Origin: a bacterium
GTDB lineage: Bacteria; Patescibacteriota; Minisyncoccia; Phycocordibacterales; Phycocordibacteraceae
Direction of reading: 5' to 3'
Length of the DNA: 64,000 nucleotides
Assembly (NCBI GenBank): GCA_037200965.1
Contig: JBBCGK010000001.1
Span: 224,001 to 288,000 of the forward strand
Shown here: in pieces, positions 1 to 64,000 of the stretch
Numbering within the stretch: the stretch's first letter is position 1
Layout of the letters: each line of letters starts with the position of its first letter
Translations under genes and position numbers: made by a program
Notes under the pieces: model-generated
What the model was told of the DNA's origin: nothing
The model's input: the letters and a program-made list of their open reading frames with translations, nothing else
The model's database searches: none

Positions 1-166
1 TCTGGGTATGTGCCATATCCAGAGAGTGTGGAACCCAAAAGAGCTGTTGCAATTAGCCTGCAAACTTTGTTGCGATTAGGGTGGGGATTCACCGCCCTGA
101 GATTGATTTTTCCCCTGGACGGGGTATACCTAGAGACTGAATCGTTCCCAACAGGAAGGACACCCC

Positions 167-469
167 ATGTCTCTGCCTACTGCCGGACAAAAGCAGGCGG
201 CGCTCATCTGCGGCTTCACCGGTCTTGTCGCGGGAACCATGCTCGCCGTGTGGTTTACGCAGGCCGACTGGGCCGCATACCAGTATCCCGCGCTTTCCAA
301 AACGGCTCTGATATCCGGCGCGCTCTTTTCGTTTGCGGTTACGGGAATCTGTACGACGCTCGCTTCCGGAAACGCGAAACTGACGAGCCGTTTCTGCAGC
401 CTCGCATGCATACCGGCGCTCGGGCTCGCCATATCCGCCGGCTGGAATTTCTTTCTGACAGCCCACTGA
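167..469 (+). CDS. hypothetical small membrane protein (about 3-4 TM helices)
   Basis: 100-aa ORF, hydrophobic segments, AGGAAGG Shine-Dalgarno-like motif about 8 nt upstream of ATG; no recognisable family. Confidence 0.4.
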   Translation: MSLPTAGQKQAALICGFTGLVAGTMLAVWFTQADWAAYQYPALSKTALISGALFSFAVTGICTTLASGNAKLTSRFCSLACIPALGLAISAGWNFFLTAH

Positions 470-544
470 CGGGCGCGCCGACGGCATTTCGCCGCACTCT
501 CCGGAGAGTGCGGCGATTCGTTTCATTTCCCTTGACGCACAGGG

Positions 545-1147
545 TTATGCTTCCTTCCTATTCTGCAGCGCGCCCGACAGGGTAGCGGCGTCGGAATACT
601 CGAGTTCGGAGCCGGTCGCAAGTCCGCGGCCAAGTATCGTGAGGCGAAGGGCATCCCGAAAAGGGGCGAGAAGTTCGCGCACGCGGTCCGCCGTATGCTC
701 TCCTTCGCTCGTCGCCGAAAGGGCGAGCACTATTTCCGAAAGGCCGCCCTTCGCCCGCACCCCGATCGTGCGCACCAGCTCCTTCTCCCGTATGGCTCCT
801 TTGCCCGAAAGCGTAAGCACGCCGCCAAGAACGAAATACCGGCCCTTATAGGAGCCCGATCGCTCGACGGCAGCGAGGTCCTGGTCTTTTTCGACGAGCA
901 TTAACACAGAGCCATCGCGGGACGATTCGCTGCAGAAATTGCACAGATTCCCTTGCCCGCTCCAGAAGCGATAGCAGGAAGAACACTGGCGCACGTCGTC
1001 CCCGAGCTGCCTGATGAGCTCGGCCATCTTCGCGCGCTCCGCGCCGCCCTGCGCGAGAAGACTGAACACGAAACGCTTGGCTTGTCTCGGACCTATGCCC
1101 GGCAGCCGCTCGAACGCCCTGGCCAATTCTTCGACTCGGTCGATCAT
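545..1147 (-). CDS. recR: recombination protein RecR
   Basis: 200 aa; N-terminal HhH, C4 zinc finger (CSSCYRF...CNFC), Toprim-like C-terminal region; abuts dnaB stop. Confidence 0.9.
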   Translation of the reverse strand: MIDRVEELARAFERLPGIGPRQAKRFVFSLLAQGGAERAKMAELIRQLGDDVRQCSSCYRFWSGQGNLCNFCSESSRDGSVLMLVEKDQDLAAVERSGSYKGRYFVLGGVLTLSGKGAIREKELVRTIGVRAKGGLSEIVLALSATSEGEHTADRVRELLAPFRDALRLTILGRGLATGSELEYSDAATLSGALQNRKEA

Positions 1148-1149
1148 GC

Positions 1150-3786
1150 TTAAAACTCGCTCGCAAGTTCGCCGTACCCCGACTTGTCGACCGGCATGTA
1201 GCTCGTGCGCTTCTCGTCGAAATAGAGCTCAGCCTTGCCGGTCGGCCCGTTTCGGTGCTTCTCGATAAGGATCTCGGCGATGTTCGGGCGGTCGCTCTCC
1301 TTGTTCGCCTTGTCGTCGCGATGGATGAACATCACGACGTCGGCATCCTGCTCGATGCTGTTATGCACGATGACATCATTTGCGACGAAATTATGGGTTC
1401 CGGGAACCGTCGCGTCATATACTTCTTCCATACCACGCGGAGCAATGGAAGATACTTCGTCCCAATACACGTCCGATTCGGCAAGATGCATGAGCCTCTG
1501 GCTTTTAAGCGCCGCGGCGATTTTCGCGAGGCGGGGACGGGACACGCCCGTGGCCGTGAGCGCGGAGCCGTTATAGGAAACCTGAAGCTCCCCGGCCACG
1601 TCGCGCCAGCTCATGCCAGCCGCCTTCTTTTCATCAGTTACGAACAGACCCCATACTTCCTGTGGAATAGTGTCGGTGTTCGGTATGGGAGCTATCCCGG
1701 CGAGCGCTTTCCGAAGATCCTTCACGACGGCCCCCCTGGCCCCGTACGAGCCGACCAGATCAAGGAACCGCTCTTGCACCGGGGTGCTTTGCACGCGGAC
1801 GTGATAGCACGTGCGGTACCCCTTTGTATTCGGCACGTCCGTAACGGTGCTCCAAATACCGAGGCGCAAAAGAAGATGCTGGACGTCTTCCGCGAGTCCC
1901 CGGCTTGTCGTTGCGTAGTAGATTGCGGCGGCCTTGCGGCGGCCGGGAAGAATCTTCCACGAGATATTGCCGTCCGTCGCCCAGAGGTGATGGAGGAACA
2001 GCTGGATCGACATGCTGCCGGACGCGAAGACTGACTGCGGAATGCGCTTTTCGTACGAGCGGACGGGTTCGAGACCAAGCGAACGATACCAGTTGGTAAC
2101 AGGGTGATGCCTGCCGTGCGTGAGGCCGTACGGGGAAGGGAGGTACGAATGCCACCAATTCTTCTGCCTGATGCGGCGCGGAACGATACCGAACAGTTCC
2201 TTCGCCGCATTCTCGACCGCGTCGAGATTCTTCGGATCGGCGCTGGTGTAGTGGACAGGCTGGCGGGGAAGAACGCAGCCGTCGCCGAGGAGATGCGCCA
2301 AAAGGACGATTTCGTGTACGGAAAGGCGGCTCATCGGCTCGGTCGCGGTGAGAAGCCGCGGCGTCGCGAGCCGGTCGCCCTCGGAGAGGGCGTCGAGGCG
2401 TTGCCATCCGGCCATGGTGAGGAACTGGTGGTTGCCGGATGCTTTGATCTTTTTGCCGCTCCGGAGCGTCATTTCAAATACCTGCTTTTTTCCGCTCGGG
2501 AATATCTTCGCGGCAAGCATCGGGCGCAGATGGTATGCGGCATCCATAGAAACGATCGGCACGTTCGTCCGGCCGACAAGCTCCCTGATCGGCACGCGCT
2601 CGCCGGTGTCGGCTCGCTGCACGAGCGTGTCGCCCGTAAGGCAGCCGGAGTCGCGAAGATCGGAAAGGCGGGGCTTGCCGCCGCGCTGCTCGACCGCCCT
2701 CGAGAGCTGCGAAAGCGCAAGCACGGGAACGTTTAGCTCGCGGGCAAGTCCCTTAAGCGACCGCGAGATTTCCGTGACCTGCTGCACCATCGAGTCGGAA
2801 TTCCGGGTATTGGTCGGCGCCATGAGCTGGAGATAGTCGACGATGAGGAGGCCGATGCCGTGCTCGCGCTTTAGCCTTCTTGCGACCGCGCGCATGGCGA
2901 GGATATTGTTGCCCGGCATGTCGTCGATATAAATAGGGGCCTTGGAGAGTGTCTCAAGCGCGTCACGGATGCGGTTGAAATCCTCCTCCGCGTGCACCGC
3001 GCCGGTACGGAGCTTCCAGGAATTCACGAACGACTCGGCCGAGAGCATGCGGTCGACGATCTGCTCCGCGCTCATCTCGAGCGTGAAGATGCCGACCGGG
3101 ACGTTGTGGCGCACAGCGGCGTTCCGCGCGATATCGAGAGCAAGCGATGTCTTTCCGACCGACGGGCGGGCGGCGAGGATGATGAGGTCCGAAGGATGGA
3201 GGCCCGAGAGCAGGTTGTCGAGATCGGGGAAACCGGTCGGGACGCCGCGGATGCCGCCGCCATCTTTGCTGTGCGCCTCGATGCGCTCCCACGCATTCAC
3301 GAGCTTGTCTCCGATCGGAATGAACTTGTGTGCGGCCGAGGCGTTGCCGATCGCGTAGATCATCTTCTCCGCCTCGTCGAGCACTTCGGGCGTGTCGCGC
3401 GATTCGTCGTATGCGGACTCGGTGATCTGGTACGACGCGTCGATAAGGGAGCGCATGGTGTGCTTCCTTGCGACAAGGTCGGCGTAGTGCGCGAAGTTGC
3501 CGGGGGTAGGGGAGCTCCCGGCGAGTTCGGAGAGATAGCTCCTGCCGCCCGCGCGCTCGATGAGTCCCTTGTCCTCAAGGCGCACCCCGAGCGTCAGCTG
3601 GTCGATGGGTTCCCCGCGGTGCGACAACTCCTGCATCGCCTCGAAGATGTGCCGGTGCTTCTCCGCATAAAAAGACTCCGCCTTAATAAGATCCGCGACG
3701 TCGTGTATCGCGTCGGGCTTGAGAAGCAGGGCGCCAAGAAGCGCGCGCTCGGACTCGAGATTCTGGGGAGGGACGCGGTCGGACAT
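1150..3786 (-). CDS. dnaB: replicative DNA helicase DnaB, intein-containing
   Basis: 878 aa; DnaB N-terminal domain, Walker A (ARPSVGKTS), extein junction LSDLRDSG | C...HN | SIEQDADVV typical of DnaB inteins. Confidence 0.9.
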   Translation of the reverse strand: MSDRVPPQNLESERALLGALLLKPDAIHDVADLIKAESFYAEKHRHIFEAMQELSHRGEPIDQLTLGVRLEDKGLIERAGGRSYLSELAGSSPTPGNFAHYADLVARKHTMRSLIDASYQITESAYDESRDTPEVLDEAEKMIYAIGNASAAHKFIPIGDKLVNAWERIEAHSKDGGGIRGVPTGFPDLDNLLSGLHPSDLIILAARPSVGKTSLALDIARNAAVRHNVPVGIFTLEMSAEQIVDRMLSAESFVNSWKLRTGAVHAEEDFNRIRDALETLSKAPIYIDDMPGNNILAMRAVARRLKREHGIGLLIVDYLQLMAPTNTRNSDSMVQQVTEISRSLKGLARELNVPVLALSQLSRAVEQRGGKPRLSDLRDSGCLTGDTLVQRADTGERVPIRELVGRTNVPIVSMDAAYHLRPMLAAKIFPSGKKQVFEMTLRSGKKIKASGNHQFLTMAGWQRLDALSEGDRLATPRLLTATEPMSRLSVHEIVLLAHLLGDGCVLPRQPVHYTSADPKNLDAVENAAKELFGIVPRRIRQKNWWHSYLPSPYGLTHGRHHPVTNWYRSLGLEPVRSYEKRIPQSVFASGSMSIQLFLHHLWATDGNISWKILPGRRKAAAIYYATTSRGLAEDVQHLLLRLGIWSTVTDVPNTKGYRTCYHVRVQSTPVQERFLDLVGSYGARGAVVKDLRKALAGIAPIPNTDTIPQEVWGLFVTDEKKAAGMSWRDVAGELQVSYNGSALTATGVSRPRLAKIAAALKSQRLMHLAESDVYWDEVSSIAPRGMEEVYDATVPGTHNFVANDVIVHNSIEQDADVVMFIHRDDKANKESDRPNIAEILIEKHRNGPTGKAELYFDEKRTSYMPVDKSGYGELASEF
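1360..2643 (-). mobile_element. DnaB intein with LAGLIDADG homing-endonuclease domain (aa 382-809 of DnaB)
   Basis: N-terminal splice residue Cys in CLTGDTLV, C-terminal VIVHN followed by +1 Ser; LAGLIDADG-like block LLAHLLGDGCV; 428 aa insertion at the conserved DnaB intein site. Confidence 0.8.
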
Positions 3787-3799
3787 TCCCCCTATCTTA

Positions 3800-5254
3800 T
3801 CACTCGGGCCTTTTGGTCAACAGCGTGCCTTCCGGCCCGTCATCCACACGATATCCCCTGTTTTCGAGTTCCGTCCGAAGCTCGTCCGCGCGTTCGAAAT
3901 CCTTCGCTTTGCGGGCCTCGTCCCGCCCGGAAAGGAGTTCCCGGACTTCCTCCGGAAGCTCCGCGGGCGGGAGATCCGCCGCCTCCGCCGCCCGAAGCCC
4001 GAGCAGGGCATCGGCATCCTTGAGGAGTCCCCATTTCTCCTCGGCGGAATAGTCGTCATCCCTGAGCGTCTCCCAGAGAATGCCGAGCGCCTGGGGAGTC
4101 GCAAGATCGTCGTACATCGCCGCGACGAAACGGTCGCGGGCTTCCGACTTTTCCGTCTTTCCTTTGGATTCTTCCGCTACCTCGCGCGCGATCCGCCCGA
4201 GGCGCCCGAGCGCTTCGGCGGCCCCGGCGAGCGCCTCCCAGGAGAAGGAGAGCTGGGTGCGATAGTGCGCCTGATGGAAAAAATACCGGAGCGCGAGCGG
4301 AGGATAGCCGCGTTCGGTTACGTCGGAGAGAAGGTAGGTGTTGCCGAGCGATTTCGAAATCTTTTCGCCCGCGATCATGAGGTGCGCGTTATGAAGCCAG
4401 TACCTGACGAACGTGCGGCCGCTCGCTCCTTCCGACTGCGCGATCTCGTTGTTGTGGTGCACGGGGATGTGCTCGATGCCGCCCGAGTGCACGTCGATCT
4501 CGATACCGAGGAGCGCCCGCGACATGGCGGAACATTCGATGCTCCACCCCGGATTTCCGCGGCCCCAGGGAGAATCCCATTGTTGCAGATCGCGCGCGGT
4601 CGCGCTTCGCCACAGCACGAAATCATGCGGGTTCTTTTTTCCGGCGACCGCCTTCACGCGCGCGCCCTCCCTGAGTTCCACGGCCATGATATTGCCGAGC
4701 GCGCCGTAGCGGGAGAATTTCTCCGTATCGAAATAGGCGCCGTCGGCAAGCCTATAGACGAGGCCTTTTTGTTCGAGCGTCTGGATCATCGCGATCTGCT
4801 CCTTTATGTATTCGGTCGCCCGCGGAAAGAAAATATGCCCGGTATCGACATTGAGCGCCCGGATATCCCCGAGATACCGCTTGGTATAGCGCTCGGCGAC
4901 TTCGGCGGGAGAAACCCTGTCTCGCCTGGCGCCCACGCTCATCTTGTCTTCGCCAAGATCGGCGTCGTCGACGAGGTGCCCGACATCCGTGATATTGATG
5001 ACGCGGCGGACATGATACCCGGCAAAAAGAAGCGTGCGGCCGATGGTGTCGGCGAACACGGCAGCCCGAAGGTTTCCGATATGCTGCGGGCCGTATACGG
5101 TAGGACCGCACGAATAGAGGCTTGCGGTGCCGGGCTTAAGCGGAACGAAGCGCTCTTTCTTTCCGGAAAGGGTGTTGGTGAAGAAGATATTCGCTTCCTG
5201 AGGAGAGCGCGTGTTCGTGTCTTTCGCGGGCGAGAAGAAGGAAAACCACGCCAT
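3800..5254 (-). CDS. cysS: cysteinyl-tRNA synthetase
   Basis: 484 aa; class I HIGN-like (GPTVYGPQHIGN) and KMSKS (KISKSLGN) motifs, CysRS-specific Zn-site cysteines. Confidence 0.9.
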   Translation of the reverse strand: MAWFSFFSPAKDTNTRSPQEANIFFTNTLSGKKERFVPLKPGTASLYSCGPTVYGPQHIGNLRAAVFADTIGRTLLFAGYHVRRVINITDVGHLVDDADLGEDKMSVGARRDRVSPAEVAERYTKRYLGDIRALNVDTGHIFFPRATEYIKEQIAMIQTLEQKGLVYRLADGAYFDTEKFSRYGALGNIMAVELREGARVKAVAGKKNPHDFVLWRSATARDLQQWDSPWGRGNPGWSIECSAMSRALLGIEIDVHSGGIEHIPVHHNNEIAQSEGASGRTFVRYWLHNAHLMIAGEKISKSLGNTYLLSDVTERGYPPLALRYFFHQAHYRTQLSFSWEALAGAAEALGRLGRIAREVAEESKGKTEKSEARDRFVAAMYDDLATPQALGILWETLRDDDYSAEEKWGLLKDADALLGLRAAEAADLPPAELPEEVRELLSGRDEARKAKDFERADELRTELENRGYRVDDGPEGTLLTKRPE

Positions 5255-5258
5255 TTGT

Positions 5259-6173
5259 TTAGAGCCAGCGCTTGCGGACGACGAAGAGCGCGAGGAGGCC
5301 GGACAGGAGAAGCATGATGCCGATCACGATCCAGAAGTCGTACGGCTCGCCGATGATAGGTGTGTCGCGCATGTTCATCTGGAAGAGCGCCGCTACAAGG
5401 GTCAAAGGAAGCGTGATGAACGCCATGATGGTGAGCGTCTTCATGATTTCGTTCTGGGCGGCGGTGAGGAGAGCCATGTTGTTTTCCCGCAGTTCGGTCG
5501 CGGTTGCGCGATAGGTCGAGACGAGATGCGAAATACGCGCACGTTCGGCAAGAATACGCTTCTCGCGTACGCAAAAGCCGCTGCCGAAAAAGCCCGGGAG
5601 CGCGAGCGTCTCGAGGAATGTTTCGAGCGGCTGCTCTTCGCGGGTGAGAAGGTTCTCGAAGTGGAGGAATTCGCGTCCGACCTCCGCGATCGGGCGGACC
5701 ATGAGCGCTTCGTCGCCGCGCGCGATCTCACGCTCGATGCGCACCAGCGTTCCCGCCGCGCGCGCGACTTCGCTCCTGACCGATCCGTAGAGGCGGTAGA
5801 GGACAAGCTCGAGAAGCGCGTCCGCCTTGGCTTCGCCTCCGACTCCGAGAAGCTCTTCCGTCTCGAAATCCTTGTTTAGTTTATGGAGCGAATCGACCAC
5901 CTCATAGTGCGCGGTGATAAGGAAATCCCTGCCCACGATGATGTCGATCTCCTGGTCCTTAAGGCCCCCGCGGCTCCTTGGAGCAGGGAAGTGGAGCACC
6001 ACGAACGCGGCCTTCCCGAAGGCGGCGAACGCCGGATACGGGGTGGGCGAGGTTATCTCATTGCCGATCCGGGGGTCAAGATCGAACTCCCTGCGCACCG
6101 CCTCCGATTCTTCCTCGGTCGCGCCCTCAAGGTCGATCCACGTGACCCCGCCGCGCGTGTGCCGTGTCGTCAT
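5259..6173 (-). CDS. corA: CorA-family Mg2+/Co2+ transporter
   Basis: C-terminal two TM helices with FQMNM (GMN-like) motif; start trimmed to internal Met at 6173 (MTTRHTRGG) because the longer ORF overlaps the divergent gene. Confidence 0.75.
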   Translation of the reverse strand: MTTRHTRGGVTWIDLEGATEEESEAVRREFDLDPRIGNEITSPTPYPAFAAFGKAAFVVLHFPAPRSRGGLKDQEIDIIVGRDFLITAHYEVVDSLHKLNKDFETEELLGVGGEAKADALLELVLYRLYGSVRSEVARAAGTLVRIEREIARGDEALMVRPIAEVGREFLHFENLLTREEQPLETFLETLALPGFFGSGFCVREKRILAERARISHLVSTYRATATELRENNMALLTAAQNEIMKTLTIMAFITLPLTLVAALFQMNMRDTPIIGEPYDFWIVIGIMLLLSGLLALFVVRKRWL

Positions 6174-6220
6174 GGACAAAGTATAGCAGAGGGCCGGGCG
6201 GGTACGGTATACTGCAGGGA

Positions 6221-7498
6221 ATGGAACCTGTGGAGGATGGGCTTGAGACGGAACCGCGCGCGCGGGCCGCATACGGCGTGAGCCGCTTCGCGATAGTCGT
6301 CGCGCTCGTGGCGTTCGTGTCTTTTGGCGCCGGTATCGCGGTTGCCGGAACGAACGGCACGACGGTCAGCGTTCTCGCGAAACTCCCCTTTACCGGCGAC
6401 AACCTCGACGCCACGCCCGATCCGGATATCAACCTCACCGATTTCTGGAAGGTCTATAACACGCTCCGCGCGGAGTTCGTGCAGACGCACGCTTCGACCA
6501 CCCTTCCTACCGAAAAGGAAATCGTGTGGGGCGCGATCAAAGGCCTCACCGATTCCTACGGCGACCCGTACACCACGTTCTTCCCGCCCGAGGAAGCGAA
6601 ACTCTTTACGGACAGCATATCCGGAAGCTTCGAGGGAGTCGGCATGGAAATCGATGTCAAAGACGATGTGCTTACGGTCATCGCGCCGCTTAAGGATTCT
6701 CCCGCGCAAAAGGCAGGGGTGCTCGCAGGCGACCAGGTCGTTGCCATAGACGGAAAATCGACCGAAGGCCTTTCGACCGATGCGGCCGTGAAGCTCATCC
6801 GCGGCAAGAAAGGCACTGTCGTGACATTCTCCATCATGCGGGAAGGCAAGCCGCTTGAGATCAAGGTGACACGCGACACGATAGAAGTTCCGGAGAGCGA
6901 TACTTCGTTCGATCCGAAAACCGGCGTCTACAAGATCGCGCTCTATGAGTTCACGGCCAACTCGGACGATCTCTTTGACCGCGCATTCGCGGACTTCAAG
7001 AAGTCCGGCTCGAAGAAACTCATCATCGACCTTCGCGGGAATCCCGGAGGATACCTCGACGCGGCGGTCGATATCGCAAGCCACTTCCTTCCGAAAGGGA
7101 CGACGGTCGTAACCGAGGACCACGAAGGCAAGGGGGTGAACAATGTGCACGTGAGCATGGGCTTCAACGACCTGCCAAAAGGCACCAAAGTCGTCGTCCT
7201 TATCGACCAGGGATCCGCATCCGCATCCGAAATACTCGCGGGCGCGCTTCAGGACAATCACGTCGCGACGCTTATCGGCACGCGCTCGTTCGGCAAGGGC
7301 TCGGTGCAGCAGCTTGTGAAGGTCGGCGGAGGGTCCCTTAAGATCACCATCGCACGCTGGCTTACGCCTTCGGGCCGCTCCATTTCCGACGGGGGCCTTA
7401 CGGGCGATATCAAGGTGGACCGGACACAGGCGGACGCCGCGGCGGGGAAAGACCCGCAGATGGAGAGGGCGGTGGAGTTTTTGAGGACGGGGAAATAG
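6221..7498 (+). CDS. ctpA: carboxy-terminal processing protease (S41 family) with PDZ domain
   Basis: signal-anchor helix, PDZ-like segment, S41 catalytic region GSASASEILAGAL...GTRSFGKGSVQ; start chosen at ATG 6221 rather than the GTG at 6164. Confidence 0.85.
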   Translation: MEPVEDGLETEPRARAAYGVSRFAIVVALVAFVSFGAGIAVAGTNGTTVSVLAKLPFTGDNLDATPDPDINLTDFWKVYNTLRAEFVQTHASTTLPTEKEIVWGAIKGLTDSYGDPYTTFFPPEEAKLFTDSISGSFEGVGMEIDVKDDVLTVIAPLKDSPAQKAGVLAGDQVVAIDGKSTEGLSTDAAVKLIRGKKGTVVTFSIMREGKPLEIKVTRDTIEVPESDTSFDPKTGVYKIALYEFTANSDDLFDRAFADFKKSGSKKLIIDLRGNPGGYLDAAVDIASHFLPKGTTVVTEDHEGKGVNNVHVSMGFNDLPKGTKVVVLIDQGSASASEILAGALQDNHVATLIGTRSFGKGSVQQLVKVGGGSLKITIARWLTPSGRSISDGGLTGDIKVDRTQADAAAGKDPQMERAVEFLRTGK

Positions 7499-7550
7499 GA
7501 AGAAGCCGCCCGTTTTCTGCGGGCGGCTTTTCGGTAAGGGAGGTGGGGTG

Positions 7551-8171
7551 CTACGAAGAACTGGAAAGAATAGTGCTGACGGCTCGCACGTCCGGATCCT
7601 GGGCCCGATACTTCTTATAGAAGTGACTGAGAGCCGCTGTACGCAACCTGTCGAGTCCCCACAGCAATACGCCGAAAAGAACGAGGGCCCCTACCAGCGT
7701 CATCAACCCGCCGGTCTCGGCGATAGCCAGCCGGATGAGGCCGTCAATCGCTTCGCGGCTCGGAGCCCAGACGGCCGGAACCACGTACAAGGCGATGAAC
7801 GCGGAGATTACGATTCCCGCCGCGGGGGCTTGAGCTCGCTTCTGGAGTTCCTTTTCCCGTGCCGCAAGCGCTTCTTCCGCGAAACTCCTGACCGCCAACG
7901 CCCATTCGTGTTCTTCGAGCGCGCGGCGACTCCTCCGGTTGAAGATTCCGACAAGCCGCGCGATGGGATCATTGCCATGAGCGATCACAAAAACAAGCGG
8001 CCAATCCGTCCCCTTTTGGGCAGACGACCGAACGCTGTCCGTCACGTAGCCCATGGCGTCAGCTTTCCGCATCGCGTCACGGACTTTCGGCGGCGCATTT
8101 CGAAGATAGAGTGTCGCATCGAGACCGTAGGCCTCGAAGAGACGAGCTTCTTGATTTGACAACGGGCGCAT
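7551..8171 (-). CDS. hypothetical membrane protein
   Basis: 206-aa ORF with C-terminal hydrophobic helices; no family recognised. Confidence 0.35.
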   Translation of the reverse strand: MRPLSNQEARLFEAYGLDATLYLRNAPPKVRDAMRKADAMGYVTDSVRSSAQKGTDWPLVFVIAHGNDPIARLVGIFNRRSRRALEEHEWALAVRSFAEEALAAREKELQKRAQAPAAGIVISAFIALYVVPAVWAPSREAIDGLIRLAIAETGGLMTLVGALVLFGVLLWGLDRLRTAALSHFYKKYRAQDPDVRAVSTILSSSS

Positions 8172-8279
8172 GAGGGTTCCTTCCTGTTAAGCCGCGTCTG
8201 TGCGGGTTATACCATATCTTCCGTCCCGGCACCAAGCCGGGTTGCGCTTTGCGCTTCTGGCGGGTAGGATGGTCGCACA

Positions 8280-8723
8280 ATGAAAGTCATATTGCTTAAG
8301 GACGTGCGGAAGATGGGCAGGGCGCACGAGACGATCGAGGTGTCCGACGGGCACGCGATCAATTTCCTCATCCCGCAGAAGCTCGCGGTTGCGGCGACGC
8401 CGGACGCGGCTCGCAGAGCCGAAGGATACAAGGCGAAGGGAGCGGTCGCCAAGGAAGTGCAGACGCACCTTCTCGAGCAGAATCTCGCGACCCTGGCCGA
8501 GGCCCGCATTGTGCTCAAGATGAAAGCCAACGAGCAAGGACACCTCTATAACGCCGTCGGCGAAGACGAGATTCTCGCCGCCGTCAAAGAGCAAGCGAAC
8601 GTCGAGCTCCCCGAAGACGTTATCCGCCTTGAGAAACCCATCAAGGAGCTTGGCACCTACGACATCCCGGTCTCTGCCGGAAAGGATTTCGGGCGTTTCA
8701 ATATTGTGGTTGAGGCGGAGTAA
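8280..8723 (+). CDS. rplI: 50S ribosomal protein L9
   Basis: MKVILLKDV... N-terminus and overall L9 pattern, 147 aa. Confidence 0.9.
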   Translation: MKVILLKDVRKMGRAHETIEVSDGHAINFLIPQKLAVAATPDAARRAEGYKAKGAVAKEVQTHLLEQNLATLAEARIVLKMKANEQGHLYNAVGEDEILAAVKEQANVELPEDVIRLEKPIKELGTYDIPVSAGKDFGRFNIVVEAE

Positions 8724-8738
8724 ACAAAATCTGACTGT

Positions 8739-8765
8739 TTCAAAATCCGGCTTCCAGAGCCGGAT
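8739..8765. terminator. hairpin after rplI (AAATCCGGCTT-CCAGAG-CCGGATTT)
   Basis: perfect 9-bp stem directly downstream of rplI stop; weak U-tract. Confidence 0.35.
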
Positions 8766-8791
8766 TTCCGCGCTATGGTATACTGCACCGC

Positions 8792-9037
8792 ATGATAAAA
8801 AGCGGTACGAAAAAGAACATTTCTTTTCTTGCGGTGGAGTTCGACCGCGAAGAAGACGGCCGCTGGATCGCGGAAATTCCCAAGCTCCGGGGAGTTATGG
8901 CATATGGCGTGACACGACGGGACGCGCTCCAGAAAGTGTATGCGGTCGCGCTACGCACGCTTGCGGACGGCGTGGAGCAAGGAGCTCTCTTCACTCCGGT
9001 ATCCCGGCTCTTCGGGCATGGAGTGGCGCGCCGTTAA
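8792..9037 (+). CDS. hicB: HicB-like antitoxin (UPF0150 family)
   Basis: 81 aa, HicB/UPF0150-like core (WIAEIPKLRGVMAYGVTRRDALQKV), overlaps and precedes hicA. Confidence 0.6.
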   Translation: MIKSGTKKNISFLAVEFDREEDGRWIAEIPKLRGVMAYGVTRRDALQKVYAVALRTLADGVEQGALFTPVSRLFGHGVARR

Positions 9038-9227
9038 AGCGGGACGGGTACTTCGGGCGCTTGGCGCGGGCGGGTGGCGTATAAAGCGCCAGCGGGGATC
9101 GCACAGAATACTCGCGAAACCGGGCCATGCCGACGTTACGTTCGCGTTCCATGACCGCGAAGAAATCGGCCCGAAAATGCTTGCGAAAATCGCCAAATAC
9201 ACCGGCCTTGCGCCTGATGATTTGTAG
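9018..9227 (+). CDS. hicA: HicA-family mRNA interferase toxin
   Basis: GWRIKRQRGSHRILAKPGH...FHDREEIGPKMLAKIAKYTGL matches HicA/YcfA signature; start set at internal Met overlapping hicB by 20 nt. Confidence 0.65.
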   Translation: MEWRAVKAGRVLRALGAGGWRIKRQRGSHRILAKPGHADVTFAFHDREEIGPKMLAKIAKYTGLAPDDL

Positions 9228-9320
9228 AGAAAATTTGACGAAGCCGCTTGCGTAGTTTACCTTCAAGCCAGTCGTTCCTGCGCGAAGCGTTTGCGCAGGC
9301 CAAGACAAAAGGAGACTACG

Positions 9321-9674
9321 ATGCCGCAGGTAAAGTCCTATGCGGGACGCAACATCCGGCTCACGCCGGAACAGCTCCGGAAACTCGAAGAGGTCTATGC
9401 TCACGGCAAGGGGGGTCTCGGAGATTCATTGTCGACTGCCGAAATCGCCGCGCTCTACGAGAGCACGCGCCTGAGTCCTTCACACCACGAATGGCGCATA
9501 TGCATACAGACAAAGGTCGTCGAGTTTGACGGAAGGGACTATATGGAATTCGCCATGATCGCCCGTGAATATAGCGAGGAGAAGAGTTTATGGCTTCTTA
9601 TCTATCAGTTCTCGGGCGCGCCCGAAGATCGGGGGTTCATCGACATCGAGAGCGAAGTTCTCGCGGCCGTGTAA
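9321..9674 (+). CDS. hypothetical protein
   Basis: 118 aa from Met with AGGAG RBS 8 nt upstream; no family recognised. Confidence 0.4.
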   Translation: MPQVKSYAGRNIRLTPEQLRKLEEVYAHGKGGLGDSLSTAEIAALYESTRLSPSHHEWRICIQTKVVEFDGRDYMEFAMIAREYSEEKSLWLLIYQFSGAPEDRGFIDIESEVLAAV

Positions 9675-9691
9675 GCGAACACCGCAAAACG

Positions 9692-9720
9692 AAAAGGCCC
9701 GGAGCGATCCGGGCCTTTTG
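9692..9720. terminator. bidirectional intrinsic terminator between convergent genes
   Basis: AAAAGGCCCGG-AGCGAT-CCGGGCCTTTTG: GC stem flanked by A-tract and T-tract. Confidence 0.55.
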
Positions 9721-9727
9721 TCTTTGT

Positions 9728-10000
9728 CTAGAGCACCGAAACGACTTTCTTGCGGATGATGCTGCCGTCAAAGCGCTTCTTGCGGCGTTCGGTGAAGGCG
9801 ACGGTACCGGTCGCCATCGAGAAGAGGGTATGATCCTTGCCGACGCGCACGTTCTGTCCCGCCTCGATCTTGGTGCCGCGCTGGCGGACGATGACCATGC
9901 CCGGACGCGCCTTGGAGCCGGCCGTAAGCTTGACGCCGAGGTATTTCGGATTCGAGTCGCGCAGGTTTTTTGTCGAGCCTCCGGCTTTTGTTGATGCCAT
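9728..10000 (-). CDS. rpmA: 50S ribosomal protein L27
   Basis: [24 protein letters not shown]...IVRQRGTK...GKDHTLF canonical L27. Confidence 0.9.
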
Positions 10001-10019
10001 GGTGGTATAGTTTTACCCG

Positions 10020-10439
10020 ATGAATATAGCAGAATGGGGGCAAAGGGGCAAGGAAATGCTTGATCGGGGGCTCGGGCTCCTCGACCAGGTCCCGCGGGAT
10101 GTGCTCGTGGTAGCGATCGTCGTTCTTTCGGCTTCCGCGGCTTTCGGCCTTGGCTATCTCACGGGGAAAGACGCGGGGCGGGGAAGCGGTATATCCGTAA
10201 CCCAGATGCCGCTCACGGATTCGCTTCCGGCCGCAGCAGGGGCGACGAGCGAGGTATCGCCGCCTGCCCTACTGCCTGCGGGAGGGCAGTATGTGGCTTC
10301 GAAAACCGGCACCCGGTACTACCTGCCCTGGTGCGGGGGAGCGAGGACGATCAAAGACGAAAATAAGATATGGTTCGACTCGAAAGCGCAGGCCGAAGCA
10401 GCCGGCTATGCTCCTGCCGCAAACTGCAAGGGGATTTGA
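10020..10439 (+). CDS. membrane-anchored protein with C-terminal Cys-containing Ada-Zn-binding-like motif
   Basis: N-terminal TM helix; C-terminal YYLPWCGG...KIWFDSKAQAEAAGYAPAANCKG resembles the metal-binding YHxPxC...F.S...A..AG[FY]R.C motif. Confidence 0.4.
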   Translation: MNIAEWGQRGKEMLDRGLGLLDQVPRDVLVVAIVVLSASAAFGLGYLTGKDAGRGSGISVTQMPLTDSLPAAAGATSEVSPPALLPAGGQYVASKTGTRYYLPWCGGARTIKDENKIWFDSKAQAEAAGYAPAANCKGI

Positions 10440-10440
10440 T

Positions 10441-10845
10441 ATGAAAGCCTACGCCGGGTTTAAATTCAAGGAGGATTATAGCGATCGGGCATTCATAGAA
10501 AGCATCTGCCGCGCTATTGAAAGTGCGGGAATCAAGACGGTCGTGATGGTCAGGGACTACGAGGGATGGGGGCAGACACGTATCGCTCCCGGGGACATGA
10601 TGCCGATCGCGTTTCGCGCTATCGATGACTGCGACATTGTTATTATCGAGTTTTCGGAAAAAGGTACCGGTCTTGGCATCGAAGCAGGGTACGCCTATGC
10701 GAAAGGGAAGCCGGTGCTGGTCATCGCCCGGGAAGGCGCGGAGATATCGGAAACCCTGGAAGGCATCGCATCACGCGTCATGTTCTATCGGAAACCCGAA
10801 GACATACAACGATCCTTGGAAGACTCTGGTATCATGGACGCATGA
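10441..10845 (+). CDS. nucleoside 2-deoxyribosyltransferase-like protein
   Basis: 134 aa; Rossmann-like pattern DIVIIEFSEKGTGLGIEAGYAYAKGKPV typical of the N-deoxyribosyltransferase family; start at ATG 10441 with 4-nt overlap into the next gene. Confidence 0.5.
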   Translation: MKAYAGFKFKEDYSDRAFIESICRAIESAGIKTVVMVRDYEGWGQTRIAPGDMMPIAFRAIDDCDIVIIEFSEKGTGLGIEAGYAYAKGKPVLVIAREGAEISETLEGIASRVMFYRKPEDIQRSLEDSGIMDA

Positions 10846-11441
10846 TCGCCGTGGACGCCGAAATGAGCGGGCTTGATTTCGAGAAGCATTCGATACTCTC
10901 GATCGGCGCGCTCGATCTCGATGAGCCGGAGAACCGTTTTTACGGGGAATGCCGTGCGTGGGACGGCGCGCATATCGAGACGGATGCGCTCGTCGTAAAC
11001 GGCTTTACGGTTACCGAGGCCACGGATCCCAGAAAGCAGGGGGAGGGCGAACTTGTGCAGAGCTTCATAGCATGGTCGCTCTCGATCGCCGAACGGACGC
11101 TTGGCGGACAGAATTGCGCTTTCGACCGCATGTTCATCGAGGCCGCGTGCAGGCGCAGCGGCATCGAGTGTCCGTTCGCGCACCGCGTCATCGATGCCCA
11201 TAGCCTGACCTGGCTGCATATGCTGAAGCGGGGGCTTACGCCGCCCATCGACGAGAAGCATCGCCATTCGGCTATCAACCTTACGTTCGCTCTTTCGTAT
11301 TGCGGCGTTCCGGAAGAACCGAAACCACACAACGCGCTTACCGGAGCACTCTGCCATGCGGAAGTGATATCCCGTATCGCGTATACTAGGAAACTGCTGC
11401 CGGAATTCGCGCAGTACGACATACCATGGCTCACGAACTGA
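10842..11441 (+). CDS. DEDDh-family 3'-5' exonuclease (DnaQ-like)
   Basis: Exo I motif IAVDAEMSGL, Exo II region, Exo III H-x4-D (HNALTGALCHAEV). Confidence 0.7.
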   Translation: MIAVDAEMSGLDFEKHSILSIGALDLDEPENRFYGECRAWDGAHIETDALVVNGFTVTEATDPRKQGEGELVQSFIAWSLSIAERTLGGQNCAFDRMFIEAACRRSGIECPFAHRVIDAHSLTWLHMLKRGLTPPIDEKHRHSAINLTFALSYCGVPEEPKPHNALTGALCHAEVISRIAYTRKLLPEFAQYDIPWLTN

Positions 11442-12175
11442 ACCCTCCCGCCTCCGGCGGCCAAGCGCACCCCCTGCTTACGCGCCTCATGACCGAGGGG
11501 CATGCGACGATGCCGCACAAGGACGACCGGCCTCCGCTCGTCTGCAAGCCCGCGCGCATCGAGCCGTGGCGTATCTTCCGGATTATGTCCGAGTTCGTCG
11601 AAGGATTCGAGATATTGAAGCGCTACGGGCTCGCCGCGAGCATCTTCGGGACCGCGCGCGCGAGCTTCGAGCATCCGGTCTATCAGGAAGCGGAAGAACT
11701 TGCGGCGAAGCTCGCGAAGCGCGGTTTCGCCATTATCACGGGCGGGAGCAAGGGCGTGATGGAGGCAGGTAATAAGGGTGCATTCCAGGCGGGAGGCGCT
11801 TCCGTAGGGCTCAACATCCACTTGCCGGAAGGCCAAGGCGACAACGCCTATCTTACCGAAAAGTTCGAATTCGAACATTTCTTCGTGCGCAAGGTGATGC
11901 TCACGTTCGCGTCCGAGGTCTATATTTATTTCCCCGGAGGTTTCGGCACCTGGAACGAATTTTTCGAGATCGTGACGCTTATACAGACCAAGAAGATCAG
12001 GCGCATCCCCGTCGTGCTGGTCGGCAAAGCATATTGGACTCCGCTTACGGAGCTTATCCGCGCGCACCTTTACAAGGAGCACAAGGCGATAGACGAGAAG
12101 GACATGGATATTTACAAAGTGGTGGACTCGGTCGACGAGGCGTACGACTATATCGTGAACCACGTCACCTGCTAG
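11426..12175 (+). CDS. LOG-family protein (nucleotide 5'-monophosphate N-glycosidase / lysine-decarboxylase-like fold)
   Basis: ITGGSKGVMEAGNKGA...PGGFGTWNEFFEIVTLIQT, the TIGR00730/LOG signature; true start may be internal Met (about 11510 or 11585). Confidence 0.75.
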   Translation: MAHELNPPASGGQAHPLLTRLMTEGHATMPHKDDRPPLVCKPARIEPWRIFRIMSEFVEGFEILKRYGLAASIFGTARASFEHPVYQEAEELAAKLAKRGFAIITGGSKGVMEAGNKGAFQAGGASVGLNIHLPEGQGDNAYLTEKFEFEHFFVRKVMLTFASEVYIYFPGGFGTWNEFFEIVTLIQTKKIRRIPVVLVGKAYWTPLTELIRAHLYKEHKAIDEKDMDIYKVVDSVDEAYDYIVNHVTC

Positions 12176-12176
12176 T

Positions 12177-12329
12177 ATGTCTCTCGACTACAGCCAGAAG
12201 CGCCTGGTCTCCGCCCCGTTTCGCCGGAAAGGGAAGGGGAGCCAGCGCCTTCGCCTCTACGCCTTCCTTACGGGCCTTCTGAGCACTCTGGTTTCGCTTG
12301 CGACCGTCATAGTTACGCTTGAAAAATAG
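12177..12329 (+). CDS. small single-TM peptide (50 aa), paralog 1
   Basis: MSLDYSQKRLVSAPFRRKGKGSQRLRLYAFLTGLLSTLVSLATVIVTLEK; not in ORF track (<60 aa); conserved motif YAF.TG..STL.SL shared with the next ORF. Confidence 0.35.
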   Translation: MSLDYSQKRLVSAPFRRKGKGSQRLRLYAFLTGLLSTLVSLATVIVTLEK

Positions 12330-12382
12330 CGAACTGTGGACAAACAGACCTTGGGGCTCTGCGCACGCTATTCTTATAAGAT

Positions 12383-12517
12383 ATGAGCACCAAACACGGA
12401 CACCGCAAGCATTTTTCGTTCATGCGGAATCTCGAGGTCTATGCGTTCTGGACGGGCTTCGCGAGTACGCTCATAAGCCTCGTGCAGGTCGTTATTATCG
12501 CGAGCAACAAGGGATAG
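12383..12517 (+). CDS. small single-TM peptide (44 aa), paralog 2
   Basis: MSTKHGHRKHFSFMRNLEVYAFWTGFASTLISLVQVVIIASNKG; tandem paralog of 12177..12329. Confidence 0.35.
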   Translation: MSTKHGHRKHFSFMRNLEVYAFWTGFASTLISLVQVVIIASNKG

Positions 12518-12524
12518 GCCCGTA

Positions 12525-12716
12525 TTGACAAATATCAATAGGTGCTCTAAGGTTCTATCCAGCCCTGTCCCTTGCTTCTTTAATCTCAGGGCCAAAAGAG
12601 GAGTATGTGCCGGCACAGCAATTGAATACGGCCTCATCGCAGCGGGGATCGCAGTTGCGATCATCGCCGCGGTTCACCTCATCGGACAAGGGTGCCATGC
12701 TTGGGGCTGGTGCTAA
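12525..12716 (+). CDS. Flp/Fap-type pilin (start codon uncertain)
   Basis: G|TAIEYGLIAAGIAVAIIAAV is the Flp prepilin processing/hydrophobic core signature; only in-frame start is TTG at 12525 giving an atypical 30-aa Cys-containing leader. Confidence 0.5.
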   Translation: MTNINRCSKVLSSPVPCFFNLRAKRGVCAGTAIEYGLIAAGIAVAIIAAVHLIGQGCHAWGWC

Positions 12717-12799
12717 CGTTCCGGGTTGAAGAACTCGCAAGGCCATCCCGCCCCCGTCGCTTCACAGCCTCGGGGGCACGCCTTTTGATACGTAGTACA

Positions 12800-13048
12800 A
12801 TGGGGAACATGGACTTCAACAAAATGCTCAAGTTGTTTTGCGAGAGCGTGAGCATCGGGTTTGCTAAGCATGGTTTCTATTTCGGCTTCGCCTCAGGCGC
12901 GAACCAGTCGGCATTTGCCGTACCTCCCGAGGTCGCCAAAGGACTGGTCGAAGGACTTGCGCAGAAGGTCGCTGAATACGAAAAAGCCTTCGGCCCCATC
13001 GACACCTCACACAACCAGGTCGGCATCCAGAGCCCGCTCGGGAGATAA
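12800..13048 (+). CDS. DUF3467-like small protein
   Basis: 82 aa from internal Met; PPEVAKGLVEGLAQKVAEYEKAFGPI resembles the DUF3467 C-terminal pattern. Confidence 0.4.
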   Translation: MGNMDFNKMLKLFCESVSIGFAKHGFYFGFASGANQSAFAVPPEVAKGLVEGLAQKVAEYEKAFGPIDTSHNQVGIQSPLGR

Positions 13049-13051
13049 TTT

Positions 13052-13483
13052 TTATCTGAAGTTCGCCCACGGACAGTCCTTTGTTTCCGTACCTGGCACT
13101 AGTTCCTGCGCGCCAATTACGAGCGCGTGGTCCTTCCAGAATTCGATTGTTTCCGTTGAGTCGCGACCGTCGCCGAAAGGGAACGGGGGAGTTAGACGTC
13201 CGATATAGGTCGTGAAGATATCGTATTCGTTATCTCCCGTCTTATCCATGCGAAGTACAATAGTAGTCGCGGGGCTGGGTTCATGGCCGCGCACAAAACG
13301 GCTATACCGGTCGCGATTGGGACGCTTCGCATAAAAGATATCGTCTGCTTCCGTCGTTTCTACGCAGTCCTGAATACCGATTGCTCTTCCGAATTCTATT
13401 TCAAGGCGCGGCGACGGTCCATGCGCGACAACCTGCGGCAGCGCCTCTTTCACAAGCTCCAGGAGATCCGGAACATCCTTCAA
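13052..13483 (-). CDS. hypothetical protein
   Basis: 143-aa ORF, no recognisable family. Confidence 0.35.
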   Translation of the reverse strand: MKDVPDLLELVKEALPQVVAHGPSPRLEIEFGRAIGIQDCVETTEADDIFYAKRPNRDRYSRFVRGHEPSPATTIVLRMDKTGDNEYDIFTTYIGRLTPPFPFGDGRDSTETIEFWKDHALVIGAQELVPGTETKDCPWANFR

Positions 13484-13692
13484 TCGACCGCCTTCTGCCG
13501 TTTGGCGGCGTTCGCATAGAGGATGATGTTCTGGTGACCAAGGACGGGCACAGAAATCTTACAAGGCTATATATCTAGGGAGGCCGGAATATATATGTTT
13601 ATCGTAAAGTAAACATTGTGCGCACTATAAGGAAAACAAAGGCTTTTTAAGGAGATCTTGCCCGACTAGACATTCCCGGCTTCTCTTCCCCG

Positions 13693-13830
13693 CTAGTCGC
13701 CCCACAAAATTGCGCCTTCGGAATTTATGGTTGTGACGGATACTTTTCCGACGGCATCGGTTAGCCGCACTTCCCCGGGCAGGGGAACTTTCCCGGTCAG
13801 GGGAGCGAAGACGATCTCAGAAAAATATGA
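13693..13830 (-). pseudogene. orphan 3' fragment of a type IV pilin gene (duplicate of 15921..16058)
   Basis: about 125 nt at about 85 percent identity to the 3' end of the pilin gene at 15921..16379; encodes ...PLTGKVPLPGEVRLTDAVGKVSVTTINSEGAILWGD; upstream part of the ORF is unrelated low-GC sequence. Confidence 0.6.
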
Positions 13831-13864
13831 AGAAGAGAGAAGTCCCCTGCCCTCCGCGAAACAT

Positions 13865-14401
13865 ATGAGCCTGACATTGCTAGTTGGTGTTATATTGGCC
13901 TGGATTATGGGAGTCTTTTCGCCTGAGGAGTATTTCGGCGCTATCAGGAACAATATACGCGGGAAACGCTACTTATACGCAACAATCAGGATATTTGCCG
14001 GTCTTGGCTCGCTGCTTATCTTTATTGGCGCGATTGTCGGAGCCTTCCATGCTTTTAACATATTTAACATACAAGTACACCAGAATAGAGTCGAGCTAGA
14101 CTCTTACTATCGCAAAACTACTGAATTAACGAGTACGGATGGCACCTATACGACGACATTTCGAATCTTTGTTCACACTCCTCCATACTGGACTCCTCCA
14201 AATCCGAAAAATCTGGAAGCAGGTTTTAACTTTTACTGGCTAGGTAACCCTCAGGCTGAATGCAGTGACCCAGCCTCAAAAGGATTCTCAGAAAAATATG
14301 CAGGCTCTTATTCATCCAGTACCAGGGAATACGAGATGACGTGCAGGACCTATAGCCCGGTTCTCGACAACGGGCGGCTGATCATGATCAGGGAAAACTA
14401 G
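13865..14401 (+). CDS. hypothetical membrane protein (low-GC cassette)
   Basis: 178 aa from internal Met; two N-terminal TM helices; region is markedly AT-richer than flanks. Confidence 0.35.
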   Translation: MSLTLLVGVILAWIMGVFSPEEYFGAIRNNIRGKRYLYATIRIFAGLGSLLIFIGAIVGAFHAFNIFNIQVHQNRVELDSYYRKTTELTSTDGTYTTTFRIFVHTPPYWTPPNPKNLEAGFNFYWLGNPQAECSDPASKGFSEKYAGSYSSSTREYEMTCRTYSPVLDNGRLIMIREN

Positions 14402-14417
14402 CGATAGGCCTCCCGAT

Positions 14418-14792
14418 TTAATACCCTGATACTGATCGCTGGGCCGTTTCGTAGTCGAAATCGCATAGTCGGATATCCCCTTCATACGCAGACAAGAGCG
14501 TGGCTGGCGTGCTGTCCGGGCTCTGTGCGCGCTTGAAGGTCGCAAAGGACAGCGCTATGTCCTGGGTCATCGAATTGCAGGAGGTACCGCTGTCATCCTC
14601 CACAAGGCACCAGTACTGCATGGCAGATGTGAATTTTGCCGCGGCTTTGACCGTACAGGCACGGTAGTCATTGTCTATATGGGCCCGCTTCTGGGAGTTG
14701 GCGGTATTCACATACCAACTGATCACCAAGATGACACAGATCAGTATCGCACCGTTGAGAACAAATATCTTATGAGTATTGAACCAGTTCAT
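14418..14792 (-). CDS. hypothetical membrane-anchored Cys-containing protein (low-GC cassette)
   Basis: start at Met21 (MNWFNTHKIFV...), one TM helix, several Cys. Confidence 0.35.
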   Translation of the reverse strand: MNWFNTHKIFVLNGAILICVILVISWYVNTANSQKRAHIDNDYRACTVKAAAKFTSAMQYWCLVEDDSGTSCNSMTQDIALSFATFKRAQSPDSTPATLLSAYEGDIRLCDFDYETAQRSVSGY

Positions 14793-14973
14793 AACGCAAG
14801 GTTGTTTTAGTACCAATAAACGCCCCAGAGCACCGCCCCGAATGCCAGACAACCTTGCGGGAAGCCAACACCGGGACGGTGCTTTGGGTGCAAGGTTGTC
14901 CTGTATGGGGGGTGTTCGTTATGAGCCTACTTCCCTCCCCTGGAGGGGTCAAGGGAGGGAACTGCACGGAACG

Positions 14974-15003
14974 AAAAAGACCGCCCGTACGGGCGGTCTT
15001 TTG
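14974..15003. terminator. bidirectional intrinsic terminator
   Basis: AAAAAGACCGCCCG-TAC-GGGCGGTCTTTT, flanked by A and T tracts; downstream of the minus-strand pilus/zeta operon. Confidence 0.55.
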
Positions 15004-15010
15004 CTGCGAC

Positions 15011-15190
15011 TTATTTCCGCTTTCCCTGCTCCATCACTTTACGCTGTTCCGCATTTGCCTCCCGCAATACCTGGCGCACCACTTTAACCTTGTCGGCAGA
15101 GGATCGTGAAAAGAACGCGGAGAAGTCGTTGTCCGCATGTCCCTTTTTCGCGCCGGACGAGCCAAAAAAGCCTCTTATGAAGTTGGTCAT
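15011..15190 (-). CDS. small basic protein (59 aa) translationally coupled to zeta-toxin-like gene
   Basis: ATG overlaps the zeta-like stop in an ATGA arrangement; MTNFIRGFFGSSGAKKGHADNDFSAFFSRSSADKVKVVRQVLREANAEQRKVMEQGKRK; no internal stops; below ORF-track size cutoff. Confidence 0.3.
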   Translation of the reverse strand: MTNFIRGFFGSSGAKKGHADNDFSAFFSRSSADKVKVVRQVLREANAEQRKVMEQGKRK

Positions 15191-15933
15191 ATAAGTACTG
15201 TATCTAGTTCTTCCACAGAGTAGCGTCCCCTGGTAAGGCGGTCAAGTTCCACGGAACTAACGTTCAAGTGAACATCCTCAGTGCCGTCTTCATAGTCTTT
15301 TATGAGCACGTTGAGCTCGACCGCCTTGCCAAACTGCTCTTTGACGGCCACGACATTTTCACGCGCACCCTTGAAAGAACGTATGAAGACATCCCTGGAC
15401 ACATGCCGTGACTCTGTCACCTCGCGAACTTTAGTAAACTCCCAGGCCTTCACCGGATCCTGAAATACGAACCATATTTCAACTAAGCGGCTCCGGGACA
15501 GCGAACGGCTGATATTCTCCGGGGCATTTCCGTAAGCGAACGTACCATCAAGTATGCAGTTGAGGTTCTTTTCGAGGGCATAGTCGTATAAGATGTTCAC
15601 CCCTTTATTCGCGGCGCTTTGGAAGAGGTGGGCATTTGCACCTGTATATCCGTCACAGAGCATGCGTATGTCGTCCGCATCTATGCGTATCGGCATATCC
15701 TTAAACCGTCTCATAAATCCTTTTGACACCTCAGTTTTGCCCGCCCCCGGCGAACCGGCCATAAACAGCGAAACCGGCTTATTCACGGGGCGACACGCGT
15801 CGGGGTGCGCGAACTTCTCTATGATTTCTTTTCTGTGGCTCTTAACAAAAGCAATCGCATCCCGTTCAATACGAGTTTCTTCTTCGGTCATCCCGGATAT
15901 CCTAACACTCTGTAGGCCTGTCACTTTCCCCAT
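15187..15933 (-). CDS. zeta-toxin-family P-loop kinase-like protein
   Basis: Walker A MAGSPGAGKTEV followed by IDADDIRMLCDGY (zeta/PezT D.D..R....Y pattern); 248 aa; overlaps pilin stop by 13 nt. Confidence 0.6.
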   Translation of the reverse strand: MGKVTGLQSVRISGMTEEETRIERDAIAFVKSHRKEIIEKFAHPDACRPVNKPVSLFMAGSPGAGKTEVSKGFMRRFKDMPIRIDADDIRMLCDGYTGANAHLFQSAANKGVNILYDYALEKNLNCILDGTFAYGNAPENISRSLSRSRLVEIWFVFQDPVKAWEFTKVREVTESRHVSRDVFIRSFKGARENVVAVKEQFGKAVELNVLIKDYEDGTEDVHLNVSSVELDRLTRGRYSVEELDTVLI

Positions 15934-16379
15934 AAAACCGCACCTTCTGAATTGATGGCTGTAATGGATATCTTCCCGGCGGCATCGGTTAACCGCACTT
16001 CCCCGGGCAGGGAAACTTTCCCGGTCAGGGGAGAGAAGACGACTTCGGCAAGTCCGGAGCGCAGGGCATCCGACTTCCCTTCCAGGATAATGTCTTCGCC
16101 CTCATGCCGTGAGAAGTAGCTGCCGCCCTCGAAAATGACGAAGCCGGAATCTCCGACGTAGACGCCATGCGCGCTGGGGCCGGTACAAACTTTCGCGGCA
16201 CACACGCCGTTAAGCGCTTGCGAGCGGGCATGCAGAAGCGCGATCCGAATCGTATCCTCGTCGTTTCTCTGAAGTGTCCTTTGATAGCTCTCGAGTCCGA
16301 CGATAAGCCCGATCGCGGAGATCGTGGCAACAAGCGCTATAACGATTAACAGTTCGACGAGCGTGAAGCCGCGAGGCAT
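15921..16379 (-). CDS. type IV pilin / pseudopilin with prepilin N-terminal cleavage-methylation motif
   Basis: MPRGFTLVELLIVIALVATI class III signal (G|FTLVELL), 152 aa. Confidence 0.75.
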   Translation of the reverse strand: MPRGFTLVELLIVIALVATISAIGLIVGLESYQRTLQRNDEDTIRIALLHARSQALNGVCAAKVCTGPSAHGVYVGDSGFVIFEGGSYFSRHEGEDIILEGKSDALRSGLAEVVFSPLTGKVSLPGEVRLTDAAGKISITAINSEGAVLWGK

Positions 16380-16381
16380 GG

Positions 16382-17446
16382 TTAGGGCGCAAGGTTCTGT
16401 GTGATGCCGTAGATCGGCGTGATTATCGCGAGCGCGACGAATCCCACGATAAGGCCCATCACGATCATGAGTACGGGCTCGATAAGGACCGCGATGCTCT
16501 TTGAGAGTTCGTCGAGCTCTTCCTCGTAGAAGTCCGCGCAGTACAAGAGGCTTTCCGAAAGCGAGCCGGTCGATTCTCCGACCGAAAGCATCTGCGCGAG
16601 CATCGGCGGGAACAGGAGCGGCTCAAGCGCGAACGCCGCCGAAACCTTTTGTCCGGTCGACACGAACTCCGCCATCTCCCCGCATGCTTTCCGGTATGCG
16701 CCGCTCCTTGTCCCGAGCGCCGCAAGTTCGACTGCGCGCACGACGCCTACCCCGCTCCCCAAGAGCGTCCCGAGCGTACGGGCCAGGCTCGCGACCGCGT
16801 ATTCCCGAAAGAGCGTTCCCAGAAGCGGAATCCGCAGGAGCGCGCGTCCGGCCGCAAGCCTTATGGACGGCACGCGAAGCAAGAGAACCGCCGCAGCCAC
16901 AACCGCCATGAGGGCGAGCAGGATATATAGCCCATAGCGCGCGAATGACTCGCTGAGAGAAATAAGAAGCCTGGTCGAGAGCGGAAGCGCTGCATGAAAG
17001 CCCTTGAATACCGGAATGATCTTCGGAAACACGTAGAGCGCAAGCAGGGTCGTGATGCCGAGCGTCGCCGCCACGATGATCGCAGGATACAGAAGCGCTC
17101 CTATGACTTTCCTTCGGAGTGCGCGCTCCTTCTTGATCGACTGCGAAAACCGCTCAAGATGCTCCGGAAGCGACCCGCTCGTCTCCCCCACTTCGACCAG
17201 ATGTACGCCGAGATCGCCGAATACGGAGCGGAACGCGGCGAGACCCGCGGAAAGAGGGCGTCCGGCCGCGACCGTCTCCCGGAGCGTATGCAGGATATGG
17301 GATGAGGAATGCGTCCGCGCCTCTTCGCCAAGAAGCGAGAGCGCGGCGACTATCGGCACGCCCGATCGGAGCATGAGCGCGAGGCGTTTCGCGAAGAGCA
17401 TCTGCTCTTCCTTGCCGAAGAGGAGGAGATACGGCCGCTTATGCAT
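16382..17446 (-). CDS. type II secretion / type IV pilus platform protein (GspF/PilC family)
   Basis: two T2SSF-like repeats, three TM segments, 354 aa. Confidence 0.8.
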   Translation of the reverse strand: MHKRPYLLLFGKEEQMLFAKRLALMLRSGVPIVAALSLLGEEARTHSSSHILHTLRETVAAGRPLSAGLAAFRSVFGDLGVHLVEVGETSGSLPEHLERFSQSIKKERALRRKVIGALLYPAIIVAATLGITTLLALYVFPKIIPVFKGFHAALPLSTRLLISLSESFARYGLYILLALMAVVAAAVLLLRVPSIRLAAGRALLRIPLLGTLFREYAVASLARTLGTLLGSGVGVVRAVELAALGTRSGAYRKACGEMAEFVSTGQKVSAAFALEPLLFPPMLAQMLSVGESTGSLSESLLYCADFYEEELDELSKSIAVLIEPVLMIVMGLIVGFVALAIITPIYGITQNLAP

Positions 17447-18602
17447 GGCGCATGCGGACTACCTCCTCGATCGTTGTCACGCCCTTCCATGCCTTGCCGA
17501 ACCCGTCACGGTGCATGGGAAGCATTCCGGCGGCCGCGGAAAGCTCGCGAAGCTCGTCAAGGGATGCCTTGCGGAGCACCGCCTCGCGAAGCTCCGGCGT
17601 CATTGCAAGCACTTCGAATATCCCCGTGCGGCCGCGATACCCCGTGCCTGCGCAGCTCTCACAGCCTCTTCCCCGGAAACTCGCAGCCTCGTCCGGCAAT
17701 CCTTCCGGAGAAAAGACATGCGCGAGGCTTTCCCGCTCCGCGCTTGTGAGCTCGCGACGCTCCCGGCAGTCGGCGCATATCGTGCGCACCAGCCGCTGCG
17801 CAATTACGAGACTTACGGTCGAAGCCAGAAGATATGGCTCTACCTTCATATCGAGAAGACGCGGGATCGCCGTCGGCGCATCGTTCGTATGAAGGGTCGA
17901 AAGAAGCAGATGGCCCGTGAGTGCGACATTGGTCGCCATTCCCGCAGTCTCGATATCCCGTATCTCCCCCACCATGATGACGTCGGGATCCTGGCGAAGC
18001 ATGCTCCTGAGCCCGTTTCCGAATGTAAGGCCGGTGCGCGCGTTCGCCTGTATCTGGTTGATGCCCGGGATCGAATATTCGACCGGATCCTCGATCGTAA
18101 GGATGTTCACTTCCCTTCTATTAAGAAGAGCAATGAGCGCATAGAGAGTCGAGGTCTTTCCGCTTCCGGTCGGTCCCGTGACGAGAATCATGCCGTGAGG
18201 CCGGGCAAGCGCCGTCTTGATGAGATCCGCGTGCGCGGTGGAAAACCCGAGACTTTCAAGCGGGCCCGGTTCCCTCGGAGCAAGGAGGCGCAGGACCGCG
18301 TTCTCTCCGTAATAGGTTGGCGCGATCGATACGCGGACATCGATCTGCCCTGACCTGCCGCCAAAGACAAAACGTCCGTCCTGCGCCGCCTGGTGCTCGT
18401 CGGTACGGAGTCCCGCAAGTATCTTTACGCGCGCGATAAGCTCGCCATGGAGCGTGCTCGGGACTTCGTGAGCGTCAGCCAGTTCCCCATCCACGCGGAA
18501 ACGGACGACTAGCTTTTCCTTCTGCGGATCGAGATGTATATCTGAAGATCCGCGCGCGTGCGCGGAAGCGAGCAGCTCCTCGACCAAGGCGATCGCCGAC
18601 AT
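17439..18602 (-). CDS. type II/IV secretion ATPase (GspE/PilB family, short form)
   Basis: Walker A GPTGSGKTST, Asp box LRQDPDVIMVGEIRD, His box LVLSTLHTNDA, tetracysteine CADC...CESC. Confidence 0.85.
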   Translation of the reverse strand: MSAIALVEELLASAHARGSSDIHLDPQKEKLVVRFRVDGELADAHEVPSTLHGELIARVKILAGLRTDEHQAAQDGRFVFGGRSGQIDVRVSIAPTYYGENAVLRLLAPREPGPLESLGFSTAHADLIKTALARPHGMILVTGPTGSGKTSTLYALIALLNRREVNILTIEDPVEYSIPGINQIQANARTGLTFGNGLRSMLRQDPDVIMVGEIRDIETAGMATNVALTGHLLLSTLHTNDAPTAIPRLLDMKVEPYLLASTVSLVIAQRLVRTICADCRERRELTSAERESLAHVFSPEGLPDEAASFRGRGCESCAGTGYRGRTGIFEVLAMTPELREAVLRKASLDELRELSAAAGMLPMHRDGFGKAWKGVTTIEEVVRMRHA

Positions 18603-18639
18603 GGCGATTGAAGCCTAACAATTCGGTTATAAGAAAAAT

Positions 18640-19596
18640 CTAAACCGAGAAATTAGAAACGGAATAGAGGTCGTCTTCCGGAGCAGGAGGAGTCGCTGGC
18701 ATGGCATCGACGTGCGTGGTATTCGCCGCAAGCGGCGCGGGCGCCTGTGCAGCGGCGTCTTTTGCGGCGAGCGCGGCGACGATGCTCGAAAGATCCTCGG
18801 AAGAAAAGAAATCGATCATAAGCCGCCCGCCTTTGTCGTTCGATTCGATCATTACGCGGGTGCCGAGCGCTTCGGTAAGCGCGCGCTCGATGGTCACCAT
18901 CTCGGGTGTCTTGCGGTGATAGCGCTTCACGCGGTCGGGTGCGATATTGCGCGCGACCTGCTCCGCGGCGCGCACTGACATCTTCTTGAGCACGATCTCC
19001 TTGAAGAGCGTCTCCTGCTCGTCAGGCTTCCCTGCGAGCATGAGAATGGTGCGCGCGTGCCCTTCGGTCATTTCCTTGTCCACGATCGCCTGCAGCATAT
19101 GTTCCGGCAAATTAAGAAGCCGTACCGTGTTCGAGACATACTCCCGGCTCATGCCGATCTTCGCGCCGATCTCCGAATGCGAAAGGCCGAATTCTACGAG
19201 CTGCTCGAGCGCCTTCGCGCGGTCGACGGCATTAAGATCCTCGCGCTGCAGGTTCTCAATGATGGCGAGCTCGAGCTTCATGCGGTCGGTCTCCTCCCCT
19301 ACCCTGATCACGACCGGCACTTCCTTAAGTCCGATGAGCTTCGAGGCCCGAAGACGCCGCTCGCCCGCGATGAGCTCGTAGACGCTTGCGAGACCGCCTT
19401 CGGGCTTCTCGATCTCTTTCCTAGTTACCGTAAGCGGCTGGAGGACGCCATACTGGCGTATGGATTCGGCGAGCGCCTTGAGGCGCGCTTCGTCGAATTC
19501 CTTCCGCGGCTGATACGGATTCGGACTTATCTTATCGACCTCCACCCAGAAGATGGAATCGTACTTGGTCGGTTCGGCGAATTTCGAGTCGTGCAT
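18640..19596 (-). CDS. parB: chromosome partitioning protein ParB/Spo0J
   Basis: ParB box ISPNPYQPRKEF...VLQPLTV...ELIAGERRLRASKLIG, HTH; start trimmed to Met108 because the longer ORF runs through a tRNA gene. Confidence 0.85.
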   Translation of the reverse strand: MHDSKFAEPTKYDSIFWVEVDKISPNPYQPRKEFDEARLKALAESIRQYGVLQPLTVTRKEIEKPEGGLASVYELIAGERRLRASKLIGLKEVPVVIRVGEETDRMKLELAIIENLQREDLNAVDRAKALEQLVEFGLSHSEIGAKIGMSREYVSNTVRLLNLPEHMLQAIVDKEMTEGHARTILMLAGKPDEQETLFKEIVLKKMSVRAAEQVARNIAPDRVKRYHRKTPEMVTIERALTEALGTRVMIESNDKGGRLMIDFFSSEDLSSIVAALAAKDAAAQAPAPLAANTTHVDAMPATPPAPEDDLYSVSNFSV

Positions 19597-19658
19597 GATG
19601 AAAAAATAATACCATGCGCGTTGCGGCAAAGCCCAAGCGCGGGTAGGATGCATGGAAA

Positions 19659-19739
19659 GCCGGGGTGGCGAAATGGTATACGCAAGGGATTCAAAACCCC
19701 TCGCCGCAAGGCATGAGAGTTCAAGTCTCTCCCCCGGCA
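19659..19739 (+). tRNA. tRNA-Leu (anticodon CAA)
   Basis: acceptor GCCGGGG/CCCCGGC, D-arm with GG, anticodon loop TTCAAAA, long variable arm, T-arm GAGAG-TTCAAGT-CTCTC, discriminator A; no encoded CCA. Confidence 0.75.
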
Positions 19740-19765
19740 CAGCGTGGATAGTGGATAATGGTAGG

Positions 19766-20089
19766 ATGGTGGGTATGAAAGAATTAATGGAACGTATCGC
19801 GACGGTCTGGGAATGCGACCCTTCCCGGTACCCGGAACTTGCAGGCATGGATACTACCGAAAGGAAGAACTTTCTGATCAAACATTCGGTCCTCCACATA
19901 ACCAAGACCGCAGGCAAGCTCGCCGCCCTCTGCGAGGACTACGACCATACCAAACAGACCTCTCCGGAAGCGGAGGAAAAACTGAAGGCGGCGTCCGTAA
20001 AGATGTTCATCAACGCGCTCAAGCTCGCCGAAGAGGCAGGGTTAAGCGCGGACGAATTGCTTGAGCGCGCGCCCGGATACGTAAAATAA
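19766..20089 (+). CDS. MazG-like nucleotide pyrophosphohydrolase family protein (putative)
   Basis: about 107 aa all-helical; weak resemblance to small MazG/NTP-PPase domain; start could be 19766 or 19775. Confidence 0.35.
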   Translation: MVGMKELMERIATVWECDPSRYPELAGMDTTERKNFLIKHSVLHITKTAGKLAALCEDYDHTKQTSPEAEEKLKAASVKMFINALKLAEEAGLSADELLERAPGYVK

Positions 20090-20760
20090 TGACGCTTCGC
20101 AACATCCAATTAGATAAGAAAACCCTCAAGAAGTTCGTCGCGTCGGGCTTCATCGCGTGGAAAGAGAAACCGGTCACCTTCAAGTCGGGCCTCAGCTCGC
20201 ATGTCTATGTAGGCGGTCGCGACGATCTCACGCATGACCCGGAACTCTTGCTTGCCATAGGCGGCGCCCTCGCGAAGCGCGTGAAGGCGCTCACTCCAAA
20301 AGGCTTCCTCCCTTGCCTCATCGGCATCCCTTCCGCTGGCAGGACGCTCGCGCAGGCGGCGGCGATGCACCCTAAAGGCAAATTCGCGTTTGAAATATTG
20401 CGCGATAGGAAGAAAGCGTACGGAGCCCATAAGAAATGGGTCGACGGCAGGCCGCAGCCGAAACGGTTTTTCTATTTCACCATCGACAACACCATAACGG
20501 ATGGCGCTTCAAAATATGAGGCGTTCGAACGCCTCTGCGAAGACGGATACCCGGCAAAACGCATGAGCCATCTCATTCTCGTTGATCGCGAAGAGGGCGG
20601 CGCCGAAAAGCTCCGGGCCAGAGGCTACCGTGTCGAGACCGTCTGGAACCTTACCGACATCGTGCGCGCCTTGGTCGCGCATAAAATATGGACTCAAAAA
20701 CGCGGCGCCATAGCGCTCGCGGAAATCGCTGAAAACAGGAAAGCGGTCAGCGCGGTCTAA
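20089..20760 (+). CDS. phosphoribosyltransferase, orotate-PRTase-like
   Basis: FKSGLSSHVYVGGRDDL...DPELL N-terminal OPRT-like pattern and type I PRT loop FYFTIDNTITDGAS; 1-nt overlap with previous gene. Confidence 0.55.
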   Translation: MTLRNIQLDKKTLKKFVASGFIAWKEKPVTFKSGLSSHVYVGGRDDLTHDPELLLAIGGALAKRVKALTPKGFLPCLIGIPSAGRTLAQAAAMHPKGKFAFEILRDRKKAYGAHKKWVDGRPQPKRFFYFTIDNTITDGASKYEAFERLCEDGYPAKRMSHLILVDREEGGAEKLRARGYRVETVWNLTDIVRALVAHKIWTQKRGAIALAEIAENRKAVSAV

Positions 20761-21422
20761 ATCTTCCCCACGAGCCCCAACCCCGGCTCGAGCGTATCGT
20801 CGCCCGGCTCCCAGGAAGCGGGACATACGTTCCCCGGATGCGTCTCGACATATTGCGCGGCCTGGAGTTTCCTGAGCGTTTCCTTCCCCGAACGGCCGAC
20901 GCTGTTGTCGTGTATCTCCATAGTGCGGAGCACGCCCGACGGGTCGATGAGGAAGGTACCACGCAGCGACAACCCCTCGTCCGCAAGGAGCGGCGCTTCC
21001 CCGCCCTCGATCAACGTGCCGAATGCGTACGCGAGCTTCCCCGAAGGATCCGCCGCCATCGGGAACTTGATCTGCTTTATCGCTTCCGATGTGTCGTGCC
21101 AGGCCTTATGCGCGAAGACCGTGTCGGTGGAGACGGAGAGCACTTCCGCATTCAGTTCCCGGAACTTCGGATAGAGAGCCGCCATCTCCTGAAGCTCCGT
21201 CGGACAGACGAAGGTAAAGTCAGCCGGATAGAACATGAGGACAAGCCACGATCCCCGGAAGCCGGAGAGCTTCATGGTTTTGATCTCCTCCCCGTGAAAA
21301 ACCTCGAACTCGAAGTCGGGCACCCGCTCCCCTATCCGCACCAGGGAGGCGTATTCGCCCACCTTGTCGTGGAAATCGCCGCAATGCTCGCAATAGTTGC
21401 TTTTCTGCTCTTTCATAGCCAT
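20757..21422 (-). CDS. peroxiredoxin (AhpC/TSA, 2-Cys Prx)
   Basis: FTFVCPTE peroxidatic Cys motif, resolving Cys near C-terminus (GNVCPASW). Confidence 0.9.
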   Translation of the reverse strand: MAMKEQKSNYCEHCGDFHDKVGEYASLVRIGERVPDFEFEVFHGEEIKTMKLSGFRGSWLVLMFYPADFTFVCPTELQEMAALYPKFRELNAEVLSVSTDTVFAHKAWHDTSEAIKQIKFPMAADPSGKLAYAFGTLIEGGEAPLLADEGLSLRGTFLIDPSGVLRTMEIHDNSVGRSGKETLRKLQAAQYVETHPGNVCPASWEPGDDTLEPGLGLVGKI

Positions 21423-21461
21423 GTTCGATTAGCGCTTCATGCCATGATAGCATGCGCGAAC

Positions 21462-22328
21462 ATGAAGGCTAAAACCCGTATCGTCTGCATAATCGGCCCT
21501 ACCGCCTCGGGAAAATCGGCCAAGGCCGTCGCGCTCGCGAAAGAAAGGAACGGCGAAGTGATATCGGTGGATTCGCGGCAAGTATATCGCGGGCTCGATG
21601 TCGGAACGGAAAAGATAAGCGCCGGTGAGATGGACGGAGTCCCGCACCACCTGATCGACATCCGCGAGCCCGAGGAGGTATATACGGCACGCGATTTCGC
21701 CCGCGATGCCGAGCGGCTGATCGGGGATATTTCCTCGCGCGGCAAGCTTCCTATACTCGCCGGAGGAACGCATTTCTACTTCGACGCGCTTCTGCGCGCC
21801 GTGCCGGAGAAAGTTCCGCGAAACGCCCTTCTTCAAAAAGAACTGGAGGCGCTCCCGACGGAGGAGCTCGCGGAACGAGTCGCGAAGCTCGATCCGCGCC
21901 GCGCGTCCGAGCTCGATCCGAAAAACCGGAGACGGCTCGTCCGCGCGCTCGAGCTCATAAGCGCGCACGGCACGGTGCCGGTGCGCGATACCGCATACCG
22001 GAGCGATTATGAAATCGAATGGATCGTCCTCGATCCCTCTCCCAAAGAGTACCGGGAACGGCTTGAGGCGCGGGAGAAGGAGAAGTTTCCGCGCGGCCTT
22101 ATCGAGGAAGTCAGGCGTATCCGCGAGCGCGTGGGCGACGTACGCCTTAATGAGCTCGGACTCGAATACCGGATCATCGGGGAATATCTGCGGGGCGAAC
22201 GGACCGAGGATTCGATCCTCCCCGCCCTCTCCGCCAAGCTCTGGCAATACGCCCGGCGCCAAAGGGCCTGGGTGCGGAAACTTATGGACATCAGTTCGGA
22301 AGCTTCGTCGCGCCCGGGCAGAAGCTGA
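21462..22328 (+). CDS. miaA: tRNA dimethylallyltransferase
   Basis: P-loop IIGPTASGKS, DSRQVYRGLDVGTEK; start at Met 21462 inside the longer listed ORF. Confidence 0.9.
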   Translation: MKAKTRIVCIIGPTASGKSAKAVALAKERNGEVISVDSRQVYRGLDVGTEKISAGEMDGVPHHLIDIREPEEVYTARDFARDAERLIGDISSRGKLPILAGGTHFYFDALLRAVPEKVPRNALLQKELEALPTEELAERVAKLDPRRASELDPKNRRRLVRALELISAHGTVPVRDTAYRSDYEIEWIVLDPSPKEYRERLEAREKEKFPRGLIEEVRRIRERVGDVRLNELGLEYRIIGEYLRGERTEDSILPALSAKLWQYARRQRAWVRKLMDISSEASSRPGRS

Positions 22329-22839
22329 GACCGAGGCTTTTCCCGGCATACGCGTCATTCACGCCCGGACCCGCCGAAACCACCGTATCGAGCGCGCATA
22401 GCTGAGTGTCGCTTAGCTCAAGCGCGGTGCGCAGGGCTTGTTCCGCCGCAAGCCGGACGGACCCGAGCGGCTCGGCAAGAAGCGTGATGAGAAATTGCGG
22501 CCGCTGCGTCGTCGGGTCGGGAAGGATATAGGTAATGACAAAATCCGACGTTACGCTCCCGGCAACCTGGTATCCGGCCGCCGGACCGGCCCAATCAGGC
22601 TGGTTACTTTTCGTAAAATCAGGAACTTGAACGGTGCTCCCGTCATTGAGAATGACGGGCAAGAGATCCGAACTGGTACCGGACGTCGTCGTAACGGTTC
22701 CTGCCGGCGTTCCGAAGGGATTCGTAGCGGGATTCTGTACCGGGAGCTCGGCGCTATGTGGCCGGATCAGATAAAAAGCCAGCACGGCTATAATCGCAAC
22801 AAGTATCACTGCCGCGGTGATGATCAGTTTCGCTTTCAT
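22291..22839 (-). CDS. hypothetical signal-anchored protein
   Basis: N-terminal TM helix, Thr/Ser/Pro-rich linker. Confidence 0.4.
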   Translation of the reverse strand: MKAKLIITAAVILVAIIAVLAFYLIRPHSAELPVQNPATNPFGTPAGTVTTTSGTSSDLLPVILNDGSTVQVPDFTKSNQPDWAGPAAGYQVAGSVTSDFVITYILPDPTTQRPQFLITLLAEPLGSVRLAAEQALRTALELSDTQLCALDTVVSAGPGVNDAYAGKSLGLSFCPGATKLPN

Positions 22840-22870
22840 GGCAAGATATTCATTAGCATACCATTTCGCG

Positions 22871-23764
22871 CTATCCTCCCGGAGCGCATACGCCCGAGAG
22901 CGTCTTCGCGCCCGGAACGCCGCAGCGGCTTGCGGAACATGCCCATGCGCTCATTGTCGGCGTATAGAGGCCGCAGGCGGCCTGCGTGTTGATTTTCGGA
23001 TCCTGAGCCGCACGAACGCACTGAGTATAGAGATTCTGGTCTTTAACGGAAGAGTCGCACCACCCTACCTTGCCCTGATTCCGTATGTACTGCCCCGAGC
23101 ACGGGTGCGTGAATGCGGCCGGGCAATTAAGACTGCCGAGCTTCGTCGTCGTGAGATTGATCTGCCAAAGTCCCCAAGAATAGCTCGGTCCCTTTCCCTT
23201 ATCGAGCTTGTCGGATCCGCTCGGGATCGCGGTTTGTCCGCCCGCGCTTTCGAGATTGCATACTTTCGACGCCACTTCCCCGTTTGCCGCGAAGCATGTT
23301 CCTTGGAGGCCTTGCACGCTGCAGGGGTTGTTCGCGTTTGAAGGCACCTTGCACGAACTGTTTCCCGAACTCGGCGTCGCGGAAACATTGGTCGCCGTTA
23401 CTGGTGCCCGCGGCGTGCTGAGCTCAAGACAGGCAGCCTCGCCCCCGGAAATGATCGCGTTCCACGGCCCGAACGTGCCGTTATAGAGCGCATTCATGAC
23501 CGTATTGACGATAAGCCATGCACCAAGGACGACCAGAAGACCGATTACCGTCTGCAGCACCACGGTTCGCGCCTGCTTCACGTTATCCGGACTCGCGGCG
23601 TTGGTTACGAACAGGAATCCCGCGTACACCAGCAGAAGCACGGCAAAAAAGACCGCCAGATACAGGCCGAATTTGAGAAGGTTCTGAACTACGGCGAAAA
23701 AACCGCCCCAGCCGCAGGCGCAATGCTGGCAGATCTCGGGGACGATGCTCCCGGTGAAGTCCAT
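22871..23764 (-). CDS. pilin-like two-TM N-terminal domain fused to Cys-rich extracellular domain
   Basis: N-terminal TM - short polar loop (NAASPDNVKQAR) - TM - LIVNTV architecture matches the pilin-like array at 36902..39247; C-terminal 200 aa has 20 Cys. Confidence 0.5.
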   Translation of the reverse strand: MDFTGSIVPEICQHCACGWGGFFAVVQNLLKFGLYLAVFFAVLLLVYAGFLFVTNAASPDNVKQARTVVLQTVIGLLVVLGAWLIVNTVMNALYNGTFGPWNAIISGGEAACLELSTPRAPVTATNVSATPSSGNSSCKVPSNANNPCSVQGLQGTCFAANGEVASKVCNLESAGGQTAIPSGSDKLDKGKGPSYSWGLWQINLTTTKLGSLNCPAAFTHPCSGQYIRNQGKVGWCDSSVKDQNLYTQCVRAAQDPKINTQAACGLYTPTMSAWACSASRCGVPGAKTLSGVCAPGG

Positions 23765-23837
23765 ATGAGTATGTATATACTACCGTATCTTTTCGCTGCA
23801 CGAACGCTCTCCCCAGTAAAATAAGAGCATCAGTCCC

Positions 23838-24521
23838 GTGCCTGCTACACTGGGTTCAATGAAATTGAAAGAGAAGGAGGCCGCAATACGCCTGCGCTAC
23901 AAAGGGCATACGCTAAACGAGATAACCGCGATGCTGGGAGTCGCAAAAAGTTCCGTGTCGCTCTGGGTGAGGACGTTGGATATTTCTCCGCAGGCGCGGG
24001 AACGGATAGCGTCGCTGCAAACTACAGGACAGAAGACGGCCCGAAACAACAGATTGGCGCTGACTTCTCGCATACTTTCGGAAGCAAAAGAAGATGCGGA
24101 TGTCCTGACGAAGCGTATCAAACTGGATAAAGATTGGGCACTTGTAGTGTGCAGCCTTCTATATTGGTGCGAGGGAGAAAAGAGCCATAATGACGGCAGG
24201 TTCAGATTTTCAAATTCGGATGTCGATATAATACGGGCGTTCGTTGTGCTGTTGCGAACGGCACTTGTTCTTGATGAAAGAAAGTTCAGAATCTGCATGC
24301 ACCTTCACGAATATCATAATGAGTCAAAACTGCGATTGTTCTGGTCGGAGATAACCGGAATCCCGGAAGAGCAATTTCTTAAAACATTTTGGAAACCGCA
24401 TACCGGAAAGACCATAAAACAAGGATACCCGGGCTGCATACACATTACGTACCACGATGTACGGGTAGCGCGAAAAATATCCGCTACTGCCCGAGCGTTT
24501 CTTAAAAGCATGGTACAATGA
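23838..24521 (+). CDS. HTH protein, possible LAGLIDADG-like homing endonuclease
   Basis: N-terminal HTH (GHTLNEITAMLGVAKSSVSLWV), LLYWCEGEKSHNDGRF block resembling a single LAGLIDADG motif; lower-GC region, ends 7 nt before tRNA-Trp. Confidence 0.3.
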   Translation: MPATLGSMKLKEKEAAIRLRYKGHTLNEITAMLGVAKSSVSLWVRTLDISPQARERIASLQTTGQKTARNNRLALTSRILSEAKEDADVLTKRIKLDKDWALVVCSLLYWCEGEKSHNDGRFRFSNSDVDIIRAFVVLLRTALVLDERKFRICMHLHEYHNESKLRLFWSEITGIPEEQFLKTFWKPHTGKTIKQGYPGCIHITYHDVRVARKISATARAFLKSMVQ

Positions 24522-24528
24522 TGGATAC

Positions 24529-24600
24529 GGGTCCATAGTTTCAATGGTAAAACGCTTCTCTCCAAAAGAAGTATTGCTGGTTCGAGTCCAGCTGGGCCCG
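24529..24600 (+). tRNA. tRNA-Trp (anticodon CCA)
   Basis: acceptor GGGTCCA/TGGGCCC (one G-U), U8 A9, D-stem GTTT/AAAC, anticodon arm CTTCT-CTCCAAA-AGAAG, T-arm GCTGG-TTCGAGT-CCAGC, discriminator G. Confidence 0.8.
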
Positions 24601-24622
24601 CTAAAAGTGATACACTGAGCGC

Positions 24623-25024
24623 ATGGAAACTATTGCCGTACGTCTTACCGATGGGCAAGATTTACTGGTGGAAATCAAGGACGTAACCTTTAAACAGGAT
24701 ATCGAAGCGGGCGTTATTCTTTCCGGAGTCGGAAGTTTGAAGAAAGCGAAAATCCGTGTTCCGGTGATAAACGGTGAAGTAAAGTACATCGAACCACAGA
24801 ACCTAGAGATCGATGCGCTGCATGGAACAGTGTCAAAAAACGGTTGTCATGTGCATATTACTGTTTCTGATATTTCAGGAAACGCCTATGGAGGGCATAT
24901 AAAGGAAGGGTGTATCGTCCGGACTACATGCGAACTGGTGATAGGAATAGTGAAGAACACCCGCTTTAAGCGCACACTAGATCCCGCTACCGGATTTGAA
25001 GAGCTCGTAATCGAAACCGCTTAA
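24623..25024 (+). CDS. PPC/DUF296 domain protein
   Basis: 133 aa; pattern ...ILSGVGSL...ALHGTVSKNGCHVHITVSD..GNAYGGHIKEG typical of PPC (PF03479). Confidence 0.55.
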   Translation: METIAVRLTDGQDLLVEIKDVTFKQDIEAGVILSGVGSLKKAKIRVPVINGEVKYIEPQNLEIDALHGTVSKNGCHVHITVSDISGNAYGGHIKEGCIVRTTCELVIGIVKNTRFKRTLDPATGFEELVIETA

Positions 25025-26090
25025 ACCCCTCTTGTCCGAAACCAGAAATCATTCTTTATCTCTTCCGTAAGGCGATACGCATCGGCGTGGGAGAGGACGC
25101 CAAGATATGAATTAAAAGATGAAAGGACAGTTGTTTCACTTGTATTGCCTGTCCTAAATTCCGCTGCACGCTTCCGAAGCTTCCGGATGATTCTCTGTTT
25201 TGTCTTCCGGCGTAGGGCGATATGCCCGGGCAATACGACGTATCCGAGGAAGTCGATCCCTTGTCGATACGTGCGGATAAAGACTTTATCAGGATGAAGG
25301 GAGAGGTGAAGTCGTTCTTCAAGAAACGTGCCAATTTCGGGAATCAGACTCTCAAGATACGAACGGTCTCCTGACACGATTACGAAATCATCCGTATATC
25401 GCATATAATGTTTGACCCTAAGCCCATGCTTTATAAATTGGTCGAGCTCGTTCATATACACGTTGGCGAAAAGCTGGCTCGTAAGATTGCCGATCGGCAC
25501 TCCGTTCCTTGGCGTATCGTCCCCCCCCCCCCCCCCCCATTCAATCCGGCCGTATAGCTTTCGATAACTTCTTCGAGAAGCCAGAGAACTTCCGGATCGG
25601 CGATTTTCTTTCTGAGAATGCCGAGCAGTACCGCGTGATTGATGGTGTCGAAAAACTTCCGTACGTCGCACTTCAAGGCGAAACAAGGCCGCGTCCCGTT
25701 CGCACTTACCGCACGCAGCGAATGCTTCAAATATTCGACGCCTTTGTGCGTGCCCTTTCCTATCCGGCAGGAAAAAGAGGACGCTATAAAGGTCGGCTCG
25801 AAAACCGGATTGAGTATCTTAAAAATCGCATGGTGGAGTACGCGGTCGCGTACCGTCGCCTTATGTATGCGCCGTATCTTTGGGTCGCGGATCCAAAAAC
25901 CCCGGTACGGCCCGTGGCGGTAATACTTGCCGCGCAGCTCCCGAGCAAGTTTGAAAAGTTCATACTCGACGTTTTGCTCGAAAGCCGCCACGTCCGGTTT
26001 GCCGCGCTTATCGCGCTTAAAGATATCCCACGCCTCGAACAGGTTTTCTGGCGAGGTTATCGATCCGTATAAGTCCTTATATACCTTCAT
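25021..26090 (-). CDS. DGR-type reverse transcriptase, interrupted by a -1 frameshift in a poly-G tract
   Basis: Two overlapping ORFs (25452..26090 and 25021..25686) that together give a 356-aa RT: N-terminal fingers, IGNLTSQ (the I/LGxxxSQ motif diagnostic of DGR RTs), YTDD catalytic motif; frames differ by one nt at the homopolymer. Confidence 0.8.
25521..25538. repeat. homopolymer tract (18 C on plus = poly-G in RT coding strand)
   Basis: length 18 from ORF-track arithmetic (my visual count of the line suggested up to 22); 19 or 22 nt would put both RT halves in one frame. Confidence 0.8.
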
Positions 26091-26444
26091 ATGAATAGTG
26101 ACCTAGACATACCGATTTTCAAGAAGAGTTACGACCTGTATAAGATGTTCTACGGCTACCGCGCCGACGTGTCGAAGCAGGATCGATACACGATCTGGCA
26201 GCGTTCGGAGAATTCCATCCTCGACATCGTCGAGGCGATTCTGCTTGCAAGCCAGTCAAGTAAAGCGGAGAAACTTCCGATACTTGAGGGGGCGAGCGTG
26301 AAGCTCAACCTGGTACGGATTCTGGTTCGACTCACGAAGGACGTGAAAGCCATCGATAACAAGAAATACCTTGCGCTTGAAGCGAACGTTGACGAGATCG
26401 GCAGGATGCTTGGCGGATGGATCCGTTCGGCCAAGGAACGGTAG
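26091..26444 (+). CDS. avd: Avd-like four-helix-bundle protein (DGR accessory variability determinant family)
   Basis: 117 aa; C-terminal DEIGRMLGGWIRSAK matches the bAvd/four-helix-bundle family; start codon directly abuts the RT start (CAT|ATG). Confidence 0.7.
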   Translation: MNSDLDIPIFKKSYDLYKMFYGYRADVSKQDRYTIWQRSENSILDIVEAILLASQSSKAEKLPILEGASVKLNLVRILVRLTKDVKAIDNKKYLALEANVDEIGRMLGGWIRSAKER

Positions 26445-27276
26445 GAGAAATCCGCCGAGGAGGCGGATCTTCTTCCGGATAGAGAAACGACTGCCAGGCA
26501 GCGGCCAGACCGAGGTCGGAGACGCGGTAGCTGTCCCAGTAGGGGCTGACGTTGACGGACTCGGAGTCGACGCCGACATAGACGTGATTGCCGTCCGCGT
26601 CGAGACTGGACGTGCGAACGTAGAGACTCTTGAAGAGCCAAACGCCACGGACTTCGAAGAAGACCGTGATGAACCAGCTCGTCTCGGCGGCGTTCGGGAC
26701 GCGTTCGGTGTTCGAGGGCAGCAGGGTCTGTTCGCCCCAGGTTTTGCTCGTCGAACCCGTGACTTCCGTCTTCTTGTGGGCGAACCACCCGGAGCCGGTG
26801 AGATCGCTCTGCGCGAACCTCGCCTGCTCGTACCAGCCGCCGGTCTTGCTGGAGAAGAGCTTGGGCTTCAGGGCACGGATGGCCAGGAGCGCGAGCATCT
26901 GCGGCGAGTGCGGCATCAGGGCATAGCCAGCGGCCTTGAGCGCGTTCAGCGTCTCGACCGGCGGAATGCTGTCCGCGAGCGCTTCGATCTGCTGCGCGCT
27001 GTAGGCGATGTCCGGACGCTTCGCCATGATCTCTTCGGCGGTGATGAAGTCGCCGCCAAGGATGGAACGCGCGAGCGTGTAATCCGGCTGCTTTGCCGAA
27101 AGGCGCGTCACCAGGGCGACGAACCCTTCGTCGAATTCACCGCGGCGCCTGAAGAGGCGCTGGTGAGCTTCGTGATCGAGGGGAACATCGCTGCGAATGC
27201 GCGCGGCGGCGGATGCGATCATCTCGTCGAGGTGGTCGTGTTGGCCTGACGTGGCCGGGGATGCCGACATGGTCAT
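26332..27276 (-). CDS. hypothetical protein, candidate DGR target (unverified)
   Basis: 314-aa ORF upstream of RT on same strand; Gly/Trp-rich C-terminal region (TGGWYEQARF...GSGWFAHKK...); last about 37 codons are antisense to avd and look non-protein-like, so the true 3' end is uncertain. Confidence 0.4.
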   Translation of the reverse strand: MTMSASPATSGQHDHLDEMIASAAARIRSDVPLDHEAHQRLFRRRGEFDEGFVALVTRLSAKQPDYTLARSILGGDFITAEEIMAKRPDIAYSAQQIEALADSIPPVETLNALKAAGYALMPHSPQMLALLAIRALKPKLFSSKTGGWYEQARFAQSDLTGSGWFAHKKTEVTGSTSKTWGEQTLLPSNTERVPNAAETSWFITVFFEVRGVWLFKSLYVRTSSLDADGNHVYVGVDSESVNVSPYWDSYRVSDLGLAAAWQSFLYPEEDPPPRRISPTVPWPNGSIRQASCRSRQRSLQAQGISCYRWLSRPS

Positions 27277-27324
27277 ATTCCTTTTTCAATGCCCGAGTCG
27301 TCGGACTTGCGTCTTGCCTGTGTA

Positions 27325-27399
27325 AGGCGAGCTATTTACGGCCTAGTTGTAAAATGTTTCGACAGATACTGTCGAAAATAAGCCGTAAATAGCTCGCCT
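27325..27399. repeat. perfect 18-bp-arm palindrome with nested 9-bp hairpin
   Basis: AGGCGAGCTATTTACGGC ... GCCGTAAATAGCTCGCCT with inner TTTCGACAG-ATA-CTGTCGAAA; in AT-rich intergenic region upstream of the 26332..27276 gene. Confidence 0.7.
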
Positions 27400-27573
27400 C
27401 ACGAGTTCTTGGTTATCAAAGAGCCGATTGCGGTCAAGCGTACACGATATACGATATATTGTCAAGTATGCATTTAGTACGGACCGGCAGTGTGTACTTG
27501 CCGTGTAGTCCGGAAACAACAGACGCCCGACTCCAATCCTTCGGGCGACTGTCGTCAGGCATCGTATTCGCTC

Positions 27574-27888
27574 TTATCCCCTGGCTTTCTCCGAATCAAA
27601 GAGTTCGATCCGCCCGAGAAGCGATCGGAGCTTGAATTTCACGCGCGCATCTTTCGAGGTTCCCGTCTTCACGAGCAGGAACAGGCAGTCGGCGGCAAAC
27701 GCGTCGCTCAACCCCAGAAAACTCCTGCCCAGCTCCTTCTTCGCCATTTGTTCGATGCGGCCTCTCAGTTGCTGAAGATGGCGAACCTCGTCGGGTGTCG
27801 GGTATTTTCTGCGACCCGTATCCGCCCTGATGCTGTAGTAATACTCGCGCACGGATATGCCTTGCTGCACTGCAACTCTCAGTTTCAC
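27574..27888 (-). pseudogene. IS3-family transposase N-terminal fragment (remnant)
   Basis: GISVREYYYSIRA...DEVRHLQQLRGRIEQ resembles the HTH_21 region (GVSRSGYYAWLKR...) of IS3 OrfB; no catalytic DDE region follows. Confidence 0.35.
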
Positions 27889-27974
27889 TGTCGTAGGGTC
27901 CTTTCAGCCCGGGCTAATGCGGACGAAACCGCAAGAACGACCATGGAAAGTATACCATTTTGAAATCAGGTCAG

Positions 27975-28003
27975 AAAAAGCGCCCCTTCGGGGGCGCTTT
28001 TTC
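27975..28003. terminator. bidirectional intrinsic terminator
   Basis: AAAAAGCGCCCC-TTCG-GGGGCGCTTTTT. Confidence 0.6.
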
Positions 28004-28158
28004 TATTTCTTCACCTCCTTAAAGGCGACGTGCTTTCTGATCGTCGGGTCGAACTTCTTGAGCTCAATCTTGCGCTCGACCTTCTTGCGGTTCTTGCGGG
28101 TATAGTACACGAAGTCGGACTTCGAGGACTTGATCTTTATGAGGTGATCCTGAGACAT
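28003..28158 (-). CDS. rpmG: 50S ribosomal protein L33
   Basis: 51-aa ORF MSQDHLIKIKSSKSDFVYYTRKNRKKVERKIELKKFDPTIRKHVAFKEVKK, L33-like (KK[FY][CD]P..RKH); not in ORF track. Confidence 0.7.
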   Translation of the reverse strand: MSQDHLIKIKSSKSDFVYYTRKNRKKVERKIELKKFDPTIRKHVAFKEVKK

Positions 28159-28185
28159 GGCCCAACTCTAGCAAAACCGGCCCGT

Positions 28186-30897
<2,712 letters not shown>

Positions 30898-30930
30898 AGG
30901 TGAATTTCTTATGTATATAGTACGCGCATA

Positions 30931-31701
30931 TTATTCGCTTGTTGCAGAAGTGGAGGTGGCGGTGAGCGCGGCCGTGACTTCCCCGGCGCTCACGTAGAGC
31001 CCCGCGCCGTCGGAAGATATGCCGATAAGGTCGCCGTCCAGATTGACCGCGCCCGAACCGACCGGAGTCGCGGGAAGCGTGGTGTATATCTTGTCGCTGT
31101 CGACGCGCGAAACGATGCCGGTCACGGCGCTGCCGTCAGCCGTGAGCGCGATGACCGTCTCGCCCTGCTTGACGTCGCTTGCGGCGACCCGGACGGGCGC
31201 GGGCGCGTCCGGAAGCGCGGCACTGTCGGCGAACCCGTAGATAGCGACGGTATCGGTCTCGCGGGCAAGCGATACGGCGGCGCTCGACCCGTCGGGGAAA
31301 ACGATCGTGGCTTGCGCCGGGAGATTCTTCGCGCCCGCCGTCACGACCGCGCGCGTCTTTGGAAGATAGGTCCCGATCGCCGCAGGCGCAACGTCGGGAT
31401 TGCGCTCGCGCGCGTCGGTGTCGTATACGCGCACCGTACGCGCCGCTTGCGCGGCTATCGCGGCAACGACGAGATCCTGCTGCTTGTCGACCACGGTGGT
31501 CTGCTTCGTGATCACGCTTGAGGCGCCGGGCGTGACCGTCTGCACGGTCTGCTCGACGATGCGGTTGACCGTCTGGGTAACGATCGGCGGCGCCTGATCG
31601 AGGAGCGACACCGTGAGGATGCCGGTCGCGATCGAGGTTATGAAATTCACGAGAATCGTGAGGAGGAGGAGCTGGGACTTGTTCAGGTCTTCTATATTCA
31701 T
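30931..31701 (-). CDS. membrane-anchored trypsin-like (S1C-like) domain protein
   Basis: start at Met75 (MNIEDL...), TM helix, C-terminal PVGSGAVNLDGDLIGIS resembles HtrA GNSGGPL...G..IGI region. Confidence 0.4.
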   Translation of the reverse strand: MNIEDLNKSQLLLLTILVNFITSIATGILTVSLLDQAPPIVTQTVNRIVEQTVQTVTPGASSVITKQTTVVDKQQDLVVAAIAAQAARTVRVYDTDARERNPDVAPAAIGTYLPKTRAVVTAGAKNLPAQATIVFPDGSSAAVSLARETDTVAIYGFADSAALPDAPAPVRVAASDVKQGETVIALTADGSAVTGIVSRVDSDKIYTTLPATPVGSGAVNLDGDLIGISSDGAGLYVSAGEVTAALTATSTSATSE

Positions 31702-31705
31702 AGAG

Positions 31706-32881
31706 CTATAGTATAGCGCTTTTGGCGGCGTCGAGAAAGCGCACGGCCTCGCGAAGCGCCCCGGCAAACCGCCTGAGTTCCGGATCGCTGGTTGACGGTC
31801 CCCAGGAGACCCGCAGCGTCGACTTCGCACGCTCGGTGTCGCCGGTAAGAACAAAAACCGCCCGGGATCCTTCGGTGCTGTTTGTTTCGCACGCGCTTCT
31901 CGTCGAGACCGCGAATCCCGCATGGTCGAGAAGCGCGATGAGATAATCGGTGTCGCGCCCAGGAAGCGACACGTTCAGTATGTTCGGAACGGTTGCCGCC
32001 CCAGTGTTCATGACAAGGCCCGGAATCCCCCTGATCTCGGAAATGAGGTCCTGTTTCGCGCGCAGCGCCCGGCCGCCAAACGCTTCCCTTCCCTCTTTTG
32101 CCTCCTCAAGCGCGGCGGCAAAACTTGCGGCAAGCGCCGGGCTTTCGGTCCCCGGCCGGAGCCCCCGCTCCTGCCCTCCGCCGCTCATGACCGCCGAGAG
32201 CGGAAGCGTCCGGTGCGCGATAAGCGCGCCGATGCCGCGCATGCCGCCGACCTTCGACGCGTCAAGCGTCACGATATCCGCATTGAAGTGCGCACGGGAG
32301 AATTTCTGCGTAAGCGGAGCCTGCGTCGCATCGACATGAAGCAGCGTACGGGTACCCTTGCACGCCTCGGCGACTTCCCGCGTATTCCAGACCGTTCCCG
32401 TTTCGCCGCATACCGCGTCCATGGAAATAAGCGAGGCTTCTTGGGTAAGCATCGGTGCGAGCGCTTCGATCTCGATCCTGCCGTTCCTGACCGGAAGTTC
32501 TTCGACACGAATCCATTCGTCCCGCAATATCTGCATGGTCCCGGCGATCGAGGCGTGGGACGACGGCAGGTACAGAAAACGGATACTTTCCGGCTTCCTT
32601 CCGGAACGGATGAGCGAGCACGCATGCCCTACGATCGCAAGCGCGTTCGCCTCGGTCGCTCCGGAAGTGAATACCACGTCGTCCGCCTTCACTTCCATAA
32701 GCCGGGCGATCTTCGTGCGAGCGGCTTCGAGTATGTCTTTCGCGGCCCGTCCTTCCGCGTGCGGCGAGGACGGATTGCCGTATGCCTTCCTGGCGCGCAT
32801 ATACGCGCGCGCAGCCGCGTCCGAAACCGGCGCGGCTGCGGCCCAGTCGAGATACGCGCGCTTTTTGGAGAATAAGCCCAT
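31706..32881 (-). CDS. cysteine desulfurase (aminotransferase class V, NifS/IscS-like)
   Basis: PLP-fold pattern, conserved Lys region, C-terminal catalytic Cys loop (SACETNSTEGS); start trimmed to Met43. Confidence 0.8.
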   Translation of the reverse strand: MGLFSKKRAYLDWAAAAPVSDAAARAYMRARKAYGNPSSPHAEGRAAKDILEAARTKIARLMEVKADDVVFTSGATEANALAIVGHACSLIRSGRKPESIRFLYLPSSHASIAGTMQILRDEWIRVEELPVRNGRIEIEALAPMLTQEASLISMDAVCGETGTVWNTREVAEACKGTRTLLHVDATQAPLTQKFSRAHFNADIVTLDASKVGGMRGIGALIAHRTLPLSAVMSGGGQERGLRPGTESPALAASFAAALEEAKEGREAFGGRALRAKQDLISEIRGIPGLVMNTGAATVPNILNVSLPGRDTDYLIALLDHAGFAVSTRSACETNSTEGSRAVFVLTGDTERAKSTLRVSWGPSTSDPELRRFAGALREAVRFLDAAKSAIL

Positions 32882-32930
32882 GCGTAGGTTGTAGCACGGA
32901 GCTTCGCGCGATTGCAATCGGCCTCTTTTC

Positions 32931-34424
32931 GTGATGTACTCTAACCCTATGGCAAGCGCTCCCCGCCCCCCGATCGTCGCCGTAATGGGACATATCGACC
33001 ACGGCAAATCTTCCCTTCTGGACTACATCCGGAAATCGAATGTCGTTGCCGGCGAAGCGGGCGGCATTACCCAGCACGTCTCCGCGTACGAAGCGGTGCA
33101 TGAGCACGAGGGCAAACCCCGCGCGATCACCTTCCTCGATACGCCGGGACACGAGGCGTTCAAGGTGCTCCGCGCGCGCGGCGCGGCCGCGGCGGACGTC
33201 GCGATACTCGTCGTCGCCGCGGACGAAGGCGTGAAACCGCAGACGCTCGACGCGCTTGCGGCGATACGCGAGGCGCAGACGCCGTTCGTCGTGGCGTTCA
33301 CGAAAATAGACAAAAACGGCGCGAACGTGGAGACCGCGAAGCATTCGCTTCTCGAGCACGAGGTATATCTCGAGGGCTTCGGCGGCGAAGTGCCGTTCGC
33401 GGCGGTCTCCTCGAAAACCGGCGAGGGCGTGCCCGAACTCCTCGACCTCGTCCTTCTCACGGCCGATCTCGCGGGACTTTCCGCGGACGCTTTCCTTCCC
33501 GCAGAAGGTTTCGTACTCGAGTCTTCGCAAGACCCCAAGCGCGGCCTTTCCGCAACGCTCATCGTTAAGGACGGTACGCTCTCGACCGGACAGTTCGTCG
33601 TCGCGGGAACCGCCTTCGCTCCCGTCCGCTTCATCGAGAACTTCCTCGGGAAACGGATCGATACCGCGGGTCCCTCCCAGCCGATACGCGTTTCCGGATT
33701 CAATTCCCTTCCCCCGGCCGGAACGCCTTTCAAGAGCGTCCAGAGCAAGAAAGAAGCGGAACAGCTTGCCGCGAAAGGCGTCACGCCCGCCAAGGCACAG
33801 CTCGCGCGCACCGGCGCGAACTCCGCGGAACTCCCGCTTATCATCAAAGCCGACGTAACAGGCAGTATCGAGGCGATCAGGCACGAGCTTTCGAAAGTAA
33901 CGCATGAGCGGGCGAATATCGTGCTCCTCTTCGCGGATGTCGGGGCCGTCGGCGAAAGCGACGTGAAGAGCGCGATAGCTTCGAAAGGAACCGTCATCGC
34001 GTTCAACGTTCCGGTCGACGCGGGGGCGCGGGAACTCGCCCTTCGCACGGGCATAGCGATAGAGAGTTTTTCCATAATCTACGATCTTGGCATGCGCATC
34101 CAGGACCTTCTTACGACCCGCGCGCCGCGCGTGACGAAGGAAGAGGAGCGCGGCACGGCGAAAGTGCTCCGCACGTTCAGCTCTTCCTCGCACAAGCAGG
34201 TGCTTGGGGTGAAGCTCGAGAGCGGCGCCTTCGCGGTTGGCGGGCTTGTTAAAATGCTCCGCCGGGATATCGAGCTCGGGCGCGGAAAGATATCGAACCT
34301 CCAGCAGGCCAGGGCCGATGTGAAGGAAATCCGCACGGAGGGAGATTTCGGCATCGAGATCGATTCGAAGACGGAAGCGGCGCCGGGCGACACCATCGTC
34401 ACGTACGAGATGGTCGAATCATAG
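32931..34424 (+). CDS. infB: translation initiation factor IF-2 (short form)
   Basis: G domain AVMGHIDHGKSSLLD, DTPGHEAF, TKIDK; 497 aa lacking long N-terminal extension. Confidence 0.9.
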   Translation: MMYSNPMASAPRPPIVAVMGHIDHGKSSLLDYIRKSNVVAGEAGGITQHVSAYEAVHEHEGKPRAITFLDTPGHEAFKVLRARGAAAADVAILVVAADEGVKPQTLDALAAIREAQTPFVVAFTKIDKNGANVETAKHSLLEHEVYLEGFGGEVPFAAVSSKTGEGVPELLDLVLLTADLAGLSADAFLPAEGFVLESSQDPKRGLSATLIVKDGTLSTGQFVVAGTAFAPVRFIENFLGKRIDTAGPSQPIRVSGFNSLPPAGTPFKSVQSKKEAEQLAAKGVTPAKAQLARTGANSAELPLIIKADVTGSIEAIRHELSKVTHERANIVLLFADVGAVGESDVKSAIASKGTVIAFNVPVDAGARELALRTGIAIESFSIIYDLGMRIQDLLTTRAPRVTKEEERGTAKVLRTFSSSSHKQVLGVKLESGAFAVGGLVKMLRRDIELGRGKISNLQQARADVKEIRTEGDFGIEIDSKTEAAPGDTIVTYEMVES

Positions 34425-34426
34425 CC

Positions 34427-34750
34427 ATGAGCTTCAAAGTCGACCGCACTGCTTCCGAACTCACGCACCTCGCGGGCGCCTTCATCGCGGAAAACGCGAA
34501 CCGCGACACGCTCATCACGCCCACGCGCGCCGAATTGGGCTCCGACCTTAAGAACGCGACGGTGCTCGTGACCGTCTATCCCTACGAAAAGACTCCGCAA
34601 GCGCTCGCATTCCTTAACCGCAATCTCCGGGAATTCCGCCAGTTTCTCAAGGACAAGGGACATCTGACCGTTCTGCCGAACGTTTCCTTCGTAGAGGACG
34701 AAGGCGAGAAGAACCGCCAGCGCTTGGACGAGCTTTTCCGCGGCACCTAG
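34427..34750 (+). CDS. rbfA: ribosome-binding factor A
   Basis: 107 aa, RbfA-like pattern, immediately after infB as in many bacteria. Confidence 0.75.
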   Translation: MSFKVDRTASELTHLAGAFIAENANRDTLITPTRAELGSDLKNATVLVTVYPYEKTPQALAFLNRNLREFRQFLKDKGHLTVLPNVSFVEDEGEKNRQRLDELFRGT

Positions 34751-34784
34751 CTCAAGGCGCGCGGGCGCGCTAGTATGCAGAAAC

Positions 34785-34856
34785 GGCCCGGTGGTGAAGG
34801 GGTAACACGACGATCTGCAAAATCGTTATGCGCGGGTTCGAGTCCCGCCCGGGCCT
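34785..34856 (+). tRNA. tRNA-Cys (anticodon GCA)
   Basis: acceptor GGCCCGG/CCGGGCC, anticodon arm ACGAT-CTGCAAA-ATCGT, T-arm GCGGG-TTCGAGT-CCCGC, discriminator U. Confidence 0.8.
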
Positions 34857-34869
34857 CAAGTCGTATCAT

Positions 34870-34958
34870 GCCGAGGTGGCGGAATGGTAGACGCACTTCG
34901 CTTAAAACGAAGAGAGGACCTAAAAACCCTCATGTGAGTTCGAGTCTCACCCTCGGCA
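34870..34958 (+). tRNA. tRNA-Leu (anticodon TAA), long variable arm
   Basis: acceptor GCCGAGG/CCTCGGC, anticodon arm CTTCG-CTTAAAA-CGAAG, T-arm GTGAG-TTCGAGT-CTCAC; variable region about 21 nt with an unusually large loop. Confidence 0.7.
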
Positions 34959-35002
34959 CAGAAATCAGAAACTCCCGCATGCGCGGGAGTTTCTGATTTC
35001 TG
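34959..35002. other. perfect 20-bp hairpin between convergent tRNA genes
   Basis: CAGAAATCAGAAACTCCCGC-ATG-GCGGGAGTTTCTGATTTCTG; abuts tRNA-Leu(TAA) 3' end and the tRNA-Lys 3' end. Confidence 0.7.
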
Positions 35003-35075
35003 TGCGCCTACCTGGGCTCGAACCAGGGACCGTCTCCTTAAGAGGGAGCTGCTCTACCAGCTGAGCTATAGGCGC
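35003..35075 (-). tRNA. tRNA-Lys (anticodon CTT)
   Basis: reverse complement gives GCGCCTA-TA-GCTCAGCTGGTAGAGC-A-GCTCC-CTCTTAA-GGAGA-CGGTC-CCTGG-TTCGAGC-CCAGG-TAGGCGC-A; one G.A mismatch in anticodon stem. Confidence 0.75.
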
Positions 35076-35141
35076 GTCACCGAATCGTAGCAAACGGCGA
35101 TCGTTTTTCAAAGCGAAGTACGGTAGCATCAGCTGGTGCGC

Positions 35142-35223
35142 GCCGGGGTGGTGAAACTGGTAGACACACTAGCCTTAGGAGCTAGCCCTTCACAGGATGG
35201 AGGTTCGAGTCCTCTCCCCGGCA
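35142..35223 (+). tRNA. tRNA-Leu (anticodon TAG)
   Basis: acceptor GCCGGGG/CCCCGGC, anticodon arm CTAGC-CTTAGGA-GCTAG, 13-nt variable arm, T-arm GGAGG-TTCGAGT-CCTCT. Confidence 0.75.
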
Positions 35224-35329
35224 CAACAGCTCGTCCCGCGGCCGTTTTCACGGCATCTTGACTTTTCCTACGATTCCTGTATATTGGTACGCAGTACCAA
35301 ATTGAACCTTGTCAGGAAAGGGCAAACTG

Positions 35330-36337
35330 ATGAAACATGACATCAGCTCTAGCGACAGCATTAGAACTGGACTGTGGGTATCACTTCTTGCGGGACTTGT
35401 TGCCGCACTGATCGTCTACTGGGCACTTGATGATTTTGGCCCCTATATCGCAGGTGCAGGAGCTTGTGCAGCCCTCGGCATGGTAGCTGGAACGCTCAAT
35501 AAGTCGGGCTATCTCGGCTATACCCCTCCCGGGGAAGTCGGCGCAGACACGATAAACGGTGAACTGACCGGCAGGATTCGCGGGCCAGGTTATCCGTGGG
35601 CAATTCCCGGTCTTGGCGGCCAAATCCCCCTGAACGTTCAGGAGCGTAAGATTTCACCGCGTATCTTTACCGAACTCGTCGGAAAAGTACCGGTAGAAGT
35701 TGAGCTTTTGAGTACAGGCCGGATCGTCGATGCACGGAAGCACTTCCAGGCGCAACAATCTGAAGATATCCTGCTGCCCGAGTTCATCGAAACGCAGGCG
35801 CGAGCCTTCATGGGCCCGTGGAAAGACGCCGGTGGCGTAATCCTGCAGAAGGATCTGGTTGCCGAATATCTCGGGCTCCCGGCAAAGGCAGATGATCGCG
35901 GCGAACATTCGAAGCTCGAGGCAAAACTCCTCGAGTGCACTGTCGTTACCGAAGAGGACGACACGCCCGATTTGCCAAAAAGCGCCGTCAGGACGCTTAT
36001 GGCGAACGCGGGCAAAGTGCGCGAACAAGCCGCGAAATGGGGCCTCGAAATCGGCGTGATGCAAACCAGGCATTTCGACCTTCCGCAAAGCCTGAAAGAC
36101 ATCGGCGCGCTCGCGCTTATCAACATCAAGCGCGGGGAGATGATCGAGGAACTCAAGAAGCACAAGGGTATCCCCGAGCAAGATATTCTCAACTCCGTCG
36201 ACATGCTGATGAAGCTGCCGATCACAAAATCGGTCTCGGACATCCAGATCCGCGATCTCGACGCAGTGGCGGCGCACTTCGGCAAAGCAATCGCCGAATT
36301 GCTCTTCCGCTACATCAAAAACACAGGAGGCAAATAA
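35330..36337 (+). CDS. membrane protein with possible SPFH/band-7-like domain
   Basis: N-terminal TM helices, PGYPWAIPGLGGQIPLNVQERKISPRIF resembles the SPFH core; weak. Confidence 0.35.
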   Translation: MKHDISSSDSIRTGLWVSLLAGLVAALIVYWALDDFGPYIAGAGACAALGMVAGTLNKSGYLGYTPPGEVGADTINGELTGRIRGPGYPWAIPGLGGQIPLNVQERKISPRIFTELVGKVPVEVELLSTGRIVDARKHFQAQQSEDILLPEFIETQARAFMGPWKDAGGVILQKDLVAEYLGLPAKADDRGEHSKLEAKLLECTVVTEEDDTPDLPKSAVRTLMANAGKVREQAAKWGLEIGVMQTRHFDLPQSLKDIGALALINIKRGEMIEELKKHKGIPEQDILNSVDMLMKLPITKSVSDIQIRDLDAVAAHFGKAIAELLFRYIKNTGGK

Positions 36338-36819
36338 TGGCTACAGCCACCACAGCAACGACAACATCCGGAACTCAAGCGAGCGATGGACAAAATCGCG
36401 GACTCCCACCCAAAGAACTCTGGCCGCGCGTTCTGAAGTGGGGCGGCCTCGGAATCGCAGCGATCATACTGATCGCTGGAGCTAAAAGTCTTTATGCTGA
36501 TCATAAGACTCAGGAACAATCACGCCAAGCCGAAGCCGCCGTCCTTGTCTGCCCGCCCGCAAACGCAAGTTTGCAGCAATGCAGGATGCTCGTCGGAACG
36601 GTGAATAAGATCGACACGAGCGCATGCTCCACGGTCGAATTCCGGCCGATACCGAAGCCGGAATACGCCAAGGCGGAGTATCTTCCCGCCGGTCTCCGTG
36701 ACGTCCGGCAAAACTATCAGCGCTGGACGGGAACGGAAGATCTCCCGGCTCATATCGACGCCTGGCGGATCGAGCCCACTGCGGGCGAAATCCCCCAAGG
36801 CTACCAGTGCCTCAACTAG
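36337..36819 (+). CDS. hypothetical membrane-anchored protein
   Basis: strong AGGAGG RBS, Thr-rich N-terminus, one TM helix, 4 Cys. Confidence 0.4.
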   Translation: MATATTATTTSGTQASDGQNRGLPPKELWPRVLKWGGLGIAAIILIAGAKSLYADHKTQEQSRQAEAAVLVCPPANASLQQCRMLVGTVNKIDTSACSTVEFRPIPKPEYAKAEYLPAGLRDVRQNYQRWTGTEDLPAHIDAWRIEPTAGEIPQGYQCLN

Positions 36820-36843
36820 CAGCACGTACCGCTGTCAACTTAT

Positions 36844-36882
36844 ACAACCCCCTCTCCTTTGCAGGAGCCCGGGGGTTGTTTC
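36844..36882. terminator. intrinsic terminator candidate
   Basis: CAACCCCC...CCCGGGGGTTG stem followed by TTTCTT. Confidence 0.4.
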
Positions 36883-36901
36883 TTAATCCGCATCCCGCCC
36901 G

Positions 36902-37177
36902 CTAGGATGTAAACTTCGGTACCGACGGAATGCCGAACGTGCCCGTAATGACGCCCAATATGCCAAACACGCCGAAAATGATGACGAGGCCGACCAAGCC
37001 CCAGAGAATGGAACTCCTTCCCTCTTCCCGCGCGGTCTCGTCCCCGGCATTCGCAACGAACTTGAAGACGCCCCAGAGGAAGATGAGAAATGCCGCCGCA
37101 GCGATAAGCATGAGGAGCGGATTCACGATCTGCACCACGACGGTCTTGAGGAAATTATTCAATACGTCCATAGGCAT
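36902..37177 (-). CDS. T4SS-type (TrbC/VirB2-like) small two-TM pilin family protein, paralog 1
   Basis: TM - GDETAREEGR loop - TM - GILGVITG; member of tandem array. Confidence 0.55.
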   Translation of the reverse strand: MPMDVLNNFLKTVVVQIVNPLLMLIAAAAFLIFLWGVFKFVANAGDETAREEGRSSILWGLVGLVIIFGVFGILGVITGTFGIPSVPKFTS

Positions 37178-37185
37178 AAGAATAA

Positions 37186-37222
37186 CACAAAGCCCCGGCC
37201 AGCGGCCGGGGCTTTGTGTTAA
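37186..37222. terminator. bidirectional hairpin between pilin paralogs
   Basis: CACAAAGCCCCGGCC-AGC-GGCCGGGGCTTTGTG. Confidence 0.45.
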
Positions 37223-37236
37223 AACGCCGGGAGAAA

Positions 37237-37590
37237 CTAGAAGTCTGCCTGCGGAAGCGGAGGCGTCGCGTTATTGGTCGAGAAGGTACCTACGAGGATA
37301 TTCACGAGGCCCCAGATCGAGACCATAACGAAGAAGCCGATAAGGCCGTAGAGCATGAGTTTCTTGCCCTTTTCCTTCGCGTCTTCGTCGTTCGCCCCGA
37401 TGATGAAGACCTGGAAAGCGCCCCAGATGAAGACGATGAAGGCGACGGCAAAGAGCACCGGCACCAGGACGTTATTGATGATATTGATGACCGTGGTACC
37501 CACATCGGATACGCTTGAGATAGTGGCGGCACCGGCAAGGAGCGGCGTCAAAAGTGCGATTGCGGCAAACGGCGCGAGGTATTTCTTCAT
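37237..37590 (-). CDS. pilin-like two-TM protein, paralog 2 (signal peptide + core)
   Basis: signal peptide, core VLVPVLFAVAFIVFIWGAFQVFIIGANDEDAKEKGKKLMLYGLIGFFVMVSIWGLVNIL. Confidence 0.6.
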   Translation of the reverse strand: MKKYLAPFAAIALLTPLLAGAATISSVSDVGTTVINIINNVLVPVLFAVAFIVFIWGAFQVFIIGANDEDAKEKGKKLMLYGLIGFFVMVSIWGLVNILVGTFSTNNATPPLPQADF

Positions 37591-37699
37591 AATGGTGATA
37601 TTCGTATAATGGCTCCCCGGCGTTGAGCGGAGTTCCCCTTATTCTAGCTTGCCTTCGCCCCAGGGCAAGCCGCGTCCCTGATTCGTGTGGATAAGAACC

Positions 37700-38122
37700 T
37701 TAAAGGGTCGGGTAGTCGGGCCGCGCGTATCCTCCAAGGCCGAGCGTATTGGAGAGGATATTGACCAGGCCCCACAGCGAGAACATCACCACGAAACCGA
37801 TCAGCCCCCAGAGGATGAACTGCCTTCCTTCCTTGCGCTTGTCCTCGTCCGCACCGCCCACGATGAAGTAGTTGAAGACGCCCCAGAGGAATACAAGGAA
37901 GGCGATGGTAAACAGGATGGGTACGAGAATATTGTTGATGACCACGAGCACAAGATCGCCGTAGTGGCCGAAGGCGCCCGCATTAACAACCGACACCGTC
38001 GGCCCCGGGCTTATCTGCGGAGTCCCGTCTCCCGTGACAGGATCGATCGCCGCAGCCGCATAGGAACAAAGCGGCGCCCCAAGAACCAGAAGCGCGATCA
38101 GGAAAGGAAGATATCGTTTCAT
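37700..38122 (-). CDS. pilin-like two-TM protein, paralog 3
   Basis: signal peptide, core ILVPILFTIAFLVFLWGVFNYFIVGGADEDKRKEGRQFILWGLIGFVVMFSLWGLVNIL. Confidence 0.6.
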   Translation of the reverse strand: MKRYLPFLIALLVLGAPLCSYAAAAIDPVTGDGTPQISPGPTVSVVNAGAFGHYGDLVLVVINNILVPILFTIAFLVFLWGVFNYFIVGGADEDKRKEGRQFILWGLIGFVVMFSLWGLVNILSNTLGLGGYARPDYPTL

Positions 38123-38128
38123 ACGGGA

Positions 38129-38446
38129 TTAATAAGAAGTCGGATAAGCCGGATGGCGGTACCCGCCAAGATCGAACGTGTTAACGAGTATGTTGACCAG
38201 CCCCCATACCGAAAGCATGACGAAGAATCCGACGAGGCCGTACAGGATATACGTGCGGCCCGTCTCGCGTTTCGTTTCGTCGTCCGCGCCCAGTATGAAG
38301 TATTGGAAGACGCCCCAGATGAAGACGATGAAGGCGACGGCGAAAACGAGGGGAACGGCGACATTGTTGATGAGGCCGAGAATAGTACCGGCGATGCCCT
38401 GGAGGTTGCCGCAGTTTCCTACGCACAGCGAGAATGAGAATCCCAT
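38129..38446 (-). CDS. pilin-like two-TM protein, paralog 4
   Basis: core VAVPLVFAVAFIVFIWGVFQYFILGADDETKRETGRTYILYGLVGFFVMLSVWGLVNIL. Confidence 0.6.
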   Translation of the reverse strand: MGFSFSLCVGNCGNLQGIAGTILGLINNVAVPLVFAVAFIVFIWGVFQYFILGADDETKRETGRTYILYGLVGFFVMLSVWGLVNILVNTFDLGGYRHPAYPTSY

Positions 38447-38457
38447 ATGGTTTAGTA

Positions 38458-38703
38458 TTATAGCGCGATTATGCTAAGGCCGATGCGTATCAATCCCCAG
38501 ACCCCGAACATGACCACAAGCCCGATCAGCCCCCAGAGGATGAACTGCCTTCCTTCCTTGCGCTTGTCCTCGTCCGCGCCGCCCACGATGAAGTAGTTGA
38601 AGACGCCCCAGAGGAATGCGAATCCCGCAAGCGCAAAGACGACAGGAATGACAATCCCGCCTATGATGGCTACGATCGAATTGACGAGTTCGGCAAAGGT
38701 CAT
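38458..38703 (-). CDS. pilin-like two-TM protein, paralog 5
   Basis: start at internal Met (MTFAELV...); core identical over about 32 aa to paralog 3 and shares a 95-nt near-identical DNA stretch with it. Confidence 0.55.
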   Translation of the reverse strand: MTFAELVNSIVAIIGGIVIPVVFALAGFAFLWGVFNYFIVGGADEDKRKEGRQFILWGLIGLVVMFGVWGLIRIGLSIIAL

Positions 38704-38704
38704 A

Positions 38705-39247
38705 TCAGGTGCCAAGCGCCTGTACCGTCGCCTGGATTCCGAGCGAGATCGCCTTGGCGCCAAGGAGAATGAGCGCTCCGACGACCGTCCACAGGAGCGC
38801 CTCGCGCGCCTCCTTTATTTTTTCTTCCGCTCCCTGCGCGGTCACGAATTTGAAACCTACGTAGACGAGCATCAAGACGATGACGATGCCGCCGATCTGT
38901 ATCACGAGGTCGAGGACGGCATTGAGGAAATCCGGAATCGTCGAAAAGCCGAGAGGATTCGTAAGGCCGCTTCCGCCTCCCCCGCCGCCTGGAACCGTTC
39001 CCGCCGGACGGCATACTCCCGCCACGCAGGTATCAGTGCCGGTGCAGGCAGGCTTGCAGGCTGAACCGCCGGGAACGGTACCGGCCGCTTGGCATTTGCC
39101 GTTGACGCATGTATCGGTACCGGTGCAAGCAGGAAGGCAGGCGGAGTCGGCGGCCTGCGCAGGAGCAGGTACGAGGATAAACACCATGAGAAACGCGACC
39201 GTGGCCGGAACAATAAAATACTTGCCTGTAGCGTTCATGATTTTCAT
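38705..39247 (-). CDS. pilin-like two-TM domain (C-terminal) fused to N-terminal Cys-rich repeat domain, paralog 6
   Basis: signal peptide, two copies of ACxPACTGTDTCVxGxCxxAGTVPGG, Gly run, then TM - GAEEKIKEAR loop - TM. Confidence 0.5.
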   Translation of the reverse strand: MKIMNATGKYFIVPATVAFLMVFILVPAPAQAADSACLPACTGTDTCVNGKCQAAGTVPGGSACKPACTGTDTCVAGVCRPAGTVPGGGGGGSGLTNPLGFSTIPDFLNAVLDLVIQIGGIVIVLMLVYVGFKFVTAQGAEEKIKEAREALLWTVVGALILLGAKAISLGIQATVQALGT

Positions 39248-40542
39248 TGTATCGCCTGAGTCAGCGCGCGCTCGGCGGAAACAAGGGCTTCGCTTAGGGA
39301 TACGCGTCCGGTAATCACGTCCATAATCATAGCGCCGAATATGCGGTCCGTATCCTCGGGCGCTGGGGACAGCCATCCCCGGCTTATAAGCGCTTCGCGA
39401 TAAAAGACCGAAGCGAAAGGATCGGCGGGCTCGGTTCCAAGAAGCGACAGGCGTGCGGGCGCAAGCCCCGTGGCGCCCGCAAGCGCGGTCATAACCGCGG
39501 GATCCGCGAGCGCGACGGCGGCGCTATAGGCACCGGCGGGGTTCGGACTCCCTTTGGGGATAGCGAACGCGTAGAGGTCGCCGAACGTAATCCGGTTCAC
39601 GGCATTCCCCGTCTGCGGCAAGGCCGCGACATCGAAATCGAGATTGGGATTCGCCGCACGCAGGAACGGCGCATCGGACGCGAAGCCGATATACAGCGCG
39701 AGATCGCCGGAGACGAACGCCTGCCTTGAATCCGGGAGCGACCCGTTCCAGGTATAGGAAACTTTCGAAGGATCGGCGAACTGGGTGTAGTAGCGCACCA
39801 CGGCCTCCCCGGGAGAGACGCCGCCAAAGCTTTGCGTCTCGGCGCCAAGCGATGCCTTGAGGCCGAGTGTCGTGCGGGCCGAGAGCGGTACTCCGCTTTG
39901 GAGAAAGAGCGCGGAAAGAATAGCGCCCGCGTGGTCGACGTTGGCATAGGTTCCAAGACCGATGAGCCCGCGCTCGATGTTCCTCCCTCCGTCAAGCTGC
40001 GCCGTACGCGGCACGAGTCCGACAAGGGCCTCCCATGCCGACGGAGGAGCTACGATACCGGCGGACGAGAGAGTCGCGCGGTTGTAGTAGAGGACGAGCG
40101 GATCGACCGCGAGCGGAATGCCGTAGACCCCGTCGGACGCAAGGAAAAGCTGCCCTTCCTGCACGAACGCGTCGGTAAAGGCGCGCGCCGAAATCGAGCT
40201 GTACGGGATCGGTATAAGCTTGTCCTCAAGCGAGACGAGATGCTCCTGGCTTATGAGCACCAGGTCGGGGCCCGTACCCGACGCCAGAGCGTCGACGAGT
40301 TCCCGTTCGAAGGTCGCGGGCTGCTTGCCGACATACCGTATGCCCTTAAGCTCGGTATTCTGGCCCGTAATGTTCGCAAGAGCCGGGGCGATCTCGTCCT
40401 GAGGGAGCGTGCCCCATATCGTCACCGTCCCGATGGAGCCGGTGCCGGAGGAGCCGGTGAAGGTCGCGAAGACGAAGATGCCGATTAGCGCGAGGAGGAC
40501 AAACGCGCCGATGATTCCCGCCTGGAAAAATGAGATCTTCAT
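39244..40542 (-). CDS. signal-anchored extracellular solute-binding-protein-like protein
   Basis: N-terminal TM, about 400-aa periplasmic-type domain loosely resembling family 1 SBPs; weak. Confidence 0.35.
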   Translation of the reverse strand: MKISFFQAGIIGAFVLLALIGIFVFATFTGSSGTGSIGTVTIWGTLPQDEIAPALANITGQNTELKGIRYVGKQPATFERELVDALASGTGPDLVLISQEHLVSLEDKLIPIPYSSISARAFTDAFVQEGQLFLASDGVYGIPLAVDPLVLYYNRATLSSAGIVAPPSAWEALVGLVPRTAQLDGGRNIERGLIGLGTYANVDHAGAILSALFLQSGVPLSARTTLGLKASLGAETQSFGGVSPGEAVVRYYTQFADPSKVSYTWNGSLPDSRQAFVSGDLALYIGFASDAPFLRAANPNLDFDVAALPQTGNAVNRITFGDLYAFAIPKGSPNPAGAYSAAVALADPAVMTALAGATGLAPARLSLLGTEPADPFASVFYREALISRGWLSPAPEDTDRIFGAMIMDVITGRVSLSEALVSAERALTQAIQ

Positions 40543-40543
40543 G

Positions 40544-41074
40544 TTAGGGAGCGGTAAATACGATGCCGTAGTGATGGGGGCCGGCGCTGAACTTCTTAAC
40601 CACATGGAAACCGGCGGCGGCAAAGACCGCTTCGGCCGCTTGTTCGTTCACCACGTGTGAAGGGTCCGGGCCGAGCCCCCCGTACGCTCCGGCCCAATCG
40701 ATGACCAGAAGCTTCCCTCCGGGCTTAAGAATACGGCGCAGTTCGGCCGCGACTATCGCCTTCTCTTTTATCTGAAACAGCGTGTTGGAAAGAATCGCAC
40801 CGTCGACCGCCTGATCCCGAAGCGTGGTTCCGCGCGGCTTCTCGATATCGCCCCATACGGTTTCTATGGTCCGCACCCCCTGCTCCCGCGCCGTTCCCTG
40901 AATGCGCTTCAGCACATCCTCCTGAACATCGATCGCATATACCCGCCCGTCCACCCCCACGGCGTGCGCCGCGGCAAGGGAATAGTGTCCGCTCCCCGCC
41001 CCGAGGTCCGCCACTTTCACTCCTTCCCTGAGGCCCATCTGCAGTACGTTCGTCTTCGGATCGGCGAAATTCAT
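40544..41074 (-). CDS. class I SAM-dependent methyltransferase
   Basis: motif I VADLGAGSGHYS, motif II region VYAIDVQ, start trimmed to Met18. Confidence 0.65.
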   Translation of the reverse strand: MNFADPKTNVLQMGLREGVKVADLGAGSGHYSLAAAHAVGVDGRVYAIDVQEDVLKRIQGTAREQGVRTIETVWGDIEKPRGTTLRDQAVDGAILSNTLFQIKEKAIVAAELRRILKPGGKLLVIDWAGAYGGLGPDPSHVVNEQAAEAVFAAAGFHVVKKFSAGPHHYGIVFTAP

Positions 41075-41194
41075 GCGATCAGTATAGCAAGAGCGCCCGC
41101 GCTGCTGGCGCATAGTCAACAGCATATAAAAACAGGCGGTCTTTCGGCCGTCCGCGCCACAAGCATTGCTTCCGGGAGCGAAACGGCCCGGCGA

Positions 41195-41587
41195 TTAATG
41201 AACGGTCGCCGCGGTGCCTTCAAGAACCACGCGCCCGGTCTTATAAAGCGACACATCGATGCTTCGTCCGGGAGCGACCGGAACCGCAAATGTTTCGAGC
41301 AGTTCCGCGGCGGGCGCATCGGTTTTGTGCCGCTCGTTAAAGCCCGTGATGCCGGCTACGAAATCCGTCGCGGCCATATCCGGGTCCTTGAGCGCTATCA
41401 CCAGCTTCGCCGCTTCCGGAGAGAAGCGGTAGAGAGTGGTCATGTGCGCTTCCATCTGCCCGCGCTCGAGCATGAGCTGGTCGGCTGATTTTTCGATGGG
41501 CGCGAGCGTGCTCGCAACGGAAGCGGGTTCCGCCTTCTTTTCGCTTGGCACAAGCCTCCGAATCAGTCCTTCAAAGGGGTTTGCCAT
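41195..41587 (-). CDS. hypothetical protein
   Basis: 130-aa ORF. Confidence 0.3.
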   Translation of the reverse strand: MANPFEGLIRRLVPSEKKAEPASVASTLAPIEKSADQLMLERGQMEAHMTTLYRFSPEAAKLVIALKDPDMAATDFVAGITGFNERHKTDAPAAELLETFAVPVAPGRSIDVSLYKTGRVVLEGTAATVH

Positions 41588-41676
41588 CAGCTAACGGTAG
41601 CACGAACCGAAACGATGGCGAAAAGCCGCTTCAGGGTGTATAAGTAGCGCGGTTAGGAAAGAAGGAGAACAGCATC

Positions 41677-42297
41677 ATGTCCGAAGTATTCCATGTACAT
41701 ACCTTCGCAGGACTGAACGGTCCGCCCGTTCTCGTCGCCTGCTTCTGGCACCCTGTGCTCCTGACCGGAGGTATCGGGTTTTGCATGAAGCAAGCCGATG
41801 CGGAGAAAATCGCGGCGACAAAGTCCCTGCCTGAAGGAGACCGCACCAGTGTCTTGAGCGCGCTCAAGATGCTTCCGAAAAGCAGCCCGGAGTTGGCGTT
41901 CACGTTGAGGGGTCGATATACAGGGTCGTTTATCGGTCTCGTCAACGACTTCAAGCCACTCATCGGTCGCATCGTCGCCCGTCCGCACACGAAACCGGTT
42001 TTTTGGGCCATGTGGCCTCCGGACGCCGATGGGACGGCCGAAACGACACTGATGTGGTTCACCCCAAGCAAAGGTTACGAGGTCGGCGTCGTTTTTTCCG
42101 TCGAACAATTCGAAGCTCTTGTCCACGAACTCGATTCGGCCAATTTGCTCAACGACCAGCTTCGAGCTGAGTTCAAGGCGAACAAGTGGCGCGTCGAAGC
42201 GCGGCGCGGCGAAGTGTGGGAGCCTATTCGCGTCACCGGATCGCCAGCCCGCATCATCTGCATCGGCTCGATGGTTATAGAACGGGCGAAGATGTAA
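41677..42297 (+). CDS. hypothetical protein
   Basis: 206-aa ORF. Confidence 0.3.
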   Translation: MSEVFHVHTFAGLNGPPVLVACFWHPVLLTGGIGFCMKQADAEKIAATKSLPEGDRTSVLSALKMLPKSSPELAFTLRGRYTGSFIGLVNDFKPLIGRIVARPHTKPVFWAMWPPDADGTAETTLMWFTPSKGYEVGVVFSVEQFEALVHELDSANLLNDQLRAEFKANKWRVEARRGEVWEPIRVTGSPARIICIGSMVIERAKM

Positions 42298-42361
42298 GTG
42301 AGTCGCTGCCTCCCTGAAGCCGCCGGGCATTCCTGCCCGGCGGTCTTTCTTTTTCTCCTAG

Positions 42362-42670
42362 CTATGCGAGTACGTAAATATCTATCACCGGTTCCTCATA
42401 CGGATGTACGCGTTTGATGGCCGCGATCACCTTCTCAACGAGTTCGTCTTCGCAATTCACTTCTATTCGCTCCTCTTCCACTTCCTCGGGCTTCCCCGCT
42501 TCCCCGATGGCCGGACTCGCGCCTTCCTGTGGTACAAACCTGCCGACGCCTTTGGTACTGAAACTGCAGAATGCATAGTTACCGATTTTTCCCGCACCTG
42601 CTTCTCCCATCGCTTGCCGGACCGTATCGGCAACTTCACCCGCGGGTGCCGTGACGACGATTTTCTTCAT
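42362..42670 (-). CDS. standalone NIF3-insert-like / CutA-like (PII-fold) small protein
   Basis: AGKIGNYAFCSF...GRFVP.EGASPAIGEAG...HPYEEPVIDIYVL matches the insert domain of NIF3/YqfO proteins. Confidence 0.4.
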   Translation of the reverse strand: MKKIVVTAPAGEVADTVRQAMGEAGAGKIGNYAFCSFSTKGVGRFVPQEGASPAIGEAGKPEEVEEERIEVNCEDELVEKVIAAIKRVHPYEEPVIDIYVLA

Positions 42671-42679
42671 GTATGTATG

Positions 42680-45600
42680 TTAAAGCGCCACCATCGACGC
42701 GATTGAATCGCCCTCGTAGAGCCGCATGATACGCACGCCCTGGGTCGCGCGGGAAAGCGACGGCACTTCCTTGGCGGTGATGCGGATAACCTGTCCCTTT
42801 TTAGAAACAACGACGATTTCCTCATCCGACACGTCCTTCCCGAGAAGCACTTTCGCGCCGATGATCTCGCCCGTCTTCGGTGTCACCTCTGCCGTCTTGA
42901 TGCCGGAACCTCCCCGGCCTTGCACCTTGTATTCGGAAAGCTCGGTCGACTTGCCGTATCCTTTCGACATGATGACGAGGAGGGACGCGTCCTTGGCTGC
43001 GGCCGAAATCACTTCCGCGGAAACGACCGTGTCGCCCTTGCGCACGCTCATGCCGCGCACGCCTCCGGCGGTCCGCCCCATCGCGCGCACGTCGCCCTCC
43101 TCGAAGCGGATGCTTTGGCCCTTGGCGGTTACGATCGAAACGCTGTCGCTCTCTTCGGCAAGATGCGCGGCAACGAGCTTATCGCCGTCCTTGAGGTTGA
43201 TCGCGATGATGCCCGAGCGGCGTACATCCGCGAAGGACTTTGCTTCCACTTTTTTCACAATGCCGTTTGCCGTCACGAAGAATACCGACAAGGCGTCGCG
43301 CTCGGCGCCCTTGGGGACCGGAAGTACCGAAGTCACCTTCTCGTCACCGGCAAGCGGAAGGAAGTTCATCATGCTCTTTCCCTTGGTCGCGCGCTTCCCT
43401 TCGGGGATCTCGTACATCTTGAGCTGGTATGCCTTGCCGTAGTCGGTGAAGAAGAGGAGGTCGGAGTGCGCCGAGGCCGCGAGGAAGTGCGTCACGACGT
43501 CCTCCTCCTTGGTCGAGAGGTCGACGACGCCGACGCCGCCGCGCTTCTGCGTCTTGTATTCCGACGGGTTCGTGCGCTTCACGTAGCCTCCGGCGGTGAG
43601 GACGAGGACGGACTCCTCGTCCGGCACCAGGTCTTCGACGGAGATGTTCTGAACCCCGCCTTTGACGATCTTCGTGCGGCGGTCGTCGCCGTATTTCTCG
43701 CCGATAGCGACGAGTTCCGTCTTCACGACCGCGAGGATGTTCTTTGCGGAAGAGAGTATCTTCTCGAGCTTCGCGATAAGCGCCTGGACCTCCGCCAGTT
43801 CGTCCTCGATCTTCTTGCGCTCGAGGCCCGCGAGTTTCGACAGCCGCATCTCGAGGATCGCCGCCGCCTGAAGCTCCGAAAATGCGAATTTCTTCTGGAG
43901 CGCGAGGGACGCGGCCGGGACATCGGCGGCTTTCTTGATGATCGCGATGACCTCGTCGATATGGTCGAGCGCTTTCGAAAGTCCGAGGAGGATGTGCTCG
44001 CGCGCCTTCGCCTGCCGGAGATCGAATTCGGTACGCCGCTTCACCACTACTCTCCGGTGTTCTATGAAATTCTCGAGAATGCCCTTGAGCGAAAGCGTCT
44101 GCGGCACGCCGTCGACGAGCGCAAGCATGTTGTAGTGGAAAGCGCTCTCGAGCTCGGTGTGCTTATAAATCGTATTGAGGACGGCCTGCGGGTGCGCCGT
44201 GCCTTTGAGCTCGACGACAATGCGGGTCTCAAATGACGTCGTCGACTCGTCGCGCAGGTCCCGTACGCCCTCGAGCTTCTTGTCGCGCACGAGATCGGCG
44301 ATGCGGGTGATGAGGTCGGCTTTATTGACGCGGTACGGGATCGAGGTGATGACAATTTTCGAATCCTTCTTGCCGTCGTCGACGATCTCCGCTTCGCCGC
44401 GCACCACGACCCCGCCCCGTCCGCTTATGTACGCCTGCCTGATATCGGCCTGGTTAAAGGCAACCCCCCCGAGCGGGAAATCCGGGCCTTTGACGAATTT
44501 GAGGAGGTCCTCGGTCGTCGCCTCGGGCTCGTCGATGAGGTGCACGGTCGCGTCGACCACTTCCCGCAGGTTATGGGGCGGTATTGCGGTTGCCATGCCG
44601 ACCGCGATACCGAGCGTGCCGTTAAGGAGAAGGTTCGGCACGGCGGCGGGAAGCACGGATGGCTCCTTACGGCTCGCGTCATAGTTGGGGTTCCATTCGA
44701 CCGTGTCCTTGTCGAGGTCGTTCATGATGTCCTCCGCGATGCGCGACATCTTGGCCTCGGTATTGTGGTTTATGAATCCGTTAGCGACAAAGGAGTGGCA
44801 CTCGCTTCGCACCCGGATCGAATACACAGGAGCTGGTGCCTCGTTCGTTACGGAAGCCACTACATCGAACAAATACCGGTGGCGCGAGAGTTCGCCGAAC
44901 AGCGCCTCGACCGTCGGACGCACATGCGGCAGCACGGCGGAGGCGACGAGCGGGCCATGTTCGGCAAGCGCGGTGTATCGGTCGAAATTATGCTTGCGTA
45001 CGAATCTCCCGATACCCTGATAGCTCGGCGGTGCAAGATGCGAACGCACGTATCCTGCGATGAACGGCACGTAGTCGGTAGCCGATGAGTCCTTGGAGAG
45101 CCGCGCGATCGCTTTGCCAAGCTTCGTTTTCTTGCGCGCGGAAACAAAACCGATCTCGCGCTCAAAGAGGCGGTAGTCATGGAGACCCCGTATATAGAGC
45201 TTTTCGATCGCGCGGTGGCAGTCGTGACGGCGCGTGCTTGCGATGCCAAGGCGCATAAGAACGACCTGCATTTCGTCGAGAAGCGCCGTGCTCTTAGATA
45301 CGACGCTCAATTCCGTCATTTTCGACGAGAAGCTTATGCCGCCGTCGCCTTCAAAATACGCCTGAAGGAAAGCTGCGACGACTGGCTTCGGAGACCGCAG
45401 CACCGAGAACGGGATACGCTTTTCGGGCGATTTTACCGGCGCAAGCCCTATAGCGCGCAGAAACGCAATCACATATTGCGAGTGAATCTCGATGGTGTAG
45501 TACGGCTTCTTACCATAGGAAGACGGTTCGCGCCTGAAGTGGTGCAGGCGGCAGCCAGGAAACACGCGGGCGAAGCGCTCGACGAAGGCCTGGATGAGGT

Positions 45601-46489
45601 CGGGGTCGCTGTTGCAGAACTCCAACTCCTTTTCCTTGATGGTACCTTCCGATACGAGGAGGCCGAGGATGAATGCCAGGTCTTCGGTAAGCTCCGCAGG
45701 CAGCTGCTGTACTGTAATCCGTTTGTTCGCGACTTTCGGAACAAAGGGCGTGAGGGAGAGCGGGTGTTCCGGCCACAAAAGGTCGGGGGTCCGATCCATC
45801 ACCACCACGTCGCCTTCGTCGATATCGGCAAGAAGCTTCCACGCGAAGCGGGGTACGCCAGTTGCCGGATCCTCGTGCCAGATAAGAAGCGGGTGGTTGC
45901 GGGAACCACGGATCCGGTATCCCCGATTGGTTTTGAGGGCTATCGTTGGATGAACGCCGCTATCGAACCACGCATCGGCCGAATTGATCCGGCCGTTCAT
46001 CGAAATCACCCGCGCCTCGATTTCTTCCGTGCCGTCGTCGGATAGTTCCTTGATGGGAACCAGACCCTTATCTGTCGCAACAAGCGTGTCCCCCGTGACG
46101 CAATACCGCATGGCGGCTGGCGAGTCGCCGTCGATCGAGCCGAAATTGCCCTGCCCGATCACGAGCGGATAGCGGTGCGAGAAATCCTGCGCAAGCTTCG
46201 TCATCGCGTCATAGACGCTCGCGTCGCCGTGCGGATGGTATTTGCCGAGCACGTCGCCGACGACAAGCGCGGACTTGCGGAATTTCGCGCCCGCCGTGAG
46301 CCCAAGCTCGCTCATGGCGTAAAGGATGCGGCGGTGTACCGGCTTCAGGCCGTCGCGCACGTCGGGAAGCGCGCGGGAGGTGATCACGCTCATCGCGTAA
46401 TCGACGTAGGAGGTGCGCATCTCGCCCGTGATGCTCTGCCCTATGATGCGCCCGCCAAGCGGTACGGCCGACTGTTCTTCCTTAGCCAT
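42680..46489 (-). CDS. gyrA: DNA gyrase subunit A, intein-containing
   Basis: 1269 aa; GyrA N-terminal breakage-reunion domain (AAMRY active-site Tyr region), C-terminal beta-pinwheel repeats; intein inserted after AAMRY. Confidence 0.9.
44762..46102 (-). mobile_element. GyrA intein with LAGLIDADG homing-endonuclease domain (aa 130-576)
   Basis: AAMRY | CVTGDTLV ... FINHN | TEAKM; two LAGLIDADG blocks ([24 protein letters not shown]); classical GyrA intein insertion site. Confidence 0.8.
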
Positions 46490-46504
46490 GCAAGCCTATA
46501 AAAA

Positions 46505-46861
46505 TCAGAACGGGATGATCGTCTGCGAGCTTGCGGCAGCAGGTTTCTCTTCGATCGTCGAGCTTGTGCCGCCGTCTACGATCTGGAGCGACGGTGCGGG
46601 CTTTGGGGTGCCAAATCCAGTCGCGGCACCAGCCGCACCGACAAGCTTCGAAAATGCCGATGAGCTCTCCGGGACGGCGGCGATCGCCGGGCGGCTCCCG
46701 CCGTCAAGCGGAACGGGCTTGAGCGCGAGCATGCCGCCGGATATGGTCGCGGCAAGCCAGCCGATCGCAAGGAGCGCGGTAAGTACGCCAGCACTTCCAA
46801 GGGCGATGTTTCTGCGTACGTGTTCCGGTTTGCTTCGAAGACGGTCGAGGTGTTCAAGCAT
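46505..46861 (-). CDS. hypothetical membrane-anchored protein
   Basis: 118 aa, one TM helix. Confidence 0.3.
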   Translation of the reverse strand: MLEHLDRLRSKPEHVRRNIALGSAGVLTALLAIGWLAATISGGMLALKPVPLDGGSRPAIAAVPESSSAFSKLVGAAGAATGFGTPKPAPSLQIVDGGTSSTIEEKPAAASSQTIIPF

Positions 46862-46875
46862 AGGTTAAATAGTTA

Positions 46876-47526
46876 TTACGGGGTCACTACTATAATAGCA
46901 CCGTCGCGCGCAAGCGCATCTTTCTTTTTGATAGTCAACTTGTCCACTTTCTCCGCCGCCCCTCCCTCTTCTTTGAGGAAGGTCTCAAGCGCCTTGCCCT
47001 CCCCCATGCCGCTCCAGTGCATCGGCACGATGATGCGGGGCTCAAGCGATACGGCGAGCTTATGCGCGGCGGACGGATCAAGCACTCCGTCTCCGCCGAC
47101 CGGTACGAACAGTACGTCGATCTCCTCGATAGCCTCCCGCGCATCGGCCGGAAGCTCCGTATCCGAAAGCGCGCCGAGAAACAGGAGGCTCATACCCTCG
47201 AGATCGACCAGATATATGGTATTGACCGCTTCCGCCTGGCCTTTGGCGAGGCCGTACTTGCTCTTAGTGAGAAAGCCCTGGATCGTGACGCCCGAGTGCT
47301 CGTATTCGCCGGGTCCCGAGATAACGAACGGGACTTTCTCGCCGTAGCTTACTTCCGCCGTGCCGTTCATATCGGGATGGTTTCTCGAGACAAGCGCGAT
47401 GTCGGCGCCGAAGCGCGCGGCGGGAAGCGTCCCGCCCTTCGAGATCGGGTCGAAGGCGAGCGTAAGATCGCCGAAACTTACCTTGAAGCACTGTCCGCCA
47501 AGATGCGTGATGACCATGATGTGCAT
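46876..47526 (-). CDS. MBL-fold metallo-hydrolase (UPF0173-like)
   Basis: start at Met19; HxHxDH-like region (LVSRNHPDMNG), beta-lactamase-fold pattern. Confidence 0.6.
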   Translation of the reverse strand: MHIMVITHLGGQCFKVSFGDLTLAFDPISKGGTLPAARFGADIALVSRNHPDMNGTAEVSYGEKVPFVISGPGEYEHSGVTIQGFLTKSKYGLAKGQAEAVNTIYLVDLEGMSLLFLGALSDTELPADAREAIEEIDVLFVPVGGDGVLDPSAAHKLAVSLEPRIIVPMHWSGMGEGKALETFLKEEGGAAEKVDKLTIKKKDALARDGAIIVVTP

Positions 47527-47751
47527 AAGTATACCCTGAATTTTCCGGGATGGTACTGTTTCGGAAGGCTGTTCCATCACTCTCCCGGAAATCAGCCGGA
47601 CAAGGAGGAGCTATGGATACAGGGAACCTCTCCCGGGGAACCCATACGAGATGAAGCGACAGCGCGGTGCGGACGATCATACCGTTTACCGGCATCCTGC
47701 TGCATACGCAGAAGCCGGGGAGTTGTCTTACCAACAATCCGAACACCGCGA

Positions 47752-47790
47752 GAGGGGGCCTTTTGGGCCCCCTCGCCTTATTTTAAGTTA
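47752..47790 (+). terminator. terminator-like hairpin in a 700-nt gene-poor gap
   Basis: GAGAGGGGGCC-TTTT-GGGCCCCCTCGCC followed by TTATTTT. Confidence 0.4.
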
Positions 47791-48289
47791 TGCACATGCT
47801 GTTCACCCGAACACTTGCAGGGCAATTCTGGGTGGTATGCTGTCAAGGTTTTGGGGGACATCTCCCGAACATTAGAGGAGTCGTTTGACATGCCAGCGAA
47901 AGCGGAAATGCAGTTCGCCATCACGGCCGATGTGGCCACCGACGAAGCGAAAAGCCACCAGCACCTCGACGCCGGTCCGGACAGCCCGGCGAAGCGCGCG
48001 AAGAAGGCCGGCCAGGCTCCCACAGCGTAGGCGCAAGGCAAAGTGCGCCGCGGTTCCCGGGATTACGCGAAAGCGTTTTTCCGGGTCCCGCGGCCGCGCT
48101 CTCGCCATTTTCTCTCCTGGCATCATTCGACTCCCAATCAAAGGTCCCGTTTACGGGGCCTTTTGTTTTATTACGACATATCCACAGGGGTATTGACAAT
48201 TCAGCACGGGGTGTGCTAGGGTCCCCTAATCGGACCTGGACTGGCCAGGAAGAACCGATACAGTCATCCTCGAGAAAGGGGAAATTCCA

Positions 48290-48805
48290 ATGAAGCACCA
48301 TCACTATGGCTTTGCGCTCGCAGTTGCCGCCATGTTCACGCTCTCGGCTCCGGCCTTCGCCAATGATTCCAGCTGGACGTCGCCCGCGCACTTCAAGAAC
48401 ACGACTTCGGTCGCCGCGATCATCGACGGCTCCTCCGACGCCATCATGAAGGACACGATCACGGCCGCCATCGGCCTCGACATGACGCTCGCGCTCATCG
48501 AACACGATCCGCAGATCAATGGCTACGACGCGATCGCGCTGAACGGCGGCGCCAAGCAGACCACCGTCATCATCCACTACGTCGATCTCGACACCGTGGA
48601 CATGCCGCTGGTGATGAACGACTCCGGCAAGACCGTCGCCATGGGCCCCGCCGGCCTCGGCGCCGATTCTGACAGCCTCATCCAGAAGATCTATGATGCG
48701 GCCGCCACGCTGACCAATCAGATGCGCGCCGACTCCGCCTACCAGCTCGCTGCCGGCCTCCACACGCCGTCGCAGCTCGGGCAGTACGCCGACAAGCTGG
48801 CGTAA
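48290..48805 (+). CDS. secreted hypothetical protein
   Basis: cleavable signal peptide (AFANDSS), 171 aa; upstream TTGACA-17-TAGGGT promoter-like motif at about 48194..48222. Confidence 0.5.
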   Translation: MKHHHYGFALAVAAMFTLSAPAFANDSSWTSPAHFKNTTSVAAIIDGSSDAIMKDTITAAIGLDMTLALIEHDPQINGYDAIALNGGAKQTTVIIHYVDLDTVDMPLVMNDSGKTVAMGPAGLGADSDSLIQKIYDAAATLTNQMRADSAYQLAAGLHTPSQLGQYADKLA

Positions 48806-48846
48806 CTTCCCGAAGCAGACTGGGTGAAAGGTCTGCATAGTAAGTA

Positions 48847-48881
48847 AAACGGGCGCTCCCTCGGGAGCGCCCATTGTTTTT
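48847..48881. terminator. intrinsic terminator
   Basis: GGGCGCTCCC-TC-GGGAGCGCCC then ATTGTTTTT. Confidence 0.55.
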
Positions 48882-49314
48882 ATGCTTGCCCTTTTTCGTG
48901 CTATGCTTGCAATGCCCGGCTCGATGTTTTATGCCGGCGGCTCATCTGAGGAGAAGAACATGACTCATTCCCGCGTCGCGACGAACATCGCCTCCGGCTT
49001 CCGCCATCCGACGTACGATGGCCGCCCGAAGGCGACGGGTCTCGACCACGAACTTGATGTCCGAATCCGAACCGGGTGAGATCTCGAATCGCTCCTGACG
49101 CGTTCCGGTCGGGAAATATCCAATACGGAAGGGCGCCCGGGAAACCAGGCGCCCTTTTCCCTTATTATCTTTAAAGAAGCCGAACTTGGCTTTTTATACG
49201 GATCTTGATAAGGTGTCGGTATCGCGAGCGCGTGATTAGTAAGCGCGAGCGGGCTAACCCTCGAGGCCCCAGGGCCGACAGTACCCGCCGCCGGACCGCG
49301 CCGCCACAATTGTC

Positions 49315-50454
49315 ATGCAAGAAGAAAAGGTTGAGGCGAAGGCCCCAAAGCCTATCGCTCCGTTTGTCATAGACCCTAGGCACGCGATGGCCCCGTTTGC
49401 GGACGCCATCCCTACCCCGCCCTCGGCCGGGGACCTGGTCGAGGGAACGATCATCGCGCTTGCGCGCGGGCGTCTCTATATCGACCTGCCCCCGTTTGGC
49501 ACCGGCCTCATCTACGGACGCGAATATCTCAATGCCGCCGATGTACTTCGCAAGGCGAACGCGGGAGATACCATCACCGCGAAAGTCGTCGACCCCGCGG
49601 GCCGCGACGGATACATCGAACTCTCCCTTAAGGAGGCGCGCCAGGCCGCGATCTGGGGCGAGGCGGAGCAGGCCATCGCCGCGGGCACTATCTATAACCT
49701 CACAGTCGAGGACGCGAACAAGGGCGGCCTCATCCTTACGTGGCAGGGCATCCAGGGCTTCCTTCCCGCTTCCCAGCTCGCGAAGGAACACTATCCGCGC
49801 GTCACCGACGGCGACAAGGACAAGATCATCGGGGAACTCAAGAAGCTCGTCGGCGTCGCGCTTCCGGTTCGTGTCATCACCGCCGACGCCCGCGAGAACA
49901 AGCTCATCTTCTCCGAACGCACCGGAAGCGAGGACCAGGAGAAGGCGTCGCTCATCGACAAGTACCAGGTCGGCGACACGGTCGAGGGCGAGATCACGGG
50001 TACCGTCGACTTCGGCATCTTCGTCAGGATCGAGCAGGGGCTCGAGGGCCTCGTGCACATCAGCGAGCTCGACTGGGGCCTTGTCGAAGACCCGCGCGCG
50101 CTCTTTAAGGTCGGCGAGAAGGTGAAGGTGAAGATCATCGAGATCAAGGAAGGCAAGGTTTCCCTCTCGATCAAGGCGCTCAAGGAAAATCCGTGGAAAA
50201 CCGCGGGCGACCGGTACCAGAAGGGCCAGGAGATCTCGGGCGTCATCATCAAATACAACAAGCACGGCGCGCTTGCCTCGATCGAGGAAGGAATCGCGGG
50301 CCTCGTGCACATCAGCGAGTTCGAGAGCCCGCAGGAGCTGCGCGACAATCTCGAGCTTGGCAAGACCTATCCGTTCAAGATCACGCTTTTCGAGCCGAAG
50401 GACCAGCGCATGACGCTTGCGTTTGCGGGTACGAAGAAGGCAGTGAAGAAATAG
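49315..50454 (+). CDS. rpsA: 30S ribosomal protein S1 (four S1 domains)
   Basis: repeated S1 OB-fold motifs (GxV.G.I..I..FGIFV...GL.GLVHISE...). Confidence 0.85.
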   Translation: MQEEKVEAKAPKPIAPFVIDPRHAMAPFADAIPTPPSAGDLVEGTIIALARGRLYIDLPPFGTGLIYGREYLNAADVLRKANAGDTITAKVVDPAGRDGYIELSLKEARQAAIWGEAEQAIAAGTIYNLTVEDANKGGLILTWQGIQGFLPASQLAKEHYPRVTDGDKDKIIGELKKLVGVALPVRVITADARENKLIFSERTGSEDQEKASLIDKYQVGDTVEGEITGTVDFGIFVRIEQGLEGLVHISELDWGLVEDPRALFKVGEKVKVKIIEIKEGKVSLSIKALKENPWKTAGDRYQKGQEISGVIIKYNKHGALASIEEGIAGLVHISEFESPQELRDNLELGKTYPFKITLFEPKDQRMTLAFAGTKKAVKK

Positions 50455-50465
50455 GTTCGGGAAAA

Positions 50466-50506
50466 GAAAGCGCGAGGCACCCTTCGGGTGCCTCGCGCTT
50501 TCTTCG
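50466..50506. terminator. bidirectional intrinsic terminator between rpsA and pth
   Basis: AAAGCGCGAGGCACC-CTTC-GGGTGCCTCGCGCTTTCTTCGTTT. Confidence 0.55.
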
Positions 50507-50592
50507 TTTGCTCCAAAGAAGTCGAAGTGAGAAACGTGCAAGGAAATGGGGCGCCGGACTCTCGTCCGGCGCCATTTCTTATGTGGCGACCC

Positions 50593-51189
50593 CTATCTCG
50601 TATTCGCCTCCATCATCGCCTTCTCGATACCTTCCTCGGCGAACAGGTGCGCGACGAGCGCGGCTTTCTTGAGCGTTTTCTTGAGAAGCGCTTCCTCGGC
50701 GGGCTTAAATTTCCCTATCACATGCTTTATCACTTTCTCCTCGCCTGATACTTTTTTCGTCTGGTTCCTTTTTCCCTGCGCCGATATGCCGATCTTGAGC
50801 TGCGCGAAGCCTTCCGTTTTAAGCGCGCGCATGATGCTCTCGACGCCCTTGTGTCCCCCGCTCCCGCGGTTAAACGTCATCTTGAGAATGCCAAGCGGCA
50901 GATCGAGATCGTCCCGCAGGACCAGGAGCGACTCCGCCGCCTTCTTCGATTTCACGAGCGCCGCCGCGGTCTTTCCCGAGAGATTCACGAAGGTTTCCGG
51001 AAGCGCGAGAACAACCTTCTCTTTCCCTATCTTCCCTTCCGAGATAAGGGCTTGCGCGCCCTTCTTCAGCTCGAACGCGTCAAACCCTTCCGTTTTCGCG
51101 ACAAGCTCGACCGCCATCCTCCCGGCGTTATGCCGCGTCTTTGCATACTCCCCTCCCGGATTTCCGAGTCCCATGAGTATCGTCGCCAT
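50593..51189 (-). CDS. pth: peptidyl-tRNA hydrolase
   Basis: GLGNPG..Y..TRHNAG N-terminal signature. Confidence 0.9.
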   Translation of the reverse strand: MATILMGLGNPGGEYAKTRHNAGRMAVELVAKTEGFDAFELKKGAQALISEGKIGKEKVVLALPETFVNLSGKTAAALVKSKKAAESLLVLRDDLDLPLGILKMTFNRGSGGHKGVESIMRALKTEGFAQLKIGISAQGKRNQTKKVSGEEKVIKHVIGKFKPAEEALLKKTLKKAALVAHLFAEEGIEKAMMEANTR

Positions 51190-51291
51190 CAGGTGATTGT
51201 ATCACTCGCCGAGCGTTGACATCCTAGTGCCCTGCACCTACAGTCAAGGAAGAAATAGTCGGGCGCCGCCCGCATGCGAAGGATTTGAACC

Positions 51292-51678
51292 ATGTCCACC
51301 CATTTGTTGTCGGACGCCGACGCGACCGGTGCTCATAGGGCATACGAGAAGCTCCGGAGCATTCGTGACGCGATCTCGCCGCGCGTATCCCGGAGCCCGC
51401 ACGCAAGCTCTCTTTGTCTGATGCTCGAAGGTTTGCGGGCCGAGAACGGACACCTCCGCGAATTACAGCCGGGCGAAGTGGCCAATGCCTGGAGGCTCAG
51501 TCTCCTGCGCAAGCCGGACGGTTTGCCGCAACAGGTCGCGGTCTCCCTCACCGGCCTGTGCGACGGAAGCTGGAAAGCTAAGTGCTCTTCATCGGGTGCT
51601 CAGGCGAGGTTCAGCCCTGCCGAGGTCGCCGAGGCCGAGCATGCCTTCAAAGCCGCCGTCAGCGAAGCAATCGCATAA
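51292..51678 (+). CDS. hypothetical protein
   Basis: 128-aa ORF; overlaps start of the longer lepB-frame ORF. Confidence 0.25.
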   Translation: MSTHLLSDADATGAHRAYEKLRSIRDAISPRVSRSPHASSLCLMLEGLRAENGHLRELQPGEVANAWRLSLLRKPDGLPQQVAVSLTGLCDGSWKAKCSSSGAQARFSPAEVAEAEHAFKAAVSEAIA

Positions 51679-51775
51679 GCCCGTCGCGATCGTACGTCAG
51701 CGCCCCGTCAGAAACGACGGGGCGTTTGGCTTTGCGCGGAGCGAAAAACTTGCGCGCGGAAACGGCAAGCGTACA

Positions 51776-52336
51776 ATGCATGCAATGCGAGTTACCGGAG
51801 TCGTACGAGAAGTTGTCATCTTCGTCCTCCTGGCCGTCGTCATCGTTCTTCCGATCCGCTTTTTCATCGCGCAGCCTTTCGTCGTACAGGGTGAATCGAT
51901 GCATCCGACCTTCGAGAACGGCGACTATCTCATTATCGACGAGCTTTCCTATGATTTCAGCGCTCCCAGGCGCGGCGATGTCGTCGTCTTCCGCTATCCC
52001 GGGGATACTTCCGTCTTTTATATAAAGCGCATCATAGGCCTCCCCGGAGAGACCGTGCGGATCACCAAAGGCGTCGTGAACATCCAGCGCGCGGACGGAA
52101 GCGACCTCGCGCTTGAGAGTGAGCCGTACATTTCCGCCGAGGATGCCACCTATACTCTCTCAACAAGCCTCGGGCAGGGCGAGTATTTCGTCATGGGCGA
52201 CAACCGGCCGAATAGCTCCGACTCCCGCGTCTGGGGCACGCTTCCCGAGAAGGACATCATGGGCCGCGTATTCCTCCGGCTTCTTCCGGCAAGCGCGGTC
52301 GGAGCCTTTCCCGGCGCGGCAAGCGTTCCGCAATAA
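51776..52336 (+). CDS. lepB: signal peptidase I
   Basis: TM anchor, catalytic Ser box GESMHPT, box D/E GDNRPNSSDSR. Confidence 0.85.
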   Translation: MHAMRVTGVVREVVIFVLLAVVIVLPIRFFIAQPFVVQGESMHPTFENGDYLIIDELSYDFSAPRRGDVVVFRYPGDTSVFYIKRIIGLPGETVRITKGVVNIQRADGSDLALESEPYISAEDATYTLSTSLGQGEYFVMGDNRPNSSDSRVWGTLPEKDIMGRVFLRLLPASAVGAFPGAASVPQ

Positions 52337-53499
52337 TGTCCATGCCGACTTCTAAGGACTCGACTACCCTTAAGGCGGAAGACGTGCTTCGGAGGGCACA
52401 CGCCGTCGGCAACTACTACGGCTTCCTTCCGCTCGCCTCGCTCACCGCGATGAAGCGCGGCGGCAATACGAAGCTTCCGTTCCCCGATACGCTCCAGTTA
52501 AATTCGCTCGACGCGACCGCGCAGATCGTCGCAACGTTTTTAAAGCAAGTGCGCGACGGCGGACTTATTCCCTCAAGCACGCAACCGCTTTTCGTCTGGC
52601 ATACGAACGCGGCAGCCGGGCGTCCCGCCCCCAAGCAGCTTCTTATACAGTTCCACGCAATCGGCGCCGACCGGGCGATCGCCGACGCGGTACTTATCCG
52701 CGCGGTGCGCGCGCTCGCGGCGGATATCCATAAAGGCGAGCTTTTGCTTCGCATCAACAGCATGGGCGACCGCGAAACCCGGAACCGCTTCAGCCGGGAA
52801 CTCGGTGTCTTCTTCAGGAAGCGCGGCGCCGCGCTCCCGACGGACTGCGTTGACTGCGCGAAGCGCGACGTGTTCGAGGCGGCGGAGCTTCTGCTTGACA
52901 GCGAACACGAAGGCGATCTTCCGACGCCGACCGATCATCTCTCCGAAGCGAGCCGCAAGCGCTTCGAGGACCTCCTCGAATACCTCGAAGCGACCGAAAC
53001 GCCCTATGACCTCGCGCCGAACCTCCTTTCCCGCGGCGCCGCGTGGTCCGAGACGTGCTTTGAGGTGCGTGCGGGCGGGCATCCGGTCGCCTGGGGTTCG
53101 CGCTATACCGACCTCACCAGGCATTTCTTCAAGGGCCAGGTTCCGGCAGTCGGTGCGGTGCTTAAAGTGAACGTGCAGGGCGGCACGACGCTTCCGGCAG
53201 CGAAAGTATCCGGCCAGCCCCGTTTCGTTTTCGTACACATCGGCGAGGAAGCCAAGCGCGCGAGCATGCTCATCGCCGACACGCTTCGCCATACGCGCAT
53301 CCCGCTCATGCAGTCGATCGGCGTCGAGTCCCTCACCGAGCAGATGCGCCTCGCGGAGCTGCTCAATCCCCGCTATCTCCTCATCATGGGCCGCAAGGAA
53401 GCGCTCGACCACTCGGTTACGCTTCGGGAGCGTTCGACCCATACTGAAACCTCGATTCCCGTCGCATCCTTAGTCGAGCGGTTGCGGGCGGTGGCGTAA
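52336..53499 (+). CDS. class II aminoacyl-tRNA-synthetase-like protein of the HisRS/HisZ family (divergent)
   Basis: motif-3-like WGSRYTDL...PAVGAVL (compare HisRS GGRYDGL...PAVGFA) and C-terminal anticodon-binding-like domain (PRFVFVHIGEEA...LLIMGRKE); N-terminal catalytic motifs poorly conserved. Confidence 0.5.
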   Translation: MSMPTSKDSTTLKAEDVLRRAHAVGNYYGFLPLASLTAMKRGGNTKLPFPDTLQLNSLDATAQIVATFLKQVRDGGLIPSSTQPLFVWHTNAAAGRPAPKQLLIQFHAIGADRAIADAVLIRAVRALAADIHKGELLLRINSMGDRETRNRFSRELGVFFRKRGAALPTDCVDCAKRDVFEAAELLLDSEHEGDLPTPTDHLSEASRKRFEDLLEYLEATETPYDLAPNLLSRGAAWSETCFEVRAGGHPVAWGSRYTDLTRHFFKGQVPAVGAVLKVNVQGGTTLPAAKVSGQPRFVFVHIGEEAKRASMLIADTLRHTRIPLMQSIGVESLTEQMRLAELLNPRYLLIMGRKEALDHSVTLRERSTHTETSIPVASLVERLRAVA

Positions 53500-53584
53500 G
53501 TGGGGGACAAAACTGGAATACCATGATATAATGGGAGTATTGCCGCCTCATATTCCTCTCATCTGAAAACGTTATACTATTCGC

Positions 53585-53761
53585 ATGAACATCGATTCCA
53601 TAACGAAAGAGCATGAAAATAAGTGGATCGCGCTGTCCCCCGATCATAGCGAGGTGCTCGAATCCGCCGCCGACCTCATGGACCTGAAAGCCAAAGTCGG
53701 GGAGCGGGATGTCGTATACCTGAAAGTGCCCGCTTCCGGGACGTACTTCGCCTTCGCATAA
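53585..53761 (+). CDS. small protein (58 aa), DUF5678-like, upstream partner of retropepsin-like protease
   Basis: MNIDSITKEHENKWIALSPDHSEVLESAADLMDLKAKVGERDVVYLKVPASGTYFAFA; stop 1 nt before next ATG; below ORF-track cutoff. Confidence 0.3.
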   Translation: MNIDSITKEHENKWIALSPDHSEVLESAADLMDLKAKVGERDVVYLKVPASGTYFAFA

Positions 53762-53762
53762 T

Positions 53763-54173
53763 ATGACGAAATGGTATCCGTATACTCCCTTCTGGCAGGG
53801 AGATTATATGGTAAAGAAGCCGCTCATCGAAGTGGAGCTTTTTCATAACGGCCAGTCAATGAAACAGATGGCTCTGCTCGACTCCGGAGCGGATATCACC
53901 ACGGTCAATGCTGAAATAGCCGCATACCTCGGCATCGATTTGAAAGACTGTGATGAGAAAGTTATAGCGGGAGTTGTCGGACAGCCGACGCCCGCCTATC
54001 TAACCGAAATGGACATGAGCGTTTCCGGCTTCCCCGAAACCGTGCGGCTCCGCCTGCTTTTCGTTCCCGGTCTCAAGATGAATATCCTGCTCGGACAAGA
54101 GGGCTTCTTCGACGCGTTCCGCGTTTCGTTTGCGAAATACGAAGATGCGATCGAGCTGTCGCATGGGCACTAA
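53763..54173 (+). CDS. retropepsin-like aspartic endopeptidase (clan AA)
   Basis: LLDSGADITTV catalytic DSGA motif, size about 120-136 aa. Confidence 0.6.
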   Translation: MTKWYPYTPFWQGDYMVKKPLIEVELFHNGQSMKQMALLDSGADITTVNAEIAAYLGIDLKDCDEKVIAGVVGQPTPAYLTEMDMSVSGFPETVRLRLLFVPGLKMNILLGQEGFFDAFRVSFAKYEDAIELSHGH

Positions 54174-54283
54174 GTCTTCCGCCTGCCAGATCTCCACGGA
54201 CGGCGGCGCAGCCTTTCGCGCTTTGTAGGGAAATGCTATAACCAGCATGGCCGCGAACCATCGCGGAGAAAGGAAGGTCTTTT

Positions 54284-54754
54284 ATGGACAGGCTCCGTTC
54301 ATTCTGTTTCTTCACGGGCATTGGCATCGCTGTGACGCTCGTCGATGCCGGAACATTCTATCTGCTCACCGACCGCTTCGGTTGGGAGAAATATCTCGCG
54401 GCGCTCGCGATTCTCTCCTTGTCCGGCGCGATCGTCGGCATGATTCGGGGCGTTCTCGACCGTGATGGCGCTTCGGGCTTGGTGGCAGGACTCCTTGCCG
54501 TCATCGCCCCGGCCTGGCTGGCCTGGATGCTTCTTGCTCCAAAGACCGACGCGTTACGGGAACCTCCGATTGGAGAACGCGAAGCGATCATCGCATCGTT
54601 CGCGTTCTACCGTTTTGCATTCTATGCGCTTGCCGTGCTCAGTAGCACCCCCTGGTCCATCGCGCTCCTGTTCTCCCTCGGCACGCTCGTCGCCTTCGTG
54701 CTCATCGCAAGCTTCATATTGAAGGTGGCGGCGCAGGAAACCGCGAAGCGATGA
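54284..54754 (+). CDS. hypothetical integral membrane protein
   Basis: four predicted TM helices. Confidence 0.4.
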   Translation: MDRLRSFCFFTGIGIAVTLVDAGTFYLLTDRFGWEKYLAALAILSLSGAIVGMIRGVLDRDGASGLVAGLLAVIAPAWLAWMLLAPKTDALREPPIGEREAIIASFAFYRFAFYALAVLSSTPWSIALLFSLGTLVAFVLIASFILKVAAQETAKR

Positions 54755-54790
54755 GTGGGATACGTACGATCGAAAACCGGCGCGTTCGGC

Positions 54791-54827
54791 GGCGGGTTCC
54801 CCTCGGAACCCGCCGTTATCTTTTTTT
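54791..54827 (+). terminator. intrinsic terminator
   Basis: GGCGGGTTCC-CCTC-GGAACCCGCC then GTTATCTTTTTTT. Confidence 0.6.
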
Positions 54828-54828
54828 A

Positions 54829-55851
54829 GTGAGTTCAACAAGTAAAAGCACCACCTTCCATTAATACTGGAGGCATATGGCGCATATGAGCATCGAGGAA
54901 CGCGAGCTGATACAGAAAGGGCTGTGGGAGAAGAAATCGGTGCGAGAGATCGCCCGGGAGCTCAGACGTCCGCATTCGACCGTGAGCAAGGAGATCCGAC
55001 GGAATCTCCCGCCCGAGCGGCGGGTATATACGCCCCGTCTCGCCAACGAACGAGCGCTCGAGAAACGGAAGTCCCGGGGACGGCAATCGCGCCTCAAGAG
55101 TCCCGAGCTCGGGGAGTACGTGGTCGAACACCTGAAGCTCGGCTGGTCTCCCGAGCAGATATCCAGCACCGCCCCAGAGCGAATATCGCACGAAGCCATA
55201 TACCAGTATGTATACGCACAGATACATCGCAAGGGATATGGGCATCCAAAGCCCGGGAAGGAAGACCTGCGCCCATACCTGGCGCGGCGTCACAAGCGAC
55301 GGCAGAAGATGGGGCACCGCAAATCACAAAGAGTCCTGCGCCCAACGGGCCCGAGCATTGATGAACGCCCGCTCGTTGTCGAGAAACGCACACGCCTGGG
55401 CGACTGGGAGGGCGACAGTATCGAAGGCAAGAACCATGGGCCCGGCCTCAACTCCCTGGTCGATCGCGGGAGCGGACTCCTCCTCTTGTCGAAGCTCGAG
55501 GCCAAAGATGCGGACGCGACCTGCGCAGCGGTCGCCCGCAGGCTCGCGGGGATGTGCGCCCACACCCTCACCCTCGACAACGGGCCCGAGAACCGTCCAT
55601 GGCAGGAACTTGAGACGGCAACGGGAGCCCGGGTGTACTTCGCCCACCCGTATCACTCCTGGGAGCGCGGCTCAAACGAGAACACTAATGGCTTGGTACG
55701 TCGTTTCTTCCCGAAAGGTACCGACTTCAGCCTCGTCTCCGACGAGACTGTGGCGGCAGTGGAGTATGTTCTCAATACGAGGCCTCGGAAACGGCTCGGG
55801 TATCGGACACCATTAGAAGTCTGGGGTGGTGCTTTGAGAGGTTGAATTCAC
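54829..55851 (+). mobile_element. IS30-family insertion sequence (complete)
   Basis: imperfect terminal inverted repeats GTGAGTTCAAC (left) / GTGAATTCAAC (right, reverse complement) bracketing a single IS30 transposase gene; transposase stop lies in the right IR. Confidence 0.75.
54877..55845 (+). CDS. IS30-family transposase
   Basis: N-terminal HTH, DDE region GDWEGDSI ... DNGPE ... YFAHPYHSWERGSNENTNGLVRRFFPKGTDFS. Confidence 0.9.
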   Translation: MAHMSIEERELIQKGLWEKKSVREIARELRRPHSTVSKEIRRNLPPERRVYTPRLANERALEKRKSRGRQSRLKSPELGEYVVEHLKLGWSPEQISSTAPERISHEAIYQYVYAQIHRKGYGHPKPGKEDLRPYLARRHKRRQKMGHRKSQRVLRPTGPSIDERPLVVEKRTRLGDWEGDSIEGKNHGPGLNSLVDRGSGLLLLSKLEAKDADATCAAVARRLAGMCAHTLTLDNGPENRPWQELETATGARVYFAHPYHSWERGSNENTNGLVRRFFPKGTDFSLVSDETVAAVEYVLNTRPRKRLGYRTPLEVWGGALRG

Positions 55852-55901
55852 CTTTATATGAGTAGACAAAAGAACGCCGGGTATGGTAAGGTAGCCCCCA
55901 C

Positions 55902-56165
55902 ATGGTCAACGCAACACGAGTCGAAGTGGTGAAGGGAAAGAACGAGAGTACGACCTCCCTCATCCGCCGTTTCTCCCGCCGCGCGCAGGGGCTTAACATC
56001 GTGCGCGGACTCCGGAAGCTCCGCTACTACGAGCGCACCAAGTCGAAGAACGTGCAGCACAAGCGCGCGATGGTTTCGAAGGCTCGCCGCGAAAACTATA
56101 ACGAGCTCGTGAAGCTCGGCAAGATCGACCCGGCCGCGGAGAAGCTCGCGCGCAGGAAGCGCTAG
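55902..56165 (+). CDS. rpsU: 30S ribosomal protein S21
   Basis: small basic protein IRRFSRRAQ...RRENYNELVK resembling S21. Confidence 0.65.
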   Translation: MVNATRVEVVKGKNESTTSLIRRFSRRAQGLNIVRGLRKLRYYERTKSKNVQHKRAMVSKARRENYNELVKLGKIDPAAEKLARRKR

Positions 56166-56172
56166 TTCCCGG

Positions 56173-56637
56173 ATGGGAAAGTTCGCAGTCACCAACAAGA
56201 CCCGGCGTCCCGCGCCGGTTTTGCCTTTCCTGAAGGTCGCGAAAGCAGTGCTGCCCTCTTTCGAGATTTCGCTCGCCTTCGTCGGCGAAAGCGAAGCGAG
56301 AAAAATAAATGCCGCGACGCGGGGAAAGTCATACGTTCCGAACGTCCTTTCCTATGCTGCGGGTCCCGCAAGCGGCGAGATCATCATCTGCCTTCCGGAA
56401 GCGAAACGGCAAGCGCCGTCGTACGGCATGTTGCTTCCGACATTCATCCTGTTCCTCTTTATCCACGGGCTGCTGCATTTGGAAGGACGGCGTCACGGGA
56501 CTACAATGGAGCGGTACGAGCAAGAGCTCCTCGCGCGGTTCGCGAAAGGAGTCAGGAGTTCGGCATCCCTTCATGAAACGACGCATCGCGACCGGCATCG
56601 ACATCGGCACCTACCAGGTAAAGGTGGTGGTCGTTGA
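56173..56637 (+). CDS. ybeY: rRNA maturation endoribonuclease YbeY
   Basis: HGLLHLEGRRHG metal-binding H3xH5xH-like motif; overlaps ftsA start, so the C-terminus may be shorter. Confidence 0.7.
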   Translation: MGKFAVTNKTRRPAPVLPFLKVAKAVLPSFEISLAFVGESEARKINAATRGKSYVPNVLSYAAGPASGEIIICLPEAKRQAPSYGMLLPTFILFLFIHGLLHLEGRRHGTTMERYEQELLARFAKGVRSSASLHETTHRDRHRHRHLPGKGGGR

Positions 56638-57742
56638 GGCTGTCGAAGGCCCGGGCGGCTCCCTCACTCCTCGCATCATCGGCACGGGACTTGCCGAATC
56701 AAAAGGACTCCGGCATGGCTATATCGTAAATAAGGAGGACGTGGCGGAAAGCGTGCTTATCGCCAAGGCCCAGGCCGAAGCGACATCGAGAATGCCTATA
56801 AAAAGCGGGTTCCTCGCGATCGGCGGGGTTTCGCTTGACGAGACGAGGGCATCCGGGGAAACGATCATCTCGCGCGCGGACCAGGAAGTGACCGAGCTTG
56901 ATGTCGAGAAGACAATTGCGTCTGCGCGATCGGCGGCGTCCCCGGGCTTTCTCAACCGCCGCGTGCTCCACGAGATACCGCTCGAATACCGCATCGACGG
57001 GGCGAAGGTCCTTGGCGAGCCGATCGGAATGAAGGGCACCCGGCTCGAAGCGGATTATCTTTTCATAACCGCGCTCGCCCAGCATGCGGACAGCCTCGTC
57101 GCCGCGGTCGAGGATACCGATATCGAGATCATCGACCAGATGGCTTCCCCGCTCGCGGGCTCGTACGTGACTTTGACCAAGGATCAGAAGATGAAAGGCT
57201 GCGTTCTCGCGAACATCGGGGCCGAAACCGTTTCCATCGTCATCTACGATGAGGGCGTCCCGGTCTCCCTCAAAGTGTTCCCCGTCGGCTCGACCAATAT
57301 CACCGACGACATCGCGCTCCATTTCAAAATCGCGCTCGAGGACGCGGAGCGCCTCAAGCTCGGGAAGCTCGGCGGCGCGATGTATCCCCGAAAGAAAGTG
57401 GATGATCTTATCAGCGTGCGTTTCGCGCACATGTTCAGCCTCGTCGACAAGCATCTCAAAGCGACGGGGCGAAGAGGTCCCCTTCCCGCGGGCATCGTCC
57501 TCACCGGCGGCGGCTCGGGCTCGGGTACCATAAGCGACATCGCGAAGCACTCGCTCAACCTCCCGGTGCGCATAGCCGAGACGCGCATGAGCGCGGACGC
57601 GAAAGTGCGCGACGCGACCTGGGCCGTCGCCTACGGCCTCGCCCTCTGGGGCCTTACGGGCGACACGGAAGTCGCGAAGAAGCCCGCGTTCCAAAAACTT
57701 TCGGCATCGCTTGGAAAGCTTCTCGGGCAGTTCATGCCATAA
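56573..57742 (+). CDS. ftsA: cell division protein FtsA
   Basis: actin-fold ATPase pattern (GIDIGTYQVKVVV..., DIG motifs), upstream of ftsZ. Confidence 0.85.
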   Translation: MKRRIATGIDIGTYQVKVVVVEAVEGPGGSLTPRIIGTGLAESKGLRHGYIVNKEDVAESVLIAKAQAEATSRMPIKSGFLAIGGVSLDETRASGETIISRADQEVTELDVEKTIASARSAASPGFLNRRVLHEIPLEYRIDGAKVLGEPIGMKGTRLEADYLFITALAQHADSLVAAVEDTDIEIIDQMASPLAGSYVTLTKDQKMKGCVLANIGAETVSIVIYDEGVPVSLKVFPVGSTNITDDIALHFKIALEDAERLKLGKLGGAMYPRKKVDDLISVRFAHMFSLVDKHLKATGRRGPLPAGIVLTGGGSGSGTISDIAKHSLNLPVRIAETRMSADAKVRDATWAVAYGLALWGLTGDTEVAKKPAFQKLSASLGKLLGQFMP

Positions 57743-57796
57743 GGCAGCACGGGAGCGGATTGTGTCAAATTTGACGCTTTCGGTGCGCTCTGTATC

Positions 57797-59074
57797 ATGA
57801 GCCGCAAGCCTTATATTTCTCATATGTCCAAACGCGTCGAACCCGAGATCGAAACCTTCGCCCGCATCCGCGTCATCGGCGTCGGAGGTTCCGGCAACAA
57901 CGCCGTGAACCACATGATCAACTCCAAGGTGCGCGGCGTGGAATTCATCGCCGTCAACACCGACGCGCAGGATCTGCACCGCTCGCTCGCCAAGCGCAAG
58001 ATCCACATCGGCAAGAACCTCACGAGAGGCCTCGGTGCCGGCATGAATCCGGATCTCGGCAAGCGCGCGGCTGAAGAGACGCGCCAGGAAATCCAGGAGG
58101 CGCTCCAGGGTTCCGACATGGTCTTCATCACCTGCGGCATGGGCGGAGGCACGGGCACCGGAAGCGCGCCGATCGTCGCGAAGATCGCGAAGGAGATCGG
58201 CGCGCTCACGGTCGCGGTCGTCACGCGCCCGTTCGGCTTCGAGGGAGCGCAGCGCCGCGACATCGCCGACCACGGCCTCGCGGAACTTAAGAAGGAGGTG
58301 GACGCGTACATCGTGATCCCGAACGACAAGCTCCTTTCGATCGTCGAGGCGAACACGTCCGCGAAGAACGCGTTCGCGCTCGCCGACGAAATCCTTCGCC
58401 AGGCGGTCGAGGGCGTCTCCGACATCATCACGACTCCGGGCGAGATCAACACCGACTTCAACGACATCAAGGCGATCATGGAGGGTGCGGGTCCCGCGCT
58501 CATGGGCATCGGCGTCGCCGACGGCGACAAGCGCGCATCGGAAGCCGCCTCGAAGGCCGTCAATTCCCCGCTTCTCGACATTTCCATAAACGGGGCGAAG
58601 GGTATCCTCTTCGTGGTTGCGGGCTCGGACGATCTCGGCATCCTCGAAGTGCAGGAGGCCGCGAAGGTCATCAACGAGTCGGTTGATAAGAATGCCAAGG
58701 TGATCTTCGGCATGATGCGGGACGAGAAGCTCAAGAAAGGCCAGATCCGCATCATCGTCATCGCGACTGGCTTCCCGGAAGGCATGCTCGAGACGAGAAC
58801 GGCAAGCCCCGCCGAGCGCTCGCTCTTCTCCCTTCCGGCGGAGCGCCAGCAGGAGGAACGCGGCAAGATTTATAACGACCTCGCAACCCGGAAGGCCAAG
58901 GAGCCGGAAGCTGAGGAGGCGCAACCGGCCCCCGCTCCCGCGCGCAAGGAAAAGGAGGAACCGATCGTCACCGCTACTCCTTCAAAGCGCCAGGAGATTC
59001 CCGAGCCCGTACCGGACGAGAACGACGAGGCCTGGGGCGCGATCCCGAGCTTTTTGAGAAGGCATAAGAAATAG
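57797..59074 (+). CDS. ftsZ: cell division protein FtsZ
   Basis: tubulin signature GGGTGTG ([15 protein letters not shown]), T7 loop; start may be Met10 at 57824. Confidence 0.9.
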
Positions 59075-59131
59075 AGTGGTGTTTCTTCGGAGTACACCCA
59101 AAAGTTGAAAACACTACAGGCTCCCCGCGCA

Positions 59132-59470
59132 TCACGGTGCGGGGAGCCTGGTTCCGAAAGAAATGTGAAATTCGGCGTTTCTCGCCGCTCGGGCAATGGC
59201 GAGTTTCGCTTTTTGCATATCGTCGGTAAAGACTCTGATTTCCTGATGAACGGAAGGTCCACGGACAGAAAGAAGTATGTTGCCCTTCTCGTCGATGATT
59301 TTTACGGCGTTCCTGCCGGTAGATGTTTTGCCTGCCGTGATGAAACCAGGGGAAATTTTCGTAACCGACTTTTCCTTGATTACGTCCGGCAAGAACCTCC
59401 ATGCGGCTTCGATGACGGTTGGGTGGTTGCCGCCGAGCTTACCACCCCACCTCCTCTTTGTATGTGACAT
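59132..59470 (-). CDS. hypothetical protein
   Basis: 112-aa ORF. Confidence 0.3.
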   Translation of the reverse strand: MSHTKRRWGGKLGGNHPTVIEAAWRFLPDVIKEKSVTKISPGFITAGKTSTGRNAVKIIDEKGNILLSVRGPSVHQEIRVFTDDMQKAKLAIARAARNAEFHISFGTRLPAP

Positions 59471-59609
59471 GGTTTTCCATCCTCAGACAGATAACTTGTC
59501 TCTATACTATACTACAAACCATGTGAATCTGTCAAAACAGTCCGGGTAGTGCGTCCGTGGCGACCGCCATCCACAAGACGCGGTTAGTCATCTCTGATAT
59601 CTTGTACTC

Positions 59610-60533
59610 ATGCACGACCTCATCATCATCGGCGGCGGACCCGCCGGAGTCTCCGCGGGAGTATACGCGGCGAGAAAGCAGCTCAAGACCGTGCTTGTGA
59701 CCGAAGAGATCGGCGGACAAAGCACCGTGTCGGAAGGCATCGAGAACTGGATCGGTACGGTGAAGATCCCGGGCGTGGAACTCGCGAAATCTTTCAAGAC
59801 GCATCTTGAAGCGTACAAGCGCGATCTCGTCGGGATAGTCGAGGGAGAACGGGTCGCCGGCCTCAAAAAGATCGAGGGAGGATTCGAATGTTCGACCAAG
59901 AACGGCGCATACCAGGCGCGCGCGGTCCTCATCGCCTCCGGCGCCGCGCGGAGAAAGCTTGATATTCCGGGGGCGGACAAGTTCGAGAACAAAGGCGTCA
60001 CGTACTGCGCGTCCTGCGACGGGCCGCTTTTTGCCGGAGCCGATGTGGCCGTCGTCGGGGGCGGAAACGCGGGCTTCGAGACCGCGGCGCAACTTCTCGC
60101 GTACGCGAAGTCCGTTACCCTTCTCCACCGCAGAAACGACTTCAAGGCCGACCCGGTCACGGTCGAGGCCGTCCTCAAACATCCGAACATGAAAGCCCTT
60201 ACGGGCGTCGAGCCGACGGAAGTCATGGGCGATAAGTTCGTCGCCGGGCTCAGATACCGGGACATCGCAAGCGGCGAAGAGAAAGAGCTCGCAGTCTCCG
60301 GCGTATTCGCCGAGATCGGCGTGATGCCGAACACGGATTTCGCGAAGGATGCGGTCACGCTTGATGAGGTCGGGCGCGTGAAGACCGACCCCAGGAATCA
60401 GCGCACGTCCGCCGAGGGTATCTGGGCCGCGGGAGACGTGACCGACGAGCTGTACCATCAGAACAACATCGCCGCGGGAGACGGCGTGAAGGCGCTCGAA
60501 GACATCTACGTCTGGCTCAAGACCCGCCGGTAA
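59610..60533 (+). CDS. trxB: thioredoxin-disulfide reductase
   Basis: FAD motif IIIGGGPAG, redox CASC (TYCASCDG), NADPH motif VVGGGNAG. Confidence 0.9.
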   Translation: MHDLIIIGGGPAGVSAGVYAARKQLKTVLVTEEIGGQSTVSEGIENWIGTVKIPGVELAKSFKTHLEAYKRDLVGIVEGERVAGLKKIEGGFECSTKNGAYQARAVLIASGAARRKLDIPGADKFENKGVTYCASCDGPLFAGADVAVVGGGNAGFETAAQLLAYAKSVTLLHRRNDFKADPVTVEAVLKHPNMKALTGVEPTEVMGDKFVAGLRYRDIASGEEKELAVSGVFAEIGVMPNTDFAKDAVTLDEVGRVKTDPRNQRTSAEGIWAAGDVTDELYHQNNIAAGDGVKALEDIYVWLKTRR

Positions 60534-60542
60534 ATCCTCTTT

Positions 60543-61049
60543 CTACAACACCCTTCTCGCCTTAAGTTCCTGGAACAATGTCACCGACCGCTCGAGCCCG
60601 GAAATCTTGAGGGCATCCACGTCCTGCGACGCGGTTAATCTCTTTATCGCGATATAGGCAAAATCCTGCGGTACGCGTTTCTCGAGCTTCTTCCCGACAA
60701 GCAGCGTCTTGACCTGGCTGTCGTCGCGATAGAACCTTCCCTTCAGGAGGTCGAGTACCGTCTTGCTCATATTGTCTATATCGCGCCGTCCGTATTCTTT
60801 CTCTCCCGCGAAATACTGGATGACGAAAATGAACACTTCGCCGTCGGTCGGGAACATCTCGTTTTTCACAAGCCGGGAGTCGAGCTCCGAACCTATGATC
60901 GTCTTGAAAACGCTCAGAGACTCTTTTTCCGCTTTTCGCATAGCCGCGTCAAACCCGCTCCGGTATGCTTCCTGCGTTGCGGGAATGATCTTGCCTATGC
61001 CAAAATCGAAATCTATGGAAGTGAGCGGAAGATTTTTCGGCATTTTCAC
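60543..61049 (-). CDS. RusA-like Holliday junction resolvase
   Basis: RRDIDNMSKTVLDLLKG...YRDDSQV matches RusA D-x-D-N-x2-K-x3-D...DD catalytic pattern. Confidence 0.5.
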   Translation of the reverse strand: MKMPKNLPLTSIDFDFGIGKIIPATQEAYRSGFDAAMRKAEKESLSVFKTIIGSELDSRLVKNEMFPTDGEVFIFVIQYFAGEKEYGRRDIDNMSKTVLDLLKGRFYRDDSQVKTLLVGKKLEKRVPQDFAYIAIKRLTASQDVDALKISGLERSVTLFQELKARRVL

Positions 61050-61337
61050 TTCTTCTTCGCCTTCGCAAAGAACCGGACACCCTCCTTCGTCTTCACTTTC
61101 TGTACGGCAGCAAACGCGACAGGCTTCCCTTGTTTGGTATAGAAATTAACCACGACCGGCTCCTGCCGGGTCTTGGTCGCGATAAAGAAAACCGGGATTT
61201 TAGCGGCAACTGCCATATATGCAGGAAAGTATATCACATGCGGCGAACTCGCGAACGCGATTCTTGCGGTACGGTACGAGCCGTCACGTTTCTTGACCGG
61301 ATGCAAGATATAGCGTACATTGTGCGTATTACGATCT

Positions 61338-62942
61338 ATGGATAGATTCGGCTTCTTCTCGAATATTCGAGCTTTCTTTTTGCGCGTCGCGCGCGGCCTT
61401 CGCGCGCTCTGGACGCGCTTCCGCTCCCTCAAGCTCTGGCAGCAGGGGGCGATCGTCCTTGCGATAGTAGTGCTGATATTCGCGGGGCTTAGGCTCACGC
61501 ACGGGGATGCGCCCGCAAGCGCATCCGACTCAGTCCGCACCGTGACGCTCGCGTCAGTCGCGGAACTTTCGGGCGGCGGAGACTCGAGAAGCATTATCGG
61601 CAGCGTGCGCTCGGTCACCGAAGCCGACGTGCTTTCGCAGGCCGGAGGCACGATACGGGCGGTGCACACGTCGGTCGGCGCGTCCGTTCCGGCGGGCTTC
61701 GTGATCGCCGAGATCGAAAACGCGAGCGAACGCGCAAGCGTTCTTTCGGCGGAAGGCGCGTATGACGCGGCGGTCGCCGGACGCTCCATCACCGCGCTCC
61801 AGGCCGGAAACTCAGCCACCTCGTTTGAGGAAGCGAAGACGAGCGCGCGCGATACCTATCGGAGCGCCTATACCACGGTCGACACCGTCCTTACGACCAA
61901 GGTAGACCTGTTCTTCGGCGCCCCAAGCGCCTATGGTCCGCGCCTTTTGATCAACAGCATGGATTTGCAGGCTCTCTCCCGCAGGCGCGCCACCATCGAC
62001 GACATGGCGGGGCTATGGAAAACGCACCTCGCGGCGGCGGACAATACCGATCCCGAAGCGCTCCTTTCGGAAACGGACCGGGTGACCGGGACGCTGTCGG
62101 AATTCCTCGCGGATCTTGCGAGTGCCGCAAACGAGCGCGACTCGGGCGCGACCGCAGATCAGCTCGCGGCGCTCGCTTCCGCGCGCGCGAACGTCGACGG
62201 GCTGCGCGCGGCGCTTTCCGCCGCGCGCGACGCATACCGCGCGAAAGCGACGGCGGCCCAGGTCGGCGCCGAACAGTCGGTCTCGACCGGCGCGCAGACC
62301 GCGAGTGCCGACGCGGGCGTGAAGCAGGCGCTCGGGGCGCTCCGGCTCGCGCAGGCGAATCTCGAGAAGACGATCATCCGCGCTCCGATAGGCGGAACCG
62401 TAAACTTCCTGCCGGTGCGGGTCGGCGACTACGTCACCGCCCTCACCCACGTCGCGACCGTGGCACAAAACGGTGCGCTCGAGATCGTCGCCTATGTCTC
62501 GGAAGACGACCGCGCGTCGCTTGCGGTCGGCAACTCCGTGACCGTCGAAGATTCCTATACGGGAACCGTCACTTCGATCTCCCCCGCCCTTGATCCCGTG
62601 ACCAAGCAGATCGAGGTGCATGTCGGCGTCACGGGCGGCGCGAAGCTCGTGAACGGCCAGTCGGTCCGCATCGGCTTCCCCGCGCTTGCAAAGCCCTCTC
62701 TAGAGAGCGCGAAGACCCTGTCGCTTCCGCTTGCGGCCGTGAAGCTGCGCACCGATTCCCGCGTCGTCTTCGGCGTCGGCGAAGACGGGCGGCTCATCGC
62801 GCACCAGGTCGAAATAGGCGCGGTTGCGGGAGACCGCATCGAGATAACGACGCCGCTTCCCGCGGATCTCAGGATCGTCACCGACGCGCGCGGGCTCTCC
62901 GAAGGCGAGAAGGTGAACGTCGCTGTAACCGGCGCGCCCTAA
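61338..62942 (+). CDS. efflux transporter periplasmic adaptor (membrane fusion protein, HlyD/AcrA family)
   Basis: TM anchor, long coiled-coil-like region, beta-barrel motif TIIRAPIGGTV..LPVRVGDYV. Confidence 0.7.
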   Translation: MDRFGFFSNIRAFFLRVARGLRALWTRFRSLKLWQQGAIVLAIVVLIFAGLRLTHGDAPASASDSVRTVTLASVAELSGGGDSRSIIGSVRSVTEADVLSQAGGTIRAVHTSVGASVPAGFVIAEIENASERASVLSAEGAYDAAVAGRSITALQAGNSATSFEEAKTSARDTYRSAYTTVDTVLTTKVDLFFGAPSAYGPRLLINSMDLQALSRRRATIDDMAGLWKTHLAAADNTDPEALLSETDRVTGTLSEFLADLASAANERDSGATADQLAALASARANVDGLRAALSAARDAYRAKATAAQVGAEQSVSTGAQTASADAGVKQALGALRLAQANLEKTIIRAPIGGTVNFLPVRVGDYVTALTHVATVAQNGALEIVAYVSEDDRASLAVGNSVTVEDSYTGTVTSISPALDPVTKQIEVHVGVTGGAKLVNGQSVRIGFPALAKPSLESAKTLSLPLAAVKLRTDSRVVFGVGEDGRLIAHQVEIGAVAGDRIEITTPLPADLRIVTDARGLSEGEKVNVAVTGAP

Positions 62943-62947
62943 CGCGC

Positions 62948-64000
62948 ATGACGGGATTCTGGAAATTCTTCCTGGATAAGCGGCAGTTCACGCTGCTCCT
63001 CATTTTCGTACTCATACTCGGCGGCATCTATGCCGCCGTCCGCATTCCGAAGGAATCGGCGCCGGAGGTCCAGATACCGGTCGGCATCGTGACTACCATT
63101 CTTCCCGGGGCCTCCGCCGAGGATACCGAACGGCTCGTGACCAACAAGATCGAGGACAGCGTGCTTGGCATCGAGCGCGTCTCCAAGGTCACTTCGACCT
63201 CGGGCGCCGGGCTCTCCTCGGTCACGGTCGAGTTCGACGCCTCCGCCGATATCGACAAGTCCATCCAGCTCCTCAAGGACGCGGTCGACAAGGCGAAGCC
63301 CGATCTTCCGGCCGAAGTCGAGGATCCGAGCGTCACGGACGTGAATTTCGCCGACCAGCCGATCCTGATCGCATCCGTCTCGGGCGACCTCGCGCCTGCC
63401 GAACTCACGACCCTTGGCGAGACGCTCAAGGACGAGCTTTCCCGCGTCTCCGGAGTTTCCCGCGTCGCGCTTTCGGGTACCAGGGCGCGCGAGGTGCAGG
63501 TCGTGGTCGAGCAGGCGAAGCTCCGGCAGTACGGCCTTTCGCTCTCCGATGTCACAAACGCGATCCGGGCGTCCGGCATCGCTTCCCCGATCGGCTCGAT
63601 CACGGTGCGGGGCGTCGAATACTCGGTGCGTCTTGAGGCCGGCATCACGGACACATCGGCGGTCGAGGGCGTCGCGTTTTCCGGTCCCGGCGGGACGCCG
63701 CTTCACGTGCGCGATGTCGCCCGCGTCGTCGATGGGCTCGAGAACCCCTCGACCTTTTCCCGCGTCTCAAGCGCCGGGAGTCCTTCCGCGCCCGCGCTCA
63801 CCGTTTCCGTCTTCAAGAGCCGCGGCGGCAATATTCTCGCGACCGGAAGCGCGGTGAAGGAGAAGCTCGCGGCGCTTGAGTCCTCGACGCTCTCAGGCAC
63901 CAAGACCGTGATCACGTACGACGCGGCGCACGACGTGCAGAAGGACCTTACCGAACTCACGCGTACCGGCATCGAGACCGTGATCCTCGTCATGCTCATG
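62948..64000 (+). CDS. RND-family efflux transporter (AcrB/HAE1-like), 5' partial - runs off window end
   Basis: N-terminal TM1 then large periplasmic loop with AcrB-like pattern (IYAAVRIPKESAPEVQIPV..., SRVSGVSRV..SG); no stop before window end. Confidence 0.8.
   Translation, partial: MTGFWKFFLDKRQFTLLLIFVLILGGIYAAVRIPKESAPEVQIPVGIVTTILPGASAEDTERLVTNKIEDSVLGIERVSKVTSTSGAGLSSVTVEFDASADIDKSIQLLKDAVDKAKPDLPAEVEDPSVTDVNFADQPILIASVSGDLAPAELTTLGETLKDELSRVSGVSRVALSGTRAREVQVVVEQAKLRQYGLSLSDVTNAIRASGIASPIGSITVRGVEYSVRLEAGITDTSAVEGVAFSGPGGTPLHVRDVARVVDGLENPSTFSRVSSAGSPSAPALTVSVFKSRGGNILATGSAVKEKLAALESSTLSGTKTVITYDAAHDVQKDLTELTRTGIETVILVMLM

Follow-up and report, generated by a model that had tools for sequence, protein, structure and literature searches.

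An Exonuclease-LOG Operon of Paceibacteria With an Inserted Nucleotide Hydrolase-Like Gene and Its Possible Role in Nucleotide Turnover

Introduction

The closest described relatives of the genes considered here are nucleotide N-hydrolases, RNase T-type DEDDh exonucleases, and LOG phosphoribohydrolases. Among the first of these, DNPH1/Rcl is a 2'-deoxynucleoside 5'-phosphate N-hydrolase, and MilB and BcmB are CMP N-glycosidases. The LOG family features a PGGxGTxxE motif whose Glu178 is catalytic, as is Arg155 outside the motif (PMC5379747). Type II LOGs differ from type I in an additional alpha1 helix at the N terminus, through which the hexamer forms, and their hallmark is Asp177, which contacts the adenine ring; in Cg1261, a D177A mutation nearly abolishes AMP hydrolysis (PMC5379747). 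Turnover of plain AMP by LOG is reported to be slow and to require long incubation (PMC5379747). The true substrates may be modified nucleotides.

Representatives of all three families are found side by side in the DNA described here, which belongs to a Paceibacteria (CPR/Patescibacteria) bacterium. The window is the whole stretch of DNA that was analysed, 64,000 nt in length. A sequence-only reading of it proposed that genes A, B, and C could form a nucleic-acid scavenging route and called for a survey of the triad in other genomes. The analysis below finds a conserved operon of different composition, into which gene A has been inserted.

The Locus and Its Genes

The features of the locus are as follows.

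10020-10439, + strand: Ada/'sunset'-like gene, 139 aa, first gene of the conserved operon
10441-10845, + strand: gene A, 134 aa, nucleoside 2-deoxyribosyltransferase superfamily
10823-10845, + strand: 3' end of gene A, homologous to the spacer that immediately precedes the exonuclease start codon in L090, the closest relative
10842-11441, + strand: gene B, 199 aa, predicted RNase T-like DEDDh exonuclease
11426-12175, + strand: gene C, 249 aa, predicted type-IIa LOG, TIGR00730
11951-11956, + strand: codons TGG AAC, Trp176-Asn177 of C, within the PGGxGTxxE motif
12177-12329, + strand: small ORF, 50 aa, hydrophobic C-terminal half, possibly the last operon gene

Genes A, B, and C are co-directional, with an A/B overlap of 4 nt (ATGA) and a B/C overlap of 16 nt. 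These coordinates, as first described, hold up, and an independent gene caller run on two further assemblies of this organism returned identical boundaries. The original family assignments (deoxyribosyltransferase-like for A, DEDDh exonuclease for B, and LOG for C) were likewise right. The 16-nt exonuclease/LOG overlap is also present in the three nearest relatives (L090-L092) and in L014, L029, L039, L066, and L071, and the upstream start of C is credible because its first residues align in L091 and L092.

The operon exceeds three genes. The Ada/'sunset'-like gene stops 1 nt before A, and the small ORF begins 1 nt past C. This ORF is called as a gene in both other assemblies (L001 and L002), and L090 has a 50-aa gene at the equivalent place; it has no Pfam match. 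A promoter and terminator scan of the operon gave nothing above chance, the only terminator-like sites being weak and all within gene C, while an Rfam scan returned only tRNAs and no riboswitch 5' of the operon. From the arrangement of the genes, we infer an operon whose members are co-transcribed and translationally coupled.

A Conserved Exonuclease-LOG Operon

What is conserved is an operon of Paceibacteria that lies downstream of rplI/rpmA and consists of the Ada/'sunset'-like membrane protein gene, the exonuclease gene, and the LOG gene. The LOG gene lies directly 3' of the exonuclease gene in 53 of 77 species loci. Measured from the longest ORFs, the gap between the two is negative in 28 of 58 loci, lies between 0 and 50 nt in 21, and exceeds 50 nt in nine. 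The exonuclease occupies the same syntenic position throughout much of the group, with rpmA nearby in 61 and rplI in 55 of 68 loci. The neighborhood survey proposed with the original reading thus recovered a conserved pair, but gene A was missing throughout.

The first gene of the operon encodes a protein with an N-terminal hydrophobic segment, predicted from sequence to be transmembrane, followed by a low-complexity linker and a C-terminal domain of ~45 aa with two Cys residues. This domain resembles the Ada Zn-binding or 'sunset' domain by profile, scoring 23.6 bits against Pfam Ada_Zn_binding (gathering score 23) and 19.5 bits against the NCBIfam 'sunset' model, which is under the cut-off of 27. 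In 54 of 68 related loci, a homologue precedes the exonuclease gene in the same orientation, sharing 4 nt with the start of that gene in L091 and L092.

The coupling is not universal. In ~31% of related species, the exonuclease is followed by genes other than LOG, which from a reading of their sequences we take to be SPFH/band-7-like, methyltransferase-like, and NUDIX-like. Conserved adjacency in streamlined genomes can also be inherited synteny instead of a pathway.

Gene A Is a Lineage-Specific Insertion

Gene A was inserted cleanly between the Ada-like gene and the exonuclease gene in a one-off, lineage-specific event. Four observations establish this: its absence from relatives, junction homology with L090, lower GC and GC3, and the occurrence of its homologues in unrelated contexts. 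No copy of A was detected at 80 species-level related loci or in the three nearest relatives (83 in total), as searched by tblastn (E ≤ 1e-4) and with an A-family HMM (E ≤ 10). L090-L092 lack it even though their exonucleases are 70-81% identical to B. The GC content of A is 0.533 vs. 0.58-0.59 in B and C, with GC3 also lower.

The junction itself is preserved in the closest relative. The window reads TCTGGTATCATGGACGC-ATG where L090 reads TCTGGTATCATAGGTGC-ATG, so that 10823-10845 marks the downstream edge of the insertion, with ~20 nt matching the old spacer and boundaries that are approximate. The rest of the L090 spacer forms a 10-bp perfect hairpin where the window has gene A, and this hairpin is found nowhere in the window. 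Fusion of the stop codon of A to the old spacer would have kept the coupling to the exonuclease. No meaningful repeats that might be scars of a mobile element flank A. A phage origin is not supported, as a scan against viral contigs returned nothing beyond distant and partial resemblance to the core motif.

Homologues of A elsewhere keep different company. In the eight contexts inspected, neither the exonuclease nor LOG adjoins them. Their neighbors include a HIT protein and a phosphoribosyltransferase, a 23S-rRNA-IVP protein, BipA and a radical-SAM enzyme, an FGGY kinase and a metallo-beta-lactamase-fold protein, an NYN-domain protein, and MOFRL. For the partner proteins encoded upstream of the homologues in L119, L120, and L085, no relevant counterpart was seen around the operon. 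In other genomes, the slot of A is occupied by unrelated genes, which by eye we take to encode a YihY-like membrane protein, a uracil-DNA glycosylase, and a response regulator; the position of A may therefore be accidental. With A present in 0 of 83 related loci and its homologues in unrelated contexts, the triad is rejected as a conserved unit: the three-gene module as first described is a single-lineage accident of insertion, and all three of its proteins belong to well-known enzyme superfamilies.

Family and Fold of Gene A

Gene A matches PF05014 at 29.7 bits, marginally above the gathering score of 28.8. Its family is small (69 clusters found), and most of the 69 homologues have a precomputed PF05014 match. 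The best PDB matches by sequence are Rcl and BcmB (6e-4). An AF2 model (pLDDT 92.8) gave 42 top Foldseek matches that were all MilB, BcmB, DNPH1/Rcl, or NDT, the best being MilB (E 7e-7, TM 0.81). Glu70 of A, in the segment IIEFS, aligns with the Glu of Rcl VVAEVT, the catalytic nucleophile of Rcl/DNPH1, and at least 90% of family members share it, within the segment EFSEKGxGLGIEAGYA.

The nearest structures and sequences are thus those of nucleotide hydrolases. By sequence and modelled fold, A looks more like a nucleotide N-hydrolase of the MilB/BcmB/DNPH1 kind than the base-swapping transferase proposed originally.

The RNase T-Like Exonuclease

Gene B belongs to a large family, with 2245 homologues that are about 60-70% identical. 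Hundreds of species genomes carry the exonuclease, with no fewer than 597 matches. The family seems largely confined to Paceibacterota/CPR, as the named matches and genome records are all CPR. Family and fold identify the product as a predicted RNase T-like DEDDh 3'-5' exonuclease. The Pfam RNase_T model falls below its cut-off (20 vs. 24 bits), a PADLOC DEDDh profile matches at 2.4e-13, and a profile search of the PDB finds RNase T at 1.4e-7. RNase T is also the top match of the AF2 model (pLDDT 95.7) in Foldseek against the PDB (E 3.8e-11, TM ~0.68-0.71); there are ~190 matches at E ≤ 1e-3, and those listed are DEDD-type nucleases, including Cap18 and the Cas2-DEDDh DnaQ domain.

The catalytic motifs are largely in place. 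In ExoI, an alignment of 28 homologues shows no variation at D5 and E7, which are present in 137 and 135, respectively, of 143 wider representatives and align to D-V-E of RNase T in a HMMER alignment. In ExoII, D95 in QNCAFD is invariant and aligns with RNase T HNANFD. ExoIII departs from the H-x4-D pattern: the segment reads H163-NALT-G168, in which the His is present, and invariant or nearly so in the family, and the last Asp is Gly. PHNALTGA is found in 117 of 120 close homologues, and of the 143 wider representatives, 93 have G and 40 have D at position 168. The protein ends ~25 residues past the ExoIII helix.

The D-to-G assignment is based on the motif pattern, on the alternation of G and D in that column within the B family, on a MAFFT alignment that sets H163 opposite the ExoIII His of RNase T, and on an ungapped reading of the E. 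coli Pol III epsilon segment. A phmmer search with the C-terminal half of B gave no match to solved structures, and hhalign comparisons with RNase T and epsilon ended short of ExoIII. Since the DEDDh signature is incomplete, superfamily membership is judged from the fold together with the remaining motifs, and the catalytic competence of B is putative, as G168 replaces the canonical fourth acidic residue. In this respect, the family is a natural experiment that asks whether DEDDh enzymes can dispense with their last Asp.

The Type-IIa LOG

By its sequence, gene C encodes a predicted type-IIa (hexameric-type) LOG phosphoribohydrolase. It scores 131.8 bits against TIGR00730 (cut-off 96.35) and 97.3 bits against Pfam Lysine_decarbox (27), and it matches 5WQ3 (Cg1261) at 2.4e-54 and 1WEK at 9e-52, nearly full length. 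The motifs FFVRK (152-156) and PGGFGTWNE (170-178) align residue for residue with Cg1261, and Phe152, Phe153, Arg155, Lys156, Thr175, and Glu178, numbered as in Cg1261, are all kept. The alpha1 bundle helix at residues 47-64 (PWRIFRIMSEFVEGFEIL) aligns with Cg1261 46-64, pointing to a putative hexamer, and the N-terminal region is disordered.

The hallmark residue is changed, with Asn177 in place of Asp177. LDE, MDE, or IDE is found at this place in 56 of 59 related Paceibacteria LOGs, including those of L090-L092; WNE occurs only in the contigs of this organism (L001 and L002), and one sequence has no match to the motif.

Function of the Operon and Alternative Explanations

The reading preferred here, with a rough probability of 0.55, is that the operon comprises a conserved three-gene core, with A inserted in this lineage alone, and serves nucleotide turnover and salvage. 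Exonuclease B would start at the 3' end of RNA, DNA, or oligonucleotides and release nucleoside 5'-monophosphates, LOG C would hydrolyse purine NMPs to free base and ribose 5-phosphate, and A could be a second N-glycosidase that differs in specificity and probably acts on deoxy- or pyrimidine nucleotides. The three enzymes would jointly make up a route of nucleotide turnover and salvage, although the substrates, the flux between the enzymes, and the physiological role are inferred. Of the scavenging route first envisaged, the biochemical logic is coherent, as an exonuclease would yield NMPs and the families of A and C cleave the N-glycosidic bond, but the three-gene unit is not conserved; the genes most likely serve ordinary nucleotide recycling. 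Parcubacteria are described as missing the biosynthesis genes for most nucleotides and as possessing type IV pili and ComEC (PMC5220378). Counting against salvage are two substitutions seen in the sequences, G168 in B and Asn177 in C, the latter at the position where D177A nearly inactivates Cg1261.

The original reading had also tentatively linked the locus to a MazG-like and OPRT-like pair elsewhere in the window. The OPRT-like product matches solved OPRTs (2WNS, 1.4e-11), but the 'MazG-like' part is without support: the ORF at 19766-20089 has no Pfam, PDB, or meaningful PHROG match.

An alternative that deserves serious thought, while remaining the less probable account, is housekeeping RNA processing. 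Here, B would be the clade's RNase T/oligoribonuclease-type enzyme, acting in tRNA/rRNA 3' maturation or nanoRNA removal and expressed beside ribosomal protein genes, with LOG and A as unrelated neighbors by inherited order or chance insertion. RNase T is indeed closest to B by sequence and fold, the block adjoins rplI/rpmA in 55-61 of 68 loci, and the ~60-70% identity of the B family across the group is typical of core functions; the ~31% of loci without LOG and the promiscuous insertion slot fit this account as well. Against it, LOG, where present, overlaps the exonuclease or lies within 50 nt of it in 49 of 58 loci, whereas the regions upstream of the exonuclease are often interrupted, and this contrast suggests selection for co-expression of the pair. 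In addition, the products of B would be the substrate class of C.

A bolder version of the salvage reading is tentative and, on balance, rather unlikely. It holds that the Paceibacteria-wide pair of the exonuclease, mostly without its fourth acidic residue, and the type-II LOG is a module dedicated to nucleic-acid catabolism that had not been described before, and that it often follows a membrane protein whose 'sunset' domain possibly binds nucleic acid. The module would convert scavenged RNA or DNA to bases and ribose 5-phosphate in bacteria of a group said to lack most nucleotide biosynthesis. In this organism, the module would have been re-tuned by A and by the Asp177-to-Asn change, shifting or broadening the base specificity of LOG. 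A literature search returned no useful match on a CPR exonuclease/LOG salvage link, the 'sunset domain', or details of Rv2179c.

It is improbable that B is a replicative proofreading subunit, equivalent to Pol III epsilon, in a neighborhood unconnected with nucleotide salvage, a family placement that the sequence-only reading had named as part of what would refute its own proposal. JGI annotations do name homologues of B 'DNA polymerase III epsilon subunit-like', NCBIfam DnaQ-type models match weakly, and a PHROG 'DNA polymerase exonuclease subunit' matches at 1.1e-10. The ExoIII segment of B, HNALTGALCHAEVI, also resembles HGALLDAQILAEVY of E. coli epsilon in an ungapped reading, with MAFFT out of register there. 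However, all epsilon/DnaQ equivalog models fall far under their cut-offs (PRK06309, Pol III epsilon, 12.6 vs. 245 bits; PRK06063, 16.3 vs. 389 bits), RNase T is a better match, B has Gly where epsilon has the metal-binding D167, and no replication genes adjoin the locus in the window or in L090-L092.

Least credible is the defence or nucleotide-signal module that had been offered as an alternative, in which SLOG/NDT-fold proteins would sense signalling nucleotides or break them down, with the DEDDh nuclease as effector or trimmer, as in CBASS Cap18 or Cas2-DEDDh: despite PADLOC matches for B (Cas-associated DEDDh, the 2.4e-13 profile above; CBASS 'Effector exonuclease', 3.4e-10), weak PsyrA (7.7e-7) and TIR matches for C and A, respectively, Cap18 and the Cas2-DEDDh DnaQ domain among the Foldseek matches of B, and a HicAB pair and a zeta-toxin-like gene nearby, dozens of species keep the locus at one fixed place within a syntenic block of ribosomal protein genes, no cyclase, CD-NTase, Cas, sensor, or effector partner lies in the operon or flanks (window and L090-L092), the exonuclease is near-universal and well conserved across the group, unlike patchy defence genes, RNase T outscores the defence nucleases, and C is a canonical type-II LOG by its match to Cg1261. 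As an anti-phage defence system the locus was rejected, the PADLOC matches being to generic domains, the distribution not patchy, and the location not variable.

If the exonuclease-LOG coupling of the preferred turnover and salvage reading is functional, it would provide a physiological role for a bacterial type-II LOG beyond plant-associated cytokinin production and a concrete step in nucleic-acid recycling or scavenging by ultra-small CPR bacteria.

Comparison With Known Systems

Gene B is most like RNase T (E. coli/P. aeruginosa; 3NGY, 3V9U, 2F96). Both are single-domain proteins of ~200 aa, and the ExoI D-x-E, the ExoII Asp, an x-D-T/S motif, and the ExoIII His are conserved between them. 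Other DEDDh kin include the Cas2-DEDDh DnaQ domain (8H18), Cap18 (7T2S), and oligoribonuclease. B differs from RNase T in that the two are only ~20% identical, in that the last DEDDh Asp of RNase T-type enzymes is Gly in B and in ~2/3 of B-family representatives, and in the extra invariant residues E36, C37, W40, and H120 of the B family.

Gene A shares a common fold with DNPH1/Rcl, MilB, and BcmB (Foldseek E ~1e-6, TM up to 0.81) and, like them, features a conserved Glu that ends the central strand, after which comes a Gly-rich loop of S-x-G-x-G-x-E-x-G-like form. It is shorter (134 aa), with identity of only 16-23%, and it has A-G/I-F/K-F-K-E-D where Rcl has its N-terminal phosphate loop, G-S-I-R-G-G.

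The product of C differs from Cg1261 (CgLOGII, 5WQ3) and T. thermophilus TT1465 (1WEK) in having Trp176-Asn177 instead of Leu-Asp, and its gene in being translationally coupled to an exonuclease gene. PpnN/YgdH resembles it in possessing a LOG-like domain and in its reaction class (NMP to base and ribose 5-phosphate), but C is not a PpnN, as the NCBIfam PpnN model reaches only 26.6 vs. 450 bits over a short stretch and the extra domains of PpnN are absent. Ultimately, the nearest described counterparts of these genes are RNase T for B, Cg1261 for C, and, for the inserted A, the nucleotide N-hydrolases.

Operon Architecture

The three genes proposed in the sequence-only reading as a single nucleotide-metabolism or defence module stand in a longer run of genes on the same strand. 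The genome is of the CPR/Patescibacteria, of Paceibacteria/Kaiserbacteria type.

ORFs of the operon
10020-10439, +, Ada/'sunset'-like gene, 139 aa
10441-10845, +, gene A, deoxyribosyltransferase superfamily, 134 aa
10842-11441, +, gene B, DEDDh exonuclease, 199 aa
11426-12175, +, gene C, LOG, 249 aa
12177-12329, +, small ORF, 50 aa

The overlaps claimed in that reading are real, being 4 nt between A and B and 16 nt between B and C. In addition, the Ada-like gene stops 1 nt before A and the 50-aa ORF starts 1 nt past C, with the boundaries identical from the gene caller on two independent assemblies. A terminator scan of the operon gave weak, chance-level sites only, every one within gene C, and an Rfam scan found no element upstream of the operon. 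The protein encoded by 10020-10439 is membrane-anchored, with a C-terminal domain of ~45 residues (YYLPWCGG...AAGYAPAANCKG). This domain contains just two Cys; its score is at threshold for the Ada Zn-binding domain and below threshold for the NCBIfam 'sunset' model, and the NCBIfam L17 and L20 ribosomal-protein 'sunset domain variant' models match the product very weakly. A literature search on the sunset domain found nothing.

Gene A as a Lineage-Specific Insertion

A one-genome-per-species scan recovered at least 597 exonuclease homologues, and gene A was found by tblastn in none of the best 80 loci, which were the ones examined. The gene A family HMM, applied to 84 loci at E<=10, matched the window's own contig alone. 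The three closest relatives found (exonuclease identity 81%, 71% and 70%) have the order Ada-like gene, exonuclease, LOG, again with a 16-nt exonuclease/LOG overlap and, in two of the three, the Ada-like gene overlapping the exonuclease by 4 nt; gene A is missing from all of them. The gene A family is small (69 clusters), and eight other contexts of its members show unrelated neighbours, with an exonuclease or LOG adjoining in none. Furthermore, homology links the final ~20 nt of A (TCTGGTATCATGGACGC-ATG) to the spacer directly upstream of the exonuclease start in the closely related locus L090 (TCTGGTATCATAGGTGC-ATG), and GC and GC3 are 0.533 and 0.62 in A, 0.587 and 0.71 in B, and 0.583 and 0.77 in C. 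Because it is absent in relatives, has its homologues elsewhere, shares homology with the old spacer and is lower in GC, gene A is a lineage-specific insertion whose reading frame continued into that spacer. Both the gene architecture and this insertion history are shown by the sequences. The three genes are thus not one module; A entered by accident into a conserved two- or three-gene operon of Paceibacteria.

Where the window has gene A, the Ada-like/exonuclease spacer of L090 (3957-4000) carries a perfect 10-bp inverted repeat, ATTACAAGGT-CGA-ACCTTGTAAT, of which there is no copy anywhere in the window. It may be an attenuator, or a scar left by a loss or gain.

Insertions recur in the slot upstream of the exonuclease. 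In other genomes this slot holds, by eye, a YihY-like membrane protein, an antisense uracil-DNA glycosylase, a response regulator or unassigned genes. The slot, which separates the Ada-like gene from the exonuclease, is occupied in the related loci L072, L018 and L030 and likewise in L019, L043 and L027. Paceibacteria other than this organism have there an antisense gene resembling uracil-DNA glycosylase, and one clade has a ~265-aa polytopic membrane protein that is YihY/BrkB-like, both identified by eye.

The Conserved Operon

In 53 of the 77 loci with enough sequence, the gene directly 3' of the exonuclease is LOG, encoded on the same strand. Measured on longest ORFs (n=58), exonuclease and LOG overlap in 28 loci, while the gap is 0-50 nt in 21 and exceeds 50 nt in 9. 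On the upstream side, 54/68 loci carry an Ada/'sunset'-like membrane protein, 61/68 carry rpmA (L27, opposite strand) and 55/68 carry rplI (L9). In loci without LOG, SPFH/band-7, methyltransferase or NUDIX proteins, assigned by eye, follow the exonuclease. Given the rpmA/rplI synteny and the exonuclease-LOG adjacency, what is conserved is an operon in a housekeeping context, made up of the sunset-like protein, the exonuclease and LOG, and not a mobile island.

The Encoded Enzymes

The family assignments of A, B and C are confirmed by profile and fold matches. Gene B, recorded at NCBI as hypothetical protein WDN10_01400, is a DEDDh-type exonuclease, with homologues found overwhelmingly in Paceibacterota, Kaiserbacteria, Adlerbacteria and similar MAGs. 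It matches, over its full length, NCBIfam models for 3'-5' exonucleases as well as the PADLOC DEDDh profile, and scores 20 bits against Pfam RNase_T, just under the gathering score of 24. With a profile of 28 gene B homologues, RNase T is the top PDB match (1.4e-7), and the AF2 model (pLDDT 95.7) matches RNase T structures in Foldseek at E 3.8e-11 and TM about 0.7, followed by a Cas2-associated DnaQ domain, Cap18, 3'hExo and Orn.

The ExoIII motif of gene B is PHNALTGA, in which the His is kept and the canonical last DEDDh Asp is replaced by Gly168, a pattern that 117 of 120 close homologues share. When 1.84 billion representatives were searched exhaustively, 229 members of the family emerged at E<=1e-30. 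At position 168, 93 of 143 aligned representatives have Gly and 40 have Asp, and the Gly and Asp forms are interspersed by rank. D5, E7, D95, H163 and E174 are nearly invariant in family representatives, and position 172 is usually Glu, with His in the window's subclade. We argue from these retained active-site residues that gene B probably remains catalytic, its metal site being modified. Inspection of the family representatives P0196 (386 aa), P0253 (399 aa) and P0237 (321 aa) indicated that a few members are tandem exonuclease-domain duplications. The first copy in P0196 looks degenerate, P0237 has a C-terminal extension of ~130 aa, and no LOG or NDT fusion was noticed in those long proteins that were inspected.

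Gene C is unambiguously a type-IIa LOG. It scores 131.8 bits against TIGR00730 (cut-off 96), and its matches include Cg1261 of C. glutamicum (5WQ3, 2.4e-54) and TT1465 of T. thermophilus (1WEK, 9e-52). A disordered N-terminal region is present, the hexamer-building alpha1 helix spans residues 47-64, and the motifs FFVRK and PGGFGTWNE lie at 152-156 and 170-178. Residue numbering coincides with that of Cg1261, in which the catalytic residues are Arg155 and Glu178, with Lys156 and Thr175 essential (PMC5379747). Type-II LOGs convert AMP into adenine plus ribose 5-phosphate and are not lysine decarboxylases (PMC5379747).

Gene C has Trp176-Asn177, a pair confined to this organism's LOG among the 59 related LOGs compared; 56 of the 59, including the 81%-identity relative, have (Leu/Met/Ile)-Asp. 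Asp177 is a type-II LOG hallmark that contacts the adenine ring, and D177A nearly abolishes AMP hydrolysis (PMC5379747). The pair is seen in independent assemblies (L001 and L002, of the same organism, and the MAG-derived window) and is therefore not an assembly error. Judging from the residue affected, the Asn177 change may alter base specificity; its coincidence with the gain of a second N-glycosidase gene is suggestive, as a single observation. At the Leu-Asp to Trp-Asn site (window 11951-11956), the codons of L090 are ACC CTC GAC GAG. A compensated -1/+1 frameshift within 5 nt could have converted a hypothetical ancestor ACC CTG GAC GAA to ACC TGG AAC GAA, the alternative being three point substitutions.

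Gene A passes PF05014 marginally (29.7 bits against 28.8), and its fold is clear from the AF2 model (pLDDT 92.8). The top Foldseek matches are MilB, DNPH1 and BcmB (TM up to 0.81), true deoxyribosyltransferases rank lower, and the best PDB sequence matches are Rcl/DNPH1 and BcmB. EFSEKGxGLGIEAGYA is nearly invariant across the family, and Glu70 aligns with the Glu of the Rcl AEVT segment, which we take to be the catalytic nucleophile of Rcl/DNPH1. Since its nearest structures and sequences are MilB, DNPH1 and BcmB, gene A is more likely a nucleotide N-hydrolase than the base-swapping transferase initially suggested.

Other Features of the Window

Genes flanking the operon
8280-8723, rplI
8792-9227 and 9291-9674, HicB-like/HicA toxin-antitoxin pair, then a 127-aa ORF, between rplI and rpmA
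9728-10000, -, rpmA
15187-15933, -, zeta-toxin/AAA_33-like gene
15921-18602, -, pilin-like gene and T2SSF/T2SSE genes

HicA is supported by Pfam (6.8e-14). In L090 and L092, both close relatives, rpmA directly follows rplI, which makes HicAB the second lineage-specific insertion of this block. At 9692-9719 lies the strongest terminator-like hairpin, with 12 bp. GC falls to 0.51-0.53 at 12-16 kb and 0.48 at 24-26 kb, compared to 0.59 for the whole window, and the ORFs at 13052-13483, 13727-14401 and 14418-14852 in the first dip lack a Pfam match. The zeta-toxin/AAA_33-like gene lies in this first dip too, and the pilin-like and T2SSF/T2SSE genes come after it.

A MazG-like and OPRT-like pair had also been suggested, of which the OPRT half stands. 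The 223-aa product of 20089-20760 resembles orotate phosphoribosyltransferase but is divergent: it matches solved OPRTs (PDB 2WNS, 1.4e-11), yet escapes every Pfam model. The 'MazG-like' ORF (19766-20089) found no family support in Pfam, PDB or PHROG searches; its longest form, 19652-20089, overlaps tRNA-Leu (19659-19740), so the real start lies downstream, near 19766.

Proposed Role

DEDDh exonucleases act at 3' ends, liberating nucleoside 5'-monophosphates, and gene B would be expected to do the same. The N-glycosidic bond of nucleoside 5'-monophosphates is the target of LOG hydrolysis (PMC5379747), and DNPH1, MilB and BcmB cleave the same bond in dNMPs or CMP, according to their PDB entry descriptions. 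Because both enzyme families cleave nucleotide N-glycosidic bonds, the product of gene B would be of the class on which C, and probably A, acts, and these enzymes would split it at that bond. Parcubacteria are described as being without biosynthesis genes for most nucleotides, and purine-metabolism enzymes are few in one curated genome, which does have type IV pili and ComEC (PMC5220378); pilus/T2SS genes also lie near the operon within the window. The match between product and substrate class, together with this missing biosynthesis, favors a role in nucleotide turnover and salvage (probability about 0.55), for which we infer both the enzymology and how the enzymes are linked.

The main competing explanation makes B simply the RNase T/Orn-type RNA-processing enzyme of the clade, with the adjacency of LOG being inherited synteny, a reading we consider possible but rather doubtful. 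It is unlikely that gene B serves as the Pol III epsilon subunit, as it scores far under the cut-offs of the equivalog models. The defence or signalling module offered as an alternative in the sequence-only reading is very unlikely, given the fixed chromosomal position, the near-universal and strongly conserved exonuclease, and the lack of partner genes.

Relation to Known Systems

A literature search found neither exonuclease-LOG coupling nor the Gly-for-Asp exonuclease variant described. Both appear to be undescribed, and both are incremental. Every component of the operon belongs to a known enzyme family or is a variant of one.

Follow-up and report, generated by a model that had tools for sequence, protein, structure and literature searches.

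A zeta-family kinase and its small partner protein beside a truncated pilin relic in a minimal pilus operon

Results

Layout of the pilus operon and the adjoining low-GC segment

The locus lies in a 64-kb stretch of DNA, the whole of which was analysed and is referred to here as the window. Its minus strand carries a pilus operon with genes for an assembly ATPase, a platform protein and a prepilin, beyond which lie a kinase gene, a small open reading frame (ORF) encoding 59 residues, a palindrome, two convergent small genes (orf124 and orf179) and an orphan copy of the pilin 3' end (Table 1). A class III signal motif scan identified the intact pilin as the sole true pilin of the window, with the N-terminal G/FTLxE cleavage-methylation motif and the hydrophobic helix both present. 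Only two homologs of this pilin, both distant (41% and 32%), were found among 5.8e9 proteins, and relatives of the GspF protein in metagenomes were no more than 34% identical. In the comparison with relatives proposed in the original prediction, the sole relative with a similar pilin has the order T2SSE-T2SSF-pilin, and among the pilus genes that come next is a second N_methyl pilin. The pilin and GspF homolog searches found no close relative with or without the insertion.

Table 1. Genes and other features of the pilin-kinase locus, with positions in the window.
Feature	Positions	Strand	Evidence
gspE/pilB-type assembly ATPase, at the head of the pilus operon	17439..18602	-	Pfam T2SSE E=1.4e-113
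gspF/pilC-type platform protein	16382..17446	-	Pfam T2SSF E=1.2e-52
Intact 152-aa prepilin, GspH/FimT-like minor-pilin type	15921..16379	-	Pfam N_methyl E=3.8e-6; NCBIfam IV_pilin_GFxxxE
Repeat copy A, 3' end of the intact pilin gene	15928..16051	-	repeat search, MAFFT, blastn
Zeta-toxin-family P-loop kinase, 234 aa	15187..15891	-	Pfam PF06414 E=9.9e-30
59-aa helical partner protein	15011..15190	-	start overlaps kinase stop, ATGA
Predicted intrinsic terminator, perfect 14+14 nt palindrome flanked by A4/T5	14975..15002	both strands usable	repeat search, RNA folding
orf124, one transmembrane helix and a Cys-containing domain	14418..14792	-	ORF list, NCBI gene call
orf179, two transmembrane helices and a domain of ~110 aa; converges on orf124	13862..14401	+	ORF list
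Orphan pilin 3' fragment (repeat copy B = 13700-13823)	13693..13854	-	frame and stop codon retained
orf143, flanking gene beyond the relic, GC 0.54	13052..13483	-	phrog_23674 E=8e-14

The segment between the two pilin copies spans 2.1 kb and has a GC content of 0.45-0.52, compared with 0.59-0.61, which bears out the earlier description of a low-GC segment with two small membrane-protein ORFs situated between the pilin gene and a pilin 3' fragment. Individual values were 0.50 for the kinase gene, 0.52 for the 59-aa ORF, 0.515 for orf124 and 0.45 for orf179, the lowest of these genes, against 0.61 for gspE and gspF, 0.57 for the pilin gene and 0.589 for the window as a whole. No Pfam, NCBIfam, PADLOC, PHROG or phage tblastn match was obtained for orf124, while family searches with orf179 gave sub-threshold matches only and phage tblastn gave none. 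The longest reading of orf179 starts at 13727 and runs antisense across the pilin relic. Beyond the relic, orf143 has homologs in jumbo phages, with 20 phage records at 31-34% identity by tblastn.

Between the pilin and kinase genes, no promoter-like or terminator-like site was detected. The palindrome that lies beyond the 59-aa ORF folds as RNA with -23.7 kcal/mol (z=-4.67) and is followed by UUUUU, in agreement with the strong bidirectional terminator originally described; as a predicted intrinsic terminator it would end the pilus-kinase-partner transcript.

The orphan fragment is a relic of a second pilin sequence

Recurrence of the pilin 3' end at about 85% identity had been part of the original prediction, and a repeat search placed the duplication at 124 ungapped nucleotides that are 84% identical. 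The matching block stopped at both stop codons in a MAFFT alignment, and blastn recovered the repeat over 115 nt at 86% identity (E=3e-33 to 9e-35) without finding any copy in the window beyond these two; the repeat and pilin counts cover this 64-kb window of a 960-kb contig. As protein, the copies are 80% identical over 40 residues, and the BLAST alignment extends over 52 residues, back to 13854. The orphan represents the C-terminal part only and has no N-terminal signal/methylation motif. An identical layout, including the repeat, was present in a second assembly (L002, GCA_015655515.1; 99.94% identity), and since the two assemblies are independent, an assembly artefact was discounted.

The differences between the copies are distributed over the three codon positions as 9/1/11, mostly third and first, with a dN/dS of 0.28 over 41 codons. 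It was therefore determined that the copies are two diverged functional pilin sequences and not a duplicated target site. Judged by this substitution pattern, the orphan is the relic of a once-functional, diverged pilin rather than an att-type duplication. An attL/attR integrative element with duplication of a gene 3' end was considered and rejected: such an element is expected to have near-identical att repeats, whereas these are 84% identical with coding-type divergence, and profile searches detected no recombinase or integrase domain in any ORF from 12177 to 15933.

A zeta-family kinase without the UNAG-binding arginine

The kinase matched PF06414 over profile positions 11-189 of 199 with a score of 103.9 bits (cut-off 22.3). 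Its longest ORF (248 aa) reaches 15933, but the start conserved in 23 aligned homologs, MTEEE at 15891, is also that of the NCBI call (P0001, 234 aa) and is probably the true one. With this start the kinase gene does not overlap the pilin stop and is instead separated from it by 29 nt; the overlap that had been reported was therefore attributed to ORF calling.

An AF2 model of the kinase (pLDDT 88, pTM 0.84) was searched against the PDB with Foldseek, in which ranks 1-18 were all PezT, zeta, AvrRxo1 or ng_zeta1 (E 8e-9 to 1e-5). TM values were about 0.6-0.7 for these toxin-type matches, as opposed to about 0.45 for ordinary kinases, and adenylate/UMP kinases scored far below the toxin-type matches. 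In a profile comparison with PezT (E=1.2e-5), GSPGAGKT aligned with GQSGAGKT and RIDADEIR with IIDGDSFR, so that K52 and D73 correspond to PezT K45 and D66; R156 aligned with PezT R157. The residues that define zeta/PezT kinases are the Walker A motif, the catalytic Asp, an Arg for catalysis and antitoxin binding and the UNAG-binding GTxR motif (PMC6362051). Of these, Walker A (GXXGXXKT) is present as GSPGAGKT, aligned with PezT 39-46, and is invariant in the 23 homologs, as is the catalytic Asp, D73 (zeta D67). The equivalent of zeta R158, R156, sits at the end of the HMM alignment, and both it and R162 are invariant in the same homologs. The GTxR motif, however, is replaced by D115-G116-T117-F118-A119, in which Gly and Thr are kept and Arg has become Ala; at least 90% of the 23 homologs have Ala at this position, while Ser was seen there in those copies from phages, the plasmid and other distant sources that were inspected. 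UDP-GlcNAc 3'-kinase activity was therefore not assumed, and the substrate of this kinase family, or the mode of its binding, probably differs from that of zeta/PezT.

By profile, fold and catalytic residues, the protein belongs to the zeta family but does not have the UNAG-binding Arg, and the original assignment to zeta/PezT rather than to housekeeping kinases was thus upheld. No PADLOC model matched the kinase locus. Across many Patescibacteria lineages the kinase is 40-68% identical, and about 285 clusters (50% identity) with a fixed length of about 234 aa were found at E<=1e-30. This is unusually high conservation for a toxin, and it could alternatively mean that the kinase has a conserved cellular role. 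The incomplete GTxR motif and the lack of a PADLOC match also count against a toxin-antitoxin reading.

The 59-aa ORF is an obligate partner of the kinase

Coupling of the 59-aa ORF to the kinase through an ATGA overlap was confirmed, and the same 4-nt overlap was observed in 59 loci. With the use of a small-protein HMM, a homologous small ORF was found directly downstream of the kinase in 80/81 Patescibacteria-type loci, the single miss being a locus cut by a contig end. The pair was also present in all 19 of 19 IMG/VR viral loci and on the Shewanella plasmid pSA70-4, and one natural fusion of kinase and partner was found (P0147). The downstream ORF, for which a role as partner had been suggested as a possibility, is accordingly an obligate partner of the kinase, a firmer result than had been claimed.

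Partner proteins of this family are 47-71 aa long and share the motif DFSxFF...EKxK...ANxxQ; the AF2 model of the one studied here has helices at 3-10, 22-28 and 31-58. Searches gave no Pfam or PDB sequence match and no antitoxin-family signature, and profile searches detected no DNA-binding domain.

The pair is patchily distributed and its genomic context varies

A pattern scan of 185,579 species genomes gave at least 146 kinase matches, a patchy distribution, and no neighbouring gene family was common to more than 6 of the 81 loci. Recurrent neighbours were type I R-M HsdM/HsdS, a YgjP-like protein, a DNA methylase and a Panacea-domain antitoxin. Phage copies of the pair adjoin ANT/Rha and CII regulators, and in a P2-like genome the pair has replication gene A and a methylase on one side and the portal/terminase genes on the other, a position between gene A and the portal gene which corresponds to the tin/old anti-phage hotspot. 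[quoted passage not shown]

Neither gspE nor gspF was found within 7 kb of the kinase in any of the 80 other loci, a pilin gene lay within 3 kb in only one of them, and the phage and plasmid copies had no pilus genes nearby. It was therefore concluded that the association with pilus genes is incidental. The original prediction had regarded co-transcription of the kinase with gspE, gspF and the pilin gene as unusual; this holds as a description of a one-off arrangement but not as a functional signal for the family. Furthermore, upstream genes were not conserved among the 81 loci, and, as the original prediction had stated, no epsilon/PezA gene lies upstream of the kinase here, the pilin gene being in that place. 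None of the other kinase-family loci was flanked by gene 3' ends, and flanking repeats, where present, were generic terminator-promoter units.

Discussion

Comparison with known zeta-type systems

The closest parallel in arrangement is AvrRxo1-Arc1 of Xanthomonas and relatives, in which the gene for a kinase of the zeta-type fold (Foldseek 4z8t/4z8u, TM 0.60) leads and is succeeded at once by a short helical ORF, the order seen in 80/81 loci here. In that system the antitoxin is downstream, the GC content is below that of the host and the flanking genes vary with the host, as they do here (PMC4938570). AvrRxo1 is, however, about 420 aa long, with an extra N-terminal region and a role in type III secretion, compared with 234 aa for this kinase, and the AvrRxo1 substrate is NAD. 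Arc1, at about 98 aa (81-121) against 55-65 aa for the partner here, carries KExFD(x25-27)(Y/L)ExxYY, unlike the partner motif described above, which has no double Tyr, and the partner had no match at E<=10 among PDB sequences, Arc1 chains included.

Epsilon/zeta and PezA/PezT, which are UDP-GlcNAc 3'-kinases, share with the present kinase PF06414, the P-loop, the catalytic Asp and the Arg157/158 equivalent, provide the best structural matches, and are likewise carried on mobile elements. They differ in that the epsilon/PezA antitoxin gene precedes the kinase gene and its product forms a three-helix bundle, to which PezA adds an HTH domain, whereas here the partner is downstream and nothing is conserved upstream; in that GTxR stands in place of G-T-F-A; and in sequence, with only 12-15% identity to this kinase. 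Non-canonical zeta homologs, namely ng_zeta1 of Neisseria, PezT-Mtb Rv0366c and EzeT of E. coli, show that within this fold the substrate can change (UNAM 4'-OH or unknown), UNAG-binding residues can be lost and the antitoxin arrangement can be altered (PMC5923241; PMC6362051). The fusion protein recalls the cis antitoxin of EzeT, but in these three the antitoxin is upstream or N-terminal, and none has the small-protein family seen here.

A proposed mobile module and a separable, probable gene-replacement scar

The locus is read here, with moderate confidence, as a mobile kinase-partner module combined with a separable gene-replacement scar. The module, consisting of the 234-aa kinase and the translationally coupled helical protein of about 60 aa, would be self-contained and horizontally mobile. 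By analogy with epsilon/zeta, PezAT and above all AvrRxo1/Arc1, free kinase would phosphorylate an essential nucleotide-linked metabolite and so arrest growth; the small partner would bind the kinase and block its active site, and the pair may act as a toxin-antitoxin module of the addiction or abortive-infection type. The module may have come with the two membrane-protein genes of still lower GC and landed directly 3' of the pilin gene. A second pilin sequence, which may have been a tandem paralogue or else a previous allele, would have lost its first ~100 codons when the module arrived, and its last 41-52 codons persist as the orphan. The module has no detectable promoter of its own and starts 29 nt past the pilin stop; transcription of the pilus operon probably continues through it as far as the terminator, a linkage that looks like an accident of the landing site and not a matter of pilus function. 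Replacement of a second pilin gene had been raised as a possibility in the original prediction, and it is this part that the data favour. Because no close relative was found, a tandem paralogue, allele replacement and homology-driven integration would all fit as the origin of the scar.

The original prediction had instead read the cassette as recombined into the locus through the pilin 3' homology. This could have happened by Campbell-type integration, with a pilin 3' segment on a small circular molecule, or by a double crossover with donor pilin on both sides, and in either case the two copies would be substrates or products of the recombination. Direct repeats do bracket the low-GC segment exactly, with similarity ending at both stop codons; a single crossover between the chromosomal and an incoming pilin 3' end gives this geometry, and type IV pilus/competence machinery would make DNA uptake plausible. 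However, homologous recombination would work poorly on 124 nt at 84% identity, the segment and the DNA next to it lack a recombinase gene, and gene 3' ends flank none of the other loci of the family. The coding signature of the divergence also means that two different pilin genes are involved, which a simpler deletion or replacement explains equally well, and this route was accordingly judged unlikely. It is highly doubtful that the orphan is instead a silent, pilS-like cassette acting as donor for gene conversion of the expressed pilin C-terminus. The intact frame and stop over 52 codons, the conservative substitutions and the absent N-terminal part, as in silent cassettes, would suit such a role, but there is one copy only in 64 kb, and the stretch it spans is the best conserved of the domain (common to P0122 and P0123) rather than a variable one. 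On the opposite strand, orf179 begins next to the orphan or within it, and no sign of exchange between the copies was seen.

With regard to the pair itself, it was considered rather improbable that the kinase is non-toxic and metabolic or regulatory, with the small protein as its regulatory subunit or its substrate, and is retained for a cellular function in Patescibacteria. The high conservation and fixed length over so many clusters, the missing GTxR Arg and a partner without antitoxin-family signature are all consistent with it, but the patchy occurrence, the unconserved context, the presence of the pair on temperate phages and a plasmid, the nearest folds, all of them toxins, and the foreign GC content in this genome argue against it. 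It was thought very improbable that the kinase is a pilus accessory factor, for example one modifying pilin or a sugar-nucleotide that decorates it, such that co-transcription would be functional. The short distance to the pilin stop, the lack of a terminator between the two genes and the shared operon terminator point in that direction, and accessory genes next to pilin genes are known from other bacteria. In Pseudomonas aeruginosa, variable accessory genes directly after pilA are horizontally exchanged, strain-specific and act on pilin, and the pilin locus itself undergoes replacement. Exchanged DNA just 3' of the pilin gene is common to both cases, but the cargo here is toxin-like, has no pilus link in other genomes and left a truncated pilin relic. 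Against an accessory role stand the absence of gspE/gspF from the other loci, the single neighbouring pilin among them, the lack of pilus genes near the phage and plasmid copies and the retention by the module of its own partner everywhere.

Implications

If the reading of a mobile module with a separable scar is followed, incoming DNA reshaped the minimal pilus operon of this reduced, Patescibacteria-like bacterium, which lost one of its pilin genes and had a selfish or defensive module hooked onto the pilus transcript. Beyond this genome, a tentative proposal is that the pair represents a branch of the zeta toxin-antitoxin systems that has so far gone undescribed and in which the gene order is reversed, with a new antitoxin family and a substrate other than the UDP-GlcNAc 3'-OH, spread over Patescibacteria, proteobacterial plasmids and temperate phages. 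Within that proposal, the conserved aromatic DFSxFF helix could block the nucleotide site in the manner of epsilon. The pair may be an abortive-infection defence, and one of few such systems in ultra-small Patescibacteria. As a coherent two-gene family, it extends the zeta-toxin theme with a new partner protein, a reversed gene order and a changed substrate pocket. Should the kinase be toxic, the family would provide a new antitoxin fold, a new metabolite target and a candidate phage defence where few are known; should it not be toxic, it would be a conserved Patescibacteria kinase with another role.

Organization of the Locus

The features of the locus and of the adjoining stretch are collected in the table. 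A 12.5 kb region around the locus was also present in a second assembly, GCA_015655515.1, at 99.94% identity. The four genes enclosed between the intact pilin and a downstream pilin 3' fragment had a GC content of 0.45-0.52, lower than that of the pilin (0.57), of gspE/gspF (0.61) and of the window as a whole (0.589). Neither orf124 nor orf179 had homologs in family libraries or phage records, and an Rfam scan of the window returned tRNAs only. The product of orf143, just past the pilin relic, matched phrog_23674 (E = 8e-14) and had homologs in 20 phage records (31-34% identity, labelled 'hypothetical protein'), mostly from jumbo phages with Erwinia, Yersinia, Pseudomonas or Xanthomonas hosts; it is therefore possible that the stretch of lower GC runs from about 12180 to 15920, past the limits of the cassette. 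Directly upstream of parB, and on the other strand, lies a tRNA-Leu(CAA) gene that falls within the longest parB ORF (18640-19917); the true parB start was therefore placed near 19653.

Features of the locus and of the adjoining accessory stretch (window positions)
Feature	Position	Strand
tRNA-Leu(CAA)	19659-19740	+
parB	upstream of gspE	-
gspE	18602-17439	-
gspF	17446-16382	-
152-aa prepilin	16379-15921	-
zeta-like kinase	15891-15187	-
59-aa ORF	15190-15011	-
perfect palindrome	14975-15002	.
orf124	14792-14418	-
orf179	13862-14401	+
pilin 3' fragment	13854-13693	-
orf143	13483-13052	-
63-aa Flp/Fap ORF	12525-12716	+
44-aa ORF	12383-12517	+
50-aa ORF	12177-12329	+
SLOG/LOG 'lysine decarboxylase-like' protein	11426-12175	+
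RNase T-type exonuclease	10842-11441	+
nucleoside 2-deoxyribosyltransferase/TIR-like protein	10441-10845	+
81-aa ORF, then HicA_toxin-domain ORF	8792-9227	+

Identity of the Kinase

The original prediction had assigned the kinase to the zeta family, and this assignment held when the protein was run against PF06414: the Pfam Zeta_toxin match was obtained at E = 9.9e-30, by a wide margin, and fold and residues agreed. An AlphaFold2 model built with 23 homologs was confident (pLDDT 88), and its 18 best solved-structure matches were all zeta-family toxins (PezT, zeta, AvrRxo1 and ng_zeta1), with adenylate, UMP/CMP and polynucleotide kinases far behind, so that the grouping with housekeeping kinases envisaged as a refutation was not seen. 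The kinase family profile matched PezT at E = 1.2e-5, and the Walker A lysine (K52, aligned to K45 of PezT), the catalytic aspartate (D73, to D66) and the arginine (R156, to R157), the residues that define zeta/PezT toxins (PMC6362051), were invariant across the 23 aligned homologs. The equivalent arginine in PezT serves both catalysis and antitoxin binding (PMC6362051). Profile, modelled fold and aligned residues thus point to a member of the zeta-toxin family. At the position of the GTxR motif, which binds UDP-GlcNAc, the kinase has G-T-F-A, and in the distant copies examined, those of phages and the plasmid among them, the motif is G-T-F-S. UDP-GlcNAc 3'-kinase activity is therefore not assumed for the kinase.

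The 248-aa product overlapping the pilin stop that had been described before proved to be merely the longest reading, as the start MTEEE (234 aa) was shared by all 23 aligned homologs and by the NCBI call, which places the family start at 15891, behind AGGA and 29 nt past the pilin stop. No PADLOC defence-system model matched the kinase, and PHROG matches to it were weak only. Full-text literature searches turned up no paper that connects zeta toxins to the Candidate Phyla Radiation, nor one describing the kinase-partner pair.

A Small Partner Protein Accompanies the Kinase

An ORF of 47-66 aa followed the kinase in 80 loci drawn from one-genome-per-species collections, nearly all labelled as Patescibacteria lineages. 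With a profile built from 50 of these small ORFs, a match was found directly downstream of the kinase in 80 of 81 loci, the sole miss lying at a contig edge, and a 4-nt start/stop overlap of the two genes was common to 59 of the 81. All 19 IMG/VR viral contigs with a kinase homolog had the pair as well, and so did the Shewanella putrefaciens plasmid pSA70-4, where it is annotated as 'zeta toxin family protein' and 'hypothetical protein'. The small ORF is thus an obligate partner of the kinase, which bears out the earlier suggestion of a non-canonical downstream partner. One database protein, P0147 (319 aa), carries the kinase and then the small-partner motif (...SKLSSKEKKKIIKYAINKTNKEQ...) in one polypeptide, which may be a natural fusion or else an artefact of a frameshift or read-through.

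The partner has the conserved pattern DFSxFF...EKxK...ANxxQ, and helices were predicted at residues 3-10, 22-28 and 31-58 by a moderately confident AF2 model (pLDDT 73.5). It matched no Pfam family and, by sequence, no solved structure, including epsilon, PezA and Arc1; sequence similarity to any of these three antitoxins was accordingly rejected.

No promoter-like or terminator-like site was found in the 29-nt gap between pilin and kinase, and a strong terminator lies downstream of the partner gene, as had been predicted: as RNA, the palindrome has a folding energy of -23.7 kcal/mol (z = -4.7), with U5 after it. The sequence therefore argues that the pair is probably expressed from the pilus operon in the window genome.

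Genomic Context and Spread of the Kinase Pair

No neighbouring gene family was common to more than 6 of the 81 loci. Among the 80 other loci, gspE or gspF was found within 7 kb of the kinase in none and a pilin gene within 3 kb in one, so that a general pilus association was rejected and a functional tie of the pair to the pilus is not supported. The few recurrent neighbours included type I restriction-modification subunits, a YgjP-like protein, a DNA methylase and a Panacea-domain antitoxin, together with housekeeping genes; in phage genomes the pair adjoined antirepressor and CII-type regulators. In one temperate phage (L090, IMG/VR, 8001-8943) its neighbours are an ANT/Rha antirepressor and a CII regulator, and in a P2-like phage (L107, IMG/VR, 6409-7312) it has replication gene A and a methylase on one side and portal/terminase on the other, a position that we take to correspond to tin/old, a known anti-phage hotspot of P2-like phages. 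An exhaustive profile search returned 285 kinase clusters (50% identity) at E<=1e-30. Overall, the pair has the look of a compact module that travels between genomes and mobile elements.

Short direct repeats flanked the pair in 29 of 81 loci. In the Wolfebacteria locus L037 (MGIT01000002.1, 606-10180), where the flanking repeat occurs in six copies in 11 kb, and also in loci L069, L079, L031 and L049, these are stereotyped intergenic units, which recur every 1-3 kb at 84-98% identity and flank the pair in many loci; in L037 the pair lies between such terminator-promoter units. On alignment, the unit consists of a terminator hairpin (AAAACGAGGCC...GGCCTCGTTTT), then a promoter-like box (TTGGTTACATAATGGGGTGGAATTTGGTAAGAT), then GGAGG. 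An integron/attC-like cassette with an element-specific att site was rejected on this composition, though such units could favour cassette shuffling by recombination.

Origin of the Pilin Relic

The pilin 3' end is duplicated as predicted: positions 13700-13823 and 15928-16051 aligned over 124 nt without gaps at 84% identity, similarity ended at both pilin stop codons, and the repeat was the same in both assemblies. The similarity was significant (blastn E ~1e-33, with no third copy in the 64-kb window). The two copies differed at 21 of 123 positions, distributed 9/1/11 by codon position, with a dN/dS of 0.28 and conservative amino-acid changes (V/I, S/A, A/T), a pattern that reads as the signature of two sequences drifting apart while each coded a working protein. 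It is not the pattern that an att or target-site duplication decaying after insertion would leave. Both copies are open in the same frame on their antisense strand (15952-16119 (+), MMAVMDIFPAASVNRTSPGRETFPVRG..., and 13727-13861 (+), MVVTDTFPTASVSRTSPGRGTFPVRG...), and the 224-aa NCBI call for orf179 takes in the stretch over the relic; these frames are more likely a by-product of pilin codons than genuine coding sequence.

The relic retained its frame and stop codon and lacked the signal/methylation motif, and its retained block is the region conserved with the intact pilin's only two detectable homologs (41% and 32%). A hidden second full pilin was sought across 13693-14420, and the N-terminal pilin motif occurred in no frame. 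Read most simply, the locus would formerly have had a second pilin sequence, a tandem paralogue or an earlier allele, and the arrival of the low-GC DNA would have removed its first ~100 codons. The relic could have formed by in-situ truncation of a tandem pilin, by allele replacement from a donor or by homology-driven integration. Where the 41% homolog is encoded, the operon runs on past the first pilin with further genes, among them a second N_methyl pilin, and more distant operons have several pilins after gspF. No close relative that would discriminate between the three routes was found, GspF relatives in the scanned metagenomes reaching <=34% identity. Neither the pilin homolog search nor the GspF scan yielded an empty site or donor locus. 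Entry by recombination through pilin 3' homology, as originally proposed, is not supported, given the codon-type divergence and the absence of a recombinase at the cassette.

The Neighbouring Accessory Stretch

About 1 kb from the relic, the 63-aa ORF carries a Flp/Fap pilin motif (TAIEYGLIAAGIAVAII; Pfam Flp_Fap, E = 1.3e-9) which would make it a second pilin gene, of Tad type and unrelated to the first. The adjacent, paralogous 50- and 44-aa ORFs each combine a basic N-terminus with a hydrophobic C-terminal helix (...YAFLTGLLSTLVSLATVIV and ...YAFWTGFASTLISLVQVVI) and matched no family; they may encode small membrane peptides or resemble type I toxins. The three overlapping genes at 10441-12175 look like a nucleotide-centred conflict or signalling operon, and the 81-aa ORF and the HicA_toxin-domain ORF (Pfam) are probably a HicAB toxin-antitoxin pair, some 4.5 kb from the cassette. 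Together with orf143, these elements suggest an accessory or defence-rich character for the stretch from 8.8 to 15.9 kb.

Proposed Function of the Kinase Pair

The closest precedent for the kinase-then-partner gene order is AvrRxo1-Arc1, in which a zeta-fold kinase toxin has its small antitoxin directly downstream, and which is of low GC with flanks that differ in each host (PMC4938570). The antitoxins of the epsilon/zeta and PezAT systems obstruct the nucleotide site (PMC10532202; PMC6362051). By analogy with these systems, the 234-aa kinase would phosphorylate an essential nucleotide-linked metabolite, the partner would neutralise it by binding over the active site, and tight translational coupling would keep the two in step. 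A live alternative is that kinase and partner form a non-toxic regulatory pair, a reading favoured by how highly the kinase is conserved and by the partner's lack of any antitoxin signature. The locus in the window is of modest interest in itself; under the kinase-neutralisation scheme, the kinase-partner family would be a new variant of zeta toxin-antitoxin systems.

Follow-up and report, generated by a model that had tools for sequence, protein, structure and literature searches.

The DNA between tRNA-Trp and rpmG in this stretch of sequence from an ultra-small Patescibacteria bacterium (the window, 64 kb in full) appears, on synteny, to be a real strain-specific insert of 3.4 kb, and its content is a mosaic in which a DGR cassette of Patescibacteria type accompanies a PPC-domain gene and a gene of 104 aa whose family is unknown (Table 1). 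Taken together, the data make it probable that this mosaic occupies a hot spot of gene content, that its DGR lost about 500 nt by recombination between variable repeat (VR) and template repeat (TR), and that its reverse transcriptase (RT) gene carries a tract that could be switchable.

Table 1. Features of the tRNA-Trp/rpmG region (window coordinates).
Feature	Position	Strand	Remarks
HTH + LAGLIDADG-like-fold gene	23838..24521	+	227 aa from GTG; backbone, outside insert
tRNA-Trp (CCA anticodon)	24529..24601	+	ARAGORN; Rfam 60.5 bits; 3' end is the insert's left border
Apparent strain-specific insert	24602..27972 (right end about)	.	Between convergent 3' ends of tRNA-Trp and rpmG
PPC/DUF296-domain protein, 133 aa	24623..25024	+	GC 0.45; PF03479 E = 1.3e-24
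DGR-type RT	25021..26090	-	Two ORFs in this assembly: 25452-26090, 25021-25686
Homopolymer, C18 plus strand / G18 in RT sense	25521..25538	-	Loop before RT motif B
avd, 117 aa	26091..26444	+	PF22296 59.6 bits (cut-off 40)
DGR target-family protein, 314 aa	26332..27276	-	N-terminal helical domain + C-type-lectin-like domain
TR-type 3' flank	26445..26493	-	CAGTCGTTTCTCTATCCGG + hairpin 26451-26467; directly follows variable repeat
Single VR-like repeat copy	26494..26602	-	A fraction 0.15, one AAC; ends in GC-rich IMH-like stretch
Long nested hairpin	27320..27402	-	44 nt upstream of target start codon; outer edge of DGR cassette
orf104	27574..27888	-	Complete small protein, uncharacterised family of ~100 aa
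Bidirectional rpmG terminator hairpin	27973..28004	.	Terminator scan, 14-bp stem; insert's right border
rpmG	28003-28158	-	Right flank of insert

Borders of the insert and variability of the site

We compared the locus with fetched loci and contigs of related Patescibacteria, labelled here L001, L003, L081, L170 and so on. The site is empty in L170 and L172 (ClpB 78.5% and 80.4% identical, respectively), where the order Prx/miaA-pilin-HTH-tRNA-Trp is followed by a terminator (~40 nt) and rpmG-clpB; in these relatives the hairpin equivalent to the rpmG terminator stands immediately after tRNA-Trp. In the window the insert starts 1-2 nt from the tRNA-Trp discriminator base (24601/24602), and the bases after the discriminator read CTA here and CCA in L170 and L175. 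Because the left side is syntenic backbone and relatives have the empty site, we redraw the insert as running from 24602 to about 27972. The first-pass annotation had proposed a horizontally acquired, AT-rich island at 23765-27900, bounded by tRNA-Trp. Strain-variable DNA does abut the 3' end of that gene, and the predicted island-free relatives exist; the tRNA itself lies inside that interval rather than at its edge, and neither the left border nor the att-type repeat, integrase and IS3 remnant expected of such an island stood up to analysis.

The HTH/LAGLIDADG-like gene, previously counted as an island member, has homologues in at least six related contigs, where the order Prx-miaA-pilin-HTH-tRNA-Trp is kept, and both it and tRNA-Trp appear to be vertically inherited backbone. 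Its homologues have a GC content of about 0.44 everywhere, with genome GC ranging from 0.51 to 0.58; since the gene's GC is independent of that of the genome, its low value characterises the family and does not point to transfer. The product has the LAGLIDADG fold, and we considered and rejected a mobile LAGLIDADG homing endonuclease, as the same neighbours in at least six contigs give it a location that is not sporadic. It differs from WhiA, a regulator combining a degenerate LAGLIDADG domain with an HTH, in having its HTH at the N-terminus, a single LAGLIDADG-like domain and an invariant YWCEGxK motif, and sequence similarity between the two is undetectable. The public record gives this protein as 220 aa, starting from an ATG at 23859.

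Unrelated cargo of 2.9, 3.5 and 7 kb occupies the tRNA-Trp/rpmG site in L175, L001 and L003, respectively; the cargo of L003 encodes, directly against the tRNA 3' end, a serine recombinase of 487 aa. ClpB is 78-81% identical in the relatives sharing both flanks, and rpmG and tRNA-Trp are 176 nt apart in L010 and 15 nt apart in L007. On these comparisons, the gap appears, in this Paceibacteria-like lineage, to be a hot spot of gene content. No homologue of the PPC gene or orf104 was present in any fetched locus, no ORF of 23.7-28.0 kb encodes an integrase or recombinase domain, and the insert lacks mobility genes, terminal repeats and a target-site duplication. A directly repeated copy of the tRNA-Trp 3' end, anticipated near 27300-27900, was absent from the entire window at up to 3 mismatches, local alignments of the tRNA end scoring 20-22, no better than shuffled sequence (mean 20.4, maximum 27). 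Like tRNA-linked islands and integrative elements, then, the insert is strain-specific DNA directly 3' of a tRNA gene, with a recombinase-bearing element at the same site in L003; unlike them, it has no integrase, att direct repeats or single compositional signature, and consists of three unrelated modules in a mosaic of 3.4 kb. Insertion seems a better description than differential loss from a filled ancestor, the nearest available relatives having ClpB of at most 81% identity, a distance that leaves the timing and direction of the event loosely constrained. The DNA might conceivably have entered by replacement, through recombination in the conserved flanks.

Composition and cargo of the insert

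Sliding-window GC and tetranucleotide analysis, the check suggested with the island, confirmed a low-GC trough, confined to 23.7-26.45 kb (GC 0.45-0.52 versus a window mean of 0.589). The 1-kb windows within 23501-26500 have a GC of 0.46-0.53, more than 1.5 sd below that mean (sd 0.038), and raw tetranucleotide distance reaches its maximum at the trough (z = 3.5). After base-composition normalisation the RT and avd segment is host-like (tetranucleotide-usage correlation 0.805 versus a window mean of 0.829) and a mild deviation is seen for 22.5-25.5 kb alone (z about -1.7 to -2.0); a far stronger compositional outlier is another low-GC stretch, at 13-16 kb (z = -4.9). The proposed island is not AT-rich throughout, the target gene (26490-27276) having a GC of 0.64, higher than the genome mean, and 27277-27972 a GC of 0.52. 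The insert is accordingly a compositional mosaic (0.45 to 0.64), low in the PPC gene, RT and avd and high in the target. In 41 of 47 loci of this DGR clade, avd and RT have a lower GC than their flanks (mean difference -4.3 points), and the low GC of the HTH/LAGLIDADG-like gene, avd and RT is a gene-family property. As low GC in avd and RT is clade-wide, the GC argument both drew the wrong borders and is a weak sign of recent acquisition; the host-like RT-avd signature after normalisation favours long residence or a donor with a similar signature.

Most of the cargo originally listed is present, namely the PPC protein, the DGR-type RT, Avd and a DGR target-family protein; the exception is orf104, taken for a truncated IS3-like HTH_21 fragment. 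Orf104 has no Pfam, NCBIfam, PHROG or PDB match (E up to 10 for Pfam and up to 1 for NCBIfam), and phmmer against 1.84 billion representatives returned 30 end-to-end matches of 92-123 aa together with one protein of 2650 aa. Because about 30 proteins of this size align end to end, it is a complete small protein; we rejected an IS3 remnant, there being no HTH_21, rve or transposase homology and the alignments to its ~100-aa homologues being full-length. The stop codon of the PPC gene overlaps that of the RT, and the gene is not found beside the homologous DGR cassettes in L081, L083, L181 and L182; it appears to be a cargo module separate from the cassette. In L081, whose host is related (FtsZ 77%, FtsA 69%, TrxR 71% identical), the homologous cassette (Avd 85%, target 54% identical) is placed between TrxR and ftsZ; that interval is only 538 nt long in the window. 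Homologous DGR cassettes occupy different loci in relatives.

These observations bear on two other accounts of the segment. A single integrase-mediated insertion into tRNA-Trp of one low-GC island spanning 23765-27900, with an IS3 remnant at its far end, is very unlikely, given that the HTH gene is syntenic backbone, integrase and tRNA-end repeat are both absent, orf104 is not IS3, composition ranges from 0.45 to 0.64, and the DGR cassette changes locus alone, without PPC or orf104; in its favour are the GC trough, the variable DNA adjoining the tRNA 3' end and the serine-recombinase element at the same site in L003. It is also unlikely, if somewhat easier to entertain, that there was no horizontal transfer and that the PPC-DGR-orf104 block is ancestral here, having been lost or replaced in all sampled relatives. 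The host-like normalised signature of RT and avd, the absence of mobility genes and repeats, and a decayed DGR suggesting long residence would all fit such an origin. Against it, five equidistant relatives present two empty sites and three unrelated cargos with no fragment of the block, rpmG and tRNA-Trp are adjacent in more distant relatives, and homologous cassettes sit in unrelated contexts.

A DGR cassette with a chimeric repeat

Both halves of the RT match RVT_1, and its motif PIGNLTSQ fits the DGR-clade signature [ILV]GxxxSQ. The protein is 60-68% identical to more than 7000 Patescibacteria RTs and 60-70% identical to RTs adjoining TR/VR pairs. The avd gene, which also matches NF033474 at 72.6 bits, slightly under the cut-off of 80, diverges from the RT gene with 0 nt between the start codons (CAT abutting ATG), a back-to-back layout found family-wide. 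The target protein has a C-terminal variable region on a C-type-lectin (CLec) fold, as DGR targets do; its family ends at residue 262 (26491), and residues 263-314 are a read-through tail, predicted to be disordered, that overlaps avd. The long hairpin that precedes the target gene (folding as DNA at -30.1 kcal/mol, z = -8.0) contains the element TGAGRCGAGCTTTTT...AAAAAGCTCGYCTCA, also present in L081, L083, L091, L093 and L149, with compensatory changes at 6 of 22 pairs.

No TR/VR pair was detected in the 64 kb with a repeat finder, blastn at word size 7 or A-tolerant Smith-Waterman alignment, and a TR could lie outside the window. In relatives the TR/VR pairs are clean and 113-122 nt long, with 13 and 16 mismatches at A versus 2 and 0 elsewhere; their TRs have an A fraction of 0.25-0.27 and 9-10 AAC, and their VRs 0.10-0.16 and 0-2 AAC. 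The single copy in the window joins a VR-type 5' flank and body to a TR-type 3' flank; 26445..26493 matches the sequence downstream of the TR, not of the VRs, in L081/L083 (alignment A2). The tail of the target ORF likewise has a tblastn match to the TR-downstream region of L081 and L181, and the repeat lies about 46 nt from the avd 3' end, equal to the TR-avd distance in L081. This combination of flanks points to a deletion of some 500 nt between VR and TR. The chimeric repeat can be read directly from the alignment, whereas recombination is the mechanism that we infer for the deletion: directly repeated VR and TR would have recombined within their identical GC-rich 3' ends, with the loss of about 500 nt comprising the target stop codon, the spacer and the independent TR. 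What would remain is one VR-bodied copy fused to the TR 3' flank, and a target ORF 52 codons longer that runs into avd. With no separate TR, only a VR/TR chimera, the window DGR is best read as a dead or frozen derivative, which seems unable to diversify any more.

The closest known systems are the CPR DGRs (Wu et al. 2018, PMC5758913) and DGR clade 2 (Roux et al. 2021, PMC8144416). Like CPR DGRs, the locus combines an IGNLTSQ RT, Avd and a C-terminal variable region on a C-type-lectin target, is chromosomal rather than phage-borne, and has close homologues with canonical A-mutagenised TR/VR pairs (L081, L083, L181 and L182). Unlike them, it has only the VR/TR chimera and no separate TR, its RT is interrupted by G18, its avd and RT diverge with 0 nt between starts, and a conserved hairpin lies upstream of its target; descriptions of simple repeats or of an upstream hairpin in CPR DGRs were not found in the literature examined. 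In contrast to the DGR of Bordetella phage BPP-1 (mtd-avd-TR-brt), the window DGR is cellular, is ordered target-TR-avd(reverse)-RT and has a VR with a TR-type 3' flank, a configuration expected to abolish directional retrohoming.

Simple repeats and possible switching of the RT

Apart from the run in the RT gene at 25521-25538, no homopolymer in the 64 kb reaches 8 nt. G18 places the RT out of frame, and G19 or G16 in frame; L088, otherwise identical over 4258 nt, has G19 and an intact RT ORF of 356 aa, a difference that may be a sequencing or assembly error at the homopolymer. Contigs L087 and L089 stop about 45 nt short of the tract. Homologues carry (GA)9-14 in the same RT loop, and related RT and avd genes contain (GA)n, (CA)n or G/C runs, in frame and out of frame, including (CA)7-14 or C10-11 at the avd 5' end and C10 at the avd 3' end. 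Tract lengths vary between relatives, and of the 24 long simple repeats in the 860 kb of Patescibacteria DNA that we fetched, 23 fall within avd/RT genes or at their edges. The 11 distinct (CA)n-avd loci divide into 3 that are clearly in frame, 5 that are clearly out and 3 ambiguous ones; the in-frame share of about one third is that expected of random dinucleotide phase.

Both the missing TR and the split RT might instead be artefacts, the first of a collapsed VR/TR repeat and the second of a miscalled homopolymer, that conceal an intact, constitutive DGR. Near-identical VR/TR repeats can indeed mislead assemblers, long G runs are error-prone, and two contigs break just ahead of the tract. 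Yet the locus is 100% identical, with the same junction, in two NCBI MAGs and two Logan contigs, four assemblies that different pipelines produced and that may stem from just two or three read sets; the identical VR/TR stretch is only about 22 nt, the VR is invariant between assemblies, as expected of a frozen locus, and sequencing error is an unlikely source of the out-of-frame (GA)11 and (CA)n tracts that other lineages carry. We regard this account as very improbable.

That related RT and avd genes carry simple repeats, some in frame and some out, suggests phase-variable DGR activity. We put at about even chances the proposal that Patescibacteria DGRs are phase-variable, hypermutable repeats having arisen several times in avd/RT, with the window tract as one instance. 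Slipped-strand changes in the surface-loop G18/G19 run would turn RT translation off and on, so that the mutator would be kept off in most cells of the lineage and on in few; such switching in vivo may be what the tract, judged by its sequence, points to. We found no description of phase-variable DGR activity in the literature. As in the SSR contingency loci of Neisseria, Haemophilus, Campylobacter and Helicobacter (PMC3315296, PMC5084427), a long tract lies within a coding sequence, its length differs among related sequences, and in-frame and out-of-frame states both occur. Unlike those loci, the gene here is a mutator component (RT/Avd) rather than a surface antigen or restriction-modification gene, and the hosts are uncultured Patescibacteria, in which switching is deduced from sequence.

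In small genomes of this kind, GC troughs can flag conserved genes and island borders need synteny; composition alone misplaced both borders here. The tRNA-Trp/rpmG gap appears reusable, being empty or differently filled (five cargos) in relatives of ~80% ClpB identity, and is useful for studying Patescibacteria gene gain without obvious mobility machinery. Within it, the locus would be a clear natural example of DGR death, in which recombination between VR and TR freezes the last variant as well as fusing the target to downstream sequence. If RT/avd switching, which is directly testable in existing deep metagenomes, proves true, hypermutation in these organisms would be under stochastic on/off control, a second-order evolvability mechanism.

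Backbone and insert at tRNA-Trp/rpmG

We collected species representatives through ClpB, with 10-kb flanks, and further contigs through homologues of the HTH protein; the nearest representatives (ClpB 78-81% identical) are labelled Patescibacteria, Paceibacterota or Kaiserbacteria. Six related contigs (L170, L172, L174, L175, L179 and L180) repeat the order Prx-miaA-(hypothetical)-pilin-like-HTH-tRNA-Trp, with an HTH gene GC content of 0.434-0.448 in loci that are themselves at 0.51-0.58. This conserved order and constant composition indicate that HTH gene and tRNA alike belong to the inherited backbone, and that low GC is a trait of the HTH family. The HTH gene, which the first-pass annotation had counted as part of a low-GC island, therefore lies outside the insert. 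This gene is conserved in Paceibacteria, with tRNA-Trp always just 3' of it (gap 7-9 nt); its product combines an N-terminal HTH with one LAGLIDADG-like domain, in which a YWCEGxK motif is invariant, and could be a domesticated homing-endonuclease-like regulator.

In two relatives, L170 and L172 (ClpB 78.5% and 80.4% identical), the gap between tRNA-Trp and rpmG is empty, the tRNA being followed by a terminator hairpin of ~40 nt and then by rpmG-clpB. The gap holds 2.9 kb with an ECF-S-like and two DUF4430 genes in L175 (79%), 3.5 kb encoding PEP-CTERM proteins in L001 (81%), and, in L003 (78%), 7 kb with a large serine recombinase of 487 aa that ends at the tRNA 3' end. In the more distant L010 and L007, rpmG lies 176 nt and 15 nt from tRNA-Trp. 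None of these loci has homologues of PPC, RT, avd, target or orf104 at this site, so the insert in the window, bounded by two convergent 3' ends, extends from 24602 to about 27972. The tRNA discriminator is followed by CTA in the window versus CCA in L170 and L175, which places the junction at the extreme end of the tRNA. The proposed insertion next to a tRNA gene is real, although its borders were drawn wrongly, since synteny assigns both HTH gene and tRNA to the backbone; what lies between tRNA-Trp and rpmG is an insert at a hot spot, and it carries a decayed diversity-generating retroelement (DGR).

The insert encodes no recombinase gene. A directly repeated copy of the tRNA-Trp 3' end had been predicted, but a search with two 20-22-nt patterns (up to 3 mismatches) and by aligning the tRNA ±60 nt to both strands of 22.0-28.2 kb (Smith-Waterman) gave no match above shuffled sequence. 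An Rfam scan of 22.5-29 kb returned the tRNA alone above threshold, and a sigma-70 promoter scan, with fewer hits than in shuffles, was uninformative. The low-GC element of L003 also encodes Rep-like, HNH and Mrr-like proteins, and looks like a small integrative element. Two proteins at the same site in L001 carry C-terminal PEP-CTERM-like sorting signals (VPEP...RRQRR), which are unexpected for Patescibacteria.

The gene taken for a truncated IS3-family HTH_21 fragment, orf104, is no such remnant: it has no family match and its relatives align over the full length. Searches of Pfam (to E = 10), NCBIfam, PHROGs and PDB profiles returned nothing, and a scan through all 1.84 billion representatives gave 30 relatives, of 92-123 aa and alignable end to end, except for one protein of 2650 aa. 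From these comparisons, orf104 is a complete small protein with no assigned function. PPC and orf104 were considered as components of the DGR cassette and rejected, because neither occurs in any homologous cassette; they are separate modules.

Features of the region, of other parts of the window and of contigs from relatives
Sequence	Feature	Coordinates	Strand	GC
window	Compositional outlier	13000-16000
window	Zeta-toxin gene	15187-15933	-
window	Peroxiredoxin	20757-21422	-
window	miaA	to 22328	+
window	Hypothetical	22291-22839	-
window	T4SS-pilin-like	22871-23764	-
window	HTH protein	23838-24521	+	0.48
window	tRNA-Trp	24529-24601	+
window	PPC protein	24623-25024	+	0.45
window	RT, two ORFs	26090-25021	-	0.51
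window	C18 tract in RT	25521-25538
window	avd/RT start junction	26088-26093
window	avd	26091-26444	+	0.52
window	Hairpin beside repeat copy	26451-26467
window	Single repeat copy	26494-26602
window	314-aa protein (target)	27276-26332	-	0.64
window	Spacer	27277-27573		0.485
window	Long hairpin upstream of target	27320-27402	-
window	orf104	27888-27574	-	0.56
window	rpmG terminator hairpin	27973-28004	.
window	rpmG	28003-28158	-
window	clpB	28186-30897	-
window	ftsZ-TrxR intergenic region	59072-59609
L001	DNA at tRNA-Trp/rpmG	12885-16377
L003	Element at tRNA-Trp/rpmG	12858-19816
L081	Target-upstream hairpin	7869-7954
L083	Target-upstream hairpin	4951-5000
L083	Second target paralogue	5083-5847
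L091	Target-upstream hairpin	2055-2117
L093	Target-upstream hairpin	3100-3150
L149	Target-upstream hairpin	4022-4070
L101	C10 tract in avd	197-206
L112	C10 tract in avd	52-61

Base composition

The reported GC trough was confirmed, with 1-kb windows across 23501-26500 at 0.46-0.53, more than 1.5 sd under the mean (window GC 0.589). It does not span the whole of the interval first proposed (23765-27900): the extents differ, and GC per gene ranges over 0.45-0.64. Raw tetranucleotide distance also peaks in the trough region (z = 3.5); after normalisation for base composition, only a mild deviation is left at 22.5-25.5 kb (z about -2), and RT+avd are window-typical (correlation 0.805 versus a mean of 0.829). 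In 41 of 47 loci the GC of avd+RT falls below that of the flanks, with a mean difference of -4.3 points, so low GC here carries little information on when the cassette arrived. Given this, and the family-wide low GC of the HTH gene, the weight placed on GC as evidence of an island was mistaken. The window's strongest compositional outlier is a 3-kb stretch with GC 0.475-0.53 (z = -4.9 for the GC-normalised tetranucleotide correlation), which carries a zeta-toxin gene and several ORFs without family; it is a stronger candidate for foreign DNA than the tRNA-Trp/rpmG insert.

The DGR cassette and the apparent loss of its template repeat

The reverse transcriptase (RT) carries the DGR motif PIGNLTSQ and has over 7000 relatives, which are 339-358 aa long; for avd, both bAvd and the DGR Avd model give matches. 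The C-type-lectin-like target has 34 homologues, mostly of about 260-265 aa, which end in ...LGLASARK and are hypervariable across the final ~30 residues. Those in L081, L083, L181 and L182 belong to canonical cassettes with template/variable repeat (TR/VR) pairs of 113-122 nt, in which 13 and 16 mismatches fall at A versus 2 and 0 elsewhere. Across ~80 homologous loci, avd and RT diverge from start codons 0-6 nt apart (CAT|ATG in the window), and a local inversion as the origin of the 0-nt junction was rejected because this arrangement is the norm. Such spacing implies that the promoter and ribosome-binding site of each gene lie inside the coding sequence of the other. In L148 the 5' ends of the two ORFs overlap, and a G10/C10 tract is common to both.

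The host of L081 is related to that of the window (FtsZ 77%, FtsA 69% and TrxR 71% identical). The L081 cassette, whose Avd is 85% identical, occupies the gap between TrxR and ftsZ, which in the window is 538 nt long and contains a small ORF; those of L083, L181 and L182 have other neighbours again. At these differing sites, the unit extends from the hairpin that precedes the target as far as the stop codon of the RT. The window's ftsZ-TrxR gap, with its ORF of ~107 aa and an L081 equivalent filled by a whole cassette, may be a further variable site. The hairpin, of about 22 bp (TGAGRCGAGCTTTTT...AAAAAGCTCGYCTCA), is conserved 44-90 nt upstream of target-family genes, with an invariant basal stem and a distal stem that covaries (6 of 22 pairs); an operator, an RNase III site and a 5'-UTR element are possible roles. 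In L083 it also precedes a second, VR-less target paralogue (35% identical) upstream of the TR-avd-RT-target cassette.

No TR/VR pair was found in the 64-kb window by a repeat finder, blastn (word size 7) or A-tolerant alignment. An alignment that includes the VR and TR copies from L081 and L083 gives the single repeat copy a VR-type 5' flank, which is target coding sequence, and a TR-type 3' flank (CAGTCGTTTCTCTATCCGG, a hairpin and then the avd 3' end). The body of the copy is depleted in A (fraction 0.15, with a single AAC, versus 0.25-0.27 and 9-10 AAC in TRs). The stop codon of the target is absent, as are about 500 nt, and the target ORF continues for 52 codons into avd; this tail, predicted to be disordered from about residue 270, is homologous to DNA downstream of the TR in L081 and L181. 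The simplest cause would be a deletion, in which the direct repeats VR and TR recombined within their identical GC-rich ends. The DGR locus is 100% identical across four assemblies, which argues against assembly collapse and is consistent with a frozen VR.

Simple repeats in avd and RT

The RT of the window is split at a C18 tract, the window's only homopolymer of at least 8 nt. In L088, a Logan contig, the tract is G19 and the RT intact (356-aa ORF), the remainder of 4258 nt being identical; two other contigs stop about 45 nt short of it. The length difference at this tract is itself possibly a sequencing error. In the nearest RT relatives the same loop, between the post-motif-A helix and motif B, contains (GA)n: out of frame as (GA)11 in L081 and L082, and in frame as (GA)13 in L181, (GA)14 in L182 and (GA)9 in L146. 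Eight database proteins have (RE)2-5 there.

Across 860 kb of fetched Patescibacteria DNA, 23 of 24 long simple repeats are located within avd or RT or at their edges (in the window and in L081, L146, L181, L182, L138-L169, L148, L158, L101 and L112). One subclade has (CA)7-14 at 18-21 nt past the conserved avd ATG; across its 11 distinct loci the repeat is clearly in frame in 3 and clearly out of frame in 5, with the frame undecided in 3. Other loci have C10-11 where the avd and RT 5' ends overlap, or C10 at the avd 3' end. In L101 and L112 this last tract occupies the final codons of avd, where its length sets an immediate Avd end versus a long tail; on the other strand, it falls in the RNA directly downstream of the TR.

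We found no report in the literature tying DGRs to simple-repeat or homopolymer switching. The concentration of repeats in avd and RT, in several types, positions and frame states, suggests that DGR activity may be phase-variable in Patescibacteria, a reading of the sequences that is suggestive rather than proven. The fusion of VR with TR, and the simple repeats within the DGR genes, are the more interesting leads from this region.
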